Of a stretch of 64,000 nucleotides of DNA, positions 1-64,000 are shown piece after piece. The stretch is from Escherichia phage phiP4: sequence record PP993145.1; one strand, given 5' to 3'. Below the pieces are notes generated by a model. That model was not told the DNA's origin, did no database searches, and saw only the letters and a program-made list of their open reading frames with translations. How positions within the stretch are numbered: the first letter of the stretch is position 1; the number at the start of each line of letters is the position of its first letter. The position numbers and the translations under genes are program-made.

Positions 1-1522
1 TTAGGATGCACTGTAATATGCCACCAGACACCTGATTTGCATCGGAAGTTCTTACAAGATTAAGAGCGTAGAATTGTGGAGTACTTGTCCAATCATACGA
101 TTGAAAAATCTTCCACTCGGTCCAATCCCAGCCAGTTGTCGAGGATTGCTTGATGTATTGGCGCATATAGAATGAACCATTAATGGAGTTGTATGGAAAA
201 TACAACTGGGTAGCCCCCTGCGGACCATTAGCGTTATTCTGCATTACAAGTAGTGCACCAGCACTATTTACAGGAAAATGACTTGCTGATGTAGCGCCGG
301 TATTGGCACCTTGATGATAAAAACCTGCTCTAGTACCATCAAGCATGTTAAGGTCCATACCGCCAAGATCTGCTTTTTGGTCCCTCATTGCATTAAGATT
401 GGTTAACGCAGAATTATAGTCACGTGCGCCAGTACCGCCCTGCTCTATTGCTAATGGCTTCCAATTTTGATCAGCTGGACTGTAATATCCCCATCTTCCG
501 CTAGCATCAAGCTGTAAATAACACCCTGTGCTTTTATCGTCAGATGAAAATATAACTGTTCTTTCGCCGGAGCTATGACTGAATCTCGAAACCTCATCTT
601 TTCTTGCGTGTCGAGTCCATTGTGGGCCTGTGCCTGTGCTCCAACGGTAAGTATAAAGCGATCTTGAGGCCCATCCTTGAAATATACCTGTATACCCAGG
701 TGTTCCATCCATCCGACTAATAAAACCAGTAAGGTTACTTTCACCTGATGCAATAGAAGGAAAACCTGTAGCATTTGAGGGGATGGATATAAAGCCAGTA
801 TAATTGGATGGCTCGCCGGAAATATCAGTGCAATAACGTGGGGATGATCCCAGGCCGATAGAAGCTTTCATACCAGAAGCTACACTTTCGGCTTTAGTAG
901 CTGAGGCGGCCGCATTAGTTTCCGAAGTTTTAGCATTAGTTTCTGATACTTTAGCAGCACTAGCACTGTTAGCAGCAGCAGTTTTACTACTATTAGCGTT
1001 AGTTTCAGAGGTTTTAGCGGCAGAAGCAGATGCAGCAGCATTAGTTTCTGAGGTTTTTGCTGCGGAAGCAGATGCAGCAGCAGCAGTTTTGCTACTATTA
1101 GCATTGGTCTCAGAAGTTTTAGCCGCTGTTTCACTAGCTTTTGCGTTAGTTTCTGAAGTTTTTGCAGCCGTCTCACTAGCTTTTGCATTAGTCTCAGAAG
1201 TCTTAGCAGCTTTAGCGCTATTAGCAGAAGCAGTAGCAGAAGAAGCAGACTGAGTTGCAGATTGCTGGGAAGATGCTGCGGAAATTTCTGCTTCATTCTC
1301 GGAATCTTTAGCGTTTAGCTCTGACTGTTTAGCATTAATCTCTGATTGTTTAGCTGCTGCAGCAGAAGCTTTAGAGGATTCTATAGCAGTAGTTAGTTCT
1401 CCTGCCGTAATAGAGCTAATAGAATTAGAAAGCACAACTGTATACTTAGGATATTTGCTTGCAGTTATGCTATTCTGGTCCATGGTGACCATTTGCTGTA
1501 AAATTATTTTAGTTATAGCCAT
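1..1522 (-). CDS. ltf: L-shaped lateral tail fibre protein pb1, N-terminal ~507 codons; ORF continues beyond the left edge of the window
   Basis: ATG at 1522 in a TAATG overlap with the p132 stop. The frame stays open to nt 2 in my hand translation ([30 protein letters not shown]..., then AKTSETNA-type repeats), matching my memory of T5 pb1. Absent from the ORF track because there is no in-window stop. Confidence 0.8.
   Translation of the reverse strand, partial: MAITKIILQQMVTMDQNSITASKYPKYTVVLSNSISSITAGELTTAIESSKASAAAAKQSEINAKQSELNAKDSENEAEISAASSQQSATQSASSATASANSAKAAKTSETNAKASETAAKTSETNAKASETAAKTSETNANSSKTAAAASASAAKTSETNAAASASAAKTSETNANSSKTAAANSASAAKVSETNAKTSETNAAASATKAESVASGMKASIGLGSSPRYCTDISGEPSNYTGFISIPSNATGFPSIASGESNLTGFISRMDGTPGYTGIFQGWASRSLYTYRWSTGTGPQWTRHARKDEVSRFSHSSGERTVIFSSDDKSTGCYLQLDASGRWGYYSPADQNWKPLAIEQGGTGARDYNSALTNLNAMRDQKADLGGMDLNMLDGTRAGFYHQGANTGATSASHFPVNSAGALLVMQNNANGPQGATQLYFPYNSINGSFYMRQYIKQSSTTGWDWTEWKIFQSYDWTSTPQFYALNLVRTSDANQVSGGILQCIL
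930..1260 (-). repeat. In-frame tandem Ala/Ser/Thr-rich repeats (AKTSETNAKASETAAKTSETNA...) within ltf
   Basis: Repeated gtttc(a/t)ga(a/g)gtttt(a/t)gc units are visible on the plus strand. They also create the spurious Leu-rich ORF 880..1296 in another frame. Confidence 0.7.
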
Positions 1523-1944
1523 TATTGAGTTACCCCATCACTAATATAAACCTTGCCTTCCATAATGCGGAAAGAACTAGTAGCACTACCAACAGCTGTT
1601 CTAGTAATAATTACATCATAGTATCCAGCCAACCTTTGTCTAGGGTTATATCTATCTCTTTCTTTAGATGCTTTGGAAGCAATAGTAGTTACGGCATTAA
1701 CAGGTAGACTTATAGATGCTACTCCTTGATTCGCATCAATAATAGATGTAGTAAAGGATGCTAAAGTTTCAGCTCCATCTTCTAAGCTACTTTTAATACT
1801 TCCTCTAAGAGAGAAGCCAGTAAGATCTACTGGCTTAGATGTAGCAGGATAAACACTATCATCTACATCCATAAATTGCATAAGTAAACCATAAGGTACG
1901 TTCTCATCTACTACTAAATCAATAACTCTATTTTCTGTACTCAT
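1522..1944 (-). CDS. Collar / tail-fibre attachment protein p132-like (140 aa)
   Basis: 140 aa ORF lying between pb4 and ltf, as in T5. Size and synteny match T5 p132. Confidence 0.7.
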
Positions 1945-1948
1945 TATT

Positions 1949-4069
1949 TTACCTTATATGGATATACCCGTTTTGCAGGTCTATCTTCATTTTGTAAGAT
2001 CCCTCTGGATTAGAGGATAGTGCTGCTGCACGATCATATATAATATTTACACCAATTTGTGATAAGAAAGCATTATTAGCAACAATTTTACTAGCAGTTA
2101 CCGTACCATTAACTATCATATCACCATGTAAAACCATTGCAGGGCTAGCCCATGCTGAACCATTCCACTGCCTAGTAAACGCTGTTCCTGGTGCCCCACT
2201 TTTATACTCGGTTAATACATCATATTTAACAGGACCAGTACCAAAGTTAGATGTAAAAAACGAATTAGCCTGAGAATCATTCCATGCGGTTAAATTTGCA
2301 ATAGCAAGAGAATACATTCCGGGACCACGTTGTCCATCTGCTCCTGGCCGCCCATCAGCACCTGGTTTTCCATCAGCACCTGGTCTACCATCAGCACCTG
2401 GTCTACCATCAACACCTTCAGTACCACTCCATTGAACTACATCTGACCAACTGGTTCCAGATACTAATTGATTAGTAACAGGGTCCAGAGTACCAGTAGA
2501 GCAGTAAATATTCTGAGTATTAGATGTTCTATTCGGGGGAGTTTTAGACCAACCAGAAGGTGGATATGCAGGGCTTGTTGGTTTAGCAGGTAATGAAGTA
2601 TCTAGAATATAAATAAATACTGTTTGTTTACCTTGTATACCTGTCTCTATATCGATGTCACCGTTAGGTGTGCCAATTACAACCCCACTAGAGATTCTTA
2701 ATGTATCACCATCATAACGAATGTACTGTGTAGCGTTACCAATGTCCAATTTTGGCTTTGCAGTAGCATTATCCATGCCCATCCAAATACCAGATTTTGT
2801 ATCTCCCCAAGTTTTACCCTGAGTATATATTGCTGGATTATCTTGACCAGTCAAATTAGTCATGACAAAGTTCGCAGCATTAATGGTTTTAGTTATTACA
2901 CTTCCATCAACGTTAACTATCTTTTTAATAGGGTCAAAAGATATTGGTGCTTTTCCTTCGGCATCTAGAAGACCTATATTAATAGCACCGGTGGCAGCGT
3001 CTATTAAAAAGGTTTGTTTCCAGGTAGATCCATCTTTAATCTTACCCTTAATATACGCGTAATTTACCTCTATACCAGTTTCGTTAACAAAACTATTATC
3101 TAATGGTGTACTTTCGTTTAGTATAAAGGTCTGTACTGTAGAATCAGTAATACTTTGAGCATCTGGTCCCCAGGCAATAGATGACACTTTAAATTTATGC
3201 TCTACTTTCCATGGGAATGATATAATTGTTGCAGACTGAGCAGCCCCTACGTTGATTTTTTGTGCCTTAGTCCATCCAGTTCTAGCAAATTCTGCTGAAT
3301 CTATATAAGATAGAACGAACTCACGAACGTTAGCACCTGTACCCCTATTCCAATCCCATTGTACACGTAAATCATAACGTTCTTTACCATCAGCTATACG
3401 TGCAGCTTTAAATACAACATTAATAGGGGCTGTAGGAGGTACAAAGTTATATCTAACTTCAAAGACAGTAGGATACTCATAGTATCCAGATGAATCAATA
3501 GTTACTCCATCTGGTAGAGATATTTGTCCAGAAATTCTTACCTTATAGGATCCGATTGGCACACCACCAAACATAATAGTTGGCATCAACGCACCAACGT
3601 AATATTTAACCCACGGATTATTAGCATTAGAATTATTTTTTAATTCTATAGTACAATAATCAGCTTCTCCTGTAGTATCTATATAAACTATTGGCGCTCC
3701 AACACCTACGTCTACAGGCTCTGATTCACATCTAGCACCTGTAATTCTAGGTGCTGACTTCATTTTAAAAGTTTGTTTGTCAGATAGATTAATACCTATC
3801 TGAGCATTAAGTAGTTCAGAGTCTATTATAGAATCATAAAATGCACCCTGAACTTCATAAGTTGTTGTAGGTTTTAGGTTATTAATAGTTACAGAGAAGG
3901 TATCAACTCCAGTAAAATCTCTACGAGTAACGTTGCTACCTTCTTTAAGCCAAAAAGACCTGCCTATAACGTCATAATCAGAATAGATAGAATGCTGGAT
4001 ATACGCCAACGTATATCCAGTTAAGACGCTATTTAGGACCATTTTAGCTGGTGCATTATTTGAAATCAT
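1949..4069 (-). CDS. Central straight-fibre protein pb4-like (706 aa) with collagen-like segment
   Basis: Position directly downstream of pb3 and size close to T5 pb4 (~690 aa as I recall). Contains [30 protein letters not shown]. Confidence 0.75.
2320..2412 (-). repeat. Collagen-like G-X-Y repeat (about 10 triplets) encoded by 15-bp tandem units ccatcagcacctggt
   Basis: Four near-identical 15-bp units are seen on the plus strand. They translate to the GADG(R/K)P repeat. Confidence 0.8.
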
Positions 4070-6919
4070 TTAAATAGTAGCCCAACCAACAGATTGCTCA
4101 CCATTTTCCCCTTCTGCTCTAATCCTGAATCGTATTTTACGATTAATTCCTAAAGCACCAGAGTTTAATAGTGCAAAATCCGCCTTATTATATGTTAATA
4201 GATAGTCATAGGTATAGGCATCCTCTATCCTAATACTACGAAGCATTCTATCCTGAGAATCATGTATTTCTAGAGTATAATAAATTTCTGGAATTATTTC
4301 TTCTTCAGGTATTTTATCCCAAGCAAGTTTCACGTCCGGGCCCACAAATTCGGTTACATCTCCAGAAGCTGTATTAGTTACTCTGAAGTTACTAACTACA
4401 CTCAAGTTTCTAGCAGAGTTAAGATCCACGGAAAGAGTAACAGGAGAACTACGTCTACCGTTAATATCAACAGCACGTAATTCAAAAATAGCTAAACCAG
4501 CAGGCTCACCTATAATCTCCTGAACCATCCTTTCATTAGGATTATTCTCTAATTGCTGAATTATGTAAGGGTCTACATGACCTGAATGAGCTATAGAATA
4601 ATATACTACGTTATTAGTAAGACTAGGTAGCCAAGATAGTTCCCCATTTTTACCTATAGCACCTATCATACCGCCAGGAGTTGGTGTATACTTAAAGTCT
4701 CTAGGAGGAAGAACATTATTACTAATATCTGGAATATCATTACCACTATTATCTACTTGATCAGAGTTGATAAATACATCTTCACCATACTCTTGTAGTG
4801 TTAAATTAATCTTACCATCACGAGTATTTTCTACTTCATCTACTAAGAAGAACTTGTCTTTCCACCCATAACGCTCATAAGTAAAAGCAATCGGGTCATT
4901 TGGCTCTATACCAATAAATTTATATGGTACTGAGAAGCTAAGTGTACGTGAGTACCTGGACTTTTTAAGCTCTCTATCAGCGTAACTACGAGCGGTGTAG
5001 TAGTTAGTAATATTTGCAAAAGATAGCTGAAGTTTTTTATCCAAACCCTTATCTTGTTCTTTAAACTTAGAGTTATAGAATGTAATAGAGTTTGTTTTCC
5101 AACTTAGCGCAGGGTCTACTAGGGATGCTTGTACTGAGTTAAACTTATTTCTACCAGTAGTATCAGATAAGTCTAAGTCCCCATAAGTATCTAGAAAACT
5201 TATCTTCAAAGGAGTTGTAGAATGCTTCTCTACAGTTATTCTATACTCGCCAGATAAGTTATTTATAGCTCCGCCAAAAGAATCCAGTACTCCTTGAACA
5301 TTTTTAAATACTGATTCGGAGGTATCTAATATAGTATTTAACTGAACTACTTGGCGATGTTCAGAAATAGAATCACTCCAACCAACATATCTCCAATAGG
5401 GTTGCCAGCTAACCTGATAAGATTCATCAATTATATCTAGAATTTTTGCTTCTGATATAATCTTTTGTAGTGGGAACTGATCTAGAGTTATATTAGCTCC
5501 ATAACGTTCAGAGGTTAGATAGTCCATGAGCTGCCAGATACCATTAAGGCTGGTTTTATCTGCTTTAACAGACCCATCAGAGTTATATACTTTGACTTTC
5601 TTACCTTGTACTTCGGCACTAATTTCTGGAATTTCAGTTCTATTCTCGTTAATAGTAAATCTAACTACAGCATAGGCTGTGTCTAAGAGCTTATAACGAG
5701 AATCCCAGTATTCTGGACCGTTGCCATTTTGATTCTGTAAATAGAAACCTCTTCTTTTAGCAATATCTACTAGTACTTGAGCTGCTGTCTGGTCTGGTTT
5801 GCCATGAAAAGTCCATATTCTTATATCACCATTACCATCGTTATACTTGTACTCCTGGCCATGAACGGAGGGCTGAGAAGTACTTGTACCCGCAGCTAAT
5901 CTATGCATTGTATCGCCCACTAGTTTCTTACGGCCGAAGCAGGTTCTAGCATTGGAATCCGTTTCATCGAAACAGATCATTGGGCTATCACCAATATAGA
6001 AATCTAGAAATCCGTCAATTTCTCCTTCCGAAAACGCATAGACTACATACACTATATTAGGGTTATTTAGCTCAGTATCTGCAAAAATAGGGATACCAGG
6101 AATTTTCTGAACCCCATATACAACAGGTATGAATTTAGCAGCTAAGTTAAAGTCTAAATCAACTTCTTTAGTTACAGTCTCATAATACTTTTTAAGACTG
6201 TAACTTCTTGATAGCCCAAAAAGTTTCTTCTTGGACTGAAGTTTATAGCGTTCTTCTTTTACCTGATATTTAGCTAATATAGTAGTACTTTTATTAGAGT
6301 GGAAGAAACCATAGTCTTCTTGATATTCAGGACGTTTAGCACCATTTGAAGGCTGAAGAGTCCCATTAACAACTTCAAGACCTCGGTGAGAAGCATCATC
6401 AGTATAACGACCATTCACTCTATCAAAATCATAGAACTGGTTAGAACAGTTCCATGTTATAACAGAAGTTCCTATACCGGAAGTACTAACATTATCCTTT
6501 ATTCCTCCACCAGTAATTTTACCACGAAAGAATAGTAAAGGTCCATTAGTATCAGGATCTACAGGAAGAATATTACCTTCTTCATCAATTATAGCTTGAT
6601 GTATAGTGATAGTTCTATCTAAGAAAGATACTCCATTTTGAACTAGTTTTAATACTTCATCTTCTGCTGTACCAGTTATGGTAAAAGATAGGCTACCAAT
6701 AGATAGTTCACGGTTTTGTTTATGAGAGCCGATACTTTTTACTTTACCAGATCTATATAAGATTCCGTTATAAGTAACATCTCTAAAGTAGTCAGTTAAA
6801 TAAATATAAGTAGCAGCAGAGCCTGATGAACTAGGAAGCTCTAAAGCTATAAGACAAGCTGTTTTTAGCTTGTCATGAGTATTAAGATATGTTTTAGCAC
6901 TATCGAGTATCTGCTTCAT
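4070..6919 (-). CDS. Baseplate hub protein pb3-like (949 aa)
   Basis: Its 949 aa equals the length I recall for T5 pb3. Synteny is pb9-pb3-pb4, with an ATGA-type overlap with pb9. Confidence 0.85.
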   Translation of the reverse strand: MKQILDSAKTYLNTHDKLKTACLIALELPSSSGSAATYIYLTDYFRDVTYNGILYRSGKVKSIGSHKQNRELSIGSLSFTITGTAEDEVLKLVQNGVSFLDRTITIHQAIIDEEGNILPVDPDTNGPLLFFRGKITGGGIKDNVSTSGIGTSVITWNCSNQFYDFDRVNGRYTDDASHRGLEVVNGTLQPSNGAKRPEYQEDYGFFHSNKSTTILAKYQVKEERYKLQSKKKLFGLSRSYSLKKYYETVTKEVDLDFNLAAKFIPVVYGVQKIPGIPIFADTELNNPNIVYVVYAFSEGEIDGFLDFYIGDSPMICFDETDSNARTCFGRKKLVGDTMHRLAAGTSTSQPSVHGQEYKYNDGNGDIRIWTFHGKPDQTAAQVLVDIAKRRGFYLQNQNGNGPEYWDSRYKLLDTAYAVVRFTINENRTEIPEISAEVQGKKVKVYNSDGSVKADKTSLNGIWQLMDYLTSERYGANITLDQFPLQKIISEAKILDIIDESYQVSWQPYWRYVGWSDSISEHRQVVQLNTILDTSESVFKNVQGVLDSFGGAINNLSGEYRITVEKHSTTPLKISFLDTYGDLDLSDTTGRNKFNSVQASLVDPALSWKTNSITFYNSKFKEQDKGLDKKLQLSFANITNYYTARSYADRELKKSRYSRTLSFSVPYKFIGIEPNDPIAFTYERYGWKDKFFLVDEVENTRDGKINLTLQEYGEDVFINSDQVDNSGNDIPDISNNVLPPRDFKYTPTPGGMIGAIGKNGELSWLPSLTNNVVYYSIAHSGHVDPYIIQQLENNPNERMVQEIIGEPAGLAIFELRAVDINGRRSSPVTLSVDLNSARNLSVVSNFRVTNTASGDVTEFVGPDVKLAWDKIPEEEIIPEIYYTLEIHDSQDRMLRSIRIEDAYTYDYLLTYNKADFALLNSGALGINRKIRFRIRAEGENGEQSVGWATI

Positions 6920-7530
6920 AGACTTTCCCTCAAGGAAAGTGAAATACCAGAGTAAGTACCATTGTTATTTAATGTAGAACCAAAAGAATCAGCATTCATT
7001 AGCTTAGTTCTAAATAAGATACCATTAAAAACTGGTTTTTCACTACCCGTAGTAGTAATAAATAGGTCAGGGTATAAGGATAAGTTCCATACATTTCCTG
7101 AGCTAGTAAAATTTGTTATTTTATAGACTTTTGGGTGATTTGATAATTTAAATAGATCTCCAGCTTTTGGTAGTCCTGTCAAGGTTCCATTAGTATTTAG
7201 TATAATCTGAGAACCTTTCTGTCCTGCTGGTATAGTAACATTTTTAGTATCACCACGTACTCTAAATGCTTCATACTGAGGTAGAAGTACTTCTAGATAA
7301 TCTCCAGTTCTTTTATATTCTAAAATTTTAGAATCTAGGAACGCATATTCATCTGGGAAAAGTTCCGGGTATGATATATTAATTCCCCAGTATTGAGCAG
7401 ATATTTTAACCTCTTTGACTTTACCATTAGGTAATTCATCACGAATCATAGGGTCATTATCTACTACGTTGACGCTTTCAAAACCTAACCCTGGGTATTC
7501 TGGGTTCGTGTATGGATCTGGTAGTCTCAT
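6916..7530 (-). CDS. Distal tail protein (Dit) pb9-like (204 aa)
   Basis: 204 aa, the same as T5 pb9. It sits between the tape measure and hub genes. Confidence 0.8.
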   Translation of the reverse strand: MRLPDPYTNPEYPGLGFESVNVVDNDPMIRDELPNGKVKEVKISAQYWGINISYPELFPDEYAFLDSKILEYKRTGDYLEVLLPQYEAFRVRGDTKNVTIPAGQKGSQIILNTNGTLTGLPKAGDLFKLSNHPKVYKITNFTSSGNVWNLSLYPDLFITTTGSEKPVFNGILFRTKLMNADSFGSTLNNNGTYSGISLSLRESL

Positions 7531-7557
7531 AGTTAATTTCTCCTCTTTAATAACAAT

Positions 7558-7586
7558 ATTATAATAGTATTGGAAAATTTTATCAA
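7558..7586 (-). promoter_or_regulatory. Sigma70-type promoter upstream of pb9 gene (-35 TTGATA, 17 bp, -10 TATAAT)
   Basis: The reverse complement reads aaaaatttcTTGATAaaattttccaatactatTATAATattg, with an A/T-rich upstream tract. Confidence 0.55.
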
Positions 7587-7603
7587 GAAATTTTTATTTT
7601 TCC

Positions 7604-7632
7604 ATAAAGAAAAGGAGGACATAAAGTCCTCC
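7604..7632 (-). terminator. Rho-independent terminator after pb2
   Basis: Minus-strand hairpin GGAGGAC-TTTAT-GTCCTCC followed by TTTTCTTTAT. Confidence 0.7.
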
Positions 7633-7639
7633 TCCAATA

Positions 7640-10600
7640 TTACATATTACCAAGAGATTTAAGGGTGGATCCATTCTCGTTAAGAGCCAGTTCCACGGCA
7701 TCTCTTAAAGCAGTGCTGTTATTCGATGCAAAATCTCTAAAGCTAGCAGCATCCATTGTGCTAATATTCAGAATGATTGGTCTTCCAGAGGTAGTCTTTG
7801 ATCCATCGGAAAGCTGATCATTAGGTGTGGCTTTCATAGGAACCATAGGAGTTACTACTTCGGTACCGTGCTCACCCATTTGATAGCTAACTCCAGGGTA
7901 CATCATACCACCCTCAGCACGCGGAACAAATGAATTGGCATTACCAATACCCTTATCACCACGTAGGTAGGATAATTCTCCTGAACTAGCTTGCATAGAT
8001 ACATCAATGTTCTTCTGTCGCTCACCTAAAGTTAGGTACTGAGTAGTATCTGCTCCAGAATCTGCAATAGAAGACATACCAGATGCAGAAGATGCTTGAG
8101 CAAGAGCTAAGGCACCTGCCAAACCTGCCGCCACCATCAAAGGAATAGAGAACGGGTATGGTACAGCTGTTGCCGCTTGCATTACTGCTACTGCTGTCTG
8201 GATAATAATTTGTTTCTTAGCTGCATCTTGCTGAATTTTTAACTTTTCAGCTTCTAACTTTTTCAGTTTAGCTTTAGATGCTTCAGATTTACCATCTCGT
8301 TTCTGTTCTGCTGCAATAGCCTGGTCAATCGCACTAACCTGCTGACTAGCACTATACTGAATCACAGAAGATACAGCTTGCATACCTGCTGCGATCGTAG
8401 AAGTAGTATCTAAAGACCCCATGGAGAACTGAATCATAGCATTGGTTAAATTACCCATGCTTTGAGCCACAGCAGTTGCTTCGGAGTTTAGCTCAGATAA
8501 CTTAGAGATTGCCTGATCATAAGAAGCCATTCTATTTCCCATATCAGCAAAATCTTTGTCTTTTCCAGATAGTCCAGTTGTAGGAGTATACACAGCACCT
8601 AAAGAAGACCCAACAGAAGCTTGCATTTGAGCATTACGTTGTGCTGTTAAAGCCGATATCTGAGCCCTTGTCTTGGCTATTTCAGCATTCCAACGCATCT
8701 GCTCATTAGCATTACCCTTAGTAAGTTCCTTCATCTGAGTATAAAAGTCTAACTGCATTTCCATTTTTTGCATTTCCCCTGCCAGAGGGAACATGGAAGT
8801 TAGGGTATTTTCAAAGGCTTCTTGCCTTTTACTGGTCATTTCAGCTTGCTGGTCCTGACGGAATTTCCATATTTCACGTTCAATTTGGGCTTGAGAACGT
8901 CTAGACTGTTCAGCCTCTTTCTGTTTGTCCGCTTGTTTTGTATACCATTCGTACTTCTCTTTTTCAATGGTCAATTCAAGATTTAACTGCGCTAGACGAT
9001 ACTGAGTATCTGTCATAGTACGGTTATTTAAGAGAGCTATCTCACGATCTACACCAAGAATTTTATCTGTGTAATCCTTGACCTTCTTCTGAGCTTCCAT
9101 ACCCTGATTGGTAAGTTTAAGTTTCTCCAGCTGAATTTTTTCAATTTCTTTCTCAACAGCTTTATTTCCCTGGTTTGTTTGAAGAACACGGCGTAAAGCA
9201 GCTTCTTGCTCTTCTAACTGTTGGAGTTCTAAACGCCTACCGGCTTCCTGTGCCTTTTCTTTATCTTTAGTTTGGTTGTATACGTCAGCTATCTTCTGTT
9301 GAACTGCTAACTGGTTCTTAGTCTCATTACCAGTTAGTTTAACGTACTCAGATAAGGCCTGAGACGCAGTTTTCATTTCAGACAGAGTGTTAAACCCTAA
9401 GTTGAGACTTTTAACATACTCATCCGCACTCTTACCAGTTCCTGCGGAGAGAGATTCTACATTTCTAATTACCTCTTCAAAAGTTGCACTAGTTTTAGCA
9501 GCGGTATCTGTACTATTAGCTATATTTTGAAAGTCGTTAGCTAAATCACTAGACGTTTTCTTAGTTTGGTTATATGCTTTTTGTTGCTCTGTCAGACCCT
9601 TTAGAGCAGCAGAATTAAAATCATATACAGCATCTGGGTCATATACATCTTTCTGTAGATTAATCTGTTTCTGGAACTCCGGATTAGCCTTTGCAGCAGC
9701 AGCTCCTGCAGTTTGGAAGGCTGATTTCCAAGCAGTAAGATTCTCTGTAGAATCTTCTACTTCTTTATCTAATCTACTTACTTGTAGTCCCATAGCGGCA
9801 GTTTCTGCTACAAATTGTTTATTAGCTTCCGAAGCACCTGCTGCTGCAAGACCAACAGGAATACCTTCACCAACTTGACGTATAGCTAATTTTGTATAGA
9901 AATCTGCTTGTTCCATTCGTTTATCGAACTCAGATTTTAGCTTATTACGCTTATCAAGAGATTCCTTATACATATCTAGAGCTTTATTATAGCCTTCTTC
10001 AGAAGCAGCCAAACTTAAAGCAACAGCACCAACGTTGGTAGGGTCTATCTGTCTATTAGTTTTTTCTTGAGCTCTAGCTGCTTCAGCAGATACAGAAGCC
10101 TGAGAAGTATAAAATACTGTGTTGATAGCATCAATTACTGGTCCTAAGTACTTAGCAGCAGCTTGTTGTATTGTTCTTAGTGCAGCATCTGCGTTAGCAG
10201 CAAACTGCTCCCACGGAGTAGCACGTAAAACTTCATCTAAGTAACCAAAACGTTTAGTAGATTCTGCTATAACAGCATTAGCATACGCTTGCTGTTTCTG
10301 GAAGGTAGTAAGGCTATTAATATTATATGTTATACCTGTGTTTGCAGCATTTAACTGTTTAACGTAATCAGCATAAGCATCGTTAAGACGAATAGTAACA
10401 CCAAGTTCATCCAGAAGTTCGATTTCTTGTTTAGATACACCCTTAATTACACGGTTAAGTGCATCAGTCATATCAACACCAAGAACAGCAGCAGCACGAC
10501 GAGCTACTAAACCAAATTTATTAAGTTGTTCGGCATCAAATCCATAAGCGGACGCTGAAGATGCCTGTCTCATTGCTTCTTCAAAAGAAATAGCATATCC

Positions 10601-11323
10601 AGCAGCTTCTTGTAGTGATCTAGCAAGGGACTGAACAGGAGTACCTGTCTGAGTACCTACTATAACACCAAATTTTTCAAGACGATTTAACTGATCACCT
10701 AGTTTAAGTTGTTCGAATGCAGATTGCAAAACGAAGATGTTGGAAGCAATAGCAGCGTATAACAGTGGTAAACCGCCACCTACCTTAGCCATTGCCGCAA
10801 AATCACGAGTTGCACCACGTGCTGAACCAGAAGTATTACCAATGGCTCTAGAAGCTCTACCAGCGGCACCAGCAGTATCATTAAAACCTCTAGCTGTACC
10901 ACCTAAAACTCTATTGGTGTCATACAGCCTATCTTGAACTTTCTCTGTTGCAGCTGCAACATCATTACCCATTGCTTTAACAGATCTAGAAACTCCATCG
11001 AATCCAACTTCTAGTTTATCCGTTACTTCAATAAGCTGGATAGCCAGGTAATCTAGCTTATCACCAATACCATCAATGGATTTAGTGATACCAGCCATAC
11101 CCCTACTAGCTTGCATTTTAGTAAGACTTTTTGCTGCCCTATCCGCTGCCCTCTCAATGGAGTAAAGGGTTTTGGGCATTTTACCTAACTGCTCATTTGT
11201 CAGTTCGGAAGCAGCAGCAGCGTTTTCCAACGCATCAGATACGTTTTCAATAGACTTTGCAGTACGAGTTGCCCCCTTCTGCTTAACATCTATTAATAAT
11301 TCTCGTATTAGCTTATCAGTCAT
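7640..11323 (-). CDS. Tape measure protein pb2-like (1227 aa)
   Basis: Very long Ala/Gln/Glu/Lys-rich coiled-coil ORF with a hydrophobic segment near the C-terminus. Size is close to T5 pb2 (~1219 aa) and the position is upstream of Dit. Confidence 0.9.
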   Translation of the reverse strand: MTDKLIRELLIDVKQKGATRTAKSIENVSDALENAAAASELTNEQLGKMPKTLYSIERAADRAAKSLTKMQASRGMAGITKSIDGIGDKLDYLAIQLIEVTDKLEVGFDGVSRSVKAMGNDVAAATEKVQDRLYDTNRVLGGTARGFNDTAGAAGRASRAIGNTSGSARGATRDFAAMAKVGGGLPLLYAAIASNIFVLQSAFEQLKLGDQLNRLEKFGVIVGTQTGTPVQSLARSLQEAAGYAISFEEAMRQASSASAYGFDAEQLNKFGLVARRAAAVLGVDMTDALNRVIKGVSKQEIELLDELGVTIRLNDAYADYVKQLNAANTGITYNINSLTTFQKQQAYANAVIAESTKRFGYLDEVLRATPWEQFAANADAALRTIQQAAAKYLGPVIDAINTVFYTSQASVSAEAARAQEKTNRQIDPTNVGAVALSLAASEEGYNKALDMYKESLDKRNKLKSEFDKRMEQADFYTKLAIRQVGEGIPVGLAAAGASEANKQFVAETAAMGLQVSRLDKEVEDSTENLTAWKSAFQTAGAAAAKANPEFQKQINLQKDVYDPDAVYDFNSAALKGLTEQQKAYNQTKKTSSDLANDFQNIANSTDTAAKTSATFEEVIRNVESLSAGTGKSADEYVKSLNLGFNTLSEMKTASQALSEYVKLTGNETKNQLAVQQKIADVYNQTKDKEKAQEAGRRLELQQLEEQEAALRRVLQTNQGNKAVEKEIEKIQLEKLKLTNQGMEAQKKVKDYTDKILGVDREIALLNNRTMTDTQYRLAQLNLELTIEKEKYEWYTKQADKQKEAEQSRRSQAQIEREIWKFRQDQQAEMTSKRQEAFENTLTSMFPLAGEMQKMEMQLDFYTQMKELTKGNANEQMRWNAEIAKTRAQISALTAQRNAQMQASVGSSLGAVYTPTTGLSGKDKDFADMGNRMASYDQAISKLSELNSEATAVAQSMGNLTNAMIQFSMGSLDTTSTIAAGMQAVSSVIQYSASQQVSAIDQAIAAEQKRDGKSEASKAKLKKLEAEKLKIQQDAAKKQIIIQTAVAVMQAATAVPYPFSIPLMVAAGLAGALALAQASSASGMSSIADSGADTTQYLTLGERQKNIDVSMQASSGELSYLRGDKGIGNANSFVPRAEGGMMYPGVSYQMGEHGTEVVTPMVPMKATPNDQLSDGSKTTSGRPIILNISTMDAASFRDFASNNSTALRDAVELALNENGSTLKSLGNM

Positions 11324-11337
11324 GTTTTATTTTTCCC

Positions 11338-11371
11338 AATAAAAAAGGCTCTGGGCAAATCACCCAGAGCC
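11338..11371 (-). terminator. Rho-independent terminator between chaperone genes and pb2
   Basis: Minus-strand hairpin GGCTCTGGG-TGATTTG-CCCAGAGCC followed by TTTTTTATTGGG. Confidence 0.65.
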
Positions 11372-11406
11372 AAGCCTCATCGTGGAACGCCCATTGGAGG
11401 AAACTT

Positions 11407-11775
11407 TTACCGTGCTCGAGATTTAGCATGTGGCTTAACGTTAGGAATCCTTCCGTTTTGCGGTTTATGCTTCTCAGCACGTTTACGTGCAGCATCTACA
11501 GCTTTAGCATCAAATATATTGATAATGTGTAGAACAAATTCTTTTTCTATAGGATCAGTAATCCCATAAATATCAAATAAAACACCTAGAGCAGCTTTAT
11601 CTTTGCCTATAAAGATAGGAAAGTCACCCGGTATGAAACAGTCAATTAGACTATTATAAATATTCATACTAATAGCTACAATAGGTGGAAAATCTTCAAG
11701 TTCAACAGGCATAGCTTTAGGATCAGGTTCTATACCCATTGACTCACAAAGTATTAAATATTGTTGTTTAGTCAT
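11407..11775 (-). CDS. Tail assembly chaperone-region protein (122 aa)
   Basis: Occupies the G/GT-equivalent position between the tube-side genes and the tape measure. Its frame is open 29 codons upstream of its ATG, overlapping the end of the preceding ORF. Confidence 0.5.
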   Translation of the reverse strand: MTKQQYLILCESMGIEPDPKAMPVELEDFPPIVAISMNIYNSLIDCFIPGDFPIFIGKDKAALGVLFDIYGITDPIEKEFVLHIINIFDAKAVDAARKRAEKHKPQNGRIPNVKPHAKSRAR

Positions 11776-11836
11776 TTTAGATGCTGAGCTTTTAATACAC
11801 TTATCAGCAAAGTCAGCAACAGCATCTAATAGTTCT

Positions 11837-12241
11837 TTACGCTTTTGAGCTACGAAAAGTGTCTAAGTGGAACACTGTCTGGTTGATCCAAGAATCAAAC
11901 GCAGCAGAGTTCTGCATAAGCATTACAGCATTATCACGGCTAAAAGGAACCTCAGTAGCAGGATCAGCATCTGTTTCAATCAGCATCAGTTTTTCAACGT
12001 CACCTACGGTCAAGCCAGTCCAGCCCTTAATCGCAGCATCAACGAAGGCTTCAATAAACTTATCATCATCCTGTACCTGAATCAAAGTACCGTTAACCCA
12101 TTCGTCACGCTTAGCAGAAGTGATAACTCGCTTAGAAGTAGCACGAGACATATAATTAAGCTCTAGCTTAAAGTTCGGCATACCTGGGTATGAAAGAGTG
12201 ACAGTACGAGTTTCTAGAGTAATATCTTTTAAGTTAATCAT
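11837..12241 (-). CDS. Tail assembly chaperone-region protein (134 aa)
   Basis: Assigned from its position upstream of the tape measure and its small acidic character. ATGA-type coupling with the upstream gene. Confidence 0.5.
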   Translation of the reverse strand: MINLKDITLETRTVTLSYPGMPNFKLELNYMSRATSKRVITSAKRDEWVNGTLIQVQDDDKFIEAFVDAAIKGWTGLTVGDVEKLMLIETDADPATEVPFSRDNAVMLMQNSAAFDSWINQTVFHLDTFRSSKA

Positions 12242-13137
12242 TATTTTCTTTCTCCAAAGAAGTTTATTTCTACAGGATCTGAATCAGCAGTAGGTATTAC
12301 ATCATACTCTACCTGATACAAATCTGAGAAGTTTAGGCGTTTTGAAATACGTGCTAAAGGGAATGTTATAGAAACATATTTATTTTTAATAATTAGGGGA
12401 GTTCTTGTTTCAGGATCTAGATTCAAGAACTTATCTCCTACCAATCTCTTAACGTAATAGAAAGCTAGCGTTGCGGAAGCATTCATTTCATTGACATAAG
12501 CTCGTTTATTAGTATAAACTTTGTTTATATCAAATATACTTCTATCTTCTCTCCAAGAACATTGTTGTTGGAAGGACATAGATGCTGAAATTAATGCCGG
12601 CAGCGGCGCGCTATTAGTATACACAGCTGGGGGACTATACGGAAGTACTTCACCTTGTGTAATTGTATATCCATCACGGAAAGTAGATACTTCAGAGAAT
12701 TTTCCAGACTCAATACCAACATTTAGAATTGGTACACTCTTATCTAGAGAAAAATCAACTGTTGATACATAACAGTTTTCGAAATAAATACAGCTATTAT
12801 TATAATTAATAATATACATATTGAACATAATAGGTTCAATATTGGGAGTATTTCTTGGCAAAAATAAAGAATTCCCCTCACGCGTGAATCCCATCCAATC
12901 AAAGAAATTAGACTCAATAAGCGTAGTACTGAAATTTATTGCCAATGAAATAGATGAAGGATCTTGAGCATTAATAATAGAGTCTGCATAGTTAGTACGA
13001 TTATGGATAGTACGTCTAAGAGTCTTAAACTCTTGAAAAGACGTACTAGCATCATAGTTAGAGAGGGCATCGAAATGATACCCCCTACCATCGTACTCAA
13101 TAACTATTTTAGACTCTCGCATGAGAGAATAAAACAT
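12241..13137 (-). CDS. p140-like tail/collar protein (298 aa)
   Basis: Assigned by synteny immediately downstream of the tail tube gene, from my recollection of T5 gene order. Confidence 0.55.
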   Translation of the reverse strand: MFYSLMRESKIVIEYDGRGYHFDALSNYDASTSFQEFKTLRRTIHNRTNYADSIINAQDPSSISLAINFSTTLIESNFFDWMGFTREGNSLFLPRNTPNIEPIMFNMYIINYNNSCIYFENCYVSTVDFSLDKSVPILNVGIESGKFSEVSTFRDGYTITQGEVLPYSPPAVYTNSAPLPALISASMSFQQQCSWREDRSIFDINKVYTNKRAYVNEMNASATLAFYYVKRLVGDKFLNLDPETRTPLIIKNKYVSITFPLARISKRLNFSDLYQVEYDVIPTADSDPVEINFFGERK

Positions 13138-13141
13138 TTAA

Positions 13142-14533
13142 TTAACCACCTGTTACAGTAATCTGTTTAGTGCCTTTAACTCCGGAACCATCTTTAGCAG
13201 TAGCTTCCACAGTTACTGCACCAGTTTTACTAGCATTTGCTGTTAGTAACCCTGTTGCGCTGATAGTGGCTGCATCACCGGCAGTAATAGCCCAGGTAAC
13301 ATCCTTATTCCTTGCAGAAGAAGGAGTAACTTCAACACTCATCTGAAGAGTTTGTCCAGTCCGAACAGAAGTAGCCTCACCGGCAGATTTAACAGTAATT
13401 GCAGTTACAGCATCAGTAGCACCATCACCATTAACAATCAAGTTATTAATAGTTGTTTTAGTATATTTACTAGAGAAACCTAAGTAACCCTCATCACCAG
13501 CATCTAGGTCTGACGGAATAGCCTTAAACTCTACTGAAGTACCAAGTACATCATCAGTTTCAATAGTAGGAATATTAACGTGGGCTTGTTTAGCTACTAG
13601 AATAGCTGCAGGACGTTCATTATCGTACTCGCCACCAAGTACTAGAGCGATTTCGAAACGATTAACTACCTTCAGAGTTTTGATAAGATCTTTATACAGT
13701 TCCATGGAACCAAGAGATTTATCATTCAGATAAGCAGTTAATGAACCAGTTAATTCAAAAGCACCAGTAAAGGAACCAATTGGAATAGTAACACGGGACA
13801 TTACATTAGGTGTTAAATAAGTAATGTTGTTGTTAATAGTAAAAGTACCACCGGTAATCGGTATGTCATAAGACTTATTGGTATCCATGTCCTTGATCTT
13901 CAAGATCGTTAGTTTGTTCTTAATATAAGAACCCTGGATAGTCATATAAGTTTCATCATCAATACCTAGCTGATCTGGGTCAAATGGGGCGGAATCCAGA
14001 GGAATAAGCTGATTACCATTACCAGACCAAGTTACACGGCCAATATCTTCGATATCAACGTTAACTTCTGCCTGATTAATCTGACAGGAATCAATATAAC
14101 TCCATGCTTTATCAGTCAGAATATAAATATGTAACATTGCTAACTCATGATAGGAGTTATCTTTGAAGTTAACCATGAAGTTAGTTGTGTTATTGTGTGC
14201 CCCTGTATTACCTTCTAAGTTAATAGCTTTACCACTAGAAAGTGCATGCCATAACATATAGTCAGGAACAATTTGTTTGCTAGTAGTTTTATCTTTATAC
14301 GGTAGGATGTAAGTAGAAAAACTCCACTCAGCTGCGTTTAAAGAGTCGTTAAAACGTTTAGAACCACGAGTTGGACGCGGACCAGCTTCATTAACAGTAA
14401 TATCTGTTGAGTTACTGTCCTGACCCCAAGAAATATCATCCTGAACTAGAATCTCTTGCGTGTTGGTCTTATTATGACCAGTCTTAACCGTAGACACGAA
14501 GATTCGAGTATTACGTAATAGTTGTAAAGACAT
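13142..14533 (-). CDS. Major tail tube protein pb6-like (463 aa) with C-terminal Ig-like (Big_2-type) domain
   Basis: Size is close to T5 pb6 (464 aa). The C-terminus TVKSAGEATSVRTGQTLQMSVEVTPSSARNKDVTWAI...ITVTGG is typical of Big_2 decoration domains. Confidence 0.85.
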   Translation of the reverse strand: MSLQLLRNTRIFVSTVKTGHNKTNTQEILVQDDISWGQDSNSTDITVNEAGPRPTRGSKRFNDSLNAAEWSFSTYILPYKDKTTSKQIVPDYMLWHALSSGKAINLEGNTGAHNNTTNFMVNFKDNSYHELAMLHIYILTDKAWSYIDSCQINQAEVNVDIEDIGRVTWSGNGNQLIPLDSAPFDPDQLGIDDETYMTIQGSYIKNKLTILKIKDMDTNKSYDIPITGGTFTINNNITYLTPNVMSRVTIPIGSFTGAFELTGSLTAYLNDKSLGSMELYKDLIKTLKVVNRFEIALVLGGEYDNERPAAILVAKQAHVNIPTIETDDVLGTSVEFKAIPSDLDAGDEGYLGFSSKYTKTTINNLIVNGDGATDAVTAITVKSAGEATSVRTGQTLQMSVEVTPSSARNKDVTWAITAGDAATISATGLLTANASKTGAVTVEATAKDGSGVKGTKQITVTGG

Positions 14534-14559
14534 TTAATTATTTTCTCCTAATCTGTAAC

Positions 14560-15045
14560 TTATCTGCGAAGTGACCTACGTGGAGGCTGATACCTCACTG
14601 TTACATTTATTTCTGCTAAACCATATGGGGCCAGTAGACCCTCATCTGTACTAACTGATGTAATGATCATATCAGTTGCCTCACATGGGAAGGTCGATCC
14701 ATTAGGTTTACTAACAGTATATTCTAAATTTCCACCTGTGTCAATAACGGTTTTTATATCCGCTACGAGTTTTTCAAGTTGCTCTTGAATGTCTGTTTTC
14801 TCTTTATCGTACACCAGGATTGGAAGTTCTAAAAACATCCACTGTTGGCCTGAAGGAAGATACTGCCCAGTTTCAGTTCCGATATGAACTGCCACATAAG
14901 GAAACTCTCGTATTTCCTCAAATTTATAAGTTTGACGAGAAACGTTTCCGTATAGGTTATTAAAATATTCGTCAGGTTGAGAACCATCCATTTGTTTAGA
15001 GATTCGATCAACCATAGCTTGTGCAATACTTGTTCTATGATCCAT
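14560..15045 (-). CDS. Tail terminator/completion protein p142-like (161 aa)
   Basis: 161 aa, the same length as T5 p142, and directly upstream of the tube gene. Confidence 0.65.
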   Translation of the reverse strand: MDHRTSIAQAMVDRISKQMDGSQPDEYFNNLYGNVSRQTYKFEEIREFPYVAVHIGTETGQYLPSGQQWMFLELPILVYDKEKTDIQEQLEKLVADIKTVIDTGGNLEYTVSKPNGSTFPCEATDMIITSVSTDEGLLAPYGLAEINVTVRYQPPRRSLRR

Positions 15046-15048
15046 TTA

Positions 15049-15816
15049 TTAGGTTCCTTGATTAACCTTAATTTTATATCTGGAGTGAATCAGGTCTCTT
15101 GCAGCCTTTGCTATAGCCTCACCAATAAGTTTTTGTGGGTTTCTAGCGCCAGGATAAGGTCGTAGAGATAATCTTCTGTAGGTAGATACTGCCGGATTGA
15201 ACACAGAATATGGACGAGTCATATAATTATATGTTACGTTCAATTCAGGAGAGCCTTTACTGGTTTCAGAATCACGAAGCATAACATCTTTAATTTTTAA
15301 AGAGTTTGCAAAGCGACCGGTCCTAAATTTTAGTGGTGCTCCCGCTTTTTTCATATCCTTTATTAAGTATTCTTTAGCAACTATCTCTAGTATAACTTTC
15401 ATATTGCTATTAGACACAAAACGTCCAGAAGCACCTGTTACTGCACCAGAGTATCCATCTTCAACATCACTAGGATCACCAAAGTTTACCTGCACTCTAC
15501 CAGTAGAACGTTTTTTACCTACTGAGGATTTTTTACCAGCAGTTGCTTGTATTAGGTTTTCTAGAGCACCTAAATCTCCAGAAAGATCTAAACTAGAGGA
15601 TACAGCTTTTAGTATAGAGGCTGTTCTAACATCAAGAAGATCTTGGGATACAGGTTTTGAAAACTTAAAAGATACTTGAGCAACAGTACCATCTCTGGTA
15701 GGATCTTTTAGCCCTGTTTCAACAGAGTATACAACAGTATTCTTATTATTTTCAGATCGTCCTGCAGTATCTAGCTGCTCTTTAATAATTTGTTTAGCTA
15801 GATCGGAAAGAGACAT
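15049..15816 (-). CDS. Head-tail joining (neck) protein p143-like (255 aa)
   Basis: Assigned by synteny between the head and tail modules. Confidence 0.5.
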   Translation of the reverse strand: MSLSDLAKQIIKEQLDTAGRSENNKNTVVYSVETGLKDPTRDGTVAQVSFKFSKPVSQDLLDVRTASILKAVSSSLDLSGDLGALENLIQATAGKKSSVGKKRSTGRVQVNFGDPSDVEDGYSGAVTGASGRFVSNSNMKVILEIVAKEYLIKDMKKAGAPLKFRTGRFANSLKIKDVMLRDSETSKGSPELNVTYNYMTRPYSVFNPAVSTYRRLSLRPYPGARNPQKLIGEAIAKAARDLIHSRYKIKVNQGT

Positions 15817-16328
15817 TATACTCTCCTATATACTTCAATAATAGTACGAATATGCTCTGGAATACCAGACTTAGTGCTATTGAAGGTTACTGTTTCCCCA
15901 CCAATTGTTTTAGCTTGGCGGTAATCTTGTTTGTGCCAATGATCTACTAGCATACATGCTGCAAGTTTGAGATCTTCAGGTATTGGATTGAATCCACCTT
16001 GTGTATACGCTACATCCATATAACCTTCTGGAGGATTAAATTTGAGAAGGATAATACCGTCAGAGTATAGCTTATACTGCTCTGGGTCAATCTCATTATC
16101 GTTAATCGTCACTTTAGTTACGGAGGTAGCAGATGGTGAGCTCAGAAAATATTTTCTACGTGTAGGTTTTGTATTGATTAACTGGTCTACCGCATCAGCA
16201 TCATCCATGCCTAGAAGGCTCGTGATCAGCGCATTGGCAGCAGTAATCATCATTTCTACACCAGATTCTAATTCAGGTCGTTTTAAACCACCATATAATC
16301 TATAATCTTCGGCTGTGATGATTTGCAT
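15816..16328 (-). CDS. Head completion / head-tail adaptor protein p144-like (170 aa)
   Basis: First gene downstream of the major capsid gene, ATGA-coupled to the next gene. Size is typical of gp6-like adaptors. Confidence 0.55.
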   Translation of the reverse strand: MQIITAEDYRLYGGLKRPELESGVEMMITAANALITSLLGMDDADAVDQLINTKPTRRKYFLSSPSATSVTKVTINDNEIDPEQYKLYSDGIILLKFNPPEGYMDVAYTQGGFNPIPEDLKLAACMLVDHWHKQDYRQAKTIGGETVTFNSTKSGIPEHIRTIIEVYRRV

Positions 16329-16339
16329 TTATTTTTCCC

Positions 16340-16368
16340 AATAAAAAAGGAGAGCCGAAGCTCTCCTT
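16340..16368 (-). terminator. Rho-independent terminator after major capsid gene
   Basis: Minus-strand hairpin AAGGAGAGC-TTCG-GCTCTCCTT followed by TTTTTTATTGGG. Confidence 0.7.
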
Positions 16369-16387
16369 ATCGGCTGAAAAGCCTGTA

Positions 16388-17764
16388 TTAAGATGCAGCG
16401 TAAGCACCGGATACAACGCCATTTTCAAAGTAACGTTGCAGGTTAACACGCTGAGTAACGTAGTACGCGTCACGCTGTTTACCAGCTTGGCGCTCACGTT
16501 CAACAGTAACAGCACGCTGACGCGGCATTACGAAGTTATCTTTGTAAACAATAACTGCGAACTCTGCGGAGGTAGCTTTAGCCGGGAAGAACTCAGAAAC
16601 TACAACCGGCAGACCGTAAATACGACCGACCTGACCTTGCAGTTTAACAGCATCATTACCAACCTGGGCAACATCCTGCCATTCTTCATCTTCCAACAGA
16701 TCGTAATAAGCATCCATAGATACGATCAGTACCAGTTTGCTCAGTTTCAGACCATGACGGCCCAGTTTACGACGCAGTTTAGAGATAGTTTTAGCAGTTA
16801 CCAGAACAGAACCATCAGCTTTAGCTTCAGTAATAACTTTAGCACTATCGCCTTCAGCCAGTTTCAGCAGACCTTTCGGCTTACCAGTACCGTCACCAGT
16901 CATAAACGCTTCTTCGATAGAAACAGCGTGTGCTTCAATCAGACGCTTACGCAGCAGCGGTAGCAGGGAGAAGATTGCATCTTCTTCAGTTTCATCAGTA
17001 ATGAAGGACTTAGCAGCCAGTTTATAGGTTTTGAACTGAATTTCAGTCAGAGCACCTTTAACTTCGTTACCAGTAGTAGTGTCAGTACCATATGTATTAG
17101 CATCTACCCAAGTAGCTTTACCAGCATCTGGTTCAACCAGCATAGTAAGAATTTTGCTGGACATTGGTAGCTCTTCAAACAAAGCACCAACTACTAGTTC
17201 TTTCTGCAGGTCACGAATAATACGCTGGGAGAAAATAGTTTCATAGCTTTCACTAGAAACTTCTACTGAAGAGGACTGGTTTACAGTTTTCAGGTGTCTC
17301 TGGCCATGTTCGGTATCAAATACACCTTTTTCCATCACGTAAGACAGAAGAACCAGTTTTTCAACTTCATCTTCAAAGTTTTCCTGAGTACCGTACAGTG
17401 CTTTAGCTACGCTATCACCAACGAAGGAACGACCTTCACGAGCTGCTAGCAGAGATTTAATTTCATCCTGGAGACCAACAATAGTTTCCTGCTGTTTTTC
17501 TACAGTCTGTGCAAACAGTTCTGCGCTCTTTTTAGATTTTTCATCCAGGGATTTAACCAGTTCCAGAGCTTCTTCTAGCTTCTGACGATCTTCGCCAACT
17601 GCTTTAGAAACTAGATCATTCATACGAGCCAGTTCTTTTTCTTCCTGCTCTTTACGCATACGTTCAGCTTCAGCAGCTTTCTGAGCAGCGGTCAGACCTT
17701 CCAGAGATTTAGCCAGATCACCCAGACCAAGTTCTTCTTTCAGCTTATTAATATCAATAGTCAT
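16388..17764 (-). CDS. Major capsid protein precursor pb8-like (458 aa)
   Basis: Its 458 aa equals T5 pb8. It has an N-terminal coiled-coil delta/scaffold-like region (KEQEEKELARMNDL...) followed by an HK97-type body, and high-expression codon usage. Confidence 0.9.
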   Translation of the reverse strand: MTIDINKLKEELGLGDLAKSLEGLTAAQKAAEAERMRKEQEEKELARMNDLVSKAVGEDRQKLEEALELVKSLDEKSKKSAELFAQTVEKQQETIVGLQDEIKSLLAAREGRSFVGDSVAKALYGTQENFEDEVEKLVLLSYVMEKGVFDTEHGQRHLKTVNQSSSVEVSSESYETIFSQRIIRDLQKELVVGALFEELPMSSKILTMLVEPDAGKATWVDANTYGTDTTTGNEVKGALTEIQFKTYKLAAKSFITDETEEDAIFSLLPLLRKRLIEAHAVSIEEAFMTGDGTGKPKGLLKLAEGDSAKVITEAKADGSVLVTAKTISKLRRKLGRHGLKLSKLVLIVSMDAYYDLLEDEEWQDVAQVGNDAVKLQGQVGRIYGLPVVVSEFFPAKATSAEFAVIVYKDNFVMPRQRAVTVERERQAGKQRDAYYVTQRVNLQRYFENGVVSGAYAAS

Positions 17765-17781
17765 TTTTAAATAATTCTCCG

Positions 17782-18414
17782 TTATTCTTTAACGTAGCCT
17801 AAAGCTATCGCAAGTTTTTCTAGTTCAGAAAGATTACGTTCTTGAGCTGGGACAGCTTTAGAACTTATTGCAGTAAAAGATTTACGCCATTCAGTATAAT
17901 CATGACCATTCATGCTCTTAGCGAGATTGAATGTCGAGTCCTGATTACAAGGTACAGAAACTACCGAAACTTCGTATAGTTCTAAATCTTTAATAATAAA
18001 TATATCAGTAGCTTCATCCCACTCTGCATCTAGGCAGCGGAATCCGATACTAAAAGTTTTCAGTACACCGTTTTTAATTAGTGAAAAGATAGCCGGATCA
18101 GAACTTTCATAGATCTCGCATTCGATTTCGAGACCCATTTCAGTAGGGTTAAGATCAATACACTTGCCGATTGGACGACGATGGTCGTGTCCGAAAAGAA
18201 TAATCGGGTTTTTCATGTAGTTAGCAAGTGCATTAGATGTTTTCCATGCCGAAGCAGGGATTACATCACCAGCGCGATCTTTACTAATTGTATTAGCGAA
18301 TCCACGGATTTTTACAACACCCTCTTTGGATTCGCTATCAATAGATTTAATATAAGCATCTAAATGAACCGGTGCTGATTTTAACTTGTTATAGTCAATA
18401 GCAGCTTGTGTCAT
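17782..18414 (-). CDS. Prohead protease pb11-like (210 aa)
   Basis: 210 aa, the same as T5 pb11. It lies between the portal/decoration and capsid genes. Confidence 0.8.
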   Translation of the reverse strand: MTQAAIDYNKLKSAPVHLDAYIKSIDSESKEGVVKIRGFANTISKDRAGDVIPASAWKTSNALANYMKNPIILFGHDHRRPIGKCIDLNPTEMGLEIECEIYESSDPAIFSLIKNGVLKTFSIGFRCLDAEWDEATDIFIIKDLELYEVSVVSVPCNQDSTFNLAKSMNGHDYTEWRKSFTAISSKAVPAQERNLSELEKLAIALGYVKE

Positions 18415-18417
18415 TTA

Positions 18418-18909
18418 TTAGCCTCCAACACCGGGATTAACCGTTACTGTACATGCAGTAGAATCCTTACTAACTTTCTTACTATCTGTTACAGTTACTT
18501 TATAAGCTCCAGAATCCCCAGTAGCTGCTGCAGACTTAGTATAGGTAGCATCTGTAGCATCTGGAATAGGAGCACCATCTTTAGTCCAAGCATAAGTATA
18601 CGGACCAGTGCCACCGGTTGCAGTAACAGAAAGTGTTAACGCTGCTCCCTCTTCAACAGACATGCTAGCAGCTAAATCCTTGGAAAGAGTTAAGGGTGGA
18701 GCAGGCGGAGCAGGAGGAACTGCTGCACCATAAGCCTCTACAAATTTCTTCCATACTTTACGGTTAGTATGCGCAGATGAAAGTCCTAGTTCTCTACGCA
18801 GAAAAGCATAGCTAGGAACATATTTATGCGCAGCAACCGTAGCAAAGAAGATATGAGATTCTGGCAGTTTTTCACCAAAAATGGCCTTTAGACCACTATA
18901 ATCAATCAT
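18418..18909 (-). CDS. Capsid decoration protein pb10-like (163 aa) with C-terminal Ig-like domain
   Basis: Size is close to T5 pb10 (164 aa). The C-terminus LTLSVTATGGTGPYTYAWTKDGAPI...YKVTVTD is an Ig-like motif. Confidence 0.75.
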   Translation of the reverse strand: MIDYSGLKAIFGEKLPESHIFFATVAAHKYVPSYAFLRRELGLSSAHTNRKVWKKFVEAYGAAVPPAPPAPPLTLSKDLAASMSVEEGAALTLSVTATGGTGPYTYAWTKDGAPIPDATDATYTKSAAATGDSGAYKVTVTDSKKVSKDSTACTVTVNPGVGG

Positions 18910-20123
18910 TCTTTATCTCCCTCGGTGGAACCTTGAGGTCTACCACCTTCTTGACCGGATACACCTGTTGCAGAACCAGCAACGTTAGCAGGAATACGAA
19001 TCTTATTCATCTGCTCATCATCTAAAGGTTCAAGGTTCAGCTCTAAACGAGCTTCATTACCAGTTATAATACCATTATTAACCAATGAGGTTAAATGTTT
19101 AGCCTCAGATTCTTTATCTGGTGTTAATGCAGCTACTTCCTTAGTATTAGGAGTAATCTTATAACCAAAAAAGAAAGTAAGAGAACTAGTCAGTTTGTTC
19201 AGCATAGGGATGATAGTCATGTAATAGAACAGCTCGATATTTGGTCGAATGTTCGCATTATTACCACCATCAAGTAGCACTTGCGGAACACCAAAGGCTA
19301 GACAGATGGATTTATTAAATCCTTCAATGTCTTCCTTAAAGTCTAGATCTTTAAAAGAGGATATTTGGGAGTACGGTTTAGCTTTCATACCACCATCTAG
19401 AATCAGGACAGAGGACTGACCAGTACTAGGATTATAATCTAGTTGTAATTCTTCTTGTTTACGCTCACGCAATTTCTTGTTCAGGATTTCATCCGTCTCA
19501 AGAATAAGACCAATCACGGTTCCGTTATCAAGGAATTTCTCTTTAAAGTTAAGCATCTTAGAACGCTTCTCAAGAGAATCAATAACAGTAGCAACACGAG
19601 ATTGTCCAGAAATTTGAGAATTTGTGCCACACACGTAACTGTTATCCTTTATAAAGATAATCTCATCTACGCGATAGTCTATCTGATTATTAAATATAAA
19701 TTTTTTGATAAACTTATTGGCATCTGCCTCTACTTGCACTAGTGCAGCAGGGACATGGTAAAGTGCTGTGCCATCCCAATAGATGTATGCACAACCTTCA
19801 AAAAGTAGGTCAGTGACTACAAGTCTACGGAATGTGCTTATATCCATGAATGGATTAGGTCGTACATTTAAGAGAGTGTCTAGAGTCTTTGTCTTGATGC
19901 CATTAGCATACGTGACAATATTATATTTATCTCCGACAGTATAAGAACACTCCGCCGCACTATCTATAACCATATTAGCAGTTCTATTGAGAATCTCAAT
20001 TTTACTGTAGGCTTGTCCAGTGGTAAAAGGCTTACGGTTAGTGCGATGACTAACTGGTTCCATGTCTCTTATAATACGTTGACCCGGATTTAGCTTTTCA
20101 GTAATCCAGCTTTTAAAACCCAT
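18906..20123 (-). CDS. Portal protein pb7-like (405 aa)
   Basis: Size and position match T5 pb7 (~403 aa). It lies between the terminase/HNH genes and the head genes. Confidence 0.85.
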   Translation of the reverse strand: MGFKSWITEKLNPGQRIIRDMEPVSHRTNRKPFTTGQAYSKIEILNRTANMVIDSAAECSYTVGDKYNIVTYANGIKTKTLDTLLNVRPNPFMDISTFRRLVVTDLLFEGCAYIYWDGTALYHVPAALVQVEADANKFIKKFIFNNQIDYRVDEIIFIKDNSYVCGTNSQISGQSRVATVIDSLEKRSKMLNFKEKFLDNGTVIGLILETDEILNKKLRERKQEELQLDYNPSTGQSSVLILDGGMKAKPYSQISSFKDLDFKEDIEGFNKSICLAFGVPQVLLDGGNNANIRPNIELFYYMTIIPMLNKLTSSLTFFFGYKITPNTKEVAALTPDKESEAKHLTSLVNNGIITGNEARLELNLEPLDDEQMNKIRIPANVAGSATGVSGQEGGRPQGSTEGDKE

Positions 20124-20560
20124 TATAAGAACCTTGCGAATCCTGATTTTGTTTCAGTCTTGACTTGTGTCTTTTCTTGAGGATTCTGTAATTTGTCTTT
20201 CTGCTTTTGAACCCACACTTTTTGCTTATTAGCAGAAAATAAGGGAGGTTCTTTTGTGTAAACCTTATGTAATAATTGGTGATGGTGTACACAAAGGGTA
20301 ACAGTGTCTTCTACTAGCTCATGCCTATATCGATCATAGAATGCCGTCCTATTTGAGAGGACTGTTTCTTCGTCAGTGAAATCCAATTGGAGTTCTTTAG
20401 CAAATTTTTTAACTAGTAGAGACACCGTATGGTAATGATGAAGTTCTAATTCTTCAGCACAACCGCAGATAGCACATTGAGAGTCTTTTTTATATTGACT
20501 TTTTATTCCGTCTCTCATAAGGGATATAGCATCGCGTTTATATTTTACATTGCTTGCCAT
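20123..20560 (-). CDS. HNH-family endonuclease (146 aa from the SD-preceded ATG at 20560; ORF track gives 20647)
   Basis: Motifs CAICG...ELHHYH...CVHHHQLLH fit the HNH/zinc-finger pattern. GAGGAGAACACTATG precedes the start. Located between TerL and portal, a common terminase-associated HNH position. Confidence 0.65.
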   Translation of the reverse strand: MASNVKYKRDAISLMRDGIKSQYKKDSQCAICGCAEELELHHYHTVSLLVKKFAKELQLDFTDEETVLSNRTAFYDRYRHELVEDTVTLCVHHHQLLHKVYTKEPPLFSANKQKVWVQKQKDKLQNPQEKTQVKTETKSGFARFL

Positions 20561-20586
20561 AGTGTTCTCCTCAACTGTATGAATAT

Positions 20587-20615
20587 AGTATACATAATCG
20601 TATCGAATTTGTAAA
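20587..20615 (-). promoter_or_regulatory. Candidate sigma70 promoter upstream of HNH/portal genes (-35 TTTACA, 17 bp, -10 TATACT)
   Basis: The reverse complement reads TTTACAaattcgatacgattatgTATACT. Confidence 0.4.
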
Positions 20616-20621
20616 GGGGAT

Positions 20622-20661
20622 TTTAAAATGCAGGAATGGGATACCAACTGAGTAGTATCCC
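20622..20661 (-). terminator. Hairpin/terminator after terL
   Basis: Minus-strand stem GGGATAC...GTATCCC followed by ATTCCTGCATTTT. Confidence 0.45.
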
Positions 20662-20674
20662 ATCCTATACTTAT

Positions 20675-21991
20675 TTATTTACCACGGGAAATAGAGTAAA
20701 TTCCATAGCGCAGCGCATCACAAAGGTGAGAGTTAGCATCATGACGTGGTTTTTCACGTGATAATTTTTCTTCACCTTCTTGGAAATCCCACTTATAGTT
20801 CTGCAATGCATGAATTAATGAGGAACATGAAGCGTCTACAATAATCTTACCCTGCTGGAATAGCGCTTGCAAGCATGCTAGGCCATCTAGGACAGATTTC
20901 TTAGCGGGAGCAGAGGCAATTTCATGTTCATAAGCTAAGTCCTGACGGAACTGAGCTGCTGCAGAGTCAACGAAGATACGATCTACATTATAACGATCTA
21001 TACAGTGCTGAATATACGCAGCATGCTGAGCTGTGGTTTTCTCAGCCTGCTGGTACTCTTCTAATACATAGTAAGTATCTGTATCATAGTGATACTTGAT
21101 AGTAAGAACTGCTGTAGGATCACGATAACCAACGTCAATGCCAAGCAACGTTTCGAATGCTTCATCATCTTTAAAGAAGTGACGCATACCTTTAAGGTCT
21201 TTAACATGATCAATAGCATTAAAGGTATCAAAGATCTGACCTTCGAATACAGAGAAGTCAGCCTCGTATTCTTGGCGGAAGTAGTTTTTACTAACAGTAC
21301 GACGTGCCTCCTCAATATCATTCAGGTCAGCACGTGGATTATCACGATATGTACCATGAATAGATACCCAGTTAGGCAACGTATCATCAAACCCATAGGC
21401 ATAAAATTCTTTAAACCAGTTACCACCACGAGGAGTAGAGATAAACAGAGCCTTAGAATTAGGTTTATCTAGGGTAGGACGCAACTGAACTCTAAAGGCA
21501 TCACCACCTACATCGGAAATTGCCGCCTCGTCAAAGATGATAAAGTCATATGAACGTCCAACCGCGGAGTCGGCCTGCGCCGCGGAAGCTAGTTTAAACA
21601 GCGAGCCGTTTGCCAGCTCAATCTCTTTATCTTTAGCATTCTCACGTTCGGTTTGCAATCCATACTTCTTAATAAGACCACGAATCTGAGACCATCCGAT
21701 GTTGGCTAGTGAATAGTTAGGAGCAACTACTAGTACTTTTACATTAGGTTCCAGCAATTTTAGGAACCCAAGCGTATATGCTATGAAGGATTTACCTACA
21801 CGGCGTGATACACACGCCGTTACAAAACGATGTCTAGGATCTTCTAGCGCATTGATAATTGCTATTTGAGGACCATTAGGTGTAATACCTTCTTGTGCTA
21901 GTATTCCCGAAACAGGTAGACGAAAGAAACGTTTATCTATTCCGAAATCTATAACATCTACTGTATTAACGTAGGGTCTTGATACTTCCAT
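20675..21991 (-). CDS. terL: Terminase large subunit (438 aa)
   Basis: Walker A-like RRVGKSF and Walker B-like FIIFDEAA, a C-terminal nuclease-like region, and the same size as T5 TerL. Confidence 0.9.
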   Translation of the reverse strand: MEVSRPYVNTVDVIDFGIDKRFFRLPVSGILAQEGITPNGPQIAIINALEDPRHRFVTACVSRRVGKSFIAYTLGFLKLLEPNVKVLVVAPNYSLANIGWSQIRGLIKKYGLQTERENAKDKEIELANGSLFKLASAAQADSAVGRSYDFIIFDEAAISDVGGDAFRVQLRPTLDKPNSKALFISTPRGGNWFKEFYAYGFDDTLPNWVSIHGTYRDNPRADLNDIEEARRTVSKNYFRQEYEADFSVFEGQIFDTFNAIDHVKDLKGMRHFFKDDEAFETLLGIDVGYRDPTAVLTIKYHYDTDTYYVLEEYQQAEKTTAQHAAYIQHCIDRYNVDRIFVDSAAAQFRQDLAYEHEIASAPAKKSVLDGLACLQALFQQGKIIVDASCSSLIHALQNYKWDFQEGEEKLSREKPRHDANSHLCDALRYGIYSISRGK

Positions 21992-22473
21992 TACTTCTTA
22001 CCTCCAGTAGCTAGGGAAGTAATTAAGTCCATGTAGTTTTGATCCCCAGCTCCAGCAATAATATTATTCTGGATATTGGTCTGATTAGCAGGAGCACGGA
22101 CGGCAGCTTTAGCTTTTTCTAGTTCCACCATCATTTTCATCTCTTCCATCTTCATTTTATGTGCCTTCCAGAGAATATCCATAATATCCTGGTCAGAACC
22201 CATGCCAGTTTCTTCCAATTCCTCTAGCTTACGTTTAATAACTTCATCTAGAACACCGAACAAACGATCTCTATTACGGAAACCACTTTCCATAAAAATA
22301 TCGTTTAAGTAGTTCTTAACCTCACTACGATTCATAATATCTCGGAAAGCAATTTCGGACATTCCAAGACTACGTGCGGCAGAAGGCACATCACTGCCAC
22401 ACTGTAAATAAGCTTCAATTACATCCATCCCTTCAGGGGACATAAGATCTGGTACTAATACATCATTTGCCAT
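21991..22473 (-). CDS. terS: Terminase small subunit (160 aa)
   Basis: ATGA-coupled immediately upstream of terL. It has an HTH-like N-terminus and a coiled-coil middle region. Confidence 0.65.
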
Positions 22474-22483
22474 ATTTCCTCCT

Positions 22484-24271
22484 TTAGGTAAGGCGTTGAA
22501 CTGTTACTCGTAGTCTCGGTAAGAAAACTGCAGCGGATTCATTTGCATGTATAACTACACCTAACTCAGCGTTACCGTTACCCAAATTTTTAATAGTATA
22601 AATAAATCCACTTCTAGTGAATGTTAAATCATCAGGTCGACTAGCCCACTGCTGTGTATAGCTATAAGAAGCTGTAGTATGGAAGGGCACCAACTGATTG
22701 GGTGGTAAAGTTAATATTTGATGGAATACCCCGTCACCACCTGTATAACTTTGTTGTCTTCTACCTTGCACCTGCCACGCAGTACCACCATATGTTCGTA
22801 TAGGACCTCCTGCTGTATTAAGATTTCCGGCAACTACTTCAGTAGTTAGGATTACTGTAGAGTTTGCATTAGGTAATCCAAGACCTACTGTAGATAGGGC
22901 TACATACTTATTCCCTGTACCTGGATAAGAGGGGTTTATGTCATCACCTATGTAAGTACTAGCTACGTTATTTGGTAGTAATCGTAAAGGTACTGAAGAA
23001 GGTCCCCAAACAACTCCATGCTCATTACCTATAGTATTATTATTGGAATTAACATACCATTGTTTACCAGCAGAGAATTTGTAAATACTTATCTGAGACT
23101 TAGAACCTCCATAATTTACAGGCGACCATAAAGAACCTTTGTTAGAGCCTACAATTTCACATCTTGCTGTAGTATCTCCAAAGACTCCGGTATAAGCAAC
23201 GTTATTACCAATATATTCCATATCAGGTCTAGATGATAAGTTACCAAAAGCATTCTGATTAATGAATTTGTAACTGGTGTTTGGAAGACTAACACCTTTT
23301 ATAGTAAAGTTAGAAGGACTTATACGAATATCAGACCCAGTAAAAGGATTACTAGCAACGCTCATACTACCATTAGAGTATCTAAGATTCAGCACATACC
23401 AAATAACTTTGGTCGGAGTAATATTATAGCTATCTTGAACATACTTCTTCTTTGCTGCCTGTGATGCTAAATTAGATGTCGAGCCCCTACATACATAAAC
23501 CTTATTCGGATAGGTCGAAGAATTATATAGTACACTCACATTACTTGGCGTAGTGCCTTTTTTACCCGCGTATCCACGTATATTGGAGTTACAAACATAA
23601 AACCAATTATGACCCCTTTTCCCAGCCCCTATAGGGGCTTGCCAATTAGGGTGCCAGAAGTCAACATTACCACTATTTATAGATACTTTAGACGCCCCAG
23701 CTGGAAATCCTGCTAAAGTCCATGCTCTACCGATAGCTTCACCGGCATATGCCCCTCCAGGTCTGTATAAGTTAAATCCAGAAGCCTGTGATATAGTACC
23801 GCCAGTACCCTGTCTAGCTATTGACTCTTCATGGCCCAGACTAGAGTTATAAGTATAAGTACCATGTGCTAAACTATTACCAGATGCAAAAGCTGACGTA
23901 AGACCTAATTCAGCACCAGCCCTACCAATAGGGGGGTCTTCAAAAAATGCAAGAAATTGTCCAACCTGGGATTGAGTACCATTAAGAAAAGCTCTATGTG
24001 TACCATTTATCTCAACAGCGGTTAGTATAACCCTACCAGGATCATTACTCTTTAGGTTAGCTATTACAGAAGGCATCTGACATACAAAAAACCCATTTCC
24101 AGCGCTACTTAATGCACTTTCATAAGTACTCTCAACTAGAACAAAGGGCATATCAGAGTGAAATATAGTATTGGCATTAGGAGTTTTGTGAGCATTAATA
24201 TCCCCACCATTCACTTTGTTTAGTGATAATACAGTTTTACCATCACTATATTTTCCAGCGAAAAAACCCAT
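22484..24271 (-). CDS. oad: Receptor-binding protein pb5-like (595 aa)
   Basis: Last late gene, divergent from the llp lipoprotein gene exactly as in T5 (oad/llp). Gly/Asn/Ser/Thr-rich beta-type composition. Its length differs from the 640 aa I recall for T5 pb5. Confidence 0.7.
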
Positions 24272-24356
24272 ATAATCTCCTATTATAAAAATGTATTTGC
24301 TTTCATCTCTCTATTTTGCTATAATATATTCATAAATTAGAAATGGAGAGATAAAT

Positions 24357-24623
24357 ATGAAAAAGTTTGTGATTGCACTAGTTGCCACAGTTATGTTATC
24401 TGGTTGTGCACCTGCTCCCAAACCATTTTGTACGGGATTTGTAAAATCTTTTGGTGGTGCGGGAGAAGAACATTACGGTCTCAAGGTTCAAAAAGTTCGT
24501 ATTAAGGGAGATCGCTTTCCAGTAGTACAGCTCCGTACTAAGTTTGGATGGTGGGATCTCAGTCAGTTTGACCTTAAATATGGTGATTGTAAATTTAAAC
24601 TAGAACAATCTAATTACTTGTAA
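24357..24623 (+). CDS. llp: Receptor-blocking lipoprotein Llp-like (88 aa)
   Basis: Signal peptide with lipobox MKKFVIALVATVMLSGC. It is divergently adjacent to the RBP gene, as T5 llp is. Confidence 0.7.
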   Translation: MKKFVIALVATVMLSGCAPAPKPFCTGFVKSFGGAGEEHYGLKVQKVRIKGDRFPVVQLRTKFGWWDLSQFDLKYGDCKFKLEQSNYL

Positions 24624-24785
24624 TTAGTATAAAACAAAAAGACATCCAAGTAAACTAAATTTTTTATTTCTTGGATGGTGTACTGGCAGAAACCACTATG
24701 TAAGAAAATTAGAAGTCCTTCTAGAAAGTCACGAGTATGGTTGGTTATGCACAAATTATAAAATATTTATTGGAGCACGAAATAT

Positions 24786-24914
24786 ATGTCAAACAAAAGA
24801 AAGAACAGACGCGGAGAAGTGTACAATAGCTGGATAAATAGTTTTGGGTTCGGAACTATCTTATTCCTAGTCTTCGTAGGTTTTTGGTTAGCAGCTATGG
24901 TGGGGTGGATTTAA
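24786..24914 (+). CDS. Small single-pass membrane protein (42 aa)
   Basis: Hand-translated as MSNKRKNRRGEVYNSWINSFGFGTILFLVFVGFWLAAMVGWI. Preceded by an SD (ttggagcacgaaatatATG) and joined to the next ORF by a TAATG overlap. Confidence 0.5.
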   Translation: MSNKRKNRRGEVYNSWINSFGFGTILFLVFVGFWLAAMVGWI

Positions 24915-25021
24915 TGGAATGGGTAATTATTGCACTGCTGGGGATTGTGATTATTGGGCAGTGTATTCTAGATAATCACTTAGCTAGAATTGAAACCTTA
25001 CTATCGGAGAAACGTAAATGA
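24914..25021 (+). CDS. Small single-pass membrane protein (35 aa)
   Basis: MEWVIIALLGIVIIGQCILDNHLARIETLLSEKRK, translationally coupled on both sides. Confidence 0.45.
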   Translation: MEWVIIALLGIVIIGQCILDNHLARIETLLSEKRK

Positions 25022-25212
25022 TGGAAGCGGCAGTTACACTAATAGTAATATTAGTCTGGGTAATCCTCATTGTCTCTCGTATCGTGTATCTCCGCCTAAA
25101 AACTCTAGAGGCTCAGGTAAAACAACAACAAGTTATTATAGAAAAGCTAGTACTACTGCAACGTTGTGATAGCACCCGTATTCTGCAAATTGAGAGGGAA
25201 TTAGATGTTTAG
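25018..25212 (+). CDS. Small single-pass membrane protein (64 aa)
   Basis: N-terminal TM segment AAVTLIVILVWVILIVSRIVYL followed by coiled coil. ATGATG overlap with the upstream ORF. Confidence 0.55.
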   Translation: MMEAAVTLIVILVWVILIVSRIVYLRLKTLEAQVKQQQVIIEKLVLLQRCDSTRILQIERELDV

Positions 25213-25450
25213 TATTATAATTGCTTTTATTATCGGGATACTCGCGGGGGTTTTCGGGACGACTGCGGCAATCAATAAGCACCGGAAATATATTGCGGGA
25301 GTGTCGCGGGAGATTGCGGAAAGGGAGCGGAAGTTTGACGAGAAACGTGCGGAGTTTGAGAGGGAATGGTCGGATGGATCTCGGGCGTCGCGGAAGAGAT
25401 TCCGTGAGTTCAGACCAGAACACAGGTTTGATGACCCTTCTATGCGCTAA
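25205..25450 (+). CDS. Small single-pass membrane protein with Arg/Glu-rich tail (81 aa)
   Basis: TM segment FSIIIAFIIGILAGVFGTTAAI followed by a charged tail. Fourth member of a coupled chain of small ORFs. Confidence 0.55.
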   Translation: MFSIIIAFIIGILAGVFGTTAAINKHRKYIAGVSREIAERERKFDEKRAEFEREWSDGSRASRKRFREFRPEHRFDDPSMR

Positions 25451-25551
25451 TTTGACTTTTGCCAAATTTCATAAGATTACACATGGAGGTGTGTCCAGTG
25501 GCCTCCCGGATGAGAATGAGTCTCATTACCGCCTGGTACTTAGCAAGCTAA

Positions 25552-25596
25552 TAGTCACGATATGCAATGATAACATACCGTGACTATTTCAATTTT
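25552..25596 (+). terminator. Convergent-operon hairpin/terminator between the small plus-strand ORFs and dmp
   Basis: Stem TAGTCACG...CGTGACTA (8 bp) followed by TTTCAATTTT. Confidence 0.45.
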
Positions 25597-25601
25597 AATT
25601 A

Positions 25602-26336
25602 TTACGCGACTTTTAATTTCTCAATATATTGTTGCGGGCTGCAACTATATTCTGCGCGTTCTTCCTCGGTCATACTTTCCCAACATAATTTCAATCGGTC
25701 CGCTAGGAACTGATAATCATTATCATCATCAAGCGATTCATCAATAAAGGTTCCGCCTATCAATGCCACGCCGATTGATAGAATATCATTAACGGCTTGC
25801 GCATCCAGCGTTTTAAATCCGTATGATGCCGCCGCCGCCAATACTCCTTTATGGTCATCAATCATTGTAAAATCAGCGTTCGGGTATAATTGTTTGAATA
25901 GCTCGAAATAATAACTTTTATATACTGCATCCTTGCTGTGGTATATTTCGCTAACCTTATCAGCCGTAAAATATTTGTGAAGTGTATCGCGGGAAAATAC
26001 ACGGATATTGGTATCCCCACGCCCGCGCAATCCTTGTTTGCGTAGGAAGTAATAATCTGACTTGCTCATCAGGCGAGCGGTGCAAATAATGTTTAAAGTA
26101 TTTGCGTCATTCATGCATTGGCGCATATATTCCACCAAAGGCAATAAAGTATCTTGCATTATTAAATGATGCTTGCAAGCCTCGTTTTTGTATTTATTTA
26201 AATCTAAATTCCCGTCGCTATCAAAGCAAGGCGCTACACGATGGAATGAATTAACGATAGTGCCATCAAGATCCCAAATCATGACGCGGGAAATATGCGG
26301 AAAATTACGGGTAATATTCGTTTTAACTTGATTCAT
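25602..26336 (-). CDS. dmp: 5'-deoxyribonucleotidase (pre-early), HAD-type (244 aa from ATG 26336; ORF track start 26378)
   Basis: HAD motif I VMIWDLDGTIVNS. 244 aa from the SD-preceded MNQVKT start, equal to the size I recall for T5 Dmp. Synteny with A1 and A2. Confidence 0.75.
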   Translation of the reverse strand: MNQVKTNITRNFPHISRVMIWDLDGTIVNSFHRVAPCFDSDGNLDLNKYKNEACKHHLIMQDTLLPLVEYMRQCMNDANTLNIICTARLMSKSDYYFLRKQGLRGRGDTNIRVFSRDTLHKYFTADKVSEIYHSKDAVYKSYYFELFKQLYPNADFTMIDDHKGVLAAAASYGFKTLDAQAVNDILSIGVALIGGTFIDESLDDDNDYQFLADRLKLCWESMTEEERAEYSCSPQQYIEKLKVA

Positions 26337-26416
26337 TTTGTTACGTTCTCCAATAAAGGGATCTAGTTTATCCAGCATTGCCCGCTATTTATAAGCGGGC
26401 AATAATAAATCAACTA

Positions 26417-26809
26417 TTAAAGGCCATAAGCCAACGCATCAGCGATAAAACTAATATCCTCGCCAGATACACCGGAACGAATACCAGCACAAGTATATAC
26501 TTTCGCGCTAGATAGCTGATCATCAAAGCAAGCTGGGCAAGGCGCGACAACTGCAAACGCAAGGCCAGCTTTCACGGCGTCGATGATAATCGTTTCCTGC
26601 TTCACCGTATCAACATAAACGCCCGCGGCCTTGATGTGACTACTTGCGCGGCCTTGCGTATAGGCGAAAGTCGTGATCTGTAGCGCCTCATTAAACTCAA
26701 TTAAGTCATCAACAACGTGACCGGCCTCAACGTGATACCGCTCACCATTTGAATAAACCAGAACGATTGAGGACTGAGCGCGATCGAATGGAATATTTTG
26801 CTTTTTCAT
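26417..26809 (-). CDS. Pre-early hypothetical protein (130 aa)
   Basis: ORF between A1 and dmp with E. coli-like codon usage. No motif recognised. Confidence 0.6.
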   Translation of the reverse strand: MKKQNIPFDRAQSSIVLVYSNGERYHVEAGHVVDDLIEFNEALQITTFAYTQGRASSHIKAAGVYVDTVKQETIIIDAVKAGLAFAVVAPCPACFDDQLSSAKVYTCAGIRSGVSGEDISFIADALAYGL

Positions 26810-26881
26810 ATTTATAAAACTCCAATTAATTTAATAAACTTTTATAGCGGCTATATTTCAAGCCGCTGGGGAATAATTTAA

Positions 26882-28546
26882 TTACGCGAAAAATTTGCCG
26901 TTTTTAAAGTCAATCAAAGTGCGCTGCCCGTTCGCATAGGTAATTAAATGCGTTTGCGTCCAACTTGACGCGCCAACGTTGTAACCCATATCCAGACTAC
27001 CAGCAACGCCAGCGGTATAAACGCCGCCGTAAATGCTGGCGGTGTGGGTGTGCCCCGTGTTTAATTTGCCCAATTTCTTAAACTGCTTCGGATTACCACG
27101 GCTGCCGTTAATGCCGTTGTGACCGTGTACGCCGCATTCAATGCCTGCAATTTTAAATGATTGGTCAGTGGTCAGGAAAATTGCGTTAAACTCGCAACCT
27201 GCGACGTCACGCAGCGCATAATCCAGCACGTTGAAAGTATCGTCATGATTACCGATTGCCGCGTAAATCGCAGCATTAAGGCGGTGATATAGTTCCGCAT
27301 TGGCTGGATCGTCTTTAATGTTAGCATTGCGATCATCAAGCCAACGGGATAACGCCAAATCGTGGTTTGATTCGACAATGATCGTTTGACTAAAATCGCG
27401 CTCCATTGACTCCAGCACGCGCCCGGTATCGATCAGATCATCCAGAACTTTATCACGTCCGGCTGCATACTGTTTCGCTAGGAATACACCAGAGGCGCGA
27501 TTATGATGATTGCGCGATGTAAAATCATGCACGTCATGCACAAACTGATATTTAGGCTTGAGAATATCAAGCAAGCTGTTTTCGCCAGCCCATGACGCTG
27601 CGGCGCACTCCTCATCTAATTTCTCGGCGTGTACGTCGCCATATTGCAAGCCTAAAACATGCCCCGACGTTTCAAAACATCCGGCGGGAGTGGCGCAAAT
27701 ATTCAAATCGTAAAACATGCCGCTTTCGTCCATCGTTTCAAGCTGGCGAACAAAAAATTCCCCGTCCTCGTCGAACTCAACAATCAGCGCACCGTAATTA
27801 TGCAGCGCCTCCGCTTTTTGCCCTGCTTTTTGCTGAATGTAGTTTTTGAGCGTTGCCGTTCCGGTTGAGTACATGCGGCGTACTACTTCACCTTTGAGAG
27901 CTGGCACGCTTTCAGCGGTGATTTTAGCGTGACCAATTGCCAGACCTTCCAGATTAAGCGCGGTTGCAGTTTCAGCAAATCCAGATAGCGGATAATCTGC
28001 CGTTGGCAAAACATTAATTTCAGCCATGAAAGCAAAACGGCGATTGTTTAAAAACACGTTTTTGCTGCAAATATATTTATCAAACGCGGAATCATATTTT
28101 ACACCGTCTGCGCCTTCTCCGTTCTGAAAACCGTTTTTATTATAAATATACTTAGAAACAAGCAAATCAGCGCCGATAAATTTAGCATATTGTTCAAGCG
28201 AGGCTAAAAAGTTTTTATGCGGGAAAGTATTGTTCTGAATTGATGTAATAATAAAGCGTTTGCCCTGTTTTACTTCCCACTGTTCCACCGTGCTGGAAAT
28301 AATTCCAGCCGCCTCGGGGCGCTCGTCGTTTTTAATGGCTTTTGCTACTTTCGCCGCTTTTGGTTTTGCTGGTTTATTTGCTTCCAGCCAATCACAAATC
28401 GCGGTCGAGTGTTTCGTTGTATCGTAGACCGCTTTTGATATATCGTCGCAGACTTCCAGCTTAGTAGCGCGCAGACGTTTACCGTAGAAATTAAAGTCAG
28501 CGGCCAGCTTCAGGATAACGGTTTGTTTTTCTGCGGAAATAATCAT
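26882..28546 (-). CDS. A1: Pre-early protein A1-like, metallophosphoesterase-type (554 aa from SD-preceded ATG at 28546; ORF track start 28636)
   Basis: Calcineurin-like phosphoesterase motif series (GDVH, VHDVHDF, ESNHD, GVHGHNG, TGHTHT). Size is close to T5 A1 (556 aa as I recall), and it is adjacent to A2 and dmp. Confidence 0.75.
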   Translation of the reverse strand: MIISAEKQTVILKLAADFNFYGKRLRATKLEVCDDISKAVYDTTKHSTAICDWLEANKPAKPKAAKVAKAIKNDERPEAAGIISSTVEQWEVKQGKRFIITSIQNNTFPHKNFLASLEQYAKFIGADLLVSKYIYNKNGFQNGEGADGVKYDSAFDKYICSKNVFLNNRRFAFMAEINVLPTADYPLSGFAETATALNLEGLAIGHAKITAESVPALKGEVVRRMYSTGTATLKNYIQQKAGQKAEALHNYGALIVEFDEDGEFFVRQLETMDESGMFYDLNICATPAGCFETSGHVLGLQYGDVHAEKLDEECAAASWAGENSLLDILKPKYQFVHDVHDFTSRNHHNRASGVFLAKQYAAGRDKVLDDLIDTGRVLESMERDFSQTIIVESNHDLALSRWLDDRNANIKDDPANAELYHRLNAAIYAAIGNHDDTFNVLDYALRDVAGCEFNAIFLTTDQSFKIAGIECGVHGHNGINGSRGNPKQFKKLGKLNTGHTHTASIYGGVYTAGVAGSLDMGYNVGASSWTQTHLITYANGQRTLIDFKNGKFFA

Positions 28547-28635
28547 AATAATAAACTCCATTAAAGGGATAAGGTTAATAACGGCAATATTGCCAAATAT
28601 AACGCCTCCAATAATAGGCGTTATAATTTGCAACA

Positions 28636-28833
28636 TTAATTTAAAGGCATCAGGCTAGAACTAACACCACAAACAACGGCGGCAATAAAACAAATCAGGC
28701 CCAAACGCTTCGCTAACTTAGATTTGCGTTTAAAATAATACGAATCTAAATCATTTTGAAAATATGCGAACAATAACGAGGCCGCCATAATAAATAAGCC
28801 TAGAATCAACGATTCAGTAGGGTAAAAGATCAT
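28636..28833 (-). CDS. Small two-TM membrane protein (65 aa from SD-preceded ATG 28833)
   Basis: MIFYPTESLILGLFIMAASLLFAYF...LGLICFIAAVVCGVSS, preceded by an SD (ctggagttattaaaATG). Confidence 0.5.
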   Translation of the reverse strand: MIFYPTESLILGLFIMAASLLFAYFQNDLDSYYFKRKSKLAKRLGLICFIAAVVCGVSSSLMPLN

Positions 28834-28890
28834 TTTAATAACTCCAGTTAAAGGGAAATTATAGTGGGGAATAATCCCCACTATTTAAAT

Positions 28891-29298
28891 TTATTCACCT
28901 GCGGCCTGTTTTACTTCATCGGCAACGCCTAACAACTGCGCCACGGCGTCCAGCGTTTCCAGCTTCGCGCTTTCAAGGCTTGCCAGATCATCGGCGTCCT
29001 TGATAATGCCGGAATCAATAGCGTGTTTTGCAATCACTCGCACGTAATGAGCTTTGCGGATTGAACTACCGCCGCCAACTTTGCGCGGCTTATCGCTTTT
29101 TTGATATGCTTTCGCGCTGGTCAATTTTGAGCGAACTGACACGGGAGAAGCCGCGCCAACTGCTTTCGCAATCTCTTTCAGGCCGTCGCTATTTGCGAAA
29201 TCTAAACCGTTTTCATTGATTAACTGCTGATACATGGTAACAGCTTTTTGGGTGTTTTCTTCGTTCCAAGAAAATTTTGCGGTTTTTGCGTTAGTCAT
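28891..29298 (-). CDS. A2: Pre-early DNA-binding protein A2-like (135 aa)
   Basis: Its 135 aa equals T5 A2, and it lies immediately upstream of A1. Confidence 0.7.
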   Translation of the reverse strand: MTNAKTAKFSWNEENTQKAVTMYQQLINENGLDFANSDGLKEIAKAVGAASPVSVRSKLTSAKAYQKSDKPRKVGGGSSIRKAHYVRVIAKHAIDSGIIKDADDLASLESAKLETLDAVAQLLGVADEVKQAAGE

Positions 29299-29398
29299 GG
29301 TAAAAACTCCAATTAATTTAATTTAAGGGATTAAATGATTAACTAATGTTAATCGTTATATGCCCCGAACTACTGGGGCATATAAAGTTAACACTATA

Positions 29399-29650
29399 TT
29401 ATAAAACGGCTTCCCATTTTTCGTTACGTTGAACAACCTTTACAACGTCGCCGGATTTAACGCGAACGCTAAAAACGGTTTTTCCGTTGTTACTGCGCTC
29501 ATTTTCAGCGTATACCGCGTCGATTGTATCAAACGGCATAAGCGCCGCGCCTTTAATACGTTCGGCTTTTCCGGTTAATTCATCCGTTTTAGTAACGAAA
29601 GGAATAAAAACAGATTGACCAATTTTCGGCGCGGTAATAACGTTTTGCAT
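29399..29650 (-). CDS. Pre-early hypothetical protein (83 aa)
   Basis: ORF with an SD (aactggagtttatattATG), upstream of A2. Confidence 0.55.
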   Translation of the reverse strand: MQNVITAPKIGQSVFIPFVTKTDELTGKAERIKGAALMPFDTIDAVYAENERSNNGKTVFSVRVKSGDVVKVVQRNEKWEAVL

Positions 29651-29687
29651 AATATAAACTCCAGTTTATTTGATGGATTGTTCCGCA

Positions 29688-29715
29688 TTATCTGCTAGAA
29701 AATACTAGCAGATAA
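29688..29715. promoter_or_regulatory. Perfect 11-bp inverted repeat TTATCTGCTAG-aaaata-CTAGCAGATAA (operator-like) upstream of the leftward pre-early operon
   Basis: Palindrome read directly from the sequence. It overlaps a GATAAT -10-like hexamer on the minus strand. The TAGCAGA half-site recurs at 30636 and 30697. Confidence 0.55.
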
Positions 29716-29853
29716 TAAGAAGAAATCCGCTCGCCATTATAAAATCAATTTAAGGAACTCCACGCGGGCCGCTATATCCCAGTTAGGGGGCGGGATGCAT
29801 TATGGTAAGCACCGACCGTCAAATTGTATCAAGTTATCGCTCTTATCGAACTG

Positions 29854-29876
29854 GGTACATCTTAAAGCCTATCGGC
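29854..29876. repeat. Left copy of 23-bp inverted repeat (GGTACATCTTAAAGCCTATCGGC) flanking the 67-aa ORF
   Basis: Its reverse complement matches 30120..30142 at 22 of 23 positions. Confidence 0.85.
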
Positions 29877-29883
29877 TAGGTTG

Positions 29884-30087
29884 TCAAACTATTTTTTGCA
29901 GTTTTTTATGATTTTCCTTCAGGTCGATCATAATATTTCGCCAGATCATTTCTAGTCCTTGCTGGCGGCCTTTCTTGTACTGCTCAAATCGATATTTTAC
30001 CGATCTTTGCGCTACTGTCAATAAATTTTTTGTTTTGCTATCCAGTGCCTTGCTAGGTTTACCAGTGATCAATAAAGTTTGTTTCAT
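29884..30087 (-). CDS. Small basic protein (67 aa) bracketed by a 23-bp inverted repeat
   Basis: ORF MKQTLLITGKPSKALDSKTKNLLTVAQRSVKYRFEQYKKGRQQG..., Lys/Arg/Gln-rich. Function unknown. Confidence 0.45.
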   Translation of the reverse strand: MKQTLLITGKPSKALDSKTKNLLTVAQRSVKYRFEQYKKGRQQGLEMIWRNIMIDLKENHKKLQKIV

Positions 30088-30119
30088 ATCGTCGATTCCT
30101 TATAATGAATAAGTTTACC

Positions 30120-30142
30120 GCCGATAGGCTTTAAGATATACC
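30120..30142. repeat. Right copy of 23-bp inverted repeat flanking the 67-aa ORF
   Basis: GCCGATAGGCTTTAAGATATACC, with one mismatch to the reverse complement of 29854..29876. Confidence 0.85.
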
Positions 30143-30635
30143 CAATTTTTAAAGAGCGCGGCGGTAAACTCCCCGCCGTGTAGTTCGTCATTGCCGCCCT
30201 ACGAGATAAATAATAACAAACAACGAAAAAGGCGCAACCTTATATTTGTAAAGAAATGTAAAGACAAACGCCACCGGACACCGTGCGGCGACCTGGGCGC
30301 GGCGCATTAAAATTAAAAGAAACGGGCGCGCGAATACCACAAAACACAGCAGATAGGCAAGTAATTTTTTCATTTATATTTGCTTTGCCCTACTTGACAA
30401 AATCTAAAAAGCTCGTGGCAGCGATAAACGGCTTATCCCCTTATGATGGGATGGCTAAAAACTTTATTGCGTTCTGGGGCGTTTTAGGCCGCCTATTTTC
30501 GACTTAACAAATCATTAACAAACGCAAAATTGAAAAATAGTTGGAAAAGGTCTTGACTTTTAAAAATCAAGATCAAATGACTTATTTTATAAAATAAATT
30601 AATTGACTTTTATTTGTTAGTATGCATCGGAAAGA

Positions 30636-30714
30636 TAGCAGACTATTAATCACTAGAAGGATGATCATGCTGGTGGATTGTAACGGCCTGAATTATTAGC
30701 AGACTATTAATCAC
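30636..30714 (+). repeat. Two 18-bp direct repeats TAGCAGACTATTAATCAC (30636-30653 and 30697-30714)
   Basis: Identical 18-mers with starts 61 bp apart. They share the TAGCAGA core with the palindrome at 29688. Confidence 0.8.
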
Positions 30715-30776
30715 GGAAAAACTCATTAGCCAACTAACTATTTCATGATATATAATATACTTATAAATTAATGAGA

Positions 30777-30857
30777 AATAATAACTATAAGAAATCATCA
30801 CCATTATAATAATAACTATAAGAAATCATCACCATTATAATAATAACTATAAGAAAC
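30777..30857 (+). repeat. 31-bp tandem repeat AATAATAACTATAAGAAATCATCACCATTAT x about 2.6
   Basis: Two exact copies plus a 19-nt partial third copy, read directly. Confidence 0.85.
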
Positions 30858-30866
30858 TATCGGCAT

Positions 30867-30998
30867 AAGTGAGAACCACTATCATTTAAGTTATCCACAA
30901 TGTTATCCACAGCACAAAATAATTTGACACGATAGGCGGCGATATAAGGGCTTATCCACAGACTTATCCACAGGTTATCCTACTGTATAAATATACAG
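30867..30998. repeat. Left arm of large imperfect inverted repeat (pairs with 34010..34143)
   Basis: AAGTGAGAACCACT...TTATCCACA...TTGACA...CTTATCCACAGACTTATCCACAGGTTATCCTACTGTATAAATATACAG aligns along its whole length with the reverse complement of the right arm. Confidence 0.75.
30891..30983 (+). promoter_or_regulatory. DnaA-box cluster: 4 perfect TTATCCACA (30891, 30903, 30952, 30964) plus TTATCCTAC (30975)
   Basis: Exact matches to the 9-mer DnaA box consensus TTATCCACA, read directly. Confidence 0.8.
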
Positions 30999-31263
30999 GG
31001 TAAAAAGGCAGTGTTAACGACTGCAATCAATTTTAAGCGGCCTAAAACGCTTTCTAACGAGCTAAACGCTGTGGGGTAATATTAAAGTAAAGACCCAACG
31101 CGGTGCCCTGGTGGCTTCGCCGTGTTTTGCTCTTTACCGTACCGCTGCGCGGTTATCATAAAAATAGGCGTTAGGCAAGGAAAATAAAAAAGTAAAATAA
31201 TCTTTGCCTATGCTAGAAAATTACCCTTATCATTTACTCACCGATTAACGAGAGGGCCAACAA

Positions 31264-32256
31264 ATGAGGCTATATAAACCAGATAACGCAACCGTCTTAA
31301 AAGGTGCGCTGCGTAACCTGCTGGATGGTAGCAGAACAACCAGCATCCGGCATTTTGTTTTCAATATTGAAACTATTCATCAAAACTTTTTTGATGAATA
31401 TGACGCTTATAATATGAATAGTTTTCTACCGTTATATAAACAAGGGGCAACGCTTGTTTTGTATAATCAGGATTATCAATTGCTCACTAGTCGGGGGCCG
31501 GATACTGATTTCATAATCGTAAAAGGCAACACAGTAAAAGCCTATGATACTGGGGCGGGCTTAGAAGTTTTTTCAATAGAAAACTATGAGGCTAATGATA
31601 ATGATCTTTATGACGTAGAAAATTTTCTTGATTCATTTTGGCGTTATTTATCAGTTGGCTGGAATCGGTCGGATTCTGATGGGTATCGTTTTGCGGCTAT
31701 AATGGCCTTCGATGATAACGGTAATTTTTTGCTACCGTCGGAACTATGCCCGTATGTTTATAATGATCTGATACAGGAGGCCGGTTTTACTTTCTGGAAA
31801 GATGAGGATCAGATTATTAACAGTATAGAAAAACATGCTGTAAATTCTAACACTCAAAGCGTTATCACTCAAACTACTGAAAATAAAGGAAAAAACACTA
31901 TGACCAAGATCGCTAACATCGTTGCCGCCAATAAGTCTGCCGTTGTAAACGCTGCAAAACTGGAAGCGGGTAAAATTGCACTAACTCAAATCACGAAAGT
32001 AGCGGCTAAAAAAGCACCGTTCATGATCAAAGGTTATATCGATACGCCGATTGGTCGCGTAGTAATCGCTAACCTGCTGAGTGTAGCGGTTGACCAGTAC
32101 GCCCCGAGTAACCAGAAAGCGAAAGCGGTAGCGGGGGCGGCTATGGAAGCGGCAATGTTGGAAATGGTGCAAAGTTTTAACATCGCTGAGATGATCGATG
32201 AAATGGTAAAAGGTATCGATATTTCTACTTTTACCAATAACACCGAAAACGAGTAA
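31264..32256 (+). CDS. Hypothetical protein (330 aa), possibly two in-frame products (internal SD+ATG at 31900)
   Basis: Long ORF. The N-terminal ~210 aa are Asp/Asn/Phe/Tyr-rich, and the C-terminal ~118 aa are Ala/Lys-rich and amphipathic, preceded by AAGGAAAAAACACTATG. Confidence 0.6.
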   Translation: MRLYKPDNATVLKGALRNLLDGSRTTSIRHFVFNIETIHQNFFDEYDAYNMNSFLPLYKQGATLVLYNQDYQLLTSRGPDTDFIIVKGNTVKAYDTGAGLEVFSIENYEANDNDLYDVENFLDSFWRYLSVGWNRSDSDGYRFAAIMAFDDNGNFLLPSELCPYVYNDLIQEAGFTFWKDEDQIINSIEKHAVNSNTQSVITQTTENKGKNTMTKIANIVAANKSAVVNAAKLEAGKIALTQITKVAAKKAPFMIKGYIDTPIGRVVIANLLSVAVDQYAPSNQKAKAVAGAAMEAAMLEMVQSFNIAEMIDEMVKGIDISTFTNNTENE

Positions 32257-32283
32257 TAACTAGCCCATTGTAAAGTTTTGTAA

Positions 32284-32311
32284 AGGCCGCCTTTTATGGT
32301 GGCCTTTTTTG
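32284..32311 (+). terminator. Rho-independent terminator after the 330-aa ORF
   Basis: GGCCGCC-TTTTAT-GGTGGCC followed by TTTTTT. Confidence 0.7.
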
Positions 32312-32376
32312 TTATAATGCCTTTACACCGTTTGAGGACGGTTGAAAATTTTCCCAAAAAATTTTGGAGGCTTAAA

Positions 32377-32607
32377 ATGGTTGCTTTTTCTTCTTCTGAC
32401 GCTCTTTTCACTGGAAAAGGCTGGGTATCAAATCGCTGGATTATTCAGGAAATGGTGCAAGAGTACGGCATTGCTAAAACTTATACTACCATTCAGGCGC
32501 TTTATGATAATGATCAAATCGATCAGCAAACGGCGGGCTTTTTACTGGATACCCTGAAGGCGGAACACTGTACCAAAAAACAAGCCGCTAAAATTGTTTT
32601 AATGTAA
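32377..32607 (+). CDS. Hypothetical protein (76 aa from SD-preceded ATG 32377; ORF track start 32296)
   Basis: TTGGAGGCTTAAAATG ribosome-binding context. The ORF-track N-terminal extension overlaps the terminator. Confidence 0.55.
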   Translation: MVAFSSSDALFTGKGWVSNRWIIQEMVQEYGIAKTYTTIQALYDNDQIDQQTAGFLLDTLKAEHCTKKQAAKIVLM

Positions 32608-32656
32608 TTAATAACGGGGCGAAAGTATCGCCCCACTAACTAGGGGAGTATCACAA

Positions 32657-32839
32657 ATGATTATTTTTCGAGCTTTTTTAGCGGGTATCTTGGGAGCTAT
32701 TTTGACCCTTTTCGCCACCGCTTACGGTATTCAGGATTCCTATTGCGGTTTGGTAAACACAAAACCTATGGTTACTATAGGCGCTGGTATCGCTGTATTT
32801 TCTTATCTGCTGGGCTGCATGAATAGTAAAGGAGAATAA
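32657..32839 (+). CDS. Small two-TM membrane protein (60 aa)
   Basis: Hydrophobic segments FRAFLAGILGAILTLFATAYGI and VTIGAGIAVFSYLLGCM. SD taggggagtatcacaaATG. Confidence 0.55.
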   Translation: MIIFRAFLAGILGAILTLFATAYGIQDSYCGLVNTKPMVTIGAGIAVFSYLLGCMNSKGE

Positions 32840-32841
32840 AA

Positions 32842-33054
32842 ATGATCCGCAACGTTTCTCTTGCACGTTCGAAAGGTTTTAAGCTGGTGGACGCTAACAC
32901 GTTCGAGCGTCCAGATTGCAAGATCGAATATGTAGCACGTAATAAAAATGCCTTTCGTGTTACCGAGAAAAAATTTGATAAGCGCGGCAACGTGATCCTT
33001 GAAACGGTTAGGCACTTTGCCACCTTTTACGCTGCATTTCGTGGGGTACTATGA
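32842..33054 (+). CDS. Hypothetical basic protein (70 aa)
   Basis: SD aaaggagaataaaaATG. ATGA overlap with the next ORF. Confidence 0.55.
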   Translation: MIRNVSLARSKGFKLVDANTFERPDCKIEYVARNKNAFRVTEKKFDKRGNVILETVRHFATFYAAFRGVL

Positions 33055-33194
33055 AAAGCGTTATTGTTGTTATCCTTGCAATGGCTGGCGGTTTTATCGC
33101 CACCTTATTTAAGAATGATCCCACTTCGTTGGGTATCTTTATGCTTTTATCGGGCTATCTGATCGGGAGGTTGTCAAATGATAGCGCAAATTAA
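33051..33194 (+). CDS. Small membrane protein (47 aa)
   Basis: Hand-translated as MKSVIVVILAMAGGFIATLFKNDPTSLGIFMLLSGYLIGRLSNDSAN, translationally coupled. Confidence 0.45.
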   Translation: MKSVIVVILAMAGGFIATLFKNDPTSLGIFMLLSGYLIGRLSNDSAN

Positions 33195-33300
33195 AACGGC
33201 TTTTCGTTTTTGGGGCGTCCTGCCTTCAATTGGTTTTATTCTGATAATCATTAGTCAGCTAATGATTATCGTTGGCGTTATCTGGGAGCTATGCAAATGA
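33178..33300 (+). CDS. Small membrane protein (40 aa)
   Basis: MIAQIKTAFRFWGVLPSIGFILIIISQLMIIVGVIWELCK, preceded by an SD (GGGAGG). Confidence 0.45.
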   Translation: MIAQIKTAFRFWGVLPSIGFILIIISQLMIIVGVIWELCK

Positions 33301-33641
33301 TCATTTACGAGGGCAATCGCTTTGTTGCTAATTGCCGCCCGGCATTGTTAGCAAACTATTTAAACCAGCTTTCACCAGCTTATAAGGGCGTTATTAATAT
33401 TTACGAGGGCAAGGCGCATTATAAAATCAATGCGGTCGTTGCCCGTGAACTAGCGTTTCAATTTTTAACCTTTGCATCTTGCGACGTTCAGGTTATGGGT
33501 GAGGCGTTAATTGCAGAAAATGAAGACGATTTTATTAATATTTTCCGTAAGGTATGCACCGAGCGCCTGATAATCAAAGGCGCATATATTCAATCCACGG
33601 CTGATAGTATTGAAACAGCGTTTCGAAAGGTGGCGCAATGA
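33291..33641 (+). CDS. Hypothetical protein (116 aa)
   Basis: ORF coupled to its flanking small ORFs. No motif recognised. Confidence 0.55.
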   Translation: MQMIIYEGNRFVANCRPALLANYLNQLSPAYKGVINIYEGKAHYKINAVVARELAFQFLTFASCDVQVMGEALIAENEDDFINIFRKVCTERLIIKGAYIQSTADSIETAFRKVAQ

Positions 33642-33751
33642 AACGATGGTTTAATCACTGGTACAAGCGGTTTTTAGTACGCCGTCGCAAGTCTAGGCAT
33701 CAAGATGAGTGGCGGGAGTGGGCAAAGCGTAACGGTTGCCCACTAATATAA
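33638..33751 (+). CDS. Small Arg/Trp-rich protein (37 aa)
   Basis: MKRWFNHWYKRFLVRRRKSRHQDEWREWAKRNGCPLI, with an ATGA overlap with the upstream ORF. Confidence 0.35.
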   Translation: MKRWFNHWYKRFLVRRRKSRHQDEWREWAKRNGCPLI

Positions 33752-33790
33752 TAATCACGGGGCGCAACTATCAGGGAGTGCCCCCAATTT

Positions 33791-33813
33791 TCAAATGATA
33801 ATCATTCTCATTT
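33791..33813. promoter_or_regulatory. Fur-box-like palindrome TCAAATGATAATCATTCTCATTT
   Basis: TCAAATGATAATCATTCTC matches the 19-bp Fur consensus GATAATGATAATCATTATC at 15 of 19 positions (hand alignment). Confidence 0.5.
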
Positions 33814-34009
33814 GACCGCGCCCGCGATGGTTAGCCTGCTAATGGTTCGGGTGTTACGTGTCGCCTTGTGTGATCGTTAGCTCGCTAACTAATTTTCAAG
33901 CCTCCTCCAATTTTGCCCTTGTTTTAGTATCCCCACCAAAATTAAACGCGTTAGAATGCGTTTGAGAGCGTTTTAACGCTATATTAGAATTATTCGCTGC
34001 GTAGGAATA

Positions 34010-34143
34010 CTGTATATTTATCCAGTAGGATAAGCTGTGGATAAGTCTGTTAATAACGCCTCAAAATGGCTAGGGTTTTGTCAAGTCAAATCGTGCTGTT
34101 AATAAGTCTGTGGATAACTTAAATAACAGTGTTTCTCACTTCC
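34010..34143. repeat. Right arm of large imperfect inverted repeat (pairs with 30867..30998)
   Basis: Its reverse complement reads CAGACTTATCCACAGCTTATCCTACTGGATAAATATACAG...GAAGTGAGAAACACT..., colinear with the left arm. Confidence 0.75.
34025..34117 (-). promoter_or_regulatory. DnaA-box cluster on opposite strand: TGTGGATAA at 34036 and 34109, GTAGGATAA at 34025, degenerate TGTTAATAA at 34048 and 34097
   Basis: Two exact reverse complements of TTATCCACA plus three variants, mirroring the left arm. Confidence 0.75.
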
Positions 34144-34149
34144 GTTCTT

Positions 34150-34367
34150 AAATGAGAATCATTATCATTTGTATTTCACTATCTAACTAATAATCATTCC
34201 ACTATCTAACTAATAATCATTCCACTTTCTAAATGAGAATCATTCCGCTTTTTAAATGAGAATCATTTCACTTTTTAAATGAGATTGATTCTCATTTCAC
34301 TTTCTAAATGCGAATTATTATCATTCTCATTCCGCTTTTTAAATGAGAATGATTCTTATTATCATTC
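34150..34367. repeat. Degenerate ~23-bp tandem array (6 copies) of AAATGAGAATCATT(N)C(N)CTTTTT containing Fur-box-like palindromes
   Basis: Copies start at 34150, 34231, 34254, 34277, 34306 and 34341. The first (TTAAATGAGAATCATTATC) matches the Fur consensus at 15 of 19 positions. 34277-34297 is the palindrome AAATGAGA-TTGAT-TCTCATTT. Confidence 0.7.
34177..34222 (+). repeat. 23-bp exact tandem duplication CACTATCTAACTAATAATCATTC x2
   Basis: Read directly from the sequence. Confidence 0.85.
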
Positions 34368-34374
34368 GTATTTA

Positions 34375-34400
34375 GCGCAGAGCAATTGCTCTGCGCTTTT
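34375..34400 (+). terminator. Perfect 22-bp palindrome GCGCAGAGCAATTGCTCTGCGC followed by TTTT
   Basis: Perfect hairpin with a T-run. It separates the AT-rich Fur-like array from the iteron array. Confidence 0.55.
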
Positions 34401-35000
34401 GTGCAAATCCGACATTGCTCCACGGGTGTTACGTGCGGGCGTGTATGTGCGAATCCGACAATTTTTGGTAGTGTGCAAATCCGACCCGAAAAATTTTTAT
34501 AGTGTGCAAATCCGACAATGAATTTTCCTAAAAACTCCAGCAATCCGATGCTGCGCATCAATCCTGTGGAATTAGCTAGAGTATGTGCAAATCCGACATG
34601 GGTTTATTTGTGCGAATCCGACAAGATTTTTGTGACTTCGATTGGAGGGTGTGTGATTGTGTGGGTTTGGGGAGAAGTTGAGAGAGCGAGAGAAAATAAG
34701 AGGAGAAGCTAGAGGGGCAGCAGTGGTGGCGTGCAACGCCTGATTTGCTGCGTTTTTGGGGAGAGTTGAAAAGATTTGGGTTAATTTGAGATTAGTGGAG
34801 ATAAAGTAAAATTTTATTAGCAAAATGGGGCAAAATAGCTTGACAAGTGAAAATTTCTGTGGCTCTAAAAACTCAGGCAATCACGGGCCTTCGGCCCGAA
34901 ATAATGCTGCCATTTTCAGGAGATTATATGTTCCTAAAAACTTAGGCAATTGTGCAAATCCGACCATAAATTTCTAGAAACACAATGTGCAAATCCGACA
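34401..35000 (+). repeat. Iteron array: 8 same-orientation copies of GTGC(A/G)AATCCGAC(A/C)
   Basis: Copies at 34401, 34447, 34473, 34504, 34585, 34610, 34952 and 34987. They are interspersed with CCTAAAAACT..GGCAAT (34527, 34865, 34932) and TTTCTAGAAA-type motifs, and there is no credible ORF. Confidence 0.85.
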
Positions 35001-35043
35001 GTAATTTCTGGAAATGTGTTTTCAAAAAATGTCTCCTAGAAAT

Positions 35044-35114
35044 AACCGCCCTCCCCATAACCGCCCTGTATTAAACCGCCTAGTATATGTTCCTAGAAAC
35101 TTGGGAGAACCGCC
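35044..35114 (+). repeat. Four direct AACCGCC heptamers (35044, 35059, 35074, 35108)
   Basis: Read directly. The first three are spaced 15 bp apart. Confidence 0.6.
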
Positions 35115-35249
35115 CACTAGAAGCGTGAGATCTCGTGAGTATTTCGTGAGAACTCTGGAGTTTCTAGGAAAGTGTTGTGCCATCCTAGCAGATGAGCGGC
35201 AACCGGTGTATCATCTTGAATGTAAATTATGTGGTCAAAAGTTTTACCT

Positions 35250-35431
35250 TTAATTTAAGTATAAGATCCCCCAAGATTGGAAGAGATGCTCCACCCCTGG
35301 GATACGAATTGCGTGAGATGGTACAAAACTTCTTAAGATTTCCCTAGTCCTTCGACAAGCTACGGGGGAAATAGAAGTTTCCCATCCACCATCCGTATCC
35401 GGGTGGATCTCTTTATTCTATGTTATTTCAT
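35250..35431 (-). ncRNA. Candidate non-coding transcript/leader driven by the promoter at 35438..35466, reading into the repeat region
   Basis: No ORF longer than 10 codons lies downstream of a consensus promoter. It contains hairpins ATCCACC...GGTGGAT and GGGAAA...TTTCCC. Confidence 0.3.
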
Positions 35432-35437
35432 AGAGTT

Positions 35438-35466
35438 ATTATAACATGCAGAAATCATAACGTCAA
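35438..35466 (-). promoter_or_regulatory. Early-type sigma70 promoter (-35 TTGACG, 17 bp, -10 TATAAT) pointing toward the terminal-repeat block
   Basis: The reverse complement reads TTGACGttatgatttctgcatgtTATAAT. Confidence 0.55.
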
Positions 35467-35473
35467 GTAGAGT

Positions 35474-36364
35474 TTATTCATCGAACATGAGATTTCCTTT
35501 CATCCCCATCTCCGCATACTCCATGAGTTCTTTGATGGATCTCACGGGGTAATCTACTTTACTAAAGTTATCATAGATCTTACATGAACTCTCATACAAC
35601 TCGTTAGGTATCTGCAATTTGTTATCTGTTAGCTTCTCATAACGTGCAGAAGAATTTGTACCGTCAAACAGAACTGCGATAACTGCGGCGATTTGTTTAG
35701 TAAGATCATCTGCTCCTAGAATTATTCTATTAATAGCAATCGTTACTTCATGCTTAGGTTTAGCAGGTGGAAGGATAGGTTTGAGATCCTTAGGTAAAGG
35801 TTCTGTTCCTAGGAATCCTTCTTTTGTGCGGAACCAATAATTATCTAGATCAGATATCGTCTTAGACTTATTCCAAATAGTGAAGCAGGGTTTATTTCCT
35901 TCACGATCTCTGTATTCACGAATTGGAAGGTAATGATCAGGGAATGAATTGAGTGCATCATGCATCGGTGAGCCTGTCTTTTTGAATGACAAACCATACA
36001 ACTCATTATAATTCATAACTTCATCTTCGTAAACATGGAAATCTTTATATGCTGGAAGATTAAACCATTCCTGAAGTGAATGAACTGCAAAACGTTGTGC
36101 CCAAGCATGCATCACTAGAACTCTGTATTCTTTTACTTCATCTTTTGGAGAAGTACCTTTAGCTGTTCTAGCTGAACGAATACAGAACATCTCAACAACA
36201 CGTTTCTCATTTAAAGAGAGTTCAGAATAACAACGTTCATGGCAACCTTCTAGCATTTCTAGAAGTTCACGTAGTTTCTCTACATCGACCGGTGGAAAAG
36301 GTCTTTCTTCAACTGCGAATTTACCAGTTACACCTTTTGGTTTTCTATTACTATAAAATCCCAT
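35474..36364 (-). CDS. Hypothetical early protein (296 aa)
   Basis: Long ORF, ATGA-coupled to the upstream gene. No motif recognised. Confidence 0.7.
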   Translation of the reverse strand: MGFYSNRKPKGVTGKFAVEERPFPPVDVEKLRELLEMLEGCHERCYSELSLNEKRVVEMFCIRSARTAKGTSPKDEVKEYRVLVMHAWAQRFAVHSLQEWFNLPAYKDFHVYEDEVMNYNELYGLSFKKTGSPMHDALNSFPDHYLPIREYRDREGNKPCFTIWNKSKTISDLDNYWFRTKEGFLGTEPLPKDLKPILPPAKPKHEVTIAINRIILGADDLTKQIAAVIAVLFDGTNSSARYEKLTDNKLQIPNELYESSCKIYDNFSKVDYPVRSIKELMEYAEMGMKGNLMFDE

Positions 36365-36966
36365 TAATTACCTCTCTTATCTTCATTAATAGCAGCTCCC
36401 AACGCTTCAAGGATAGCATCACTCATACTCCCAGGCTTAAGATTATTAAAGTGAGTAACATAAATGGGACTTCTAAAACCCTTAGCATCCGCAGGTGCTA
36501 CGCTTCGCATATCAGATTCAAAAGCTTCTTGAGTGTGTTTCAACTGTACAGAAGGGCCGTAATCTTCCCCAAACTTATATGACTGCGTACTACTTACCAC
36601 ACTCCCACAAGGAACATTGTGCAAATCCGGTGATTTATTTAGCATTGAGATTGTCCCTGACTGCCACGGATCTCTAATAGTCACTGGAGTACTAGGGCGG
36701 TTCACCTCAGTCTTCACAAGTTTATATCCTGCATCGATTAATACGTTAATTAGATTATCAGCTGGGATGCGAGCCTTACCAAAAATCTTACGAGCATCTT
36801 CGAGCTTATCCTCAAGATCTTTACACGCTCTAAGGTCAGTGTGTGCAAATGTTAGCTTCATGGATTTGAATTGTACAGTAGCAGTTAGATCTTTAAAGCT
36901 ATAATCCCATGTGTTCAGTTCATGGTCTGGTACTACTTGAATAGATTGTTGTACATTAAAAGTCAT
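36364..36966 (-). CDS. Hypothetical early protein (200 aa)
   Basis: ORF coupled to its neighbours. Confidence 0.7.
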   Translation of the reverse strand: MTFNVQQSIQVVPDHELNTWDYSFKDLTATVQFKSMKLTFAHTDLRACKDLEDKLEDARKIFGKARIPADNLINVLIDAGYKLVKTEVNRPSTPVTIRDPWQSGTISMLNKSPDLHNVPCGSVVSSTQSYKFGEDYGPSVQLKHTQEAFESDMRSVAPADAKGFRSPIYVTHFNNLKPGSMSDAILEALGAAINEDKRGN

Positions 36967-37151
36967 TATTTATTCTCCAGTTTGTCTAATAGCTTATGAG
37001 CTGCTAGATTATATTGTTTGAGTTCACGATTAAGGATTTGATTCTCACACTTTAGCTCTAGATTCTTATTATTAAGAATATTGCAGATTAGTAGAAGTGC
37101 TAATATTAGTAACAGAGAACCTACGAGCATTAAAAGAAAAAGAGTTTCCAT
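36966..37151 (-). CDS. Small membrane-anchored coiled-coil protein (61 aa)
   Basis: N-terminal TM segment LFLLMLVGSLLLILALLLICNIL followed by coiled coil. Coupled starts and stops. Confidence 0.55.
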   Translation of the reverse strand: METLFLLMLVGSLLLILALLLICNILNNKNLELKCENQILNRELKQYNLAAHKLLDKLENK

Positions 37152-37591
37152 TATTTTATCTCCATTCTTAACTTTGAAAACTTATTATACCAAACTATAT
37201 GATTATCGTCAATTACAAATTTATGATAACATGCTGGTACGGTATAAGTTCCATAATCTGTGACACGCTGCACAACCTTGTGTGCACACAGTCGACAACC
37301 ATGCCCTTCTAAATGAGATCTAGCAGTTTGCCAGTAATAACCATCATGATCTGGACAATAGATCTCGACTTGCTGTTGCATTGTTTTGTAATTTACACGC
37401 TCATATCCAAAGAAAGCTCCATGAACTGCAACAGCTTTCTTGATAAATATAAGGTTTAGTGCTTCTTGTTGAAAGTCGGGATGTAGCTGCTTAATCTTAG
37501 TTCTATTAATAGATCCATCCGATTTGATGAACCTATTTATTGGAAAGTTGTTAGCTTCCTCGATTAGTAATTCATTTACTTTTTCTCTCAT
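37151..37591 (-). CDS. Hypothetical protein with Cys/His cluster (146 aa from ATG 37591; ORF track start 37693)
   Basis: CPDHDGYYWQTARSHLEGHGCRLC is a zinc-ribbon-like motif. The TAATATG junction with the upstream ORF argues for the shorter start. Confidence 0.5.
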   Translation of the reverse strand: MREKVNELLIEEANNFPINRFIKSDGSINRTKIKQLHPDFQQEALNLIFIKKAVAVHGAFFGYERVNYKTMQQQVEIYCPDHDGYYWQTARSHLEGHGCRLCAHKVVQRVTDYGTYTVPACYHKFVIDDNHIVWYNKFSKLRMEIK

Positions 37592-37592
37592 A

Positions 37593-37796
37593 TTATATAC
37601 TCTCACAGCTAAGGTAAAAACATTCGTAAGCATCACCAGTAAACTCTTTATCTTGTAGTATACATTTAGCCTGGTCTTCTGGTACTCCGGCATCTAATAA
37701 TTGTTGTTTACTTGGCTTTTCAGCGAATACTTTTACAAAATATTCACCATCCTGATTATACTCATTTATATCTCTAGTAAGGACATATAATTGCAT
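37593..37796 (-). CDS. Hypothetical protein (67 aa from SD-preceded ATG 37796)
   Basis: AAGGAACTTCAGATG context. The longer ORF-track start would lie inside the terminator T-run. Confidence 0.5.
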   Translation of the reverse strand: MQLYVLTRDINEYNQDGEYFVKVFAEKPSKQQLLDAGVPEDQAKCILQDKEFTGDAYECFYLSCESI

Positions 37797-37810
37797 CTGA
37801 AGTTCCTTGA

Positions 37811-37844
37811 AACACAAAAGGCCAGAACAATTAAGTCCTGGCCT
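37811..37844 (-). terminator. Rho-independent terminator
   Basis: Minus-strand GGCCAG...CTGGCC stem followed by TTTTGTGTTT. Confidence 0.6.
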
Positions 37845-37850
37845 CTAGAA

Positions 37851-38222
37851 TTAATGAAGTTGTTTACCACTTCTTAAAATAGTGGCCGTTTCCATAAGAT
37901 TTAACGTTGTATCACGCTTTTTGATTTGTTTGTCGAGTTCATCGGTACGTTTGCCAATGTAAGCGTTAATAGCCATATTCATAGCGGAGGCGAGATCTTC
38001 TTTGGTTATCTCTTCGTCATCTAAGGCTAATTTAGCCAAAGAATCGAAAGTACTAGAAAGTCCTATAAGATCAGAAGCTTCCCCAGCCAAAATAGGGTTA
38101 ACATTATCTATTGTTACTTCTAGCATAGAGTTAACAATATCTTCTCCGTCTACTAGACCAGATTCAATATTACTCTCCCATTCCTTCATCTGCTCCAGCA
38201 ATGGATTTTTCTTTTCTGTCAT
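37851..38222 (-). CDS. Hypothetical acidic protein (123 aa)
   Basis: ORF only; no motif recognised. Confidence 0.6.
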   Translation of the reverse strand: MTEKKNPLLEQMKEWESNIESGLVDGEDIVNSMLEVTIDNVNPILAGEASDLIGLSSTFDSLAKLALDDEEITKEDLASAMNMAINAYIGKRTDELDKQIKKRDTTLNLMETATILRSGKQLH

Positions 38223-38631
38223 GGTAGAGGTTTCCTGTGTCAGTTGGTAAGAAGGACGATTGAGCTTTAGGCGGATGTTGTTTAGTAATCCAGTTAAGAA
38301 TCAGTACACGACTAGGAACAATATCAGTGTTGCACCAAAAATCATGAACCCATTGACGAGCATCCTCAAACTTACCAAATTTATATGCTTTCTTAAATAA
38401 TTCAAACCCAAAACAATCTGGTGTAAAGTCTACTTCACGATATTGAATTACTTTAGAACCAGTTAGGTCTTGGATCGCTGCATTAATTTCTGTATGCGAG
38501 AATTTTGTTTCGTGAAACTTATTAAAGAATCGGTAGTTGAAGCGTCCGTTCGTTTCGACAAACAACTGGATGAAGAGATCGTTAAATTGGTTATCAAACC
38601 AGTAATTCTGTAGTTGTTGTAGTGCTGTCAT
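38170..38631 (-). CDS. Hypothetical protein (153 aa)
   Basis: ORF that overlaps the downstream gene start by 53 nt. Confidence 0.6.
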   Translation of the reverse strand: MTALQQLQNYWFDNQFNDLFIQLFVETNGRFNYRFFNKFHETKFSHTEINAAIQDLTGSKVIQYREVDFTPDCFGFELFKKAYKFGKFEDARQWVHDFWCNTDIVPSRVLILNWITKQHPPKAQSSFLPTDTGNLYHDRKEKSIAGADEGMGE

Positions 38632-38828
38632 TTACGAACTCCGTTAATTGCCACGATGATGCCTTCGTACATAAAAGGAAGTAGCCCAGAAGTATAGAAG
38701 ATATTTTCCGTTATTCCTAGATGTCGAAAAAGTATATTAAATAACGCTGTTAGAAATACAATCTGAGGCAGTAATACAAAATATTCAGTTACAATCTTTG
38801 GTGCCTGATAAACAAGACGTTTTATCAT
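38628..38828 (-). CDS. Small membrane protein (66 aa)
   Basis: Strong SD (AAGGAGACTTAAAAACAATG) and two hydrophobic segments. Confidence 0.6.
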   Translation of the reverse strand: MIKRLVYQAPKIVTEYFVLLPQIVFLTALFNILFRHLGITENIFYTSGLLPFMYEGIIVAINGVRK

Positions 38829-38931
38829 TGTTTTTAAGTCTCCTTATTACTTTGGCCTGCTCCACAATAATAAAAACTGCAAGCACTAATAGTGCTATTA
38901 GCCCAGCAGTAACTGGTACTAAATCAATCAT
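38785..38931 (-). CDS. Small membrane protein (48 aa), not in ORF track
   Basis: Hand-translated as MIDLVPVTAGLIALLVLAVFIIVEQAKVIRRLKNNDKTSCLSGTKDCN, with an ATGA overlap with the upstream gene stop. Confidence 0.4.
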   Translation of the reverse strand: MIDLVPVTAGLIALLVLAVFIIVEQAKVIRRLKNNDKTSCLSGTKDCN

Positions 38932-39254
38932 GGGAGACGCCACACGTAATTAGCTGTCTGTAGGATCTTAGTGGTATCATCATGGTACATTACTACAGAC
39001 TTTGGTGAATAGCTATCAGCTAGTTCTTTACGAATCATTTCACACTCTTCACCAGTATCAATATTTTTAACTATCACTTTCATATTAAGTGGTGTTAATA
39101 CAGAAAGTGGTTTCCAAGAGTCCTCAATTTCAATCCCTACCTTTTTCTCGATTAACATGAGGACTTCTAATGTATCGTCCGGAATACTAATATTATTATT
39201 CACAAACTGTAATATCTCATGTAAGGTATTTAATTCATTAAAATTAAGCTTCAT
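38928..39254 (-). CDS. Hypothetical protein (108 aa)
   Basis: ORF only; no motif recognised. Confidence 0.6.
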   Translation of the reverse strand: MKLNFNELNTLHEILQFVNNNISIPDDTLEVLMLIEKKVGIEIEDSWKPLSVLTPLNMKVIVKNIDTGEECEMIRKELADSYSPKSVVMYHDDTTKILQTANYVWRLP

Positions 39255-39489
39255 CTTTAAGAATATCCTCTACCATATCACAAGACTGTTGCAATTCATC
39301 CGCAATTCGTTTAATATCGGTTTTTGTTACTTTACCAACTAACATCACCAGTAACATAGAAAAGATAATAAGTGGAACTGGAATAACAAATAAAGCTACC
39401 TTAACAACATTCTTTGGTGCCCATGTGTGGTACTTAGTAACCAGTACACCAACCACAATTAGATAAAACGCTAGAATAAACATCATCAT
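39244..39489 (-). CDS. Small two-TM membrane protein (81 aa)
   Basis: Hydrophobic segments MFILAFYLIVVGVLV and VALFVIPVPLIIFSMLLVMLVG. Confidence 0.6.
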   Translation of the reverse strand: MMMFILAFYLIVVGVLVTKYHTWAPKNVVKVALFVIPVPLIIFSMLLVMLVGKVTKTDIKRIADELQQSCDMVEDILKDEA

Positions 39490-39767
39490 TTTTTAATCTC
39501 CGTAATTATCTGTGCACGCATTACTTTATTAGGTAATTTTGTATTCCCAGCTATTGCTTCAATATTGTTTAGTTTTTCTTTTAGAATATCTGAGCGTCTT
39601 TGCGCTAGTTCAATATCTTGTTCTTGTTCTATTAAGCGACAGTGGAGTCCACTATTAGTAATAAGCATACTCTCCATGTTTTTTCGTATGCTTACAATAC
39701 CAATAACCCCACCAATCGCTGCTAGTGTCATAAGCACTAGCAATCCAATGAGAATTTCAATTAACAT
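39486..39767 (-). CDS. Membrane-anchored coiled-coil protein (93 aa)
   Basis: N-terminal TM segment LIEILIGLLVLMTLAAIGGVIGIV. Confidence 0.6.
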   Translation of the reverse strand: MLIEILIGLLVLMTLAAIGGVIGIVSIRKNMESMLITNSGLHCRLIEQEQDIELAQRRSDILKEKLNNIEAIAGNTKLPNKVMRAQIITEIKK

Positions 39768-39931
39768 TAAATACCCCTACATTTTTCGTTATCCGGGACT
39801 AATTTACACATTTCTACATTTAACTCATGGAGAGATTTGTCTACCTCAGTTAAGTGTACGTTAAGAGCAACTATATTATATATTAGTGTTCCTATAAGGA
39901 ATGACAGTATTGAAATTGATACCCTTTCCAT
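39767..39931 (-). CDS. Small membrane protein (54 aa), not in ORF track
   Basis: Hand-translated as MERVSISILSFLIGTLIYNIVALNVHLTEVDKSLHELNVEMCKLVPDNEKCRGI, with TAATG overlaps at both ends. Confidence 0.45.
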   Translation of the reverse strand: MERVSISILSFLIGTLIYNIVALNVHLTEVDKSLHELNVEMCKLVPDNEKCRGI

Positions 39932-40182
39932 TATTTCTTACCTTTCAGTTGCTTAACTTCACGCTCAAAAGATGCTGCACGACGTTCGGCAGTTGCCTGA
40001 TGTTCTTTCGCAAAACGTGCTTCCTGTTTTGCTAGGTTGAACGCCATAGCATTCTTATTCAGGGAATCATACATCTTTTTCATTGCCGGGATAGACATCT
40101 TCATGAGCTGGCCTTCAAAACCCTGCATGTCGAGGAGAATTGCCAGAACGTTAGCCATTTCATTTTTAGTCATGTTTTCCAT
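39931..40182 (-). CDS. Hypothetical protein (83 aa from SD-preceded ATG 40182; ORF track start 40200)
   Basis: GAGAGAGGAAATTCTAATG context. First gene after the promoter at 40215. Confidence 0.55.
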   Translation of the reverse strand: MENMTKNEMANVLAILLDMQGFEGQLMKMSIPAMKKMYDSLNKNAMAFNLAKQEARFAKEHQATAERRAASFEREVKQLKGKK

Positions 40183-40214
40183 TAGAATTTCCTCTCTCAT
40201 TAACTTATGAACTT

Positions 40215-40243
40215 ATTATACAGAATTTTAAGGCTTAAAGCAA
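40215..40243 (-). promoter_or_regulatory. T5 early-type promoter (-35 TTGCTT, 17 bp, -10 TATAAT)
   Basis: The plus strand reads attata-N17-aagcaa, with an A/T tract beyond the -35. Confidence 0.65.
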
Positions 40244-40260
40244 CTGAATTTTTTAATTAC

Positions 40261-40689
40261 TTACCAATCGTTAACGAAACCTGAGAACTCAGAAGCCAAT
40301 ACTTGCTCAAATTTTTCTGCAATTTCAGGATGATTTTTGCAAATCAGTTCAATGCACGCTTCTGGCGTCATCCCATCATCTTCAGGATTACCATAGTATT
40401 TATCCCAAAGATCATCAGGAATGATGCGTTCAGCGAGGTCTTGGAAATAAACTGCCTGATACCGTGGAGCCTCTTCAGCAAAAAGTTCTTCGATCTCTTC
40501 GTCTGCCTCACCTCTGTAATCTGCCATTAATAGGGCATCAGTTGCGTAACATTCCCAGACCATCAAGCGTTCAGAGATAGGGTTAGACTTATCCTGAACG
40601 TAGGACTGGAACAAGGTTCGGAAAGTTGCCTTAACTTGTTCAAACTTATCTGCTGCTGCGAAAACTAGAGCTTTATCAACTTTGTTCAT
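40261..40689 (-). CDS. Hypothetical acidic protein (142 aa)
   Basis: ORF preceded by promoter 40720..40748. Confidence 0.65.
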   Translation of the reverse strand: MNKVDKALVFAAADKFEQVKATFRTLFQSYVQDKSNPISERLMVWECYATDALLMADYRGEADEEIEELFAEEAPRYQAVYFQDLAERIIPDDLWDKYYGNPEDDGMTPEACIELICKNHPEIAEKFEQVLASEFSGFVNDW

Positions 40690-40719
40690 TTTGATTCCTT
40701 CTAATCAATTTATAAAGTA

Positions 40720-40748
40720 ATTATACAGAAACTTAAGCATTTTAGCAA
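40720..40748 (-). promoter_or_regulatory. T5 early-type promoter (-35 TTGCTA, 17 bp, -10 TATAAT)
   Basis: The plus strand reads attata-N17-tagcaa. Confidence 0.6.
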
Positions 40749-40864
40749 ATAAAACTTTTAATTAAAATGCCTAATCCCGTGCCAATAGCAATACAAATGA
40801 TTATAAGTATTGCTATCGCTTGTATGACTCGTTTAATAATAGCCTCAGCTATATACTTAGACAT
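40742..40864 (-). CDS. Possible small membrane protein (40 aa), not in ORF track
   Basis: Hand-translated as MSKYIAEAIIKRVIQAIAILIIICIAIGTGLGILIKSFIC. It overlaps the upstream gene end by 8 nt. Confidence 0.3.
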   Translation of the reverse strand: MSKYIAEAIIKRVIQAIAILIIICIAIGTGLGILIKSFIC

Positions 40865-41378
40865 TTAACATCCAGCTAGTTTTATCATGTGAGGTATACT
40901 TACCACTCATGATGTCTTCCAGACGTACTGGTGATTTTGCATATTCGACACAAACGTTAATATAACGAGGATCCCCCATTAGCTCAAAGTGAGTATGCCC
41001 ATGTAAATTCTTCTTACCTCTCAGCTCCCCATGGTGTATTGGAGCATGGGAAAGCCAGAAGTTTTTATACTTAACTAGTGATTGTACGTTATCTACAACC
41101 CCTATTAAGTCTTTGAAAGATAATCCTTCTCGTTCTAAGTCGTGGTTTCCCAAAACTAACGTAGTTCTAACATTGCCAAAGAGTTTTTCGAACTTTTCCA
41201 AACCATTTCTAGATACAAATGCGTCTCCTAAAATATAGAATACTGTACGCTTATCTTTCACGGATGTAATAGTATCCATAATAAATTCGTCATGCTCTTC
41301 CATAGTAGAGAAGATTGGTCTGAATTTAGTAATATTTGCATGCCCCAAGTGGAGATCACTCCAAAAACAAACTTTCAT
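40857..41378 (-). CDS. Metallophosphoesterase (173 aa)
   Basis: Calcineurin-like motifs SDLHLGH, ILGDAF, LGNHD and HGHTH. Confidence 0.7.
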   Translation of the reverse strand: MKVCFWSDLHLGHANITKFRPIFSTMEEHDEFIMDTITSVKDKRTVFYILGDAFVSRNGLEKFEKLFGNVRTTLVLGNHDLEREGLSFKDLIGVVDNVQSLVKYKNFWLSHAPIHHGELRGKKNLHGHTHFELMGDPRYINVCVEYAKSPVRLEDIMSGKYTSHDKTSWMLNV

Positions 41379-42241
41379 TAAAGAACCCTCTGTACACCAC
41401 AGCTATCTTCCCGGAGTGTAGTAAATGTGGTGATTTTGCCCGTTTCATCGTTAACTTGCGCAACCGTCAACTGCCCGTTGAAAACACCGCCAGTATCAAG
41501 ATAAACACGGTTTTTATAGAGAAGTGGATAAGGAACCCCAGTATGTCCGTGAAACACGAAATCTACCCCTTTAACTTCTGGTACTTCTACCGTGTATTTT
41601 TCTTTAAATCCTGCGTAACGCTGGAAATATGGGTGTTCTTCTCCATTTTTGGACAAGTGGAAGCCTATTTCTTGGATTACATCTCGATCCCATAAATATG
41701 GCTCAACATGGTATCCAGGATGGTCATGTGGGTCTTCCTTAGCTGCTTCTACTTGCGCAATAAGATTATCCCATACTGGGGTTTCTACCTCATTACCACA
41801 TTCTTTGTATGTAAAAGGTACACCACCGTGAACAACACCAAATTTCTTACCACGATGTCTAACAGTTAGGAATATTGGCATTTTTTCAGCCATATCTTCG
41901 GCAATATTTTTAATGGTGTCTGCATCCAGCTCATTCATAGCCCACATACCACCGTTATACATCCAATTAGCCCAATCTCCCACAATCATAAATTGATCAT
42001 GATTACCACGGACACTGATAAAACGTGGATTATACAGGAATTTGGCTAAAACTTGTAGGTTTTGTGTGCCTCGGTCTATTAAGTCTCCGACACATACTAC
42101 GCAATCTTTTTTGCTATTATACCCAGCTAATTTCAACGCATCTTCTAGCAAATCATTGCATCCATGAATATCACCAACGAAAAACAAGTTGGCCTCATCC
42201 GGCACTACTAGAGTTTTATGTACATTAAATTCTTTTTTCAT
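41378..42241 (-). CDS. Ser/Thr protein phosphatase, lambda-PP/ApaH-like (287 aa from ATG 42241; the ORF track start 42253 is a TTG)
   Basis: PPP-family motifs VGDIHGC, VGDLIDRG and RGNHD. Confidence 0.8.
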   Translation of the reverse strand: MKKEFNVHKTLVVPDEANLFFVGDIHGCNDLLEDALKLAGYNSKKDCVVCVGDLIDRGTQNLQVLAKFLYNPRFISVRGNHDQFMIVGDWANWMYNGGMWAMNELDADTIKNIAEDMAEKMPIFLTVRHRGKKFGVVHGGVPFTYKECGNEVETPVWDNLIAQVEAAKEDPHDHPGYHVEPYLWDRDVIQEIGFHLSKNGEEHPYFQRYAGFKEKYTVEVPEVKGVDFVFHGHTGVPYPLLYKNRVYLDTGGVFNGQLTVAQVNDETGKITTFTTLREDSCGVQRVL

Positions 42242-42517
42242 AATTATTCCCAAATAACAGTTAAAATAGTTGTGCCATAGTCATTAGATAGTTGGAGAGT
42301 ATAACCCTCTTTATAGAGGGCTTTTATAGCTTCATAACTAATTTCATCACGATTAAACTGCACAAAAGAACCCCCCAATCCCCACAGAAGAAACTATTCT
42401 CTTTTTAACATACTTATATGGTTTCTTTCTGCTATTAAGAAGTGCAGCTCTATTTATCCTGGCTAAACGTTTTGCTTGTTCCGCTAACATTTAATCCTCC
42501 AATCAATTTATATAACT

Positions 42518-42546
42518 ATTATACCAAAATTTTTAGCAAAAAGCAA
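42518..42546 (-). promoter_or_regulatory. T5 early-type promoter (-35 TTGCTT, 17 bp, -10 TATAAT)
   Basis: The plus strand reads attata-N17-aagcaa. Confidence 0.65.
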
Positions 42547-42547
42547 G

Positions 42548-42580
42548 TAAAATAAAAGCCTGATCAGCTAAGATCAGGCT
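42548..42580 (-). terminator. Rho-independent (bidirectional-looking) terminator
   Basis: AGCCTGATC-...-GATCAGGCT stem, followed on the minus strand by TTTTATTTT. Confidence 0.7.
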
Positions 42581-42587
42581 TTGTTTA

Positions 42588-42878
42588 TTAGTCCTCTGGA
42601 TTATCATCCAGGAAATTTTTAATAGCTTCGTGCATAGTTTCTTTACGAAGCTGACGTCCAATCAGAATATGATTAGCTTCTACTCGACCATTGGGTAAAC
42701 GATCCGCCAGAACTACTACAGGAACTTGGCGCACACCAAATTTCTGCATTAATTCTGTATTATCAGTCTCTTTATGGATTTCCAAATTATAGTCACTGAC
42801 TACTTTATCAAATACTGGCTCAAACATTTTGCAAGGGTTGCAAGTGGAACCTTTCAATAGATATACTAATTTACTCAT
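42588..42878 (-). CDS. Thioredoxin/glutaredoxin-like protein (96 aa)
   Basis: CNPC (CxxC) motif near the N-terminus, and thioredoxin-fold length. Confidence 0.65.
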   Translation of the reverse strand: MSKLVYLLKGSTCNPCKMFEPVFDKVVSDYNLEIHKETDNTELMQKFGVRQVPVVVLADRLPNGRVEANHILIGRQLRKETMHEAIKNFLDDNPED

Positions 42879-43302
42879 AGTTATTAATGGCCTCTAAGAA
42901 GTTTTTCATAGTTTTTACGGTTGCGGTGCTTAGATCAAGATTTACACCCAAACACTCGGTTAATGCTTCCTGATAAGGAGCCTTCAATCTGCCTTCTGGG
43001 ACTTCTACCTTTTTATACTCTTTATTTTTGACCTTTTTAATCATAGTCTCTAGTACAAGAAGCGGTAATTTAGCACCTTCAATATCAGTACCCAAAAGTT
43101 CAGTTAAAATTTTATTAAGATCAAGACGAGTTAACTTTTTGCCCTTAGACATAGATGCACCTACCTTTGTATCAATAGATTTTTCCGCTTTCTTTTCGAG
43201 CTTTTTGTACTCAGGAGAGTCATGATCACGGAGTGCAATGTTTAGCTCGTAATGTGGTATACGAAAATGTTCCGCCATTTGAGTATAGAAACGATCAGAC
43301 AT
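42871..43302 (-). CDS. Hypothetical protein (143 aa)
   Basis: ORF downstream of the promoter at 43336. Confidence 0.6.
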   Translation of the reverse strand: MSDRFYTQMAEHFRIPHYELNIALRDHDSPEYKKLEKKAEKSIDTKVGASMSKGKKLTRLDLNKILTELLGTDIEGAKLPLLVLETMIKKVKNKEYKKVEVPEGRLKAPYQEALTECLGVNLDLSTATVKTMKNFLEAINNYE

Positions 43303-43335
43303 AATATATACCTCTCTTAACTAATTTATGTATAT

Positions 43336-43364
43336 ATTATATAATAACTAGGGCTAAAAGTCAA
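43336..43364 (-). promoter_or_regulatory. T5 early-type promoter (-35 TTGACT, 17 bp, -10 TATAAT)
   Basis: The plus strand reads attata-N17-agtcaa. Confidence 0.6.
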
Positions 43365-43377
43365 CTACTTTTTTATC

Positions 43378-43794
43378 TTAATCTACTACATGTATAAATC
43401 TTTTCCTAACTAGATACATAGTTATTGGGTAAATTGAGTACATAAGTATCGGGGAGAAAAGGGTGAAATACGCTGTAACTCCCCCAGCTAACATCAAAGG
43501 TATTAATGCTAGAGTAAGGGCCATAAGAATCATGCCGAATGAAACAGCCAAAGCTATGGATATAGGATTCTCTAGTTCCATCCATAACCAACAATATTTC
43601 GTATCTCTATGGCAATTGCATTTACAAACGCCGAATGAACCCATAATTATATACTCTAGTCCGTGAATAACCTTTATTAATAAGCTATTTCGGGTAGTTA
43701 ATGCAAGGATAGTAAAGACTATCATTAAAACGAATACTACTAGACTTATTTTCCAGATACCTAGCAGCATCATAGTGAATAGTTCTGCAAACAT
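43378..43794 (-). CDS. Multi-pass membrane protein (138 aa)
   Basis: At least four hydrophobic segments. Confidence 0.6.
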   Translation of the reverse strand: MFAELFTMMLLGIWKISLVVFVLMIVFTILALTTRNSLLIKVIHGLEYIIMGSFGVCKCNCHRDTKYCWLWMELENPISIALAVSFGMILMALTLALIPLMLAGGVTAYFTLFSPILMYSIYPITMYLVRKRFIHVVD

Positions 43795-43835
43795 GGCTTT
43801 CTCCTATCTTTAAAAATTATTAAAGCCCCCTTTGC

Positions 43836-43860
43836 CTAAAAAGGCGGGAATATTCCCGCC
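43836..43860 (-). terminator. Rho-independent terminator after endolysin
   Basis: GGCGGGA-ATAT-TCCCGCC followed on the minus strand by TTTTTAGG. Confidence 0.7.
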
Positions 43861-43871
43861 TCAGTTATTAA

Positions 43872-44285
43872 TTAAACTAGTTCGACATGACCGCCATCAT
43901 AGGTACCACGTTTTATTTCATCGTGGTAATCTCCCGAAGCATTCCAATCAGCACCAAAACGAAGTTTAATGCCTAGTTCTTTACCAGCTTGTTCAAAAGC
44001 CTTTTTAACTGCCCAAAATGCTTCTAAATCATTCCAATCAATTTTGCCATTAATGTATGGAGCAAAATCAAGGGCATCCCCAGTAATATGCTTGCTTTTA
44101 CTAGGATCTTTTAAAAATGAAGTACCATTAGCAATATTCTGGGCACTTTGTGCTACTGTACGAATACCCTGTACGATTGTGAAATCATATGGAGATAATT
44201 CTAAAGCTCTACGAGCTACTTTTTGTAGCTCTGGCTTAACGGTAGCTAATTGTTTTTCGCTATTTTTACCAAATTTAAAACTCAT
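43872..44285 (-). CDS. lys: Endolysin, L-alanyl-D-glutamate peptidase (T5 Lys-like, 137 aa)
   Basis: 137 aa, and the sequence (MSFKFGKNSEKQLATVKPELQKVARRALE...HVELV) matches my recollection of EndoT5. Adjacent to the holin gene. Confidence 0.85.
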   Translation of the reverse strand: MSFKFGKNSEKQLATVKPELQKVARRALELSPYDFTIVQGIRTVAQSAQNIANGTSFLKDPSKSKHITGDALDFAPYINGKIDWNDLEAFWAVKKAFEQAGKELGIKLRFGADWNASGDYHDEIKRGTYDGGHVELV

Positions 44286-44938
44286 ATTGATCTACCTAAA
44301 GATCTCTGTTGTGGGGAACAGAGCTTTGTTAAATACTCGTTAAATTTCTCAGAATCGGCTGCATCTACAGGATTATCTTTCCAAGCAATACCAATATATC
44401 CAGCATAGATATTGTTTAGATTGAAATACGGACAAGTGTATATGTAATTAAAAGTAACGTTCTTAAACGCAGGTATATTTAACCCCATATATTTATTTAC
44501 TTTTACACTTAAATCCGATGCGTAGTTAAAGCCTTCCAAGTGACGTCTATATAGCTCAGACGTTTTATTTACCGCTTTATCGGCCAAGTCAGCCCTATCT
44601 AATTGCGCATTGCTTTCCCATGCAATAATGTTAGAATAATCATTAATGGCATCGGGTTTATACTTGACGACAAAAACAGCATCCGCACCCGTTTGAGAAA
44701 AGAGTACCATGCTCTTTTCTCTAGCTACATTAGGAAAGTTATCTATCCTTTGAGTTTGAACATCCTGTAGAACCGCAGACGTGGAGAAAGTCTTTAAGAA
44801 TGACATCACCTCGCTAGTATTACTAACAAATAAGAAAATAATGACAGCAACTAAGATAGTTAGCAGACGTTTAAGAAGCGATGCTGGATCTTTCGCTTCT
44901 TGGAGCAGTACCGTTAATAATTGTAAGAACTTTTCCAA
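44282..44938 (-). CDS. hol: Holin (T5-type, 218 aa)
   Basis: N-terminal TM segment (LLTILVAVIIFLFV). ATGA-coupled upstream of the endolysin. The 218 aa size matches the T5 holin as I recall it. Confidence 0.7.
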   Translation of the reverse strand: MEKFLQLLTVLLQEAKDPASLLKRLLTILVAVIIFLFVSNTSEVMSFLKTFSTSAVLQDVQTQRIDNFPNVAREKSMVLFSQTGADAVFVVKYKPDAINDYSNIIAWESNAQLDRADLADKAVNKTSELYRRHLEGFNYASDLSVKVNKYMGLNIPAFKNVTFNYIYTCPYFNLNNIYAGYIGIAWKDNPVDAADSEKFNEYLTKLCSPQQRSLGRSI

Positions 44939-44963
44939 TTGTAACCTCCTCTAACCAGTACCA

Positions 44964-44992
44964 TTATACTAATTTTGGAGGAAAATTACAAT
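44964..44992 (-). promoter_or_regulatory. Early-type promoter (-35 TTGTAA, 17 bp, -10 TATAAT)
   Basis: The plus strand reads attata-N17-ttacaa. Confidence 0.5.
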
Positions 44993-45051
44993 GTGTTTTT
45001 AAAGATCACTTCTGGAGCATAAAATTTTGTCGTTGTCAAGAAGAATTTTAG

Positions 45052-45084
45052 ATAAAAGAAAAGCCAGGGTCGTTAAACCCTGGC
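45052..45084 (-). terminator. Rho-independent terminator
   Basis: GCCAGGG...CCCTGGC stem followed on the minus strand by TTTTCTTTTATC. Confidence 0.7.
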
Positions 45085-45094
45085 TTAAAACTAC

Positions 45095-45694
45095 TTACTC
45101 TTCTTTATGCTCCTCTGATTGAGGTAACTGGGCTTTATTATATTGCTCAGATCGATATTTTGCCAAGATTTCAATACGCTTATGGATTTCTTTGCTATCT
45201 AGATAGATATTTTTGTTGTCTTTTACCATCTCGTCGATTTCGTCTATTGAGAAGAACGGATAGTAGACATCTAGCATCATATCTTCTACGAACTTGTTGT
45301 AAGATTCATAGGCTTTCTTGATTTCTTGACCCTTCTCACAGAATCCGCCAGAGAACGTGTGTCCCATTAGCGTAGCATGTGGATGTACTACCCACCCATG
45401 GCAGGATAAGAAAATTGTGCAGTAAGCAGAAGCACTAGGACCAACCAGATGTCCTATAACTGTTCCACGGCAATTAGCAATTAAGTTAGATAACTGTGCA
45501 GCAGTATCAACATAACCACCCGGGCCATTAATCATCAGATTAATTTCGTCGTCCTCATGTGCCTGCATAAGTACCATTGATAAATCACGGTATTCATCAG
45601 GTGGACCTAATTCTTCATCAAAGAAAAAGGTATACTCATTAGATTGGCGAATGGAGTGAAACAGGTTAGTCTTTTCTTCTTTTTTATTAGTCAT
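45095..45694 (-). CDS. ClpP-family (S14-like) serine protease (199 aa)
   Basis: The pattern INGPGGYVDTAAQLSNLI...GPSASAYCTIFL...HPHATLMGHTFSGG parallels ClpP (INSPGG...AASMG...IHQPxGG). Confidence 0.65.
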   Translation of the reverse strand: MTNKKEEKTNLFHSIRQSNEYTFFFDEELGPPDEYRDLSMVLMQAHEDDEINLMINGPGGYVDTAAQLSNLIANCRGTVIGHLVGPSASAYCTIFLSCHGWVVHPHATLMGHTFSGGFCEKGQEIKKAYESYNKFVEDMMLDVYYPFFSIDEIDEMVKDNKNIYLDSKEIHKRIEILAKYRSEQYNKAQLPQSEEHKEE

Positions 45695-45706
45695 AGCGAT
45701 CCTTGA

Positions 45707-46459
45707 TTATCCAACTAGTGGTTCTAGCTCTAAGTCACAGAAGTTATAAACTTCTAGTTTAAGGTTATTGATACCATCGAATTTATTAACTAATTCGTGA
45801 GTAATATATTTTGCAGGAATACCACTTTCAGATGGATGATCTGATTTAATAGTGAACTTCTGCTCAGCGGGCACTACATTTACTATCAAAGAATCCATAT
45901 CTAAATGGTTTGTTTCTCTGAGTAACTCTCCTTCATTGGGGAATCTAACATCTGTTATTACGGCGACATCTGGGTCGTCTTTAGCGATGGATTGCTCCAG
46001 AATTATGAGCCAAATGCGTTCATGCACCAGCTGCCTTCCTAGCTCTGTCCCTACGAGCTGTAACATTTTTCTCGGAGAAATAAATAAACTATAAAGTCCG
46101 TCTTCTTTATTCTCTGAGATAAGTTGTTGAGGATTAAGGTATTTTTCCTCAAAAATAGGCCAAACGTACGAGAAGTCTTCAAACTTATCGATACCGTACT
46201 TAAACCATACATCTCTGGCTCGCTCCAATTGAGATTGTGTGACCGTAAACCATTGGTCAATCTCTTTTCCTCTGCGCTCTCCTAGAAACTCTGGAGTTAC
46301 ACCGAGGATTACGGATGCAAGTTCATAAACTGGCTTAGCAAAACTATAACGACGAGAAAAACACGTTGGATACGTGTCATTACACCAATCGATAATTAAT
46401 TTTGCAACGGTATCTTTTCCCGAACCAGCTTCACCATGTAAACCGACTAATACTGACAT
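45707..46459 (-). CDS. dnk: Deoxynucleoside monophosphate kinase (250 aa)
   Basis: P-loop GLHGEAGSGKDT. The 250 aa equals T5 dNMP kinase as I recall it. Confidence 0.75.
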   Translation of the reverse strand: MSVLVGLHGEAGSGKDTVAKLIIDWCNDTYPTCFSRRYSFAKPVYELASVILGVTPEFLGERRGKEIDQWFTVTQSQLERARDVWFKYGIDKFEDFSYVWPIFEEKYLNPQQLISENKEDGLYSLFISPRKMLQLVGTELGRQLVHERIWLIILEQSIAKDDPDVAVITDVRFPNEGELLRETNHLDMDSLIVNVVPAEQKFTIKSDHPSESGIPAKYITHELVNKFDGINNLKLEVYNFCDLELEPLVG

Positions 46460-46812
46460 TAATCTTTCCTATTGTTAATTGGTGGATAATATACTAAACA
46501 ACGTTTTTCTTGCAAATCTTGACGATAGAAGCAAACCATACTTGTCAGTCGTGAAATATATGAATATTCTGCCTCACGGCATTTTGCCAACATATTCCAA
46601 TCTTTATATGGTACAACAACTACTACGCCATCTTCTCCATTTGTAGCTAATTTCTTTTCAAACTTAAAGTCAAAGCTACAAGGTTGAAGTCCTTTAGGCC
46701 AATCTACATGAGCTGTTGGTAACTCATGTGAGGGTTCTGACTCTATTTCTTGTGCACAGCCTGTGATTGTGATTGCGGCTGCGAGCAGTATTCCAAGTTT
46801 CCAGTTAAACAT
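46459..46812 (-). CDS. Outer-membrane lipoprotein spanin component (o-spanin-like, 117 aa)
   Basis: Lipobox LLAAAITITGC. Its start is embedded in the 3' end of the i-spanin-like gene. Confidence 0.6.
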   Translation of the reverse strand: MFNWKLGILLAAAITITGCAQEIESEPSHELPTAHVDWPKGLQPCSFDFKFEKKLATNGEDGVVVVVPYKDWNMLAKCREAEYSYISRLTSMVCFYRQDLQEKRCLVYYPPINNRKD

Positions 46813-47192
46813 GCTAATCTTTCCTCGAACTCTTTACTCTGCTTTTTAGCAATTAATGTTACCAATCCAGGCTTTGCAGCTATAATGTCTTGACGACTAA
46901 GTGCTTTATCAAGCTGACTAATTTTCTTATCTAAGTCTGCTTGAGAAATATTATTCATCGTGAAATACTGATTCATTCTAGTCTCACGAAGTTCACTTTC
47001 AGCTTTCACCTTATTAAGGGAAGTCTCTAGAGAAGAAATCTTTTTAGTAGCTACTGCAAGATCTCCCGCTAAAGTCTCCACTTTATCTACTAAGTGATAA
47101 GCACCGAATCCGATGCCTATCGCTAGACCTGCTCCCAGGATATACCACTTACCGTGCCATATTCCTGAAAGAAGTTTTTGTATCAAATCCAT
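46743..47192 (-). CDS. Inner-membrane spanin component (i-spanin-like, 149 aa)
   Basis: N-terminal TM segment (WYILGAGLAIGIGFGAY) and a coiled-coil periplasmic domain. It overlaps the lipoprotein gene by 70 nt. Confidence 0.6.
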   Translation of the reverse strand: MDLIQKLLSGIWHGKWYILGAGLAIGIGFGAYHLVDKVETLAGDLAVATKKISSLETSLNKVKAESELRETRMNQYFTMNNISQADLDKKISQLDKALSRQDIIAAKPGLVTLIAKKQSKEFEERLACLTGNLEYCSQPQSQSQAVHKK

Positions 47193-47847
47193 GCGCTGCT
47201 AACCTGTCTTTATCTGATACTTTAATCATATCAGGCTCACCAGTTCCTAGTACACCGAAGATATACTGTTCGAGAACTTGGTGTAAACGGTATAAGTTAC
47301 TTTCAATTTCCTGCCACGGAATACCTGACTGATGGAAACGAATGTTAGTCTGAATTACGAAGTTACGAACATCATCGTTATCGTTCTTTTTAATACCTTT
47401 CACATATGCAATCGGTACGCGCAGTTCGGATAAGATACGTTCTGCTTTAGGTTTTGCTTCAGCTAGCAGATCACGCATTGTTTCACGAACATCTCCACGA
47501 CTCTTATCCATTAAGTAAGAGCGAGCATGCAATCCCATCTCTTCCATTTTATCGAACATAGTGTCGAGATTAAACGTTTTGAAGCTAAATGCTGGATGCC
47601 AGCAGTACAGCTCGTGTAACCAGTAAACTTCACCTGCAACAAACAGTGGATTTACGAAGTATTCGAAATCACCACGGAAAGATAGTGAACCATCACGAAA
47701 TACCTGGCGAGTATGCACAATGTTCTTTTCTGCATCATCGGTTACTTTAACCAGCAACTCCTCAGTTTTACGTTCCCACACACGATCTGGGTCGAACAAA
47801 CTGTTCTGCAAATCATACACATCGGCGAACTTAGAAATAATCCTCAT
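47149..47847 (-). CDS. Hypothetical early protein (232 aa)
   Basis: First ORF after the promoter at 47879. Confidence 0.65.
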   Translation of the reverse strand: MRIISKFADVYDLQNSLFDPDRVWERKTEELLVKVTDDAEKNIVHTRQVFRDGSLSFRGDFEYFVNPLFVAGEVYWLHELYCWHPAFSFKTFNLDTMFDKMEEMGLHARSYLMDKSRGDVRETMRDLLAEAKPKAERILSELRVPIAYVKGIKKNDNDDVRNFVIQTNIRFHQSGIPWQEIESNLYRLHQVLEQYIFGVLGTGEPDMIKVSDKDRLAAHGFDTKTSFRNMAR

Positions 47848-47878
47848 ATTTAATCCTCTTGCCTCAATCTATAAACAT

Positions 47879-47907
47879 ATTATACAAAAGTTTGGGCATC
47901 TAAGCAA
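47879..47907 (-). promoter_or_regulatory. T5 early-type promoter (-35 TTGCTT, 17 bp, -10 TATAAT)
   Basis: The plus strand reads attata-N17-aagcaa. Confidence 0.65.
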
Positions 47908-47920
47908 CTAAAATTTTATT

Positions 47921-47957
47921 ATAAAAATAGCCCAGTCGCAAAAGTGCAGGCTGGGCT
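47921..47957 (-). terminator. Rho-independent terminator
   Basis: AGCCCAG...CTGGGCT stem followed on the minus strand by ATTTTTAT. Confidence 0.6.
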
Positions 47958-48001
47958 TTGTCATTATTTGCTTTTGCTAGTAAGTTGATTTAGTATCAAT
48001 C

Positions 48002-48346
48002 TTATGTAATATTAGTTTCTCTAGCTTTGCGTAGTACCCCTGCGTTTCTCCACAATTTGATGTCAGCAACTGTTTCTTTATATGGAGCAATGGTAGAACC
48101 AATTGGGCCAGCAACTAATAACCCAAAGAACCCTACAATACGCATGTAGAACAAGCATTCTTTGGCTGTCATATTATTTACTGCTTTTTTCTGCTTTTCA
48201 TCTTTAAACTTCTGTTCTTGATCATCAATACGTAGATACTTAATAAACCATTCAGCAGAATATTCGTCCAAATGTCTAATAATAGCTATCGCATATACAG
48301 CACCGATTAAAAACCAAGTTGTAACAAGAATTAGTAATATAGTCAT
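48002..48346 (-). CDS. Membrane protein (114 aa from SD-preceded ATG 48346)
   Basis: ACTGGAGATAATATG context. TM segments at the N-terminus and in the middle. Confidence 0.55.
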   Translation of the reverse strand: MTILLILVTTWFLIGAVYAIAIIRHLDEYSAEWFIKYLRIDDQEQKFKDEKQKKAVNNMTAKECLFYMRIVGFFGLLVAGPIGSTIAPYKETVADIKLWRNAGVLRKARETNIT

Positions 48347-48456
48347 ATTATCTCCAGTTATGGCTAGCAGCCACCTCACCACTTACCGCACTAAGGGGCA
48401 CGACTCCCTTATCCGTAACAGTTGCAGGTGACGCAACTCGGTCCTACGCGAGTTCT
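48347..48456 (-). ncRNA. G+C-rich structured intergenic element (candidate small RNA / leader)
   Basis: 110-nt ORF-free spacer, visibly far more G+C-rich than its flanks. Stems AACTCG/CGAGTT, AAGGG/CCCTT and TCACC/GGTGA are seen on the minus-strand reading. Confidence 0.3.
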
Positions 48457-48741
48457 TTAAGTATTCTGCATTTCAGCTTTAAATTTTTTCATATTACGAG
48501 TTTTTCTATAAAAGAAAAACACAGATGTTGGGCCTAGAAGAATATCTACAATAAATATCATAGATCTAGCACATCTGAGTAATGTTTTATCATCAAGAGG
48601 TGGCAGATCTAACGGTCGAGTTTTATGTATAACGTATAATATTACATCTTTATTCTTAGAAATATACAGATCATCAACCAAGCTGTAAATAGCAACCACA
48701 GATCCAATGACGAACCAAAGAGCAAATGGAGAGATAATCAT
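48457..48741 (-). CDS. Membrane protein (94 aa)
   Basis: Two hydrophobic segments. Confidence 0.55.
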   Translation of the reverse strand: MIISPFALWFVIGSVVAIYSLVDDLYISKNKDVILYVIHKTRPLDLPPLDDKTLLRCARSMIFIVDILLGPTSVFFFYRKTRNMKKFKAEMQNT

Positions 48742-49034
48742 TTCAGATCCTTTTCATTAATTAGAATATTAGTAAACAGTGGAGTAAATCCTAGACTCAT
48801 AGTGGGTCCAAAGGTTTTCATAGCTACCCATAACTGCAGGGTAATCATCCCATCTTTAATCTCTGGATCTTTATATTCACCAATACGTTTTTTGGCAAAG
48901 GCAACTACATCTGGGTTATTTTTATTTTCCTGAATATAGTCATGCCAAAACTGAGTATTCTCACTACGTAGGAATGTTAAAACATCCTTAGTTGCTGGGA
49001 TCTGCACTGTGCTGTTGATGTTTAGTCTTTTCAC
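48738..49034 (-). CDS. Hypothetical protein (98 aa)
   Basis: ORF with an ATGA overlap with the downstream gene. Confidence 0.55.
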   Translation of the reverse strand: MKRLNINSTVQIPATKDVLTFLRSENTQFWHDYIQENKNNPDVVAFAKKRIGEYKDPEIKDGMITLQLWVAMKTFGPTMSLGFTPLFTNILINEKDLK

Positions 49035-49431
49035 GTTCTTCTCTCCGACGTTTACTTTCTTTCATCATATGAGCTGCTACAACTTCATGGTAGTAGTCAT
49101 TAATGTTACCTTCTGGCAAGAAATGCTTAATAGTCTCTAACTGACAAATAACTCGATGAAGATGGTTATTTGGTAGACACAATTTTATACCTGCAACAAA
49201 TCCTGAGAAGCCTGGAATACTGAACATGGGTTTGGCTTCTACTCTACCTTCAGAGTTGATGTTAAGCTCAATTGAAATACCCATTTTCATGCTATAAAGC
49301 TGGCAATATTCTCCATTACCAGACCTTGACCAAACAGTGAAGTCCTCATCAATTTGATCTTGGATTTCTGTAATTGCAAATTTAATTCTAGGGTCTAAAT
49401 TATTCATCTTCACCTTCAAAGTCGCAATCAT
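48988..49431 (-). CDS. Hypothetical protein (147 aa)
   Basis: ORF only; no motif recognised. Confidence 0.55.
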   Translation of the reverse strand: MIATLKVKMNNLDPRIKFAITEIQDQIDEDFTVWSRSGNGEYCQLYSMKMGISIELNINSEGRVEAKPMFSIPGFSGFVAGIKLCLPNNHLHRVICQLETIKHFLPEGNINDYYHEVVAAHMMKESKRRREEREKTKHQQHSADPSN

Positions 49432-49699
49432 AACGACAAGTAAAAGAATCAGAACTATTAGTACGTTGAGTGGTTATTTCACCGCGTTTGCTAATAGTAA
49501 CGGCTGGAGTAGAGAAGTTTTTATTAGTATATATTTCTACTTTACCATTACGTTCCTTAACATCACGAACTTTACCATACTCGGTAATAATGCCGTTCTG
49601 TTGGACTTTAACATTACCATTTTTCATAGAAACTTTGGTAGACGCCAGAGAACCGAAACTAACTGCGGAGATCATCAGTGCAATAATAAACTTATTCAT
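49400..49699 (-). CDS. Secreted/periplasmic small protein (99 aa from ATG 49699)
   Basis: Signal peptide MNKFIIALMISAVSFGSLAS, preceded by an SD (GGAGG). The ORF-track start at 49786 is unlikely. Confidence 0.55.
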   Translation of the reverse strand: MNKFIIALMISAVSFGSLASTKVSMKNGNVKVQQNGIITEYGKVRDVKERNGKVEIYTNKNFSTPAVTISKRGEITTQRTNSSDSFTCRYDCDFEGEDE

Positions 49700-49973
49700 C
49701 TTCATCCTCCCCACTACAATCACGACATACATCATAATCGTTGAAAGAACGTTCGTGGGCTTCACACCACCAAGAACAAGAATCACAGAGAAACATTTCG
49801 GTTTTCTCCAGTGCTTGACCTAAAAGATCATCAGCTTCCTCAGCAGTAATCTTCAATCCGCACACATCTGCCACACGTTCTTTAATTAAACGACCTGCTT
49901 CGTGGTAAGACATACAGGTTCCCGCAACATCATGTTCAAGAACATGAACAGCACAGTCTAGACGAGTTTTCAT
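49692..49973 (-). CDS. Cys-rich acidic protein (93 aa)
   Basis: C-terminal CDSCSWWCEAH...CRDC is a zinc-binding-like cluster. Confidence 0.55.
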   Translation of the reverse strand: MKTRLDCAVHVLEHDVAGTCMSYHEAGRLIKERVADVCGLKITAEEADDLLGQALEKTEMFLCDSCSWWCEAHERSFNDYDVCRDCSGEDEDE

Positions 49974-50003
49974 TTCAAACCTCTCTCATCAATTTATAAA
50001 CAT

Positions 50004-50032
50004 ATTATAGCAAGAAAAGAGAGGTTTAGCAA
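50004..50032 (-). promoter_or_regulatory. T5 early-type promoter (-35 TTGCTA, 17 bp, -10 TATAAT)
   Basis: The plus strand reads attata-N17-tagcaa. Confidence 0.65.
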
Positions 50033-50049
50033 ATGAATTATTTCAGAAT

Positions 50050-50397
50050 TTAGTCATAGCACCACCATAACCCACGTTTACGCATGTCATGATCGCGATT
50101 ATAATCATAATTTTCTGGATCTTTCATCACGCGGTGGAGTTCTTGACGATTCCCTTGACGAACCATTTTATTAGAATGCCACTTAACATTCTTACTAATA
50201 GAATTCCAGTTATAACCATCCTTTTTCTCATTACGAATGGTTGCTTCCTTCATTTCTTTTTTGATGTCGTCCCAGGATTTGGCATAAATAACACGAATCC
50301 AGTAGCCATTTTCTTTGAGGAAAGAATATTCTTGAGAGAATTGTTCTTTAGACTTCCACCACTGATCACCAGATTGTCTACGATAAGTACGGCTCAT
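50050..50397 (-). CDS. Hypothetical basic Trp-rich protein (115 aa)
   Basis: ORF only; no motif recognised. Confidence 0.55.
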   Translation of the reverse strand: MSRTYRRQSGDQWWKSKEQFSQEYSFLKENGYWIRVIYAKSWDDIKKEMKEATIRNEKKDGYNWNSISKNVKWHSNKMVRQGNRQELHRVMKDPENYDYNRDHDMRKRGLWWCYD

Positions 50398-50473
50398 ATT
50401 ACCTCCATTAAGTCTTTTAAATTAACCTAATGTGGATGAATTTTATTATACATATATTATGTACCTTTATACA

Positions 50474-50508
50474 GAAAAACCCCAGACTACTTATTCAATA
50501 GCTGGGGT
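50474..50508 (-). terminator. Rho-independent terminator
   Basis: CCCCAG...CTGGGG stem followed on the minus strand by TTTTTCTG. Confidence 0.65.
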
Positions 50509-50518
50509 TTGTTATTAA

Positions 50519-50824
50519 TTACAGATCGGGGCGTTCATCTTCGAACGCTACGAAGCCATCAAATTCATCATTTGAAATACCACCAGTATAGGTGATGTCC
50601 GCAATCATCGCTTCCATTTTCCTGATCTCCGAGGTTTTCATACCTGCTTTACTATTCTTATAATATTTGCGAGGGTTCCCACACATCCAACAAGAACAGA
50701 TGCAAGGAGTAGTAGTGATAATACCTAACCGCTTAGGGCTTTCTTCATGTGGAAAGACTGTCCAATACTTCTTACGGTTGTTCTTCACACGTTGCCGGTG
50801 ATGGCGTCTTAATGCTCGATCCAC
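50519..50824 (-). CDS. Basic Cys-cluster protein (101 aa, GTG start)
   Basis: CICSCWMCGNPRKY motif. An SD (AGGAGA) lies 6 nt upstream of the GTG. Confidence 0.5.
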   Translation of the reverse strand: MDRALRRHHRQRVKNNRKKYWTVFPHEESPKRLGIITTTPCICSCWMCGNPRKYYKNSKAGMKTSEIRKMEAMIADITYTGGISNDEFDGFVAFEDERPDL

Positions 50825-50905
50825 ACATTTCTCCTAAAACTTGGGAGATAAACGGAGTTTGCTCGACTACCTTGCGTAGCTGGGAGAAATCGTATCCAAA
50901 CCCCA

Positions 50906-51274
50906 TTACATCGCCTGAGTAAATGTACGACTAATAACGTCGTTCTGTTGTTCACGAGTCAGTGCATTAAATCGAACAGCGTAGCCAGAGACACGGATGG
51001 TCAACTGAGGATATTTTTCAGGATGTTTCTGCGCATCCAAAAGCTGATCACGGCTTAACACATTGACATTTAGGTGCTGACCACCTTCGATTTGAGGGAC
51101 GACTTCCACCTTAACTTCACGGAAGGATTCAGGATCGAATTGCGGTGTGATACCTTCTAGATCTTCAACTAGAACTTTCTGTTTAAGTTCACCGTTGTCG
51201 GAGTATAGCTGAATAATCTGATTTTCATGAACAAGGTTAATTACGCCAGATTTAAGATTTTGATATGCTTTCAT
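50906..51274 (-). CDS. grcA: Autonomous glycyl radical cofactor GrcA/YfiD-like protein (122 aa)
   Basis: C-terminus [29 protein letters not shown] closely matches the glycyl-radical motif RVSGYAV and the tail of E. coli GrcA/PflB. Confidence 0.8.
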
Positions 51275-51316
51275 TAGATCTCCCCGATGTTAGAATTTGG
51301 CTCAGCTTTTTATTCT

Positions 51317-51511
51317 TTATACTTTTCCATAGTATACGGAAACTGTCTTACCAGTTTGGTTCATGACATATGCTACTTCATCTTCTTTTAAAAAGATGGC
51401 TTGGTCTACTCCAACTATAGCCAATCTTTTATTTCTAGGATTAAAGCTTACACTTTTGCCTGTATGAATCTGTTCCCCATTCTTGGCTGACATTATTTTA
51501 ATTGTTAACAT
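51317..51511 (-). CDS. Hypothetical protein (64 aa)
   Basis: ORF only; no motif recognised. Confidence 0.5.
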   Translation of the reverse strand: MLTIKIMSAKNGEQIHTGKSVSFNPRNKRLAIVGVDQAIFLKEDEVAYVMNQTGKTVSVYYGKV

Positions 51512-51548
51512 AGCTGCTCCTAAATTTAGCTATCTCTAGCTATTTTAA

Positions 51549-51624
51549 TGGTAGTTAGTAGTGGATTTGAACCACTGTAATCGCTCCGTATGAAGGAGGT
51601 GCATAACCGCTCTGCCAACTAACT
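51549..51624 (-). tRNA. tRNA with CAT anticodon (Met or Ile2/lysidine type)
   Basis: Acceptor AGTTAGT/ACTAACT, A73, encoded CCA. Anticodon loop TTCATAC, T arm AGTGG-TTCAAAT-CCACT. Confidence 0.75.
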
Positions 51625-51720
51625 ATTATGTTTTACTAGACTAAGTAAGTATTCTTTATACTCTTTAGTCCAATTAGCTTTTTTAAACTTTCCTGGACGC
51701 ATAGTCTTAATTCCTAAATT

Positions 51721-51797
51721 TGGTACTCCGGGAGGGATTTAAACCCCCGATCTCTCGGTTATCAGCCGAGTGCTTTAGATCGCTAAGCTACCGAAGT
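51721..51797 (-). tRNA. tRNA-Ile (GAT)
   Basis: Acceptor ACTTCGG/CCGGAGT, anticodon arm CTCGG-CTGATAA-CCGAG, encoded CCA. Confidence 0.8.
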
Positions 51798-51798
51798 A

Positions 51799-52005
51799 TT
51801 AACATTTTACAGCAGAACGTTTGCCATTTCTAGGCGCACCTGGAAGTCGTGCACGTTCTGCCATTATTCGCTTAATCTTTGAGATATTTTCTAGTGTTTG
51901 TTTTTCAGGCTTAATACCTGAAACACTACACCACTGACTACCATCCCATGCGGTAATGATCATAACACCATTACTCATGATCTTTTCTGTGAAAGTAATC
52001 CTCAT
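51799..52005 (-). CDS. Hypothetical protein (68 aa from ATG 52005, TAATG-coupled)
   Basis: ORF that abuts the tRNA-Ile 5' end. Confidence 0.5.
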   Translation of the reverse strand: MRITFTEKIMSNGVMIITAWDGSQWCSVSGIKPEKQTLENISKIKRIMAERARLPGAPRNGKRSAVKC

Positions 52006-52298
52006 TATAGCAACTCGTCTAAGCAAGAGGTATATTTAAGTTTACCATCTTTATCTACTTTGATTTCGACTTCCGCTCGTGGTACTTGACGAACTACACC
52101 ATGAATCATCTTATAGCGAATGCCTTTAGCTGGTTCATGCTCTTTTGGAAATACTTGCTTAACCGTTACTACCTTGAAACCCTCACGCGGTGTTAACACT
52201 ACTACTTGATCACCTTTTTTGATCTTCCAAGAGCTAGGAAATTCATAGGTATAGCGTTGACCACCAGTTTGGAACACAACAGAAAGATAACGTTTCAT
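52005..52298 (-). CDS. Hypothetical protein (97 aa)
   Basis: First ORF after the promoter at 52329. Confidence 0.55.
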   Translation of the reverse strand: MKRYLSVVFQTGGQRYTYEFPSSWKIKKGDQVVVLTPREGFKVVTVKQVFPKEHEPAKGIRYKMIHGVVRQVPRAEVEIKVDKDGKLKYTSCLDELL

Positions 52299-52328
52299 TT
52301 GGTTTCCCTCTCATTAATTTATATAAAT

Positions 52329-52357
52329 ATTATAACAAGAAATAAGAGAGAAAGCAA
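52329..52357 (-). promoter_or_regulatory. T5 early-type promoter (-35 TTGCTT, 17 bp, -10 TATAAT)
   Basis: The plus strand reads attata-N17-aagcaa. Confidence 0.65.
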
Positions 52358-52365
52358 ATGAATTT

Positions 52366-52533
52366 TTAATAGAGTTTAGTCACTTCATAAACTATACTAC
52401 GAGATTCTTTATTACGTTCTATTAAATTAGCGTATGCTTTTTCAGCTTCGTTTTTAGTATTAAAGTCTATAACGTGGGAGGTATTAGCTCTGTTTGATTG
52501 ACTATACCAGATAACTACTAGGAGTTTAAACAT
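52366..52533 (-). CDS. Small protein (55 aa from SD-preceded ATG 52533)
   Basis: TAAGGACTAGTATG context. The ORF-track start at 52560 would overlap the tRNA at 52548. Confidence 0.45.
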   Translation of the reverse strand: MFKLLVVIWYSQSNRANTSHVIDFNTKNEAEKAYANLIERNKESRSIVYEVTKLY

Positions 52534-52547
52534 ACTAGTCCTTAAAT

Positions 52548-52634
52548 TGGTGCTGGGCACAGGATTCGAACCTGCAGTGGGATTACTCCTCCTGATTACA
52601 AATCAGGTGCATTCAACCATTCTGCCAACCCAGC
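52548..52634 (-). tRNA. tRNA with TGT (Thr) anticodon and a 15-nt long variable arm (class II-like architecture)
   Basis: Acceptor GCTGGGT/GCCCAGC, A73, CCA. D arm TGGCAGAATGGTTGAATGCA (Ser-like), anticodon arm CCTGA-TTTGTAA-TCAGG, variable region AGGAGTAATCCCACT, T arm GCAGG-TTCGAAT-CCTGT. Confidence 0.65.
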
Positions 52635-52642
52635 AGAACCCG

Positions 52643-52807
52643 TTATTTCAACGGGATTTCTTTTTCAATAACAGGAGACTTATCAGTCATAACTGTCATT
52701 GCCATTTGTTGTAGAAATTCAAAGGTGAAGGCTACACGTTCTTCACCAATCTCTACTTCTACACGTTTCTTTTGTTTATCGATCTTGACTTTTAGGTTAT
52801 CAGCCAT
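52643..52807 (-). CDS. Small protein (54 aa), not in ORF track
   Basis: Hand-translated as MADNLKVKIDKQKKRVEVEIGEERVAFTFEFLQQMAMTVMTDKSPVIEKEIPLK. Its start overlaps the stop of the upstream ORF. Confidence 0.4.
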   Translation of the reverse strand: MADNLKVKIDKQKKRVEVEIGEERVAFTFEFLQQMAMTVMTDKSPVIEKEIPLK

Positions 52808-53021
52808 CTTCGGGTTCTCGTTGCTGTGCTACTTCTAGCCAGTCTGGTAGAAGAAACTTTGTACGAAATTCTTCGTAAGTTTCTTTGGGATAAAAGCTAA
52901 AACCTCCTTTCTCATCATTCAGGATAACAGAGCCGTCCGTTTGTTCGTATGCTCGGTATGTTTCTCCAATAACAATAACTCGTTTATCGGTACTTTTATT
53001 ACGAAACTCAAAAACGTGCAT
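52800..53021 (-). CDS. Hypothetical protein (73 aa)
   Basis: ORF only; no motif recognised. Confidence 0.5.
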   Translation of the reverse strand: MHVFEFRNKSTDKRVIVIGETYRAYEQTDGSVILNDEKGGFSFYPKETYEEFRTKFLLPDWLEVAQQREPEDG

Positions 53022-53037
53022 AACGTTTCCTTAAAGT

Positions 53038-53113
53038 TGGAGCGGCTAGAGGGAATCGAACCCTACTCAGCGAGGCTTGGAAGGCCTGCGACACAACCCG
53101 TGTGCTTAACCGC
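53038..53113 (-). tRNA. tRNA-Gly (TCC)
   Basis: Acceptor GCGGTTA/TAGCCGC, anticodon loop CTTCCAA, T loop TTCGATT, encoded CCA. Confidence 0.75.
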
Positions 53114-53121
53114 TTATTATT

Positions 53122-53197
53122 TGGCTGGAGAAGGAGGAATCGAACCTACCATTAACGGAGTCAAAGGCCGTTGTGCTAACCGTTACACTACTCTCCA
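53122..53197 (-). tRNA. tRNA-Gln (TTG)
   Basis: U1:A72 and G73 as in E. coli tRNA-Gln. Anticodon loop CTTTGAC, encoded CCA. Confidence 0.8.
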
Positions 53198-53203
53198 ATT
53201 GTT

Positions 53204-53279
53204 TGGCTGGGATGCCACGGATCGAACGTGGAACCTTCGGAGTCAGAGGCCGACGATCTGCCAATTGATCTACATCCCA
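53204..53279 (-). tRNA. tRNA-Gln (CTG)
   Basis: U1:A72 and G73. Anticodon loop CTCTGAC, encoded CCA. Confidence 0.75.
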
Positions 53280-53288
53280 AGAATGCTA

Positions 53289-53525
53289 TTAGCTAGATGC
53301 TGTTTCTACTGGCTGAGAAACAGCAGGCTGTTCTAACGTATCTGGTGCTGATACAGAGAAAAGAGCTTGTAATGCTGCAATATCACGCTCGTAAGTATCA
53401 ATACGAGTAGTAAGAGTATCTACCATCTGTTTATGGTAGGATAAGTTATTCTGAGATTCATCTCGAAGAGTTTGCAGTTCTGCAAGACGTGTTAACATAA
53501 TTTCACTAATTAAAGCATTACTCAT
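53289..53525 (-). CDS. Coiled-coil protein (78 aa)
   Basis: ORF only; no motif recognised. Confidence 0.5.
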   Translation of the reverse strand: MSNALISEIMLTRLAELQTLRDESQNNLSYHKQMVDTLTTRIDTYERDIAALQALFSVSAPDTLEQPAVSQPVETASS

Positions 53526-53715
53526 TTGTTTCTCCTAAGTTTTCCTGTTCTTCTAAACGTTTGCCTTCATGATCTACTCGAATAACTCCGCATCCTTCGC
53601 AAATCACAACTGCACCATAACCTTCTTTGACCTCAGCTTCTGTAATCAAACCAGAAAGATCACCAGTATCTCTGCCCCACATATCAATGGAGCATTGTTT
53701 GCAGAAATCAGCCAT
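53518..53715 (-). CDS. Zinc-ribbon-like protein (65 aa)
   Basis: CKQC...CEGC Cys pairs. Confidence 0.5.
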   Translation of the reverse strand: MADFCKQCSIDMWGRDTGDLSGLITEAEVKEGYGAVVICEGCGVIRVDHEGKRLEEQENLGETNE

Positions 53716-53740
53716 ATTTTATTTCCTATTTAAGTTAATT

Positions 53741-53817
53741 TGGGGTGGCTAGTGGAATTCGAATCCACATAGGCCTGATTCACAATCAGGATCATTAACC
53801 AATTATGATATAGCCAC
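53741..53817 (-). tRNA. tRNA-His (GTG)
   Basis: Acceptor GTGGCTA/TAGCCAC, C73, CCA. Anticodon arm CCTGA-TTGTGAA-TCAGG. Confidence 0.8.
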
Positions 53818-53932
53818 AATTGAAAACTCGCAGGGTTAGCGAAACCTTCCTCAATTAGCATGTTCTAGAATACTAATCAAGTTATCTCCTATTGCACGCA
53901 GCTCAAGACGAGTACGAATTTTCAATTGTGGC
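53813..53932 (-). ncRNA. Stem-closed ~120-nt element sharing the 5' acceptor strand of tRNA-His
   Basis: Perfect 14-bp inverted repeat GCCACAATTGAAAA (53813-53826) / TTTTCAATTGTGGC (53919-53932). Confidence 0.4.
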
Positions 53933-54035
53933 GGCTCTCAGAAACTCTTCTACTCTAGCTTTAGCAGCTTACTCCCGAACGCATGTCGGGGAAGTCTTAC
54001 CAAGAGCATCAAATAGCACCGTTACACTTTGAGCC
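53933..54035 (-). ncRNA. Stem-closed ~100-nt structured spacer element
   Basis: Terminal GGCTC/GAGCC pairing and an internal CCCGA-CATGCGT-TCGGG hairpin. No ORF. Confidence 0.25.
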
Positions 54036-54046
54036 ATAGATGTATC

Positions 54047-54178
54047 AAGAAGCAGAAGGATTTGAACCTTCACGAGATAGACCAGTTATCTCAGCCGCTT
54101 TATGAGGTATGTTGCAGGGAGTGGATGTTCCCTATAAACCTTTTAGGCAGCCCCGTCTACCGATTCCGGCATACTTCA
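54047..54178 (-). ncRNA. Oversized tRNA-like gene (132 nt): Leu-like class II scaffold with ~40-nt expansion in the anticodon-loop region, no encoded CCA
   Basis: Acceptor TGAAGTA/TGCTTCT (U1:U72 mismatch), D arm GCCGGAATCGGTAGACGG (resembles E. coli tRNA-Leu), helix GCTGC/GCGGC enclosing 48 nt, variable arm GAGATA-ACTGGTC-TATCTC, T arm GAAGG-TTCAAAT-CCTTC. Confidence 0.45.
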
Positions 54179-54186
54179 AGAATTTT

Positions 54187-54360
54187 TTATAAACCAGCAG
54201 AAGCCTCATTTAAAGCATCAACAATAGCTTCACGTTGGGTCATTCCATACCCGGTGGAATCTAGGTGTGGCAAATAAGCCATCCATCCCTTATCTGTTTC
54301 ATGAAGACATGCTTTAAATTTTTTACCATCCTTCATTGTTACAGTAACTGTTTTGCTCAT
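54187..54360 (-). CDS. HicB/UPF0150-like small protein (57 aa), not in ORF track
   Basis: Hand-translated as MSKTVTVTMKDGKKFKACLHETDKGWMAYLPHLDSTGYGMTQREAIVDALNEASAGL. The pattern G-W-x-A-x-x-P-x-L-x-x-x-G-x-G-x-T-x-x-E-A resembles HicB-type antitoxin N-domains. Confidence 0.4.
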   Translation of the reverse strand: MSKTVTVTMKDGKKFKACLHETDKGWMAYLPHLDSTGYGMTQREAIVDALNEASAGL

Positions 54361-54380
54361 AAGATTTCCTTATAGTTAAT

Positions 54381-54470
54381 TGGCAGAAGATAATGGAGTC
54401 GAACCATCACCGTATCGCTACAGCGGGCTGGTTTTCAAGACCAGTTACGTACCACTACGTCCTATCTTCT
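54381..54470 (-). tRNA. tRNA-Ser (TGA)
   Basis: Acceptor AGAAGAT/ATCTTCT, G73, CCA. Anticodon arm CTGGT-CTTGAAA-ACCAG, with a long variable arm. Confidence 0.8.
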
Positions 54471-54483
54471 AGTATTTATTATA

Positions 54484-54831
54484 CTAATAGTCACTCGTAC
54501 TAGTGAAGTTTTCTACTTTTCCACAGATTTTACAAGTCCTACGATGATAGTAGGTAATTTTTACTTTAGACCAGCCATCGTGATCATTACCTAGGTTTTC
54601 TGTTACTCCCCAAGTATGAGAACACTCATTTTCAATTTGCTTAGTAAGAGCGTTATAGCGAGTATAAAACTCCTCCTGAGCAATAGCAAATTCTTTCTGT
54701 AGTTTATCACGAGCAATAATAGCACGTTCCAGATATGTTAAATCAGGCATTCCAGCTTTTTCAGCAACATCTATAATCTTATCTTCATCTAAAGATGCTA
54801 AAAACTCTAGAGCTTTATCTTTTGTTAGCAT
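54484..54831 (-). CDS. Hypothetical protein with C-terminal zinc-ribbon-like motif (115 aa)
   Basis: CSH...CKIC motif. Confidence 0.55.
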   Translation of the reverse strand: MLTKDKALEFLASLDEDKIIDVAEKAGMPDLTYLERAIIARDKLQKEFAIAQEEFYTRYNALTKQIENECSHTWGVTENLGNDHDGWSKVKITYYHRRTCKICGKVENFTSTSDY

Positions 54832-54850
54832 TATTATTACCTCAAGTGTT

Positions 54851-54941
54851 TGGCGGAAGAGGAGAGATTTGAACTCTCAAGCCGTTTTACCAGTCAGCCA
54901 CTTTCCAAGCGGTTTTCGTCACCAATTCGATTTGCTCTTCC
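54851..54941 (-). tRNA. tRNA-Ser (GGA)
   Basis: Acceptor GGAAGAG/CTCTTCC, G73, CCA. Anticodon loop TTGGAAA, with a long variable arm. Confidence 0.75.
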
Positions 54942-54961
54942 AATAATAAGATGATGCCTCT

Positions 54962-55040
54962 ATCACACCAGGCAGTTACGCCTCGCTGGGATTCGAACCC
55001 ATTAAAACAGCTCAACCGAGATAGTAGGTTTAATTTACTC
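54962..55040 (-). pseudogene. tRNA remnant (intact T arm TGGG-TTCGAAT-CCCA with no matching 5' half)
   Basis: A T-arm consensus is present, but I could not build a full cloverleaf. An alternative hairpin AGGC-GTAACT-GCCT exists. Confidence 0.3.
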
Positions 55041-55053
55041 TGACCATCAAATT

Positions 55054-55130
55054 TGGTGCGTGACAAGGGATTCGAACCCTCAAAACCCGACTTCTAAGGA
55101 CGGTATGTATGCCAATTCCATCAATCACGC
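55054..55130 (-). tRNA. tRNA with TAG (Leu) anticodon but a short 5-nt variable loop
   Basis: Acceptor GCGTGAT/GTCACGC, A73, CCA. Leu-like D region ATGGAATTGGCATACAT, anticodon arm CCGTC-CTTAGAA-GTCGG (one U:U mismatch), variable GTTTT. Confidence 0.65.
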
Positions 55131-55135
55131 ATATT

Positions 55136-55214
55136 TGGTGGAGAATAACGGAATCGAACCGTTCTGATGTCCTCGGTGCAAGCGAGGTGTCCACTCCATG
55201 CAGACCCATTCCCC
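55136..55214 (-). tRNA. tRNA-Ala (TGC)
   Basis: G3:U70 identity pair is present (GGGGAAT/ATTCTCC). Anticodon arm CCTCG-CTTGCAC-CGAGG, encoded CCA. Confidence 0.85.
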
Positions 55215-55230
55215 AAATTCTTTAGTTTAC

Positions 55231-55410
55231 TAAGGCTATTAGCTCGGCGTAACTACAGCACCTTCGCTTCGAGCGGAAGGAACTGCGTCATCTCGCAAAC
55301 CCAATACACTATTCAGTTGCCGCTGAATCTAGTGGACCAATCTAGAACTTCTCCCGAATCAGGGGGATCGTGCTTTTTGGCAGCCAGTCCTAGGTCGAGC
55401 TAATACCTTA
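55231..55410 (-). ncRNA. Stem-closed ~180-nt structured leader element upstream of tRNA-Ala
   Basis: A ~15-bp long-range helix (TAAGGCTATTAGCTCG at 55231 / CGAGCTAATACCTTA at 55396) encloses several hairpins (TCTAG/CTAGA, TTCAG/CTGAA, CCTTC..GAAGG). No credible ORF. Confidence 0.35.
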
Positions 55411-55452
55411 GTGAACTATGATGAGGATTTCTCCTCATCAATTTATATAAAT

Positions 55453-55481
55453 ATTATAACAAGAAATTAAGCATCAAGCAA
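55453..55481 (-). promoter_or_regulatory. T5 early-type promoter (-35 TTGCTT, 17 bp, -10 TATAAT) driving a tRNA operon
   Basis: The plus strand reads attata-N17-aagcaa. Confidence 0.65.
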
Positions 55482-55500
55482 CTGCGTTTTTTCTTGAAAT

Positions 55501-55579
55501 TGGTAGATCGCCTGGGACTCGAACCCAGAACCTTCCGATTAAAAGTCGGATGCTACTAAACCTATTGAGCTAGCGATCT
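55501..55579 (-). tRNA. tRNA-Lys (TTT)
   Basis: Acceptor AGATCGC/GCGATCT, A73, CCA. Anticodon arm TCCGA-CTTTTAA-TCGGA. Confidence 0.8.
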
Positions 55580-55580
55580 A

Positions 55581-55748
55581 TTAGTAACCATTATACACTT
55601 CTTTAATAGAGTGGACTTTTAAGTAAGGGTGATTAGTACTAAACTCTACCATTACTTCATCCCAATTTTTACCATAATGAGCAAGTAAGGATTTTGATGT
55701 ATTCTTACCTAATCGTTTATCACTTACTACTAATCGAAATACTTTCAT
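55581..55748 (-). CDS. Small protein (55 aa), not in ORF track
   Basis: Hand-translated as MKVFRLVVSDKRLGKNTSKSLLAHYGKNWDEVMVEFSTNHPYLKVHSIKEVYNGY. Its stop abuts tRNA-Lys. Confidence 0.4.
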   Translation of the reverse strand: MKVFRLVVSDKRLGKNTSKSLLAHYGKNWDEVMVEFSTNHPYLKVHSIKEVYNGY

Positions 55749-55768
55749 TTCGAAATCCTCTATTAAAA

Positions 55769-55846
55769 TGGAAGCGGGTGCAGGAATCGAACCTACCTCT
55801 TTCTAGCTTATGAGACTAGCGATCTCTACCAGAGATCTAACCCGCG
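55769..55846 (-). tRNA. tRNA with CAT anticodon and a C1:U72 mismatch (possible initiator-type)
   Basis: Acceptor CGCGGGT/ACCCGCT has an unpaired 1:72 position, reminiscent of the bacterial initiator C1:A72 mismatch. Anticodon arm CTAGT-CTCATAA-GCTAG, encoded CCA. Confidence 0.65.
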
Positions 55847-55852
55847 ATTATT

Positions 55853-55928
55853 TGGTCAGTGCGGCAGGACTCGAACCTGCGACCCGAAGCATCCAAGGCT
55901 CCCACGCTACCAACTGCGCTACGCACTG
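55853..55928 (-). tRNA. tRNA-Pro (TGG)
   Basis: C1:G72 (CAGTGCG/CGCACTG), A73, CCA. Anticodon arm GGAGC-CTTGGAT-GCTTC. Confidence 0.8.
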
Positions 55929-55959
55929 TTAATTTTTGTTAACTCACTTTATAAGATAT

Positions 55960-55988
55960 ATTATACAGAGAATTAAGCAGAATAGCAA
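55960..55988 (-). promoter_or_regulatory. T5 early-type promoter (-35 TTGCTA, 17 bp, -10 TATAAT) driving a tRNA operon
   Basis: The plus strand reads attata-N17-tagcaa. Confidence 0.65.
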
Positions 55989-56008
55989 ATGAATTTTTAA
56001 TAAATTTA

Positions 56009-56122
56009 CTTATTGTGTAGGCCACCTAGAGGCTATGAACCCCACGGCTGACAAAGAAGTTTGCGAGACTTCTCTTAAATGCCAGAATAGACCCGCCGAT
56101 CTATCGGAACCTACATAATAAG
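56009..56122 (-). ncRNA. Stem-closed 114-nt structured element
   Basis: 13-bp terminal helix CTTATTGTGTAGG (56009) / CCTACATAATAAG (56110) with one mismatch. Internal 6-bp stem AGAAGT-CTCGCAA-ACTTCT with a 7-nt loop. Confidence 0.35.
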
Positions 56123-56137
56123 TAAACTTTATAGTGT

Positions 56138-56258
56138 CATTCTAGACAGGACTCGAACCTGTTATCACTTGTGCGGACTTACGAGAACCATTCTTTCACT
56201 CGAATCGAACGAGCTTCTGCCCTCGCCAAGCTGGTTTCCCCATCAACCACGCTAGAAT
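56138..56258 (-). ncRNA. Oversized tRNA-like gene (121 nt) with perfect 7-bp acceptor, canonical T arm and an internal second T-arm-like hairpin; no encoded CCA
   Basis: Acceptor ATTCTAG/CTAGAAT, T arm ACAGG-TTCGAGT-CCTGT, internal GCTCG-TTCGATT-CGAGT, D-like stem TGGTT...AACCA. Confidence 0.4.
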
Positions 56259-56271
56259 GTTTGATTGTTTT

Positions 56272-56372
56272 CAGTGCAAGAGTCCGAGTCTTGGACACGA
56301 CCGCTTCGCAAGTACATAGGCAGCTTATCATGAGTCAGCACTTCCGAATTGCTAGCTCCGTGTTCTGCACTG
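56272..56372 (-). ncRNA. Stem-closed ~100-nt structured element
   Basis: 7-bp terminal helix CAGTGCA (56272) / TGCACTG (56366). No credible ORF; 56171..56389 (+) is judged spurious. Confidence 0.25.
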
Positions 56373-56380
56373 AAATTTTA

Positions 56381-56728
56381 TTAGTTTAACCGTAAAGTAT
56401 TATCTACTTCACCATTAATTGTTCGGCATTCTTCTGGGATTGCCGGGGTAGCCTTATATTCCCACCACTCAGCACCATCATATTCCCCACGTTCTAACCA
56501 AGTTCCATCGGCAAACCATACATTACCATAAAGTAATTGTCCACCGTATCCAGAATCATATTCAAAGTCTAGGTTATTAAGAAAATCCTCAATATCTTCT
56601 TCTGTATAACCTAAAGGTAATACCCAAACTTTTTTATCCCCATAATACCCGAATTCTATTTTAATACACTTAACTTCAGAATTAGTATTTTTTAAGGCAA
56701 GTAACAACTCTTCTTTAGCATTACGCAT
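56381..56728 (-). CDS. Hypothetical protein (115 aa)
   Basis: ORF rich in Trp/Tyr/Glu. Confidence 0.55.
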   Translation of the reverse strand: MRNAKEELLLALKNTNSEVKCIKIEFGYYGDKKVWVLPLGYTEEDIEDFLNNLDFEYDSGYGGQLLYGNVWFADGTWLERGEYDGAEWWEYKATPAIPEECRTINGEVDNTLRLN

Positions 56729-56753
56729 AATATATTCTCATACTGAATTAATT

Positions 56754-56830
56754 TGGCGCGACCGATGGGATTCGAACCCACATTCTCTCCCGTGACAGGG
56801 GAGTACCATTACCAAGCCAGCCCCGGTCGC
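56754..56830 (-). tRNA. tRNA-Asp (GTC)
   Basis: Acceptor GCGACCG/CGGTCGC, G73, CCA. Anticodon arm CTCCC-CTGTCAC-GGGAG. Confidence 0.85.
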
Positions 56831-56839
56831 ATGATCTGT

Positions 56840-57025
56840 TTATTCAGCTTTGAGTTTTTCAATAGCTGCATTAAGTTCTTTAAGAAACTCTTTTCGTACA
56901 TTAAGACGATTGAGACTTACTAGTATATCATGTTTAAGTTCTTCGATGTATTTCTTCTCAACTTCAATATTGTTGATAGTGCTATCACGATGAACTTCTA
57001 ACTGTGCAATTACATTCTTGGACAT
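56840..57025 (-). CDS. Coiled-coil protein (61 aa)
   Basis: ORF only; no motif recognised. Confidence 0.45.
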   Translation of the reverse strand: MSKNVIAQLEVHRDSTINNIEVEKKYIEELKHDILVSLNRLNVRKEFLKELNAAIEKLKAE

Positions 57026-57052
57026 GCTTATTTCCTCAGTTATTAATGAAAA

Positions 57053-57125
57053 TGGTATCTGTGGCTGAATTCGATGTCAGCAATGATAGCTGGTTGGCTA
57101 CCGGTTTACTTAACTCTACACAGAA
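57053..57125 (-). pseudogene. Non-canonical tRNA-like gene (73 nt) with encoded ACCA end but aberrant D arm and 6-8-nt anticodon loop lacking U33
   Basis: Acceptor TTCTGTG/CACAGAT (U1:U72 mismatch), stem GGTAGC-CAACCA-GCTATC, T arm GCTGA-CATCGAAT-TCAGC. It lies 2 nt from the next tRNA. Confidence 0.35.
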
Positions 57126-57127
57126 TT

Positions 57128-57210
57128 TGGCGGGCCGTGTAGGATTCGAACCTACGTTGTCTTTCGACATGGATTAACAGTCCACCGCCAAACCGCTTGG
57201 CTAACGACCC
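57128..57210 (-). tRNA. tRNA with GTT (Asn) anticodon and a 13-nt long variable arm (class II-like)
   Basis: Acceptor GGGTCGT/ACGGCCC, G73, CCA. Anticodon arm GTGGA-CTGTTAA-TCCAT (like E. coli tRNA-Asn), variable region GTCGAAAGACAAC (GTC-GAAA-GAC hairpin), T arm GTAGG-TTCGAAT-CCTAC. Confidence 0.65.
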
Positions 57211-57219
57211 TAAATTTAT

Positions 57220-57360
57220 ATTGCTGACTAGGATTTTCACCTAGACGGAGTTAGCACCGTAGCGTGTAGCGGCATACCTCTCCAAACCGTGCCTCATCTT
57301 TCAATTACGGAGACAGTGTTCCTACGCGTGCCTGAATTGATTTAACAATTCTTTCAGCAA
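57220..57360 (-). ncRNA. Oversized tRNA-like element (141 nt): perfect 7-bp terminal helix plus T-arm-like hairpin
   Basis: TTGCTGA/TCAGCAA terminal helix, CTAGG-TGAAAAT-CCTAG hairpin adjacent to the 3' strand, GAATTG-TTAAAT-CAATTC stem near the 5' end. It lies 2 nt upstream of tRNA-Cys. Confidence 0.35.
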
Positions 57361-57362
57361 AT

Positions 57363-57438
57363 TGGACGACCGCATGAGATTTGAACTCACATAAAAAGGA
57401 TTTGCAATCCTTCGCCTAAGCCATTCAGCCAACGGTCG
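57363..57438 (-). tRNA. tRNA-Cys (GCA)
   Basis: U73 (the Cys identity element). Acceptor CGACCGT/GCGGTCG, anticodon arm AAGGA-TTGCAAA-TCCTT, encoded CCA. Confidence 0.8.
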
Positions 57439-57505
57439 ATTTATTATCTTTCATAACGTGCAGCTACATGGTCGGAACCACAACACTTAAATCTAACTAA
57501 TCGTT

Positions 57506-57730
57506 TCATTTAACACGCTCCGGTAGATCTTCTAGTTTATATTCAGTAGCCACATTAGCAGCATCTAAAAGTAATCCCATGTGTTTAAGGATTTTAGTGA
57601 TAGATTCGCCTTTGGCTTCTTCTACGAAAGAACGTAGATGAACAAAGTCAATTCCACCGTCCATACCAGAGAAAATATTTAGTAAGCGAAGCATTACCAG
57701 CTTACGTTCATTCAATTCTTGTTCTGTCAT
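57506..57730 (-). CDS. Hypothetical protein (74 aa from SD-preceded ATG 57730)
   Basis: TGGAGAAGCAACATG context, downstream of the promoter at 57760. Confidence 0.5.
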   Translation of the reverse strand: MTEQELNERKLVMLRLLNIFSGMDGGIDFVHLRSFVEEAKGESITKILKHMGLLLDAANVATEYKLEDLPERVK

Positions 57731-57759
57731 GTTGCTTCTCCAGTTCAATTTATATAATT

Positions 57760-57788
57760 ATTATACAGAACTTTTGGAAACTAAGCAA
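57760..57788 (-). promoter_or_regulatory. T5 early-type promoter (-35 TTGCTT, 17 bp, -10 TATAAT)
   Basis: The plus strand reads attata-N17-aagcaa. Confidence 0.65.
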
Positions 57789-58068
57789 CTACATTTTTTA
57801 AGAATTTGATGCCTTTCTTTTTCTTCTTATATTTCCACGTTAAGGGATTCTGTCGATTATGAACGCTTGAGATCTTCGTCTCGTCAAAGTTCTTCAATAT
57901 CATGTAATCACAAGATAATTGTTCTAGTGGAATGTGATCACCGTCAAAAGCGTATACATAAGGCTGTTGACTAGCACGATAATGATAGACTTTGTTAATT
58001 CTACGTTTCAGCGACTTATCCGCGCAGTAAATAAAGAAGTTTTCAGGATGCATCAGCAGCTCCTTCAA
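57781..58068 (-). CDS. Hypothetical basic protein (95 aa)
   Basis: ORF whose 3' end overlaps the next promoter. Confidence 0.5.
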   Translation of the reverse strand: MKELLMHPENFFIYCADKSLKRRINKVYHYRASQQPYVYAFDGDHIPLEQLSCDYMILKNFDETKISSVHNRQNPLTWKYKKKKKGIKFLKNVVA

Positions 58069-58070
58069 TT

Positions 58071-58145
58071 TGGTGCACCCTGTTCGTATCGAACGAACCT
58101 CTCAAGCTCTTCAGGCAAGCGCTAATCCATCTCAGCTAAAGGTGC
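58071..58145 (-). tRNA. tRNA-Phe (GAA)
   Basis: Acceptor GCACCTT/AGGGTGC, A73, CCA. Anticodon loop CTGAAGA (stem has two U:U mismatches), T arm GTTCG-TTCGATA-CGAAC. Confidence 0.65.
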
Positions 58146-58152
58146 AAATTTT

Positions 58153-58229
58153 TGGCAAACCTACTAGGACTCGAACCTAGACCGTACGGTTTTGGAGACC
58201 GACATGCTGTCCAGTAACACTCTAGGAAT
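58153..58229 (-). tRNA. tRNA-Trp (CCA)
   Basis: Anticodon arm CGGT-CTCCAAA-ACCG (like E. coli tRNA-Trp), G73, CCA. The acceptor ATTCCTA/TAGGTTT has two U:U mismatches. Confidence 0.6.
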
Positions 58230-58237
58230 GCAGGAAT

Positions 58238-58314
58238 TGGCGTCCTGTGAGGGGATCGAACCCGCAAATCCTACCTTGAAAGGGTAGTGACTTTACCAGT
58301 TTGTCTAACAGGAC
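58238..58314 (-). tRNA. tRNA-Glu (TTC)
   Basis: Acceptor GTCCTGT/ACAGGAC, G73, CCA. Anticodon arm CTACC-CTTTCAA-GGTAG. Confidence 0.8.
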
Positions 58315-58320
58315 TTAAAT

Positions 58321-58408
58321 TGGTGGGGAAAGATGGAGTCGAACCACCCGAGTCGCAATGACAACTGATTTACAGTCAGCTCTGCTACCACTTACAGAAT
58401 ATTTCCCC
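58321..58408 (-). tRNA. tRNA-Tyr (GTA)
   Basis: Acceptor GGGGAAA/TTTCCCC, A73, CCA. Anticodon arm GCTGA-CTGTAAA-TCAGT, with a long variable arm. Confidence 0.8.
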
Positions 58409-58474
58409 ATATTTAGAAGTATTCAAAAAATTCTCATTTAAACACTTTTAAATATGTTTCCAAATTAGATAAAT

Positions 58475-58503
58475 ATTATATCAAGTTTTATAGCACTGAG
58501 CAA
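58475..58503 (-). promoter_or_regulatory. T5 early-type promoter (-35 TTGCTC, 17 bp, -10 TATAAT) driving the Tyr-Glu-Trp-Phe tRNA operon
   Basis: The plus strand reads attata-N17-gagcaa. Confidence 0.6.
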
Positions 58504-58539
58504 GTCAAATTTTAAAGAACTTGCTCAGTGCTGTATTAG

Positions 58540-58815
58540 TTAGTCGAACTTAGGAGTGACAGTTAAGGAGAATGGAAGTTCGAAAACTTCTTCACCCTCA
58601 TCACTAACAGTAATTACACGACCTTTAAGTTCAGACATTGAAATATCAATATCAGCTTTTGCATCTGGAGCCATGCCAGCTTCAACACATTTAGCTTTAA
58701 TTTCCGGTAGAAGTTCTACATCGTAGAAATAAAGCCATTCAATCTCACCTTCCCAGCCTTCCCAGGATTTACAGATTGCACTTTCAATACCAGCTGCTAT
58801 AACACGATTTTGCAT
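58540..58815 (-). CDS. Hypothetical acidic protein (91 aa)
   Basis: ORF downstream of the promoter at 58846. Confidence 0.55.
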   Translation of the reverse strand: MQNRVIAAGIESAICKSWEGWEGEIEWLYFYDVELLPEIKAKCVEAGMAPDAKADIDISMSELKGRVITVSDEGEEVFELPFSLTVTPKFD

Positions 58816-58845
58816 TCGTTAACTCCTCCATCAATTTATATAACT

Positions 58846-58875
58846 ATTATACCAGAAATTTAAAGCAAAAGGCAA
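58846..58875 (-). promoter_or_regulatory. T5 early-type promoter (-35 TTGCCT, 18 bp, -10 TATAAT)
   Basis: The plus strand reads attata-N18-aggcaa. Confidence 0.55.
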
Positions 58876-58905
58876 GTACATTTTTAAAAATTCTGTTTGG
58901 AAGAG

Positions 58906-59112
58906 CTAAACTCCAGACTCTTCAGCCAAGTCTAGACTAATAAGAGATATAGCCATAATTGCTGCTCCATGTTCTTTTTCTCCAGTTTCTTTAGCTAGAG
59001 TTATAATATCAAGAAATTGCTTATGAAAATCTGCAACCTCTTGAGTTAAACCCGCCTCAGCAATCATACCTTTAAGCATGAAACGTTGTGCGGTAATTTC
59101 AGGATTAGCCAT
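58906..59112 (-). CDS. Hypothetical protein (68 aa)
   Basis: ORF only; no motif recognised. Confidence 0.5.
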   Translation of the reverse strand: MANPEITAQRFMLKGMIAEAGLTQEVADFHKQFLDIITLAKETGEKEHGAAIMAISLISLDLAEESGV

Positions 59113-59272
59113 GTTGTTTCTCCAGTTTCATCTTTAATAGTCTACAAATAAAATCAATGTCTTCATCCGTGCCTAGATCTCTATCTTCAAGAGTTGCCTT
59201 GAAGTTTTTAGTCAATTCCATGAGAATAACTTCTCTAGAACGACGTGTTGGCGGAGGTGGATGTCTATACAT
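59105..59272 (-). CDS. Small protein (55 aa), not in ORF track
   Basis: Hand-translated as MYRHPPPPTRRSREVILMELTKNFKATLEDRDLGTDEDIDFICRLLKMKLEKQHG. It overlaps the downstream start by 8 nt. Confidence 0.4.
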   Translation of the reverse strand: MYRHPPPPTRRSREVILMELTKNFKATLEDRDLGTDEDIDFICRLLKMKLEKQHG

Positions 59273-59287
59273 CTTATTTCCTTAATT

Positions 59288-59364
59288 TGGTAGGGGTGGT
59301 GGGATTCGAACCCACAAAACCTGAATTTTAAGTCCAGTACCTATGCCAATTCGATTACACCCCC
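59288..59364 (-). tRNA. tRNA with TAA (Leu) anticodon but a short 5-nt variable loop
   Basis: Acceptor GGGGGTG/CACCCCT, A73, CCA. D region ATCGAATTGGCATAGGT, anticodon arm CTGGA-CTTAAAA-TTCAG, variable GTTTT, T arm GTGGG-TTCGAAT-CCCAC. Confidence 0.7.
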
Positions 59365-59465
59365 ATGTAATCAGTTTATTAGTTGATACATATTATAGCC
59401 TAGTGAAAATCCTACTACTAATCCCACAAACCAACCAATATAATAATCTTTTAGTTTCACAGGTA

Positions 59466-59651
59466 TTATCCTCGTTCAATATCTAGGGAAATACCGCAGT
59501 TAGGATTAATACCTGTACCATTGCAATTTGCGCAAACCCAGATATTGCAAAAAGTATCTCCTGCTTCTGCATCAGAACTTTCACCAATTCCCCTACACTC
59601 AGGGCAGGCACATTCCTCTAGCTCTTGCTTGAGTTCTTGAAACTTGGACAT
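59466..59651 (-). CDS. Zinc-ribbon protein (61 aa)
   Basis: CPECRG...CANCNG, two CxxC pairs. Confidence 0.55.
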   Translation of the reverse strand: MSKFQELKQELEECACPECRGIGESSDAEAGDTFCNIWVCANCNGTGINPNCGISLDIERG

Positions 59652-59659
59652 ATAGTCTC

Positions 59660-59848
59660 CTAGTTAATTACTTTTGAGGCTTCTAAAGCATTGACGTAGT
59701 AAACATCTTCTACATTATACATATAGTCTACTACTTTGTCCATAGCATGGAGTTCAGATGTAGCCTTTACTAGTCTGTACCCTTGCTTAAACTCGTCCGA
59801 ATGTTCTCTATCTTGTGCAAATTTAACAGAAACTATGAATAATTCCAT
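59660..59848 (-). CDS. Hypothetical protein (62 aa)
   Basis: ORF only; no motif recognised. Confidence 0.5.
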   Translation of the reverse strand: MELFIVSVKFAQDREHSDEFKQGYRLVKATSELHAMDKVVDYMYNVEDVYYVNALEASKVIN

Positions 59849-59867
59849 TAGTTGTCCTTATTTAATT

Positions 59868-59945
59868 TGGTGGCTCCCCGAGGATTCGAACCTACGTACC
59901 TTCCGGTTATGAGCCGGGTGCTCATACCATATGAGCTTGAGAACC
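59868..59945 (-). tRNA. tRNA with CAT anticodon (Met-type), weak T stem
   Basis: Acceptor GGTTCTC/GGGAGCC, A73, CCA. Anticodon arm CCCGG-CTCATAA-CCGGA. The T stem has two mismatches, so it is possibly impaired. Confidence 0.55.
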
Positions 59946-59951
59946 AAAATC

Positions 59952-60040
59952 TGGCGGAAGAAGTGGGAATCGAACCCACAAGGCTATATTTCAAGCCGAC
60001 AGATTAGCAATCTGCTGCAATACCGTTATGCTATTCTTCC
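59952..60040 (-). tRNA. tRNA-Ser (GCT)
   Basis: Acceptor GGAAGAA/TTCTTCC, G73, CCA. Anticodon arm GCAGA-TTGCTAA-TCTGT, with a long variable arm. Confidence 0.8.
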
Positions 60041-60055
60041 GAATTTATAAGATAT

Positions 60056-60084
60056 ATTATATTAGAAATTTAGCTTCATAGCAA
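60056..60084 (-). promoter_or_regulatory. T5 early-type promoter (-35 TTGCTA, 17 bp, -10 TATAAT) driving the Ser/Met tRNAs
   Basis: The plus strand reads attata-N17-tagcaa. It overlaps the 3' end of the Toprim gene. Confidence 0.6.
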
Positions 60085-60580
60085 GAAAATTTTTCAAGTT
60101 TTCGGTAGACATCTCATCCACATCTACAGGAGAAACAAAGCCGTTTAATTTTCTAGCAAATTTTTCACCTGCAGGGTCATTATCCCCGACAGCTACCAAT
60201 TTAAAAGGTAATAATTTCAGTTGCTTTAATAACGCTTTTCCTGGAGAAGAACCCAACATTGCCAGGGCTGGATAACCAGCGTTATGTAACGCAACTGCCT
60301 TAAATACAGATTCAGCAATCAATACTACTTTTTCATCTCCATTGAGAGTTTCTAGTCCCCATACACACTGGATAGTAGAATAAGTAAAATATTTAGCTTC
60401 AAATGGGCACTTACCATGACCTTTTGGAGCAGAAGGATTATACGTCTGATAGCCTCTCAACATCCCAGAGAAGTCATACAACGGGACTGTTAGCCATCCT
60501 TCCGGACTTAACCAGCAATGATATTTATCTGTATCAAATCCTCTAGATAAGAGGTGCTGTGTTAGCTCATCAACATTCAT
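60062..60580 (-). CDS. Small Toprim-domain protein (172 aa from SD-preceded ATG 60580)
   Basis: Toprim signature: a conserved Glu (VLIAESVF) and DxD (VGDNDPAGEKFA). SD GAGAGAGGAACCAAATATG. It is embedded in the tRNA cluster. Confidence 0.6.
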   Translation of the reverse strand: MNVDELTQHLLSRGFDTDKYHCWLSPEGWLTVPLYDFSGMLRGYQTYNPSAPKGHGKCPFEAKYFTYSTIQCVWGLETLNGDEKVVLIAESVFKAVALHNAGYPALAMLGSSPGKALLKQLKLLPFKLVAVGDNDPAGEKFARKLNGFVSPVDVDEMSTENLKNFLAMKLNF

Positions 60581-60610
60581 ATTTGGTTCCTCTCTCAAAT
60601 TTATAGATAT

Positions 60611-60639
60611 ATTATACAGAGAATTTAGCATTCAAGCAA
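60611..60639 (-). promoter_or_regulatory. T5 early-type promoter (-35 TTGCTT, 17 bp, -10 TATAAT)
   Basis: The plus strand reads attata-N17-aagcaa. Confidence 0.65.
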
Positions 60640-60755
60640 TCAAATTTTTTAACTTTTTAGAGGAAAATCATATGGCACTTAAGGGTAGCAGATAAGTGGT
60701 GAGGACCAAAATTTGTGACCCCACTAAAAATCCGGGGGTAATTTTTAAAGACCCC

Positions 60756-60784
60756 TTGACATTTTCTCGGGGGTAGTGTAAAGT
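60756..60784 (+). promoter_or_regulatory. Plus-strand sigma70 promoter (-35 TTGACA, 17 bp, -10 TAAAGT) for the 60847-62463 operon
   Basis: ccccTTGACAttttctcgggggtagtgTAAAGTatacg, with an A/T-rich tract upstream. Confidence 0.45.
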
Positions 60785-60846
60785 ATACGTTATGGATGAG
60801 TGATCAAAGAGACACACATTTTCTATATACTAGGAGGTGTCAAAAA

Positions 60847-61833
60847 ATGACAGAAGAAGTAGCTAAGAGTCCTGAGACCGTCGCTAGCGTTGCAGCAGAA
60901 CTGCACCGTCACGAGGAATCGGATAAGAAAAAGTGGGAGAAGGTCAGAGCCTACGAAGAGAAACATCGCGAACACGACGATGAAGAAGATGACGATGATG
61001 AACATTGTCATAAATATGGAAAACATAAAATGCAAGAACCAGTAAACGTATTCACTAGTGGCTTCCCTGGCCTACTGGGTGGTTACCCAGCAAACGCAGG
61101 TGCTTTCGGTGGTGAAGGTATGGGACTATTCGGAGCTATCCTAATCGGTGCTCTATTAACAGGCGGATTCGGTGGTTTCGGTGGATTCGGTGGACGTGGT
61201 GTAGTTGGTGATGGTACCGCAGTTGATGCAGTACTTCAGAACCAAGATACCGCTAGTATTCTAGCAGCTATTAACACTACTCGTACAGAAGCTAACCAGG
61301 GTACTGGAGCTGTTTTAAGCGCAGTTAACAATGGTTTTAGCCAGACATCCCAAAACCAGAGCCGTGATACTCAGTCTGTACTAACTACGATCTATGGTAC
61401 AGGTGCTAATCTGTCTAATCAGATCTGCCAGGAAACTCGCAACGTTATTCAGGGTCAGTTCGATCTTTCTCGCCAGATTGATCAATCTTTCGCAGCTAAC
61501 CAGATAGCTCGTGCACAAGATAAGTTTGATTCTGCACAGATCGCTTTCCAGCAGACTTTACAAACTAATAACCAGTTTGCCGCTGTTCAGGCTCAGATGT
61601 GTGCTAACCAGAACTCTCTGGAACGTCAGATCGCTGAATGTTGCTGTGAACTTCAGACTGCGATCGCTGGTGTAACTACTGCGCGTATCCAGGATGAGTT
61701 AGACGCATGTCGCCTACGTGAAGCAATCGCTGCTGGTAGCGGTGCTAACGGTCAGGTAATTAATCAAATCGCTTTAAGTCTTGGTGCTATCACTCAGACT
61801 CTGGCTGGTCTGCAGGCTAAACTGCCGGCTTAA
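60847..61833 (+). CDS. Low-complexity protein: acidic/His-rich N-terminus, Gly-zipper hydrophobic segment, Gln/Asn/Ser/Thr/Ala-rich C-terminal 200 aa (328 aa from SD-preceded ATG 60847)
   Basis: AGGAGGTGTCAAAAAATG context. Segments EEKHREHDDEEDDDDEHCHKYGKH, GLFGAILIGALLTGGFGGFGGFGG, then repetitive Q/N-rich helices with an ECCCE motif. Opposite strand to all neighbours. Confidence 0.65.
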   Translation: MTEEVAKSPETVASVAAELHRHEESDKKKWEKVRAYEEKHREHDDEEDDDDEHCHKYGKHKMQEPVNVFTSGFPGLLGGYPANAGAFGGEGMGLFGAILIGALLTGGFGGFGGFGGRGVVGDGTAVDAVLQNQDTASILAAINTTRTEANQGTGAVLSAVNNGFSQTSQNQSRDTQSVLTTIYGTGANLSNQICQETRNVIQGQFDLSRQIDQSFAANQIARAQDKFDSAQIAFQQTLQTNNQFAAVQAQMCANQNSLERQIAECCCELQTAIAGVTTARIQDELDACRLREAIAAGSGANGQVINQIALSLGAITQTLAGLQAKLPA

Positions 61834-61854
61834 TATTAAGGGGAGGAGCCCATT

Positions 61855-62259
61855 ATGAGTAAATATGGTTTTGTAAATAACGGACTTAATCAAAGTATGG
61901 GCTCCCAGCAGCCCATGCCGGGTCTGGATAACCCCTACTTACAACAGTTGCAACAGCGTTTAGCAGAAGCGCAACAGATGCAGCAACAACTCCAGCAAAA
62001 CCCTGGAAGTGTGAGTCCTATGCAAATGATGCAGCAAATGAGCGGGCAGTCGCAAATGCCTCAACAAATGCAGCAACAGGTGCCGCAGCAGCAAACCCAA
62101 CAACCGCAGGTTTCTGCGGAAGGACAGGCAGTACTAGCCCTTTTCGAAGACTTCGCAAAGACAGAGGATGGGAAACAGCTTGTATCACTTATGGGTAAGT
62201 TTAATAGCTTCTGCCAAAGCCAAGTTGCAAAAGCTCAAAATGGTGGTAATAACTCCTAA
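61855..62259 (+). CDS. Gln-rich (prion-like composition) protein (134 aa)
   Basis: SD GGGGAGGAGCCCATTATG. QQLQQRLAEAQQMQQQLQQNPG...QMPQQMQQQVPQQQTQQPQ. Confidence 0.6.
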   Translation: MSKYGFVNNGLNQSMGSQQPMPGLDNPYLQQLQQRLAEAQQMQQQLQQNPGSVSPMQMMQQMSGQSQMPQQMQQQVPQQQTQQPQVSAEGQAVLALFEDFAKTEDGKQLVSLMGKFNSFCQSQVAKAQNGGNNS

Positions 62260-62268
62260 GGAGGAATT

Positions 62269-62463
62269 ATGTGTTGCAGAAAATCTGTTTCGTGCTGCCC
62301 AATGCCTGTAACACGTTGTTGCTCTCCAGCAATGTTTACGCAAATACCGGCGTTCAATCCGTTTGCCTTTAAACCTATTCTTATCCTGCCCCCTAGAGTA
62401 GATTTTCAGTCAAGATTGGCCTCCCGTATGGGTGGTTGCTGTACACCGAGAGTGTGGTTCTAA
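62269..62463 (+). CDS. Cys-pair-rich small protein (64 aa)
   Basis: SD AAGGAGGAATTATG. MCCRKSVSCCPMPVTRCCSP...GGCCTPRVWF has four CC doublets. Confidence 0.55.
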   Translation: MCCRKSVSCCPMPVTRCCSPAMFTQIPAFNPFAFKPILILPPRVDFQSRLASRMGGCCTPRVWF

Positions 62464-62476
62464 ACCAAAAAACAAA

Positions 62477-62510
62477 AGCCCCTGCCGAAAGGTAAGGGGC
62501 TTTTTCTTTT
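62477..62510 (+). terminator. Rho-independent terminator of the plus-strand operon
   Basis: GCCCCT-GCCGAAAGGTA-AGGGGC followed by TTTTTCTTTT. Confidence 0.75.
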
Positions 62511-62520
62511 GCCTTAAATA

Positions 62521-62555
62521 CAGAAAAGCCCGCGCTCTCGGAGGAAACGCGGGCT
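62521..62555 (-). terminator. Rho-independent terminator of the SPFH gene
   Basis: Minus strand AGCCCGCG-TTTCCTCCGAGA-GCGCGGGCT followed by TTTCTG. Confidence 0.65.
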
Positions 62556-62579
62556 TGGTTCGAAGATTACGTGTAACTA

Positions 62580-63527
62580 TTACTTGTTACGCATATCCAT
62601 GATCATTTGACCATCGTAGCCAGTACCTACCACAGTCTGAGGCACACCACCTTGATACTTCTGAGCACGAATCATTTCAACTTCCAGTTGCTTCCAGCGA
62701 ATCATCTCAGGAGTAATGGTACGTTGCAATGCGGCGTTAGCTTCAGCTTCTTTTTTAGCTGCGTACAGTTTAGCATCTGCGTCACGTTCGTTAGCAATAG
62801 CCTGGTTATTACGGGCTTCACGGTCTGCTTCTGCCTGTTTAACTTTTTGCTGTGCTTCTTGTTCAACACGAGCCAACTCAGCTTTTGCAGCATTAACTTG
62901 CTCTTCACGAACTTTGGTATTCTGTACCTGTTCCATGATTACTGGTGGCAGAGTAATATCCTGAAGGAATACCTGCTTAACTGTGTAACCATATGGGCGT
63001 GCATACTCTTCAACTTCTTGTTGAATTGCAGTTTGCAATTGAGCCTGAATTTTAGCATCAAACAAATCTTGTGCTTTAGGTACAGACTTACCAAACTCAC
63101 GAATAGTAGACAGTAATTTTTCAGTTACATATTTGTCTAACGCTTGATCCTGAGTACCCGCATTAATACGGTTAATCGGTGCCTTAGAACCATCAAACTG
63201 CAACATAACAGTCAGGTCAACAGTGGATTTAAACTTATCCTGGCTAGGAACCTGAAGTTTATCTAATTTTACAGCAATATCTTTTGTACTAAAAGTATCG
63301 AAAGATGCAAATGGGTTTACAAGATGGAAACCCGGTAATACTGGGTTAGGATCTACTTTACCCAGAAATGTTTGGGTTTTAACCGTACCATCAGAAACAA
63401 TAGTATATGAATTAAAGGCTAGAATCAAGCCTGCTAAACCAACTACAGCACCAATACCCCAACGTTTAATAGTACGAATTACTTTCTGCTCAGAAGTCAG
63501 TTCTTTCATATTTTTAGTATTAAACAT
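62580..63527 (-). CDS. SPFH/band-7 (prohibitin/HflC-like) membrane protein (315 aa)
   Basis: N-terminal TM segment (WGIGAVVGLAGLILAF), an SPFH-like core, and a long Ala/Glu/Gln/Lys coiled coil (EQVNAAKAELARVEQEAQQKVKQAEADREARNNQAIA...). Confidence 0.7.
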   Translation of the reverse strand: MFNTKNMKELTSEQKVIRTIKRWGIGAVVGLAGLILAFNSYTIVSDGTVKTQTFLGKVDPNPVLPGFHLVNPFASFDTFSTKDIAVKLDKLQVPSQDKFKSTVDLTVMLQFDGSKAPINRINAGTQDQALDKYVTEKLLSTIREFGKSVPKAQDLFDAKIQAQLQTAIQQEVEEYARPYGYTVKQVFLQDITLPPVIMEQVQNTKVREEQVNAAKAELARVEQEAQQKVKQAEADREARNNQAIANERDADAKLYAAKKEAEANAALQRTITPEMIRWKQLEVEMIRAQKYQGGVPQTVVGTGYDGQMIMDMRNK

Positions 63528-63561
63528 ATATTTCCTTTGTTTTAGTTACAGTTAATAAAAT

Positions 63562-63636
63562 TGGCCGAGGTGACAGGATTCGAACCTGCATAAAGGAATT
63601 TAGAAGACTCCTGCCTCTCCCTTAGACTACACCCCG
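63562..63636 (-). tRNA. tRNA-Arg (TCT)
   Basis: Acceptor CGGGGTG/CACCTCG, G73, CCA. Anticodon arm GGAGT-CTTCTAA-ATTCC, T arm with TTCGAAT. Confidence 0.75.
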
Positions 63637-64000
63637 TTTAAGTATTTTTAAGAACTCTCGTAAAAACTCTTAAAAATACAGACGATACCGGGAGAGTCAT
63701 AAGTCTCACTCATTAAGTATTTCAAGACAAAATACAGTAACGTCTATTATTTTCCAGTTTAAGTCAAGGTGACTTAGTGGTTATGTCCTGCGGTATATTG
63801 AGGACTCGGTTAGGCTTGGGGTCATGACTTCCCGCCTTTTGCTGCTACTCAACAGGAGTTATCGCGAATTACCTGTGCTATTGTGCACCATTAGTGACAT
63901 CTCTCATGTCAGCATTTCCCACTTTGTGGATAGCTTGAAAAACTACTCCGATATGGAGAAAGAACTTCACTATCCTAGAATACCTTCTAAAGTTCTTCTT

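Follow-up and report, generated by a model that had tools for sequence, protein, structure and literature searches.

The stems that flank 16S and 23S rRNA in bacterial rRNA operons are RNase III processing stems formed around whole genes, and Escherichia coli RNase III needs roughly two helical turns of duplex. In the early mRNA of phage T7, a polycistronic transcript that the host RNA polymerase makes from strong phage promoters and that RNase III divides into defined, stable mRNAs, the RNase III sites R0.3, R0.5, R1, R1.1 and R1.3 lie between early genes as local intergenic hairpins, with duplexes of ~20-30 bp that often contain an internal loop. The sib element of phage lambda is a local hairpin past a terminator, for which only the read-through transcripts of one promoter hold both halves of the RNase III duplex, and its cleavage destabilises the int mRNA. 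T4-like phages carry promoter-early stem-loops (PeSLs), cassettes that shuffle ORFs (PMC2839356, PMC4122927); these consist of a strong sigma-70 early promoter and an RNA stem that is a compact local terminator, they flank small, variable, non-essential ORFs of a plastic region, and they occur as many direct copies per genome. The arrangement described here in T5-like phages is a predicted long-range stem around a protein-coding cassette with a promoter-like site in one of its strands, a combination present in none of these four analogues.

T5 is a classic model phage in which pre-early gene regulation is poorly understood; the pre-early genes occupy the first 8% of the genome and are expressed before the remainder has entered the cell. 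The window analyzed here is a 64,000-nucleotide stretch of Escherichia phage phiP4 (PP993145.1), and it corresponds to the first-step-transfer region of a T5-like phage, which is also the terminal-repeat or pre-early region. With 1.2 kb around the inverted repeat as the query, 497 phage records match, the top ones being Salmonella and Escherichia tequintaviruses with 95% identity. The features of the region are as follows, with positions given for the window; A1, A2 and T5.007 are assigned by alignment with T5 and Spc35, and hdi by alignment and a match to phrog_4718.

26882-28636, minus strand: A1 homologue
28891-29298, minus strand: A2 homologue
29399-29650, minus strand: T5.007 homologue
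29838-29876, minus strand: 3' arm of the predicted long-range helix (inner part 29849-29876, loop side 29845-29848, outer part 29838-29844)
29859-29887, minus strand: sigma-70 promoter-like site over the 3' arm (-35 TTGACA at 29887-29882, 17-nt spacer, -10 TAAGAT at 29864-29859)
29884-30087, minus strand: hdi (T5.008 homologue), 67 aa, the cargo inside the helix
29994-30021, minus strand: homologue of T5 promoter P-H22, inside hdi (TTGACA-16-TAAAAT, 11/12 match)
30088-30203, minus strand: non-coding leader of the hdi transcription unit, containing the doubtful annotated ORF T5.009 (30084-30191)
30097-30101, minus strand: hdi Shine-Dalgarno sequence, AAGGA
30120-30158, minus strand: 5' arm (RNA sense) of the predicted long-range helix (inner part 30120-30147, loop side 30148-30151, outer part 30152-30158)
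30145-30158: leader motif CGCTCTTTAAAAAT, the outer part of the 5' arm
30159-30178, minus strand: local GC hairpin (6 bp, 8-nt loop) in the leader directly 5' of the helix, predicted with a probability of ~0.99 and by RNAalifold
30210-30237, minus strand: candidate upstream promoter of the hdi unit (TTGCGC at 30237-30232, 16 nt, TATTAT at 30215-30210)

The preliminary description of this DNA had reported the enclosed gene as an unnamed 67-aa basic ORF and did not recognize it as a known gene. It is collinear with T5.008 at the same locus, the two 67-aa proteins differ at a handful of positions, and it matches phrog_4718 (E = 2e-40); by sequence and position it is hdi, the homologue of the characterised FtsZ inhibitor T5.008. 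The T5.008 product, Hdi, inhibits FtsZ ring formation and cell division, and provides a competitive advantage for T5 (PMC10714956).

The repeat consists of GGTACATCTTAAAGCCTATCGGC at 29854-29876 and its reverse complement, with one mismatch, at 30120-30142, separated from the ORF at 29884-30087 (minus strand) by spacers of 7 nt (29877-29883) and 32 nt (30088-30119). All of these elements are where the preliminary description had placed them, as is the GC hairpin just outside the repeat (CGGCGG at 30159-30164 with CCGCCG at 30173-30178, pair probability ~0.99). The 23-nt arm occurs only twice in the 64-kb window at three or fewer mismatches, and 100 shuffles gave no match. The repeat is thus real, but its reported length of 23 bp is an understatement, as the arms are 39 nt long (29838-29876 and 30120-30158), 85% complementary and 243 nt apart. 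In the minus-strand RNA there are 28 contiguous pairs (30147-30120 with 29849-29876), two of which are G.U, followed by a 4x4 internal loop and then seven further pairs (30158-30152 with 29838-29844); the lone mismatch in the 23-nt core is a U.G wobble on this RNA, whereas a plus-strand RNA would have C.A there. The helix is present in both the minimum free energy (MFE) and the centroid structures of the 30200-29820 fold (z = -7.6), and in the ensemble of a 404-nt transcript all 35 pairs have probabilities of ~0.84-1.0. The proposal that a helix on the minus-strand pre-early transcript would enclose the whole cistron is therefore borne out by the MFE, centroid and ensemble predictions, and independently by RNAalifold. 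The suggestion that it might act as a translational trap is not, since the Shine-Dalgarno sequence and AUG belong to the loop, at a distance of 19-32 nt from the helix, in a stretch mostly predicted to be unpaired (0.4-0.9).

There are no comparable gene-enclosing repeats elsewhere in the pre-early region of the window, where the remaining repeats are a weak 71% pair around T5.007, the iss repeats and local hairpins. A permissive scan of 28500-31500 with Rfam 15 identified no family, with two sub-threshold chance matches elsewhere in the region. A competing 12-bp helix (30112-30123 with 30159-30170) was considered and set aside as having approximately zero equilibrium probability; it is partly conserved and a kinetic role is possible.

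Relatives were picked by a neighbouring gene or by a flanking pattern outside of the arms, so that there was no selection for intact arms. The sample includes 37 IMG/VR loci, 13 metagenomic contigs, and GenBank phage records that include a spread across the identity range; a second IMG/VR scan, with the flanking pattern, added no genomes to the ~28 of the first. The repeat around the cargo – hereafter the bracket – is present in all 59 T5-type relative loci (58 in the standard register, and fp01) and in all 11 of the informative metagenomic loci. Comparison of these ~70 loci reveals no empty site of the sort expected of an inserted unit, and the bracket is at the same site in each. An identical context in all relatives had been put forward at the outset as grounds for refuting the proposals made for the repeat; the bracket is indeed present throughout, but this argues against mobility, not against function.

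Among 28 distinct arm pairs, 97.6% of the cells are paired and ten of the pairs have changed on both sides. The observed values were not equalled in 500 column shuffles for any of five measures, and pairing falls to 37-45% when the arms are placed in slid registers. RNAalifold, run on full-length units with no structure supplied, recovers the same helix. The Shiner and My1 rows of this alignment set (alignment A2) contain indels that MAFFT put out of register, so they were counted against the structure, and because of this misplacement the two were tested separately by duplex energies. Length changes in the arms include an additional nucleotide in both arms of fp01, an A opposite a T, and matched 1-nt insertions in the arms of phiR2-01; in Sen-E22 the 3' arm alone is longer, by one base. 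The helix is 24-40 bp in the T5-type relatives, and across all lineages there are 19-40 uninterrupted pairs and ~25-40 pairs in total. These folding and covariation models show the arms to be a conserved long-range RNA helix that is thermodynamically dominant and is maintained with compensatory changes and matched indels, and because the helix is conserved with covariation, a role at the level of RNA is the best reading of the locus.

Related brackets are present in other Demerecviridae. The arms in Klebsiella Sugarlandvirus differ from those of T5 at ten or more positions yet still form 26 pairs, and they enclose an ORF-Y-like gene together with an Hdi homologue. Pectobacterium phage My1, a member of another subfamily, has two successive brackets of ~26 and 34 bp, with My1_014 in one, and an Hdi homologue and My1_012 in the other. 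In Proteus phage Stubb a perfect 19-nt repeat with six more pairs, unrelated in sequence, surrounds the two genes upstream of A2. Cognate arm duplexes have energies of -37 to -49 kcal/mol, compared with -6 to -25 kcal/mol for cross-lineage duplexes. The bracket has thus been re-created with unrelated sequence in other Demerecviridae. In Vibrio phage D308 the inverted repeats are surrounded by DnaA boxes and belong to an iss-like region; these repeats were excluded as support.

The preliminary description, which was made from a single sequence, had also missed the variation in cargo among relatives. Within the same arms, T5-type phages carry hdi alone, a 52-aa ORF-X with hdi, ORF-Y with hdi, or a 5'-truncated hdi, and in DT57C the cargo is the 56-aa ORF-Y alone, without hdi. 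In every locus the cargo ORFs read in the transcript sense. Because the enclosed genes differ between phages, the bracket is not specific to hdi.

Two promoter-like elements at the locus had likewise been overlooked: the strong promoter P-H22 inside the ORF, and the site over the 3' arm. The T5 record puts the classical P-H22 within the T5.008 gene (annotation 4799-4873), and transcripts initiating there include the 3' arm and exclude the 5' arm. The 3'-arm site (TTGACA-17-TAAGAT) is the second-best minus-strand site in T5, after P-H22; its predicted start is near 29852 and its -35 hexamer overlaps the hdi stop codon, just inside the loop. Counterparts are found in Shiner (TTGACA-17-TATTAT), My1 (TTGACA-17-TATGAT) and Stubb (TTGACA-17-TATAAT), an A-tract is usually located upstream of the -35, and the 3' arm overlaps a sigma-70 promoter-like site in every lineage examined. 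The T5 RefSeq interval given for the classical P-D/E20 (4338-4664) lies just downstream of this site and has no promoter-like sequence inside it. Because a probable promoter also constrains the 3' arm, conservation of the arms is partly at the DNA level.

The 5' arm, by contrast, has no promoter-like site on either strand. A candidate promoter upstream (TTGCGC-16-TATTAT) is below the threshold of the promoter scan, and its -10 and the TTGC of its -35 are invariant in 29 relatives and kept in Shiner; it probably puts the 5' arm at ~+45 to +83 of the leader. In Stubb the 5' arm is ~35 nt downstream of TTGACA-16-GATAAT. Many relatives have a frameshifted or truncated version (16-56 aa) of T5.009, the ORF annotated in this leader; its start is absent in three of four Epseptimavirus-type sequences, and it has no PHROG match; a 61-aa ORF further upstream varies evenly across codon positions (34/35/33), unlike the coding controls hdi (19/12/35) and T5.007 (10/11/41). 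We therefore place the 5' arm in a non-coding leader, and since the T5.009 protein is not conserved, base pairing with the 3' arm is the sole evident constraint on it. Two other roles for this segment were rejected: T5.009 as a coupled upstream ORF that melts the 5' arm, because the ORF is not conserved as a protein, and the 5' arm as an antisense promoter, because inspection of the window and Stubb reveals no -35 at the right spacing on the other strand.

No intrinsic terminator, defined as a G+C-rich stem with an immediate U-tract, is predicted between the units or at either arm. The 3' arm is followed directly by CAGUUCGAUAAGAGCG. Several lineages have a U-rich motif, GCUCUUUAAAAAUUU, 10-15 nt past the 3' arm, where the window has the complementary sequence instead, and in some lineages there is a direct copy of the leader motif, GCTCTTTAAAAATTTGG, on both sides of the cassette. 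Where present, this direct repeat is separated from the 3' arm by 10-15 nt, and the leader motif recurs downstream of promoters elsewhere; in the window the outer sequence is inverted, not direct.

Departures from Watson-Crick pairing provide a further comparison of RNA and DNA constraint. In the T5 group, G.U in the transcript sense is found at 11 pair positions (39 cells), several of them genus-wide, and A.C, which corresponds to G.U on the other strand, is found at four positions, in one sequence apiece; by a binomial test on positions, p is ~0.03-0.06. The sense duplex is more stable than the antisense duplex in seven of ten lineages, and both DT57C and the second bracket of My1 have sense-strand A.C mismatches and pair better in the antisense. 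This strand polarity moderately favours an RNA helix on the pre-early transcript, and the long-lived asymmetries of the arms speak against both gene conversion as a homogenising process and a pair of identical protein sites.

We propose that the long-range helix is an RNA-level boundary that delimits an accessory-gene unit, and that it is a processing or stabilising site for RNase III; we give this model about an even chance of being right. The 5' strand is in the hdi leader and the 3' strand is transcribed from the next promoter, over its spacer, -10 and start region, such that a transcript has both strands only if it initiates before the leader and continues past that promoter. Transcripts from P-H22 or from the 3'-arm promoter would contain one strand or none. 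In read-through RNA the cassette would be closed into a loop held by ~28+7 base pairs, and a duplex of more than two helical turns would be a substrate for the host RNase III. Cleavage would detach the T5.007-A2-A1 message downstream from a cassette mRNA whose ends are paired and nuclease-resistant, and would leave the downstream RNA with a 5' end near the start of the internal promoter itself. The helix may thus be a boundary between tandem pre-early units that have no intrinsic terminator, and a by-product of its conserved flanks would be that they permit exchange of cargo by recombination. The proposal is made because a 25-40 bp duplex is expected to be an RNase III substrate and because there is no intrinsic terminator between the units; the 28 contiguous and seven additional pairs in the window compare with the roughly 20-22 bp or more of ~two turns.

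Several points weigh against this model. With the hdi stop codon 7 nt away, terminating ribosomes would melt the inner end of the helix. Pairing across a loop of 217-636 nt is slow, and in vivo the helix could lose out to translation or to local structures. An ordinary local hairpin would suffice as an RNase III site, which leaves enclosure of the cassette and the overlap with a promoter unexplained.

The explanation closest to this model is that the same helix acts without RNase III, through pausing or termination of read-through at the next promoter, which would relieve promoter occlusion, by passively blocking exonucleases and RNase E, or through re-initiation on a closed loop in which the stop codon is brought beside the start codon. 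It shares all of the evidence for the helix and the lack of an intrinsic terminator between the units, and the gap between helix and gene is 7 nt at the hdi stop codon and 32 nt at the start codon. The U-rich motif past the 3' arm in several lineages would fit termination, but it is too distant for canonical intrinsic termination and is replaced in the window; we know of no citable bacterial precedent for closed-loop re-initiation, and, on general grounds, an enterobacterial RNase III would probably not spare an unbroken duplex of 19-40 bp, so we regard this explanation as unlikely, although deserving of consideration. Ranking next, and in our estimation quite unlikely, is a paired operator acting at the DNA level, in which the arms are inverted sites for a dimeric or looping protein (for instance the phage DNA-binding protein A2, an A1-dependent shut-off factor, or a host factor) and the resulting loop represses the pre-early promoters. 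The 3' arm does lie over a conserved promoter-like site and the arm pair flanks P-H22, pre-early shut-off is known to be A1-dependent (T5 annotation), a protein co-evolving with two sites could also match changes in both arms, and DT57C and the second My1 bracket do not favour the sense RNA. The genus-wide asymmetries between the arms are, however, transcript-sense G.U (e.g. pair 38-70 in 11 distinct arm versions), which are neutral for RNA but break the identity of two DNA sites. Moreover, the arm spacing ranges over 217-636 nt with no conservation of helical phase, A2 is conserved while the arm sequences are unrelated between genera, and the matched single-base insertions in fp01 keep a pairing register that a protein site does not need.

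Two further explanations concern rearrangement of the DNA itself. Placed just after the operator, and similarly improbable, is the idea that the flanks are PeSL-like linkers that provide homology for accessory-gene exchange between co-infecting phages, with their inverted symmetry being secondary. Cargo does vary between identical arms, some lineages have the leader motif in direct copies on both sides, and T4-like phages shuffle ORFs using promoter and stem-loop cassettes (PMC2839356, PMC4122927), but such exchange requires flanks that are conserved, not ones that are complementary to each other. It leaves unexplained the compensatory substitutions, the matched indels and the complementary but unrelated arms of four lineages, and recombination between inverted arms would flip the cargo, which is never seen in the loci examined; recombination is better understood as following from the conservation of functional flanks than as a competing function. 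Least probable by a wide measure, and in our view very nearly untenable, is a mobile or rearranging segment, either a miniature inverted-repeat element or a segment flipped by a site-specific recombinase, both of which had been raised initially by the resemblance to a short segment with terminal inverted repeats; there is also a direct repeat outside of the arms in some relatives. That repeat is 10-15 nt off the 3' arm, is missing in the window, and recurs as the leader motif, and no target-site duplication abuts the terminal inverted repeats in the window or the relatives. The unit is single-copy in the window (two arm copies), is absent from 5,426 complete E. coli genomes, has no empty site in the ~70 loci, and carries a functional gene and promoters, all of which speak against a miniature insertion; the cargo orientation is identical in every locus, which speaks against inversion.

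Returning to the RNase III boundary model, the bracket can be compared with each of the four described systems. As in the rRNA stems, the strands are hundreds of nucleotides apart, the duplex is of at least two turns and the unit is a loop on a stalk, and on the proposed mechanism RNase III would cut the stalk and free the unit from a polycistronic precursor; unlike the rRNA stems, the T5-type bracket holds a small protein-coding cassette on a phage mRNA, its 3' strand doubles as a promoter core, and cleavage is putative. It resembles the T7 sites in being on an early transcript of the host RNA polymerase and in the length of its duplex, and its Tequintavirus form has a 4x4 internal loop, with processing again putative; it differs from these local hairpins in that the strands are 243 nt apart (217-636 nt in relatives) with a gene enclosed. 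The likeness to PeSLs is in the sigma-70 early promoter (here a predicted one) and RNA stem that flank small, variable, non-essential ORFs, with conserved flanks and differing cargo. In contrast to PeSLs, the T5-type stem is long-range, inverted and present once or twice per genome, its promoter is one strand of the stem, and no terminator activity is predicted. With lambda sib it would share the property that only the read-through transcripts of one promoter hold both halves of a putative RNase III duplex, and because only read-through RNA has both halves, the fate of the mRNA would depend on where transcription starts; the discriminator in the T5-type locus is a leader segment upstream of the gene, in contrast to the hairpin of sib.

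A broader generalization can be offered tentatively, as being possible rather than probable. Accessory units in the Demerecviridae may begin with a leader complementary to the core (spacer, -10 and start site) of the next promoter, and read-through would then produce, right at the boundary of the unit, a duplex of ~25-40 bp that is cut or otherwise read by the RNA machinery of the host. Such an arrangement would take the place of terminators, would make the processed RNA resemble the transcript of the internal promoter, and would define swappable cassettes for host-takeover genes, hdi among them.

We found no published description of the bracket in the searchable literature, and the arm sequence has no match in full texts. 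The paper on Hdi (PMC10714956) does not mention the repeat, and Davison's preprint on two-step injection and the BF23 paper discuss the iss repeats but not the bracket. Searches of the same literature for reports on T5 transcript starts, transcript ends, rnc dependence or RNase III were also negative.

Few non-coding features of the pre-early region are as strongly constrained as the bracket. It encloses the host-takeover gene hdi, coincides with a predicted promoter, and has been re-invented with different sequences across the family. If the RNase III boundary model is correct, this would be the first defined RNA-processing signal in T5 and would explain how discrete pre-early mRNAs arise without terminators, and a promoter embedded in a processing stem would be a natural insulator for use in synthetic operons. 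The bracket also marks a cassette slot for the exchange of small anti-host genes, and ORF-X and ORF-Y are candidates there.

The bracket, the pair of arms predicted to form a long-range RNA helix around accessory-gene cargo, varies in content among relatives, and in some of them the slot holds two uncharacterised small accessory genes, ORF-X and ORF-Y, which lie upstream of hdi (the T5.008 homolog) or replace it. ORF-Y has no PHROG match. The hdi gene is wholly absent from DT57C-type phages and is truncated at its 5' end in SelmaRatti.

Accessory genes of the bracket slot
ORF-X: 52 aa, phrog_21018; loci L021, L025, L081, L082 and L098
ORF-Y: 56-74 aa; loci L077, L028, L078 and L079

Two further ORFs upstream of hdi are annotated in relatives, a 35-aa ORF (T5.009; window 30084-30191) and a 61-aa ORF (phrog_17446; window 30188-30373), and neither shows gene-like evolution: frameshifts disrupt T5.009 in many relatives, and in the 61-aa ORF the three codon positions are equally variable. 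Both are likely to be leader and promoter sequence that does not code for protein.

In T5 a strong, unannotated TTGACA-17-TAAGAT site lies over the 3' arm (L002 4690-4718), just upstream of the RefSeq P-D/E 20 interval (4338-4664). On its transcribed strand that interval has nothing resembling a promoter; the RefSeq annotation of P-D/E 20 may be offset. Two hairpins lie further along the leftward transcript.

Hairpins downstream of the bracket (window coordinates)
29675-29728: hairpin whose arms measure 24 nt and are interrupted by an internal loop; located in the leader that separates the 3'-arm promoter from T5.007
28861-28884: perfect 10-bp hairpin, ATAGTGGGGA / TCCCCACTAT, with T-runs on both strands

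The upper stem of the first has compensatory changes in T5 and Spc35 (ATCTGC/GCAGAT vs ACCTGC/GCAGGT), and its shape is similar to that of T7 RNase III sites. The second, with A2 on one side and a small membrane-protein gene on the other, forms a bidirectional terminator-like site within the leftward operon.

Repeats are also present in the divergent pre-early control region, which contains 31-nt repeats (three in tandem), repeated DnaA-box-like TTATCCACA units with a spacing of 61 nt, and an AT-rich palindrome of 30 nt.

Repeat regions
Window 30777-30869, 30891-30973 and 30564-30615: repeats and palindrome of the control region
Window 33787-34366: densely clustered AATGAGAATCATT-type repeats in both direct and inverted orientation

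The dense cluster corresponds to the described injection-stop-signal region of T5, and My1 has a cluster of the same type (L101 12185-12339). In Vibrio phage D308, three copies of CCTGTAAGCCATTCTAAGC, one inverted, lie upstream of A2 (L103 2727-3520), intermixed with DnaA boxes and GTTGGCACG repeats. The annotation of small ORFs in this stretch is doubtful.

Directly before every 5' arm there is a motif, CGCTCTTTAA(A/C)AAT. Sugarlandvirus and many Epseptimavirus genomes have another copy, in direct orientation, after the 3' arm. Proteus phage Stubb carries the motif approximately 15-35 nt 3' of several strong pre-early promoters, including that of the divergent unit.

Copies of the leader motif
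Window 30145-30158: phiP4 copy
L102 2863-2880, 3037-3051, 3742-3755 and 3828-3841: Stubb copies
L102 2446-2460: Stubb copy, reverse complement
L079 and L097: also noted

The motif may serve as an operator, or as an RNA leader element that pre-early transcripts share.

What the first reader, a model, noticed from the sequence alone, without database searches (positions are those of the whole stretch)
30867..34143. A 3-kb plus-strand operon of tiny proteins is bracketed by ~130-bp inverted-repeat arms, each loaded with DnaA boxes
Seen in sequence: the left arm (30867-30998) carries four perfect TTATCCACA boxes and one TTATCCTAC. The right arm (34010-34143) is its imperfect reverse complement, with two perfect boxes, one GTAGGATAA and two decayed copies (TGTTAATAA). 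Both arms also carry a TTGAC(A/T) hexamer and a CTGTATA..TATACAG palindrome at the inner end. The arms enclose nine ORFs (31264-33751), most under 80 aa and several of them membrane proteins. Established knowledge: as I recall, DnaA boxes and large palindromes were reported around the T5 injection stop signal, so part of this is probably known. Inference: the cassette-like geometry (IR arms plus a compositionally distinct cargo) suggests the arms delimit a functional unit. It could be a DNA-protein clamp for the two-step injection pause, or an invertible or exchangeable cassette.
Basis: partly seen in the sequence, partly recalled or inferred. Interest (0 to 1): 0.5.

Follow-up and report, generated by a model that had tools for sequence, protein, structure and literature searches.

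The report
Known T5 DnaA-box inverted repeats
The two DnaA-box-rich inverted repeats around this T5-like phage's small-gene operon are real and strongly conserved, but they were already described in the T5 literature; their proposed role in pausing DNA injection is still untested, and they are not a working genetic switch.

Summary
Arms 30867-30998 and 34010-34143 are 76.5% identical inverted repeats. They hold all six perfect TTATCCACA boxes of the 64-kb window (0.65 expected by chance). The window is a T5-like phage. The arms are the published IRC-spacer-IRD and IRD'-spacer-IRC' repeats of the first-step-transfer (FST) terminal repeat. The cargo is the rightward pre-early operon (T5.011-T5.015 equivalents). 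Davison (bioRxiv 10.1101/866236) already described eight paired DnaA boxes in 25 phages and proposed a membrane-DnaA injection-stop clamp. That proposal has not been tested experimentally.

New here:
- The right arm is more conserved (93%) than the essential A2 gene (87%).
- Arms cluster by side in 56/56 cases, so there is no gene conversion between them.
- Cargo length varies from 1.6 to 4.1 kb and its gene content is mosaic.
- None of 535 relatives carries an inverted junction, and the cargo encodes no recombinase, so this is not a programmed switch.
- In Klebsiella phage Sugarland and Pectobacterium phage My1 the homologous operon is inverted between collinear flanks. This is an ancient inversion with breakpoints in the arm zone.
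- The palindrome at the inner end of each arm is a near-consensus LexA (SOS) box. It is conserved across five genera, and I found no prior report of it.

Verdict: already known; modest residual interest.

The parts
30867..30998 (+). Left arm, equivalent to T5 'IRC-spacer-IRD' (Repeat Region 2). It lies between the divergent pre-early operons.
   Evidence: 76.5% inverted match to the right arm. Orthologous to T5 AY543070 6098-6228 at 81% and to SPC35 5393-5524 at 94%. Mean pairwise identity among 28 genomes is 0.867.
30891..30911 (+). Outer pair of perfect DnaA boxes (30891-30899 and 30903-30911), 3 bp apart.
   Evidence: Box 1 is TTATCCACA in 23/30 genomes and box 2 in 16/30.
30924..30929 (+). 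TTGACA hexamer in the spacer between the box pairs.
   Evidence: Conserved in 28/30 left arms and 28/30 right arms. No -10 element lies at 16-18 bp, so it is probably not a -35 element (read from the sequence).
30952..30983 (+). Inner DnaA-box triplet: perfect boxes at 30952-30960 and 30964-30972, then TTATCCTAC at 30975-30983.
   Evidence: Box 4 is TTATCCACA in 25/30 genomes and box 5 is TTATCCTAC in 24/30.
30981..31000 (.). LexA (SOS-box)-like palindrome TACTGTATAAATATACAGGG at the inner end of the left arm.
   Evidence: 3 mismatches to TACTGTATATATATACAGTA, with the CTGT-N8-ACAG core intact. Second-best site in the window on a rough LexA PWM, at 23.0 bits. Conserved in 17/30 genomes exactly, with the core kept in most others.
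31264..33751 (+). Cargo: the rightward pre-early operon. 31264-32256 is T5.011 (DUF7566). 32377-32607 is T5.012. 32657-32839 is T5.013. 32842-33054 is AY543070 T5.014, in PHROG 4227 ('endonuclease nicking abasic sites generated by Ung'). 33051-33194 and 33178-33300 are small hydrophobic ORFs absent from T5. 33291-33641 is AY543070 T5.015. 33638-33751 is a 37-aa ORF.
   Evidence: Presence or absence across 30 genomes is. T5 genes 011-017 are dispensable in the laboratory.
34008..34027 (.). LexA (SOS-box)-like palindrome TACTGTATATTTATCCAGTA at the inner end of the right arm.
   Evidence: 2 mismatches to the consensus. Top-scoring LexA-type site in the window at 25.4 bits. In relatives this site is TACTGTATAAATATACAGTA or its reverse complement in 24/30 genomes.
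34010..34143 (-). Right arm, equivalent to T5 IRD'-spacer-IRC' at the start of Repeat Region 3 and the annotated injection stop signal.
   Evidence: Orthologous to T5 AY543070 9411-9544 at 92% and to SPC35 8786-8919 at 98%. The T5 iss is annotated at 9140-10149. Mean pairwise identity is 0.932, above the A2 coding sequence at 0.870.
34025..34056 (-). Inner box triplet of the right arm: TTATCCTAC (34025-34033), perfect TTATCCACA (34036-34044) and TTATTAACA (34048-34056).
34079..34084 (-). TTGACA hexamer of the right arm.
34097..34117 (-). Outer box pair of the right arm: TTATTAACA (34097-34105) and perfect TTATCCACA (34109-34117).

Best explanation
The two arms are the previously described IRC-spacer-IRD and IRD'-spacer-IRC' repeats of the terminal-repeat (first-step-transfer, FST) DNA of T5-like phages.

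Each arm is a cis-acting protein-binding platform built from four elements:
- two pairs of DnaA boxes in fixed register;
- a fifth, degenerate box;
- a conserved TTGACA-containing spacer;
- a LexA-operator-like palindrome at the inner end.

Shown: the sequence architecture, strong purifying selection on it, its family-wide conservation, and its position. The right arm lies just upstream of where T5 injection pauses.

[quoted passage not shown] They would build a nucleoprotein complex that contributes to the pause or to control of second-step transfer, as in Davison's model. On this view the right arm is the principal element and the left arm is an auxiliary, dispensable copy.

The inverted-repeat geometry is not a programmed switch. 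It has, however, served as the substrate or boundary for at least one ancient inversion of the self-contained pre-early operon, and the space between the arms tolerates gene gain and loss.
For: Identity with the published element.

Statistics: six perfect DnaA boxes lie only in the arms, against 0.65 expected.

Selection:
- Right arm 0.932 and left arm 0.867 mean pairwise identity, against 0.870 for the A2 coding sequence and 0.69-0.78 for the outer flanking non-coding DNA.
- Every box position is retained as a consensus or near-consensus box in 30 genomes.
- Box spacing is identical in both arms.

Family-wide composite: 'palindrome plus adjacent inward-pointing DnaA boxes' occurs at the right end of the FST region in Tequintavirus, Sugarlandvirus, Myunavirus, Novosibvirus and a Vibrio T5-like phage.

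Position: the right arm lies inside the annotated T5 iss. Davison places the FST shear point about 150 bp beyond it.

Left arm auxiliary:
- It is less conserved.
- Its DnaA-box array is absent in Proteus phage Stubb.
- It is truncated in Sugarland.
- The viable T5 mutant deleted from hegG to 017 should lack it.

Not a switch.

Ancient inversion.
Against: No experiment shows that DnaA, or anything else, binds these sites or that they affect injection. Papers from 2023 and 2026 still describe the role as only proposed.

The whole ~130 bp is conserved, not just the boxes. This includes a 24-nt outer segment and the spacer. Factors other than DnaA must therefore be involved, and the boxes could be sites for a phage protein that merely resemble DnaA boxes.

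T5 itself has only three perfect boxes.

The left arm lies about 3 kb inside the injected DNA, so it cannot itself be the stop point. Its probable dispensability shows that the paired geometry is not required in the laboratory.

I did not see the exact end points of the T5 hegG-017 deletion.
Confidence: 0.55

Rival explanations
1. Programmed invertible or exchangeable cassette. The arms would be recombination sites that flip or swap the operon within phage populations.
For: The operon is flanked by 130-bp inverted repeats. It is a self-contained unit with its own experimentally characterised promoter upstream of gene 011. It sits in the opposite orientation in Sugarlandvirus and Myunavirus. 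Cargo content is mosaic.
Against: None of the eight cargo proteins hits a recombinase or invertase family. 0 of 535 records carry the inverted junction, against 176 of 539 for the natural junction. All 28 Markadamsvirinae genomes have every cargo gene on the same strand. The arms are only about 76% identical and cluster by side in 56/56 cases, so they are not recombining.
Confidence: 0.03
2. Transcriptional control elements. Host DnaA and/or LexA bound at the arms would repress, insulate or block transcription of the pre-early operons. Examples would be stopping read-through towards DNA not yet injected, or tying pre-early expression to host state.
For: The left arm lies between the divergent pre-early operons, and the right arm follows the rightward operon. 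The palindromes are the two best LexA-type operators in the window. Weak promoter-like matches overlap or adjoin the palindromes: 31017->30990 on the minus strand and 33962-33990 on the plus strand.
Against: The promoters annotated or characterised in T5 (5938-6012 minus strand, 6411-6489 plus strand) lie outside the left arm at 6098-6228. The promoter-like matches are no more numerous than in shuffles by a wide margin (25 against 17.3 +/- 3.9), and they are not at homologous positions in the two arms. A terminator-like hairpin precedes the right arm (by eye, about 33759-33784). The operon's orientation relative to the arms is reversed in Sugarland and My1 without loss of the arms.
Confidence: 0.2
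3. The conserved motifs are operators for phage-encoded proteins. The candidates are the essential DNA-binding protein A2, alone or with A1. Resemblance to host DnaA and LexA sites would be incidental or mimicry, and the arms would be where A1/A2 act to restart transfer.
For: A2 and A1 are conserved throughout the family, as are the palindromes. Only two or three copies occur per genome region, and all are in the FST DNA. The whole arm is conserved, not only the boxes. Davison also proposes that A1/A2 act on palindromes in this region.
Against: The matches to the host consensus sequences are very close: six perfect 9-mers, and 20-mers with 1-3 mismatches. Variation among relatives stays within known functional DnaA-box variants such as TTATTCACA, TTTTACACA and TTTTGCACA.
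Confidence: 0.15
4. A DnaA-dependent replication origin, or a DnaA sink that perturbs host replication initiation.
For: Two oppositely oriented arrays of DnaA boxes loosely recall oriC.
Against: T5 origins map near the middle of the genome, and the replication genes are not expressed during the first-step-transfer period (Davison). No AT-rich 13-mer unwinding element was identified. A single injected copy offers only about 10 sites.
Confidence: 0.05

Closest known systems
T5 IRC-spacer-IRD / IRD'-spacer-IRC' inverted repeats with DnaA boxes (per Davison's citations: the 1987 iss-region sequencing paper, which from my own memory is Heusterspreute et al. 1987; Wang et al. 2005; Davison 2015; Davison 2020 bioRxiv 10.1101/866236)
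   Same: Same element by sequence orthology (81% left, 92% right, to T5). It has the same position in the terminal repeat, the same ~131-134 bp length, the same paired boxes 3 bp apart, and a variable distance between the arms.
   Different: This phage has more perfect boxes than T5 (6 against 3). Three points are added here. The opposite-direction genes in Sugarland and My1 are a true inversion of a homologous operon, not the replacement that Davison described. Selection on the arms is quantified. The inner palindrome matches the LexA operator.
E. coli DnaA-box arrays (oriC, datA, DARS, dnaA promoter)
   Same: Clusters of consensus TTATCCACA boxes interspersed with weaker variants in fixed register. 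The two arrays have opposite polarity (established knowledge of oriC).
   Different: The arrays are 3 kb apart rather than about 100 bp. No unwinding element is present, and this is not the phage origin. There is no DNA homology to any E. coli genome.
LexA operators (SOS boxes) of Gammaproteobacteria
   Same: 20-nt palindromes with the CTGT-N8-ACAG core and an AT-rich centre. On a rough PWM they score as high as or higher than genuine SOS boxes recalled from the literature.
   Different: They lie in a virulent phage and do not overlap any characterised promoter. Binding is untested. I found no published link between T5-like phages and LexA.
Phage invertible segments (Mu G, P1 C; Gin/Cin/Hin systems)
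   Same: A phage gene cassette bracketed by inverted repeats, found in both orientations across relatives.
   Different: No invertase gene is present. The repeats are about 130 bp and only 76% identical, rather than short crossover sites. Orientation is fixed within each lineage.

Membership tests
T5-type FST inverted repeats (IRC-spacer-IRD / IRD'-spacer-IRC') | A ~131-bp inverted-repeat pair inside the long terminal repeat of a T5-like phage | tested here: met
   132 and 134 bp, 76.5% identical. The terminal repeat maps to about 25480-34860 of the window by alignment to SPC35.
T5-type FST inverted repeats (IRC-spacer-IRD / IRD'-spacer-IRC') | Left copy between the divergent pre-early operons; right copy at the start of the non-coding iss / Repeat Region 3 | tested here: met
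   T5 arms lie at 6098-6228 and 9411-9544, and the iss is annotated at 9140-10149.
T5-type FST inverted repeats (IRC-spacer-IRD / IRD'-spacer-IRC') | Four DnaA or DnaA* boxes per arm, in pairs separated by 3 bp | tested here: met
   A fifth, degenerate box (TTATCCTAC) lies 2 bp further in.
T5-type FST inverted repeats (IRC-spacer-IRD / IRD'-spacer-IRC') | Sequence orthology to the T5 arms | tested here: met
   81% (left) and 92% (right) to T5; 94% and 98% to SPC35.
T5-type FST inverted repeats (IRC-spacer-IRD / IRD'-spacer-IRC') | Constant 52-bp 'spacer' between the component repeats | tested here: inconclusive
   Davison's IRC/IRD boundaries appear only in a figure I could not see. What I can show is an invariant 61-bp start-to-start spacing between the two box pairs in both arms (families D13 and D15).
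Functional DnaA-binding array | Clustered matches to TTWTNCACA beyond chance | tested here: met
   6 perfect boxes against 0.65 expected, all in 266 bp.
Functional DnaA-binding array | DnaA protein binds the site | not testable with these tools
   No published experiment either.
LexA operator (SOS box) | Palindromic CTGT-N8-ACAG core with an AT-rich centre and flanking TA...TA | tested here: met
   The left core is perfect. The right site in the window has CTGT-N8-CCAG. Relatives carry the perfect palindrome in 24/30 genomes.
LexA operator (SOS box) | Overlaps a promoter that it represses | tested here: inconclusive
   Only weak consensus matches lie nearby. The characterised T5 promoters lie elsewhere.
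LexA operator (SOS box) | LexA binds the site, and expression responds to RecA-dependent cleavage | not testable with these tools
   -
Site-specific invertible DNA switch | Recombinase or invertase encoded in or next to the segment | tested here: not met
   No such family among the eight cargo proteins in PHROGs or Pfam. The flanking genes are A2-operon genes and early genes.
Site-specific invertible DNA switch | Both orientations present among close relatives or within populations | tested here: not met
   0/535 records with the inverted junction against 176/539 with the natural one. Read-level data could not be tested.
Composite transposon / IS-bounded cassette | Transposase gene and target-site duplication outside the terminal inverted repeats | tested here: not met
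   No transposase family hit. No matching direct repeat abuts the outer ends on inspection. The arms are absent from E. coli genomes and plasmids.

The most novel reading that the evidence does not exclude
The non-coding part of the first-injected DNA of T5-like phages would be a deliberate collection of high-affinity operators for several host global DNA-binding proteins:
- DnaA-box arrays;
- a near-perfect LexA box at the inner end of each arm;
- Fur-box-like palindromes immediately beyond the right arm.

Together they would recruit pre-existing host proteins to build the injection-stop complex without any new protein synthesis. The LexA-like palindrome plus adjacent DnaA boxes would be the ancient core, since it is present in five genera including Vibrio and Proteus phages. 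The same repeats would have mediated inversion of the pre-early operon between genera.
Probability: 0.25. Interest if true: 0.65.

Novelty: already known. Interest (0 to 1): 0.33.

Why it matters
How T5 stops DNA entry after 8% of its genome and restarts minutes later is an old open question. The arms are the main candidate cis element, yet nobody has tested them.

The comparative results here sharpen what to test. The right arm is under stronger constraint than an essential gene. The left arm and the paired geometry are probably dispensable. The most widely conserved sub-element is a LexA-operator-like palindrome next to the DnaA boxes, and the published DnaA-clamp model does not take it into account.

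The results also correct one published reading: in Sugarland- and My1-type phages the operon was inverted, not replaced.

Tried and rejected
1. Rfam scan of 30300-35500 at E<=1 gave only two sub-threshold chance hits, so no structured RNA was found.

2. A promoter in the arm spacer. TTGACA is conserved, but the nearest -10-like hexamer (TATAAG) sits at 13-bp spacing in the left arm and there is none in the right arm. Rejected as a promoter.

3. Borrowed host or plasmid module. The arms have no match in 5,426 E. coli genomes or in PLSDB plasmids.

4. Localising the Sugarland inversion breakpoints inside the arms from left-like versus right-like character. At this divergence the arm interiors are too alike to discriminate. 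Only the inner flanks (swapped) and the outer flanks (collinear) are informative.

5. LexA cleavage as the timer that releases the pause. I rejected this on background knowledge only: T5 and T1 plate on recA1 laboratory strains. That is from memory and was not tested here.

6. Davison 2015 (PMC4743489) could not be read. The 1987 and 2005 primary papers are not in the library, so an older mention of LexA-like or Fur-like sites cannot be excluded.

7. Composition as evidence for a foreign cargo was rejected.

Full report
**What is there.** The sequence is as described. Arms 30867-30998 and 34010-34143 align as inverted repeats at 76.5% over 132 nt (one search reports the pair as 63 nt at 79% and 52 nt at 88%). 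The left arm has perfect TTATCCACA boxes at 30891, 30903, 30952 and 30964, plus TTATCCTAC at 30975. The right arm, on the minus strand, has perfect boxes at 34036 and 34109, TTATCCTAC at 34025, and TTATTAACA at 34048 and 34097. These six perfect boxes are the only ones in the 64 kb, where dinucleotide shuffles give 0.65 on average. Box spacing is identical in the two arms (12, 49, 12 and 11 nt start to start). Both arms carry TTGACA in the spacer and a palindrome at the inner end.

Two details of the finding need correction. There are eight ORFs between the arms, not nine. The cargo is not compositionally distinct: its GC matches the neighbouring leftward operon, only the GC skew follows the coding strand, and the AT-rich parts are the arms and flanking repeats.

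**What genome and locus this is.** The region matches 533 phage records, all T5-like. The closest are Salmonella phages SE11 and SE8 (94.6%) and SPC35 (92.7%). In SPC35 and T5 the region lies inside the annotated left terminal repeat, 'first-step-transfer DNA; enters host cell first'. By alignment to SPC35 the terminal repeat occupies roughly 25480-34860 of the window.

The genes between the arms are the rightward pre-early operon:
- 31264-32256 is T5.011 (DUF7566).
- 32377-32607 is T5.012.
- 32657-32839 is T5.013.
- 32842-33054 is AY543070 T5.014. It falls in PHROG 4227, which is annotated as the Ung-dependent abasic-site nickase. Gene numbering differs between T5 records, so I cite coordinates.
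- 33291-33641 is AY543070 T5.015.
- Two small hydrophobic ORFs (33051-33194 and 33178-33300) and a 37-aa ORF (33638-33751) complete the operon.

The left arm lies between the divergent pre-early operons. The right arm lies at the start of the region annotated in T5 as the injection stop signal.

**It is already known.** Davison's preprint 'Phage T5 two-step injection' (10.1101/866236) describes a 131-bp IRC-spacer-IRD repeat in Repeat Region 2 and its inverted partner IRD'-spacer-IRC' in Repeat Region 3. It reports eight DnaA or DnaA* boxes 'always in pairs separated by 3 bp', conserved in 25 T5-like phages, with a highly variable distance between the two repeats. It credits the first DnaA-box observation to a 1987 paper and the repeat nomenclature to Wang et al. 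2005. It proposes that membrane-bound DnaA holds the DNA at these boxes and that both repeats may form a 'knot'. [quoted passage not shown]

**Conservation and selection.** I collected loci anchored on T5.011 and, to avoid selecting on the cargo, on the A2 gene outside the cassette. That gave thirty distinct genomes with both arms.
- Among the 28 Markadamsvirinae genomes, mean pairwise identity is 0.932 for the right arm and 0.867 for the left.
- For comparison it is 0.870 for the essential A2 coding sequence, 0.883 for two conserved cargo genes, and 0.69-0.78 for the outer flanking non-coding DNA, which is often not alignable.
- Every box position is kept as a consensus or near-consensus box. 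TTGACA is kept in 28/30 genomes in each arm.
- The whole arm is conserved, including a 24-nt outer segment and side-specific spacers. DnaA is therefore unlikely to be the only ligand.

**Test of the 'invertible or exchangeable cassette' idea.**
- Exchange is supported. The inner distance between the arms ranges from 1590 to 4060 bp and the gene content is mosaic. The 70-aa and 116-aa genes are present in 28/30 genomes, T5.011 in 27/30, and other genes in 6-25 of 30. T5.016 and T5.017 are absent from this window, while two small ORFs here are absent from T5.
- A working switch is not supported. No cargo protein hits a recombinase family. A synthetic inverted-junction query is covered by 0 of 535 phage records, against 176 of 539 for the natural junction. 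The arms cluster by side in 56 of 56 nearest-neighbour tests, and intra-genome left-right identity (0.761) equals inter-genome left-right identity (0.758), so they have not been recombining.

**An ancient inversion.** In Klebsiella phage Sugarland (L070) the left flank is collinear with the window. A2 is 65% identical, and the three small genes next to it are also homologous. The iss-type repeats on the right are collinear too. The operon between the arms, however, lies on the other strand and in reversed order. The T5.011 homologue is 36% identical (E 1.6e-43), with 69.6% DNA identity over 313 bp on the opposite strand. The C-terminal part of the 116-aa protein matches a 115-aa Sugarland protein (E 5.6e-5).

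The 110-nt inner flanks travel with the cargo. The window's right inner flank best matches Sugarland's left inner flank (81/98), and the reverse holds for the other flank. The outer flanks stay put. The breakpoints therefore lie within the arm and palindrome zone, although the arm interiors are too alike to place them more precisely.

Pectobacterium phage My1 has the same inverted arrangement and is collinear with Sugarland. Proteus phage Stubb has the T5-like orientation. [quoted passage not shown] The protein and DNA homology shown here indicates inversion of a homologous transcription unit instead.

**A side observation that may matter.** The 'CTGTATA..TATACAG palindrome' is a near-consensus LexA operator.
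- The left site, TACTGTATAAATATACAGGG, and the right site, TACTGTATATTTATCCAGTA, match TACTGTATATATATACAGTA with 3 and 2 mismatches. About 0.01 such sites are expected in the window.
- I built a rough PWM from E. coli SOS boxes recalled from the literature, so it is only approximate. On it these are the two best sites in the window (25.4 and 23.0 bits). The third best scores 16.8, and the recalled genuine sites score 12.5-23.8.
- In relatives the right-arm site is the perfect palindrome TACTGTATAAATATACAGTA or its reverse complement in 24/30 genomes.
- A pair of such palindromes flanks the operon in Sugarland, My1 and Stubb, and three occur in a Vibrio T5-like phage. At the right-hand site they are always next to inward-pointing DnaA boxes. 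In Stubb the left palindrome persists although the left DnaA array is gone.
- Davison's text mentions neither LexA nor SOS. Four literature searches found no paper linking T5-like phages with LexA sites. Older papers that I could not read may mention it.

**Mechanism.** The shown facts are the architecture, the selection on it, the family-wide conservation and the position. The rest is inference.

My best reading, at confidence about 0.55, is that the arms are protein-loading platforms on the first DNA to enter the cell. The right arm would be the principal element of the injection-pause or restart control region, and the left arm an auxiliary copy. The left arm is less conserved, is truncated or lacks its DnaA-box array in some genera, and lies inside the 'hegG to 017' block deleted in a viable T5 mutant. 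I did not see the deletion end points.

The rivals are transcriptional control by DnaA or LexA (0.2), operators for phage A2/A1 rather than host proteins (0.15), an origin or DnaA sink (0.05), and a programmed switch (0.03).

**Verdict.** The finding is a correct rediscovery of a published feature, and its main interpretation repeats a published, untested model. The residual value lies in three points: the inversion re-interpretation, the quantified constraint on the arms, and the LexA-like (and possibly Fur-like) operators. These suggest concrete experiments.

Noticed in passing
window 30981-31000 and 34008-34027; also L070 (Sugarland), L074 (My1), L073 (Stubb), L075 (Vibrio D308): The palindromes at the inner ends of the arms are near-consensus LexA (SOS) boxes. 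They are the two top LexA-type sites in the window. They are conserved as a flanking pair in five genera, and Davison's model does not mention them.
   Followed up: yes
window 33791-33809, 34148-34166, 34310-34328, 34345-34363; also 25512, 25706, 25712, 33258: Palindromes of the AAATGAGAATCATTCTCATTT family match the 19-nt Fur-box consensus GATAATGATAATCATTATC at 15-16 of 19 positions. Eight sites are seen against 0.55 expected in shuffles. All lie inside the terminal-repeat part of the window, and several sit immediately outside the right arm, where injection is thought to stop. Davison's text does not mention Fur.
   Followed up: partly
L070 (Klebsiella phage Sugarland) 4123-8268; L074 (My1) 7741-11914: The pre-early operon containing the T5.011 homologue is inverted relative to T5 and the window, between collinear flanks. 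It had been described in the literature as a replacement by unrelated genes.
   Followed up: yes
window 30999-31100 and 33900-34009: Weak inverted-repeat homology continues about 100 nt inward of the arms (score 20 against 5.4 +/- 2.2 for shuffles). The ancestral repeat was therefore probably about 230 bp.
   Followed up: partly
right-arm palindrome across 30 genomes: The asymmetric centre of the palindrome occurs in two forms, TATAAATATA and TATATTTATA, which are exact reverse complements (15 against 9 genomes in the right arm). This is either a two-base flip kept by selection or small inversions through the palindrome.
   Followed up: no
window 34399-35000: Eight copies of a 16-nt direct repeat (TGTGCAAATCCGACA-like) lie near the inferred end of the terminal repeat. 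They probably correspond to Davison's DRD repeats of T5 Repeat Region 3 (family D4).
   Followed up: no
window 30777-30869 and 34150-34287; 30636-30714: Tandem repeats abut the outer end of each arm: 3 x 31 nt on the left and 5 x 23 nt on the right. A further 18-nt repeat pair (TAGCAGACTATTAATCAC) is spaced 61 bp apart, the same 61-bp spacing as the DnaA-box pairs inside both arms (families D1, D7, D13, D15, D16).
   Followed up: no
window ~25480 and ~34860: The terminal repeat appears only once in the window, with unrelated sequence to its left. The source record is therefore probably an assembly with the two terminal repeats collapsed and the genome start permuted, as in SE11.
   Followed up: partly
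window 31264-32256: Only the C-terminal ~130 residues of the T5.011-like protein are conserved in My1 and Stubb, where they sit in a 397-aa protein (PHROG 16673 matches residues 183-329). This suggests a two-domain protein with a variable N-terminal half.
   Followed up: no

Follow-up and report, generated by a model that had tools for sequence, protein, structure and literature searches.

Candidate Fur operators in the repeat array of the injection-stop region of the T5-like phage phiP4

What might bind an array of palindromes that resemble Fur boxes and lie in noncoding DNA of the terminal repeat of a virulent phage? The question was raised by an earlier note on Escherichia phage phiP4 (PP993145.1), in which sites of the type AAATGA(G/T)AAT(C/G)ATT were picked out of a stretch of 64,000 nucleotides, here called the window. 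The window comes from a T5-like phage of the family Demerecviridae, and its array region is the homologue of the T5 injection-stop region: positions 33700-34700 match 445 phage records, with Salmonella phage WP85 at the top (94% identity), and the region aligns with T5 9100-11000 at 85% identity over 1717 aligned bases. The T5 annotation places an "injection stop signal (iss)" at 9140-10149, within the left terminal repeat (1-10219), and a major single-strand interruption at 9748/9749. By alignment, the iss corresponds to window positions 33624-34795, the nick to 34396/34397, and the repeat end to ~34865; the left end of the terminal repeat was inferred to lie at ~25494, giving a terminal-repeat block of 9.4 kb. 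A distance of ~8.66-8.87 kb thus separates the array from the inferred left terminus, which puts the array at the far end of the first-step-transfer DNA, the point at which transfer halts. The earlier note took this segment for the first DNA to enter the cell, which the array is not.

The halt in cis at ~8% of the genome is known from the T5 and BF23 literature, where it is not assigned to particular repeats. Davison (bioRxiv 10.1101/866236) catalogued the repeats as DRE2, DRC, and palE-J, with no ligand assigned, and proposed DnaA as the stopping factor as well as a restriction-like cleavage by A1/A2. Since the pause occurs without phage protein synthesis and is absent in vitro, as the same work records, a host factor is expected; Davison 2020 calls the responsible host protein "unsolved." As cited by Davison, Repeat Region 3 was earlier covered by Heusterspreute 1987, Wang 2005, and Davison 2015, and a 2026 preprint describes the injection-stop site as a repeat-rich noncoding region and no more. 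A search of the literature for Fur together with T5 gave nothing relevant, and the Davison paper names neither Fur nor iron; within that literature, the earlier note was right in treating Fur sites in this region as undescribed.

From left to right, the region comprises the last small pre-early open reading frame (ORF), a hairpin, an isolated palindrome, DnaA-type box pairs, the array, a 24-bp palindrome, and six repeats. Two pairs of DnaA or DnaA-like boxes, read from the sequence, occupy 34036..34117 (TGTGGATAA-gtc-TGTTAATAA at 34036-34056 and TGTTAATAA-gtc-TGTGGATAA at 34097-34117); this segment aligns with T5 9332-9520 and is the homologue of T5 IRD'-spacer-IRC', such box pairs having been described for T5-like phages by Davison (bioRxiv 10.1101/866236). 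To the right of the array, the perfect 24-bp palindrome AGCGCAGAGCAATTGCTCTGCGCT at 34374..34397, followed by TTTTGTG, is the homologue of the T5 major nick site; this inverted repeat looks like a terminator on the + strand and differs from that of T5 by a compensatory pair (CAGGGC/GCCCTG in T5, CAGAGC/GCTCTG in the window). Beyond it, on the + strand at 34400..34625, stand the six TGTGC(A/G)AATCCGACA repeats, named DRD by Davison (direct-repeat families D4 and D6). Noncoding, situated at the right end of the left terminal repeat, and syntenic in its DnaA-box inverted repeats, nick palindrome, and DRD, the block belongs with the T5 iss/Repeat Region 3, which is the same element in the same order (terminator, DnaA-box inverted repeats, array, nick palindrome, DRD); beyond T5, phiP4 has the extra isolated site at 33791-33815 and a Fur-like site at the left terminus, both lacking in T5. 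The description of this DNA as ORF-free agrees with the homologous T5 stretch, which has no annotated coding sequence, and the ORFs listed here (e.g., 34279-34521) cross repeat DNA.

The array itself (34148..34369, + strand) corresponds to T5 9549-9712 (DRE2/DRC repeats, palE-J) and is built from units that all run in one direction and measure 23, 29, or 35 bp; a unit combines the core AAATGAGAAT-n-ATT(NTCATT) with the pyrimidine-rich spacer CCACTTTCT. TRF gave 5.2 copies of a 23-bp period at 34173-34291, and periods of 29 and 35 extend the array to 34367; the unit spacings are 23, 23, 23, 35, and 29 bp, and the three periods differ in 6-bp steps. The seven sites noticed earlier, one isolated and the others in a ~23-bp array, are present and exceed chance: AAATGAKAATSATT has eight exact matches on both strands, all inside 33793-34354, and 26 matches with at most two mismatches, against 5.2 expected, a count that none of 100 shuffles reached. 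The stretch at 34277-34297, correctly noted as palindromic, is AAATGAGATTGATTCTCATTT. Nested inverted repeats run throughout the array (e.g., 41-nt arms with 71% complementarity), a TTTTTAAAT tract occurs once per unit, and the shear point calculated by Davison at T5 9618 maps to window position 34263, inside the array.

Several products that this DNA might encode were considered and set aside. Each 23-bp unit can spell an 8-codon mini-ORF (ATG AGA ATC ATT CCA CTT TCT AAA TGA), which we take for a by-product of AAATGA. An Rfam scan of 33000-35500 gave just two matches, both far under gathering scores. A small RNA with a promoter in the array and the palindrome as its terminator was rejected, given the poor promoter matches and the lack of the hairpin in My1 and GZ8; sigma-70 matches within the array are weak (9/12) and have no downstream gene. 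The best rightward promoter candidate nearby, at 33962-33990 (10/12), has a −35 element that is not kept in T5. Iron-responsive pre-early transcription, another suggestion of the earlier note, has no visible target, because no promoter is convincingly overlapped.

How closely do the sites resemble documented Fur operators? We built a symmetric, 19-bp Fur matrix (consensus, GATAATGATAATCATTATC; 16.9 bits) from 18 experimentally documented E. coli operators. Operator coordinates, established by footprint or gel shift, were taken from Chen et al. 2007 (PMC2189734); sequences were drawn from NC_000913.3, with offsets checked at gene starts, and the aerobactin operator, located ~20 bp upstream of iucA on 793 plasmids, was added to the set. 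In leave-one-out scoring, the true operators reached 8.1 to 24.2 bits, with a median of ~19, and in 49 kb of E. coli DNA the known Fur sites alone reached 16 bits. The window contains 11 matches of at least 16 bits, against 0.77 expected (0 of 60 dinucleotide shuffles), and all are in the terminal-repeat block at 25400-34800. Seven of the 11 fall in 33780-34370, where 0.02 was expected (0 of 1,000 shuffles), while the block minus the array holds four, against 0.14 expected. By score, the matches start at 34345 (22.6 bits), 34148 (20.7), 25512 (19.8), 33791 (19.7), 25712 (19.7), 25706 (19.3), 34310 (18.8), 33797 (17.1), 34154 (17.1), 33258 (16.3), and 34304 (16.1). Within the array (34148..34369), 10 matches reach 12 bits or more, 7 reach 14, and 5 reach 16, and the corresponding expectations from shuffles are 0.16, 0.065, and 0.03. 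The likeness to Fur boxes claimed from hand alignment was therefore borne out, with scores of 16 to 22.6 bits lying within the true-operator range and no dinucleotide shuffle reaching the observed counts.

Agreement with the consensus and with the internal symmetry of Fur sites points the same way. The two sites credited by hand with 15 of 19 matches to GATAATGATAATCATTATC, 33791 and 34148, both have 15/19, as do 34310 and 25512-25530, and 34345 has 16/19; in the whole window, eight positions match at 15/19 or better, all between 25512 and 34363. Under the 7-1-7 model of Baichoo and Helmann, as used in Table 2 of Chen et al. 2007 (PMC2189734), the near-perfect dyads TGAGAATCATTATCA and TGATAATCATTCTCA match at 13/14 each, and a scan with the dyad TGATAATnATTATCA gave 14/14 at 25711, 13/14 at 33796 and 34153, and 12/14 at 34309 and 34350, with one more dyad of at least 12/14 in the rest of the window. 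Matches overlap in pairs with a 6-bp offset at 33791/33797, 34148/34154, 34275/34281, 34304/34310, and 34339/34345. By consensus and matrix score, by 7-1-7 dyad, and by 6-bp-offset clustering alike, the sites fall among Fur boxes, and AATGAGAATCATTAT is common to the phage sites and the aerobactin iucA operator. To our knowledge, none of KdgR, Zur, ArgR, NrdR, and IHF fits the array as well as Fur. Compared with the E. coli operators of iucA, ryhB, entC, fhuF, and nohA/nohB (PMC2189734), the phiP4 sites share the consensus, the 7-1-7 dyads, and the 6-bp overlaps, and their scores lie in the upper half of the natural operator range. The architecture differs, however: E. coli operators are contiguous hexamer runs, whereas phiP4 has discrete units with ~10-nt spacers in a directional tandem of ~220 bp, carried by a virulent phage and overlapping no promoter or iron-related gene. 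A count of contiguous positive-score clusters in the style of Chen 2007 was discarded, since the spacers split the array into discrete sites.

Fur-like sites also occur outside the array. Directly past the hairpin behind the last pre-early ORF lies an isolated 23-bp palindromic putative operator, CAAATGATAATCATTCTCATTTG, at 33791..33815, which contains two 19-mers at a 6-bp offset (19.7 and 17.1 bits; dyad, 13/14) and is identical in 18 of 20 bases to the ryhB operator stretch AATAATAATCATTCTCATTC; this site recurs in MM-1 (L002 3092-3116). At the other end of the block, where a related palindrome had been seen, the Fur-like palindrome GAGAATGAGTCTCATTACC at 25512..25530 (19.8 bits), with the palindrome AATGAGTCTCATT of the earlier note, is 19-37 bp from the inferred left end. 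It belongs to a family-wide conserved terminal element, TAAATGAGAATAAGTCTCATTACCGCCC, which is identical over 28 nt in My1 and Aeromonas phage AhSzw-1 and, by alignment, degenerate in T5, BF23, and GZ8; so close an agreement between My1 and the Aeromonas phage speaks for a phage-specific function at the end, irrespective of any other ligand of the element. In the dmp coding region, two overlapping Fur-like 19-mers at 25706..25730 (19.3 and 19.7 bits) include the perfect 7-1-7 dyad TGATAATCATTATCA at 25711-25725. The dmp site is kept in T5 (228-252), BF23 (227-251), and Klebsiella phage GZ8 (203-227, 25.3 bits), which may reflect coding constraint. A single Fur-like site of 16.3 bits lies in a small pre-early ORF at 33258..33276. 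The matches to GATAATGATAATCATTATC at 25706 (16/19), 25712 (17/19), and 33258 (15/19) had been overlooked in the earlier note.

Among T5-like phages, the motif proved to be conserved in the terminal repeats of both T5 (array at 9549-9712; 20.7, 19.2, and 20.6 bits) and BF23, the second classical phage with two-step transfer (9094-9246; up to 22.6 bits). Pectobacterium phage My1 carries an array at 12225-12336 (up to 20.6 bits), and in Pantoea phage AAS21 the spacers differ but the cores are retained (up to 20.0 bits). In IMG/VR, we found 28 distinct T5-like arrays of 183-303 bp, each with five to eight matches of at least 14 bits, and this range of lengths indicates that units are gained and lost. 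Klebsiella Sugarlandvirus GZ8 retains the repeat layout in degraded form, with a best iss match of 15.2 bits; in a Proteus phage another repeat, of 18 bp (CCCACCATTCTATTATTC), takes the array's place; and a Vibrio phage has no match of at least 14 bits across 17.8 kb. Klebsiella, Proteus, and Vibrio hosts all have Fur. The earlier note had reasoned from phage receptors that are mostly Fur regulated, a link that fails: BF23, which uses BtuB (PMC10644984), has the array nonetheless. The region is also matched by NBSal005, whose receptor-binding protein groups with that of BF23 (PMC10644984).

The pattern of variation among units bears on what reads them. Variation in the phage core peaks at the base that corresponds to the unconstrained center of the Fur dyad. 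With one half of the unit serving as the anchor, base frequencies in the other half correlated with the E. coli Fur matrix (r = 0.92; column-permutation p = 1e-4), a result that is supportive but not independent, as the units share ancestry. On the other hand, conservation of the spacer (CCACTTTYT) about equals that of the core within T5-like phages, all units point one way, and the 19-mer always opens with TTA (positions 1-3), whereas the weak preference of Fur there is for GAT. These features suggest a further or different reader.

The core is also found in phages unrelated to T5. A sensitive DNA search with the array returned short intergenic matches in Vequintavirinae (KE23, KaOmega) and in 145-156 kb phages, including Phapecoctavirus tuntematon (Stephanstirmvirinae); these stretches, whose flanks bear no relation to T5, hold three to five copies of AAATGAGAAT(C/G)ATT(A/C)TCATTT placed 23-29 bp apart, with scores of up to 23.5 bits. 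A paired-core pattern scan of IMG/VR found at least 120 loci, of which only ~10 are T5-like and the rest range from 21 to 65% GC, showing that the motif pair is not specific to T5-like phages and saying nothing of its phage function. Pfam gave no information on the neighbors of these paired-core sites; by PHROGs, three of seven such neighbors are terminase small subunits, a lead from a hand-picked and hence biased sample. Phage lambda carries the perfect dyad TGATAATCATTATCA at 48452-48466 (19.4 bits), 32-56 bp from its right cohesive end. We know of no packaging or injection role for this site. Its DLP12 copy adjoins cosN, upstream of nohD, and is the nohB cluster of Chen 2007 (PMC2189734), in which a strong Fur cluster was predicted at DLP12 nohB and a related nohA oligonucleotide was gel shifted. 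The cosQ-proximal site of lambda and the DLP12/Qin nohB/nohA sites likewise put a strong Fur box tens of base pairs from a phage end, although these temperate lambdoids have a single site and phiP4 has an array. In PMC9437464, CtrA boxes in alphaproteobacterial phages are similarly presented as conserved host-regulator sites in phage intergenic DNA and are proposed to couple infection to host physiology; they involve another regulator and other hosts and are promoter associated there, whereas the phiP4 array has no convincing promoter overlap.

Taken together, the scores, dyads, and offsets suggest, tentatively and at a shade under an even chance, that the array, the site at 33791-33815, and probably that at 25512-25530 are genuine Fur operators. 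Judged from the sequence, binding of Fur-Fe2+ to array DNA in vitro is very likely, and Fur would probably occupy the array in infected iron-replete cells; as to selection for Fur binding at the array, which is our leading hypothesis, we find the case nearly balanced and leaning slightly to the negative.

The chief competing explanation, which we consider unlikely, although by no means far-fetched, is a phage protein that recognizes the directional unit as a whole. The units would then be iterons for A2, a packaging or terminase accessory protein, a virion end-binding protein, or a replication initiator, and the likeness to Fur boxes would be incidental to an AT-rich palindromic core. The units are head to tail with a 23-bp period, their spacers are conserved in T5-like phages, and they stand beside DnaA boxes, a layout comparable to that of the iteron origins of RK2, P1, and F. 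Such origins have direct repeats of 17-23 bp at ~22 bp, and the DnaA pairs here are 30-110 bp upstream of the array; no initiator gene, however, is adjacent to it, and T5 replication origins lie near the genome center (Davison). Consistent with an end or packaging signal is the related motif in the terminal element ~20 bp from the end, identical in My1 and the Aeromonas phage, and unit sequences drift by phage lineage, GZ8 differing and the Proteus phage having its 18-bp repeat. A2 is an essential phage DNA-binding protein that is needed for the second step and has no known target. Yet A2 homologues occur across the T5-like set, including Vibrio phages without an array, and a search outside that set found none, Vequintavirinae and Stephanstirmvirinae included, where the cores occur; the array therefore does not track A2, as co-occurrence of the two would require for an A2-bound site. 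Also against a phage protein, the pause sets in without any being synthesized, a 23-bp unit of random AT-rich sequence would contain a Fur match of at least 18 bits with p ~1e-3 (a rough figure from shuffle rates), and the match to Fur extends to which positions may vary.

It is improbable, in our view, that the array is a structural or processing element of curved, stiff, or extrudable DNA, whose phased T/A tracts and nested palindromes would stall it in the tail or envelope channel or position the nick or the terminal-repeat cut with no sequence-specific protein needed. The nested inverted repeats, the TTTTTAAAT tract in every unit, the adjoining nick-site palindrome, the distance of ~500 bp to the terminal-repeat end, and DNA bending in the neighboring spacer (Davison) would all suit such an element. 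Complete in vitro ejection through FhuA proteoliposomes (Davison) shows, on the contrary, that DNA alone does not stop transfer. Moreover, a structural element predicts neither the conserved Fur-informative bases with a free dyad center nor the same core in unrelated phages with different spacers. Weakest is the Fur sponge derepressing the host iron regulon, which takes up the titration idea of the earlier note and which we find highly implausible: multicopy Fur sites do titrate Fur in vivo, which is the basis of the FURTA assay, and each genome has two arrays, one per terminal repeat, but at the first-step stage a single copy with ~10-15 dimer sites would face the thousands of Fur molecules in a cell, and with host DNA gone and transcription off within ~5 min, late derepression could have no effect. 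The time course of host DNA degradation and transcriptional shutoff is that of Davison, and FURTA was used for some sites in Chen 2007 (PMC2189734).

If the sites are Fur operators, what could Fur do there? In an iron-replete cell, Fur-Fe2+ dimers would load the 7-1-7 dyads once the DNA is exposed in the cytoplasm, with two overlapping dimers on each 29- or 35-bp unit and one on each 23-bp unit. Together with DnaA on the adjacent box pairs, they would form a host-protein complex of >300 bp at the boundary between first-step and second-step DNA, beside the major nick site. Such a complex might serve as an iron-status-dependent roadblock or anchor, which would help to keep the DNA halted at this point, or insulate its end, until the A1/A2 proteins restart transfer. 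A Fur role in the pause is attractive because a host factor is needed, there is no pause in vitro, and the stop maps onto the array. A cytoplasmic protein on DNA that has already entered, however, does not obviously have a way to stop further entry. Overexpression of feoB or ydiE gave protection from T5 in the study of Mutalik et al. 2020, who ascribed this to Fur repression of fhuA and whose genome-wide screens reported no effect of fur loss of function on T5. We see only a slim chance that Fur acts in the pause itself. A similarly long shot is the wider proposition that Fur, probably with DnaA, is the host factor of the T5 pause and that Fur boxes are a recurrent element of phage ends and of packaging or injection control regions, with the T5-like terminus and injection stop, the cosQ side of lambda, the noncoding hubs of rV5-like and phAPEC8-like phages, and, in metagenomic contigs, sites that precede genes for terminase small subunits as joint examples.

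The stop of T5 transfer after 8% of the genome has been unexplained since the 1960s, and Fur would be a concrete new host-protein candidate for it; if the wider proposition is true, host iron status would be tied to DNA entry, end protection, or packaging. The literature searched holds no description of a link between host iron status and phage infection through Fur-box arrays. Even if Fur plays no part in the pause, conserved arrays of Fur boxes in several virulent phages of unrelated lineages would point to such a link.

Beyond the phiP4 array, a perfect 7-1-7 dyad, TGATAATCATTATCA, is predicted as a Fur site in phage lambda (NC_001416, stretch L178, positions 48447-48471), with a score of 19.4 bits on our 19-bp Fur matrix. 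It lies on the cosQ side, 32 to 56 bp inside the right cohesive end, the leading end during entry of lambda DNA into the cell. The DLP12 prophage carries a copy of this dyad (stretch L006, 1590-1614; K-12 580589-580613) that adjoins cosN upstream of nohD and corresponds to the nohB Fur cluster described by Chen 2007 (PMC2189734). Furthermore, in the IMG/VR contigs L038, L055, and L062, with GC contents of 61%, 41%, and 34%, respectively, pairs of Fur-like motifs are located 250 to 300 bp upstream of genes assigned by PHROGs to the terminase or the terminase small subunit. These contigs represent 3 of 7 tested in a hand-picked sample; thus, a wider association of Fur boxes with packaging sites is only a lead.

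Separately, three to five tandem Fur-like palindromes, scoring up to 23.5 bits, were observed in long non-coding DNA of unrelated large virulent myoviruses, namely, Salmonella phage KE23 (L003 1499-1552), Klebsiella phage KaOmega (L005 1503-1617), Escherichia phage Antha (L004 1498-1615), and Phapecoctavirus tuntematon (L174 2470-2590). The stretch containing the Antha cluster has matches in ~260 phage records. In some records the myovirus cluster is found within 1 to 3 kb of the record end, and it could therefore be close to a physical terminus.

The left end of the terminal repeat carries an element of its own (window 25494-25535). Its version TAAATGAGAATAAGTCTCATTACCGCCC is identical in Pectobacterium phage My1 (L017 1-45) and Aeromonas phage AhSzw-1 (L177 9075-9105), the A1 protein of the latter sharing ~33% identity with that of the window. 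The window version reads GGATGAGAATGAGTCTCATTACCGCC, and in T5, BF23, and Klebsiella phage GZ8 the element is reduced to AGTCT...CGCC. This element probably acts as a terminal or packaging signal. Moreover, a perfect 24-bp palindrome lies at window 34374-34397, the position homologous to the 7.9% nick site of T5. Its arms differ from those of T5 in a compensatory manner (CAGAGC/GCTCTG versus CAGGGC/GCCCTG), and the palindrome is absent from My1 and GZ8. Because TTTTGTG follows it in the window, the site looks like a terminator on the + strand.

The repeat region separating the divergent pre-early operons, equivalent to Repeat Regions 1 and 2 of Davison (bioRxiv 10.1101/866236), contains 2.6 perfect tandem copies of a 31-bp unit (AATAATAACTATAAGAAATCATCACCATTAT; window 30777-30856) and a doubled DnaA box (CTTATCCACAGA twice; 30951-30973). 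A strong promoter-like site on the - strand at 35438-35466 (TTGACG, a 17-nt spacer, and TATAAT with an upstream TG; 11/12) is directed leftwards to the terminal repeat, with no convincing ORF downstream of it. In the late region, the tandem repeats at 900-1360 (periods, 21, 42, and 105 bp) and at 2334-2426 (periods, 18 and 36 bp) look like intra-coding repeats.

Finally, the equivalent non-coding region of the distant T5-like Proteus phage M4H10_20 holds ~10 copies of a 15- to 18-bp direct repeat, CCCACCATTCTATTATTC (L019 3538-3725), whose unit differs from that of the window. Thus, an array at this position may be a feature of the family, with the sequence of its unit changing.
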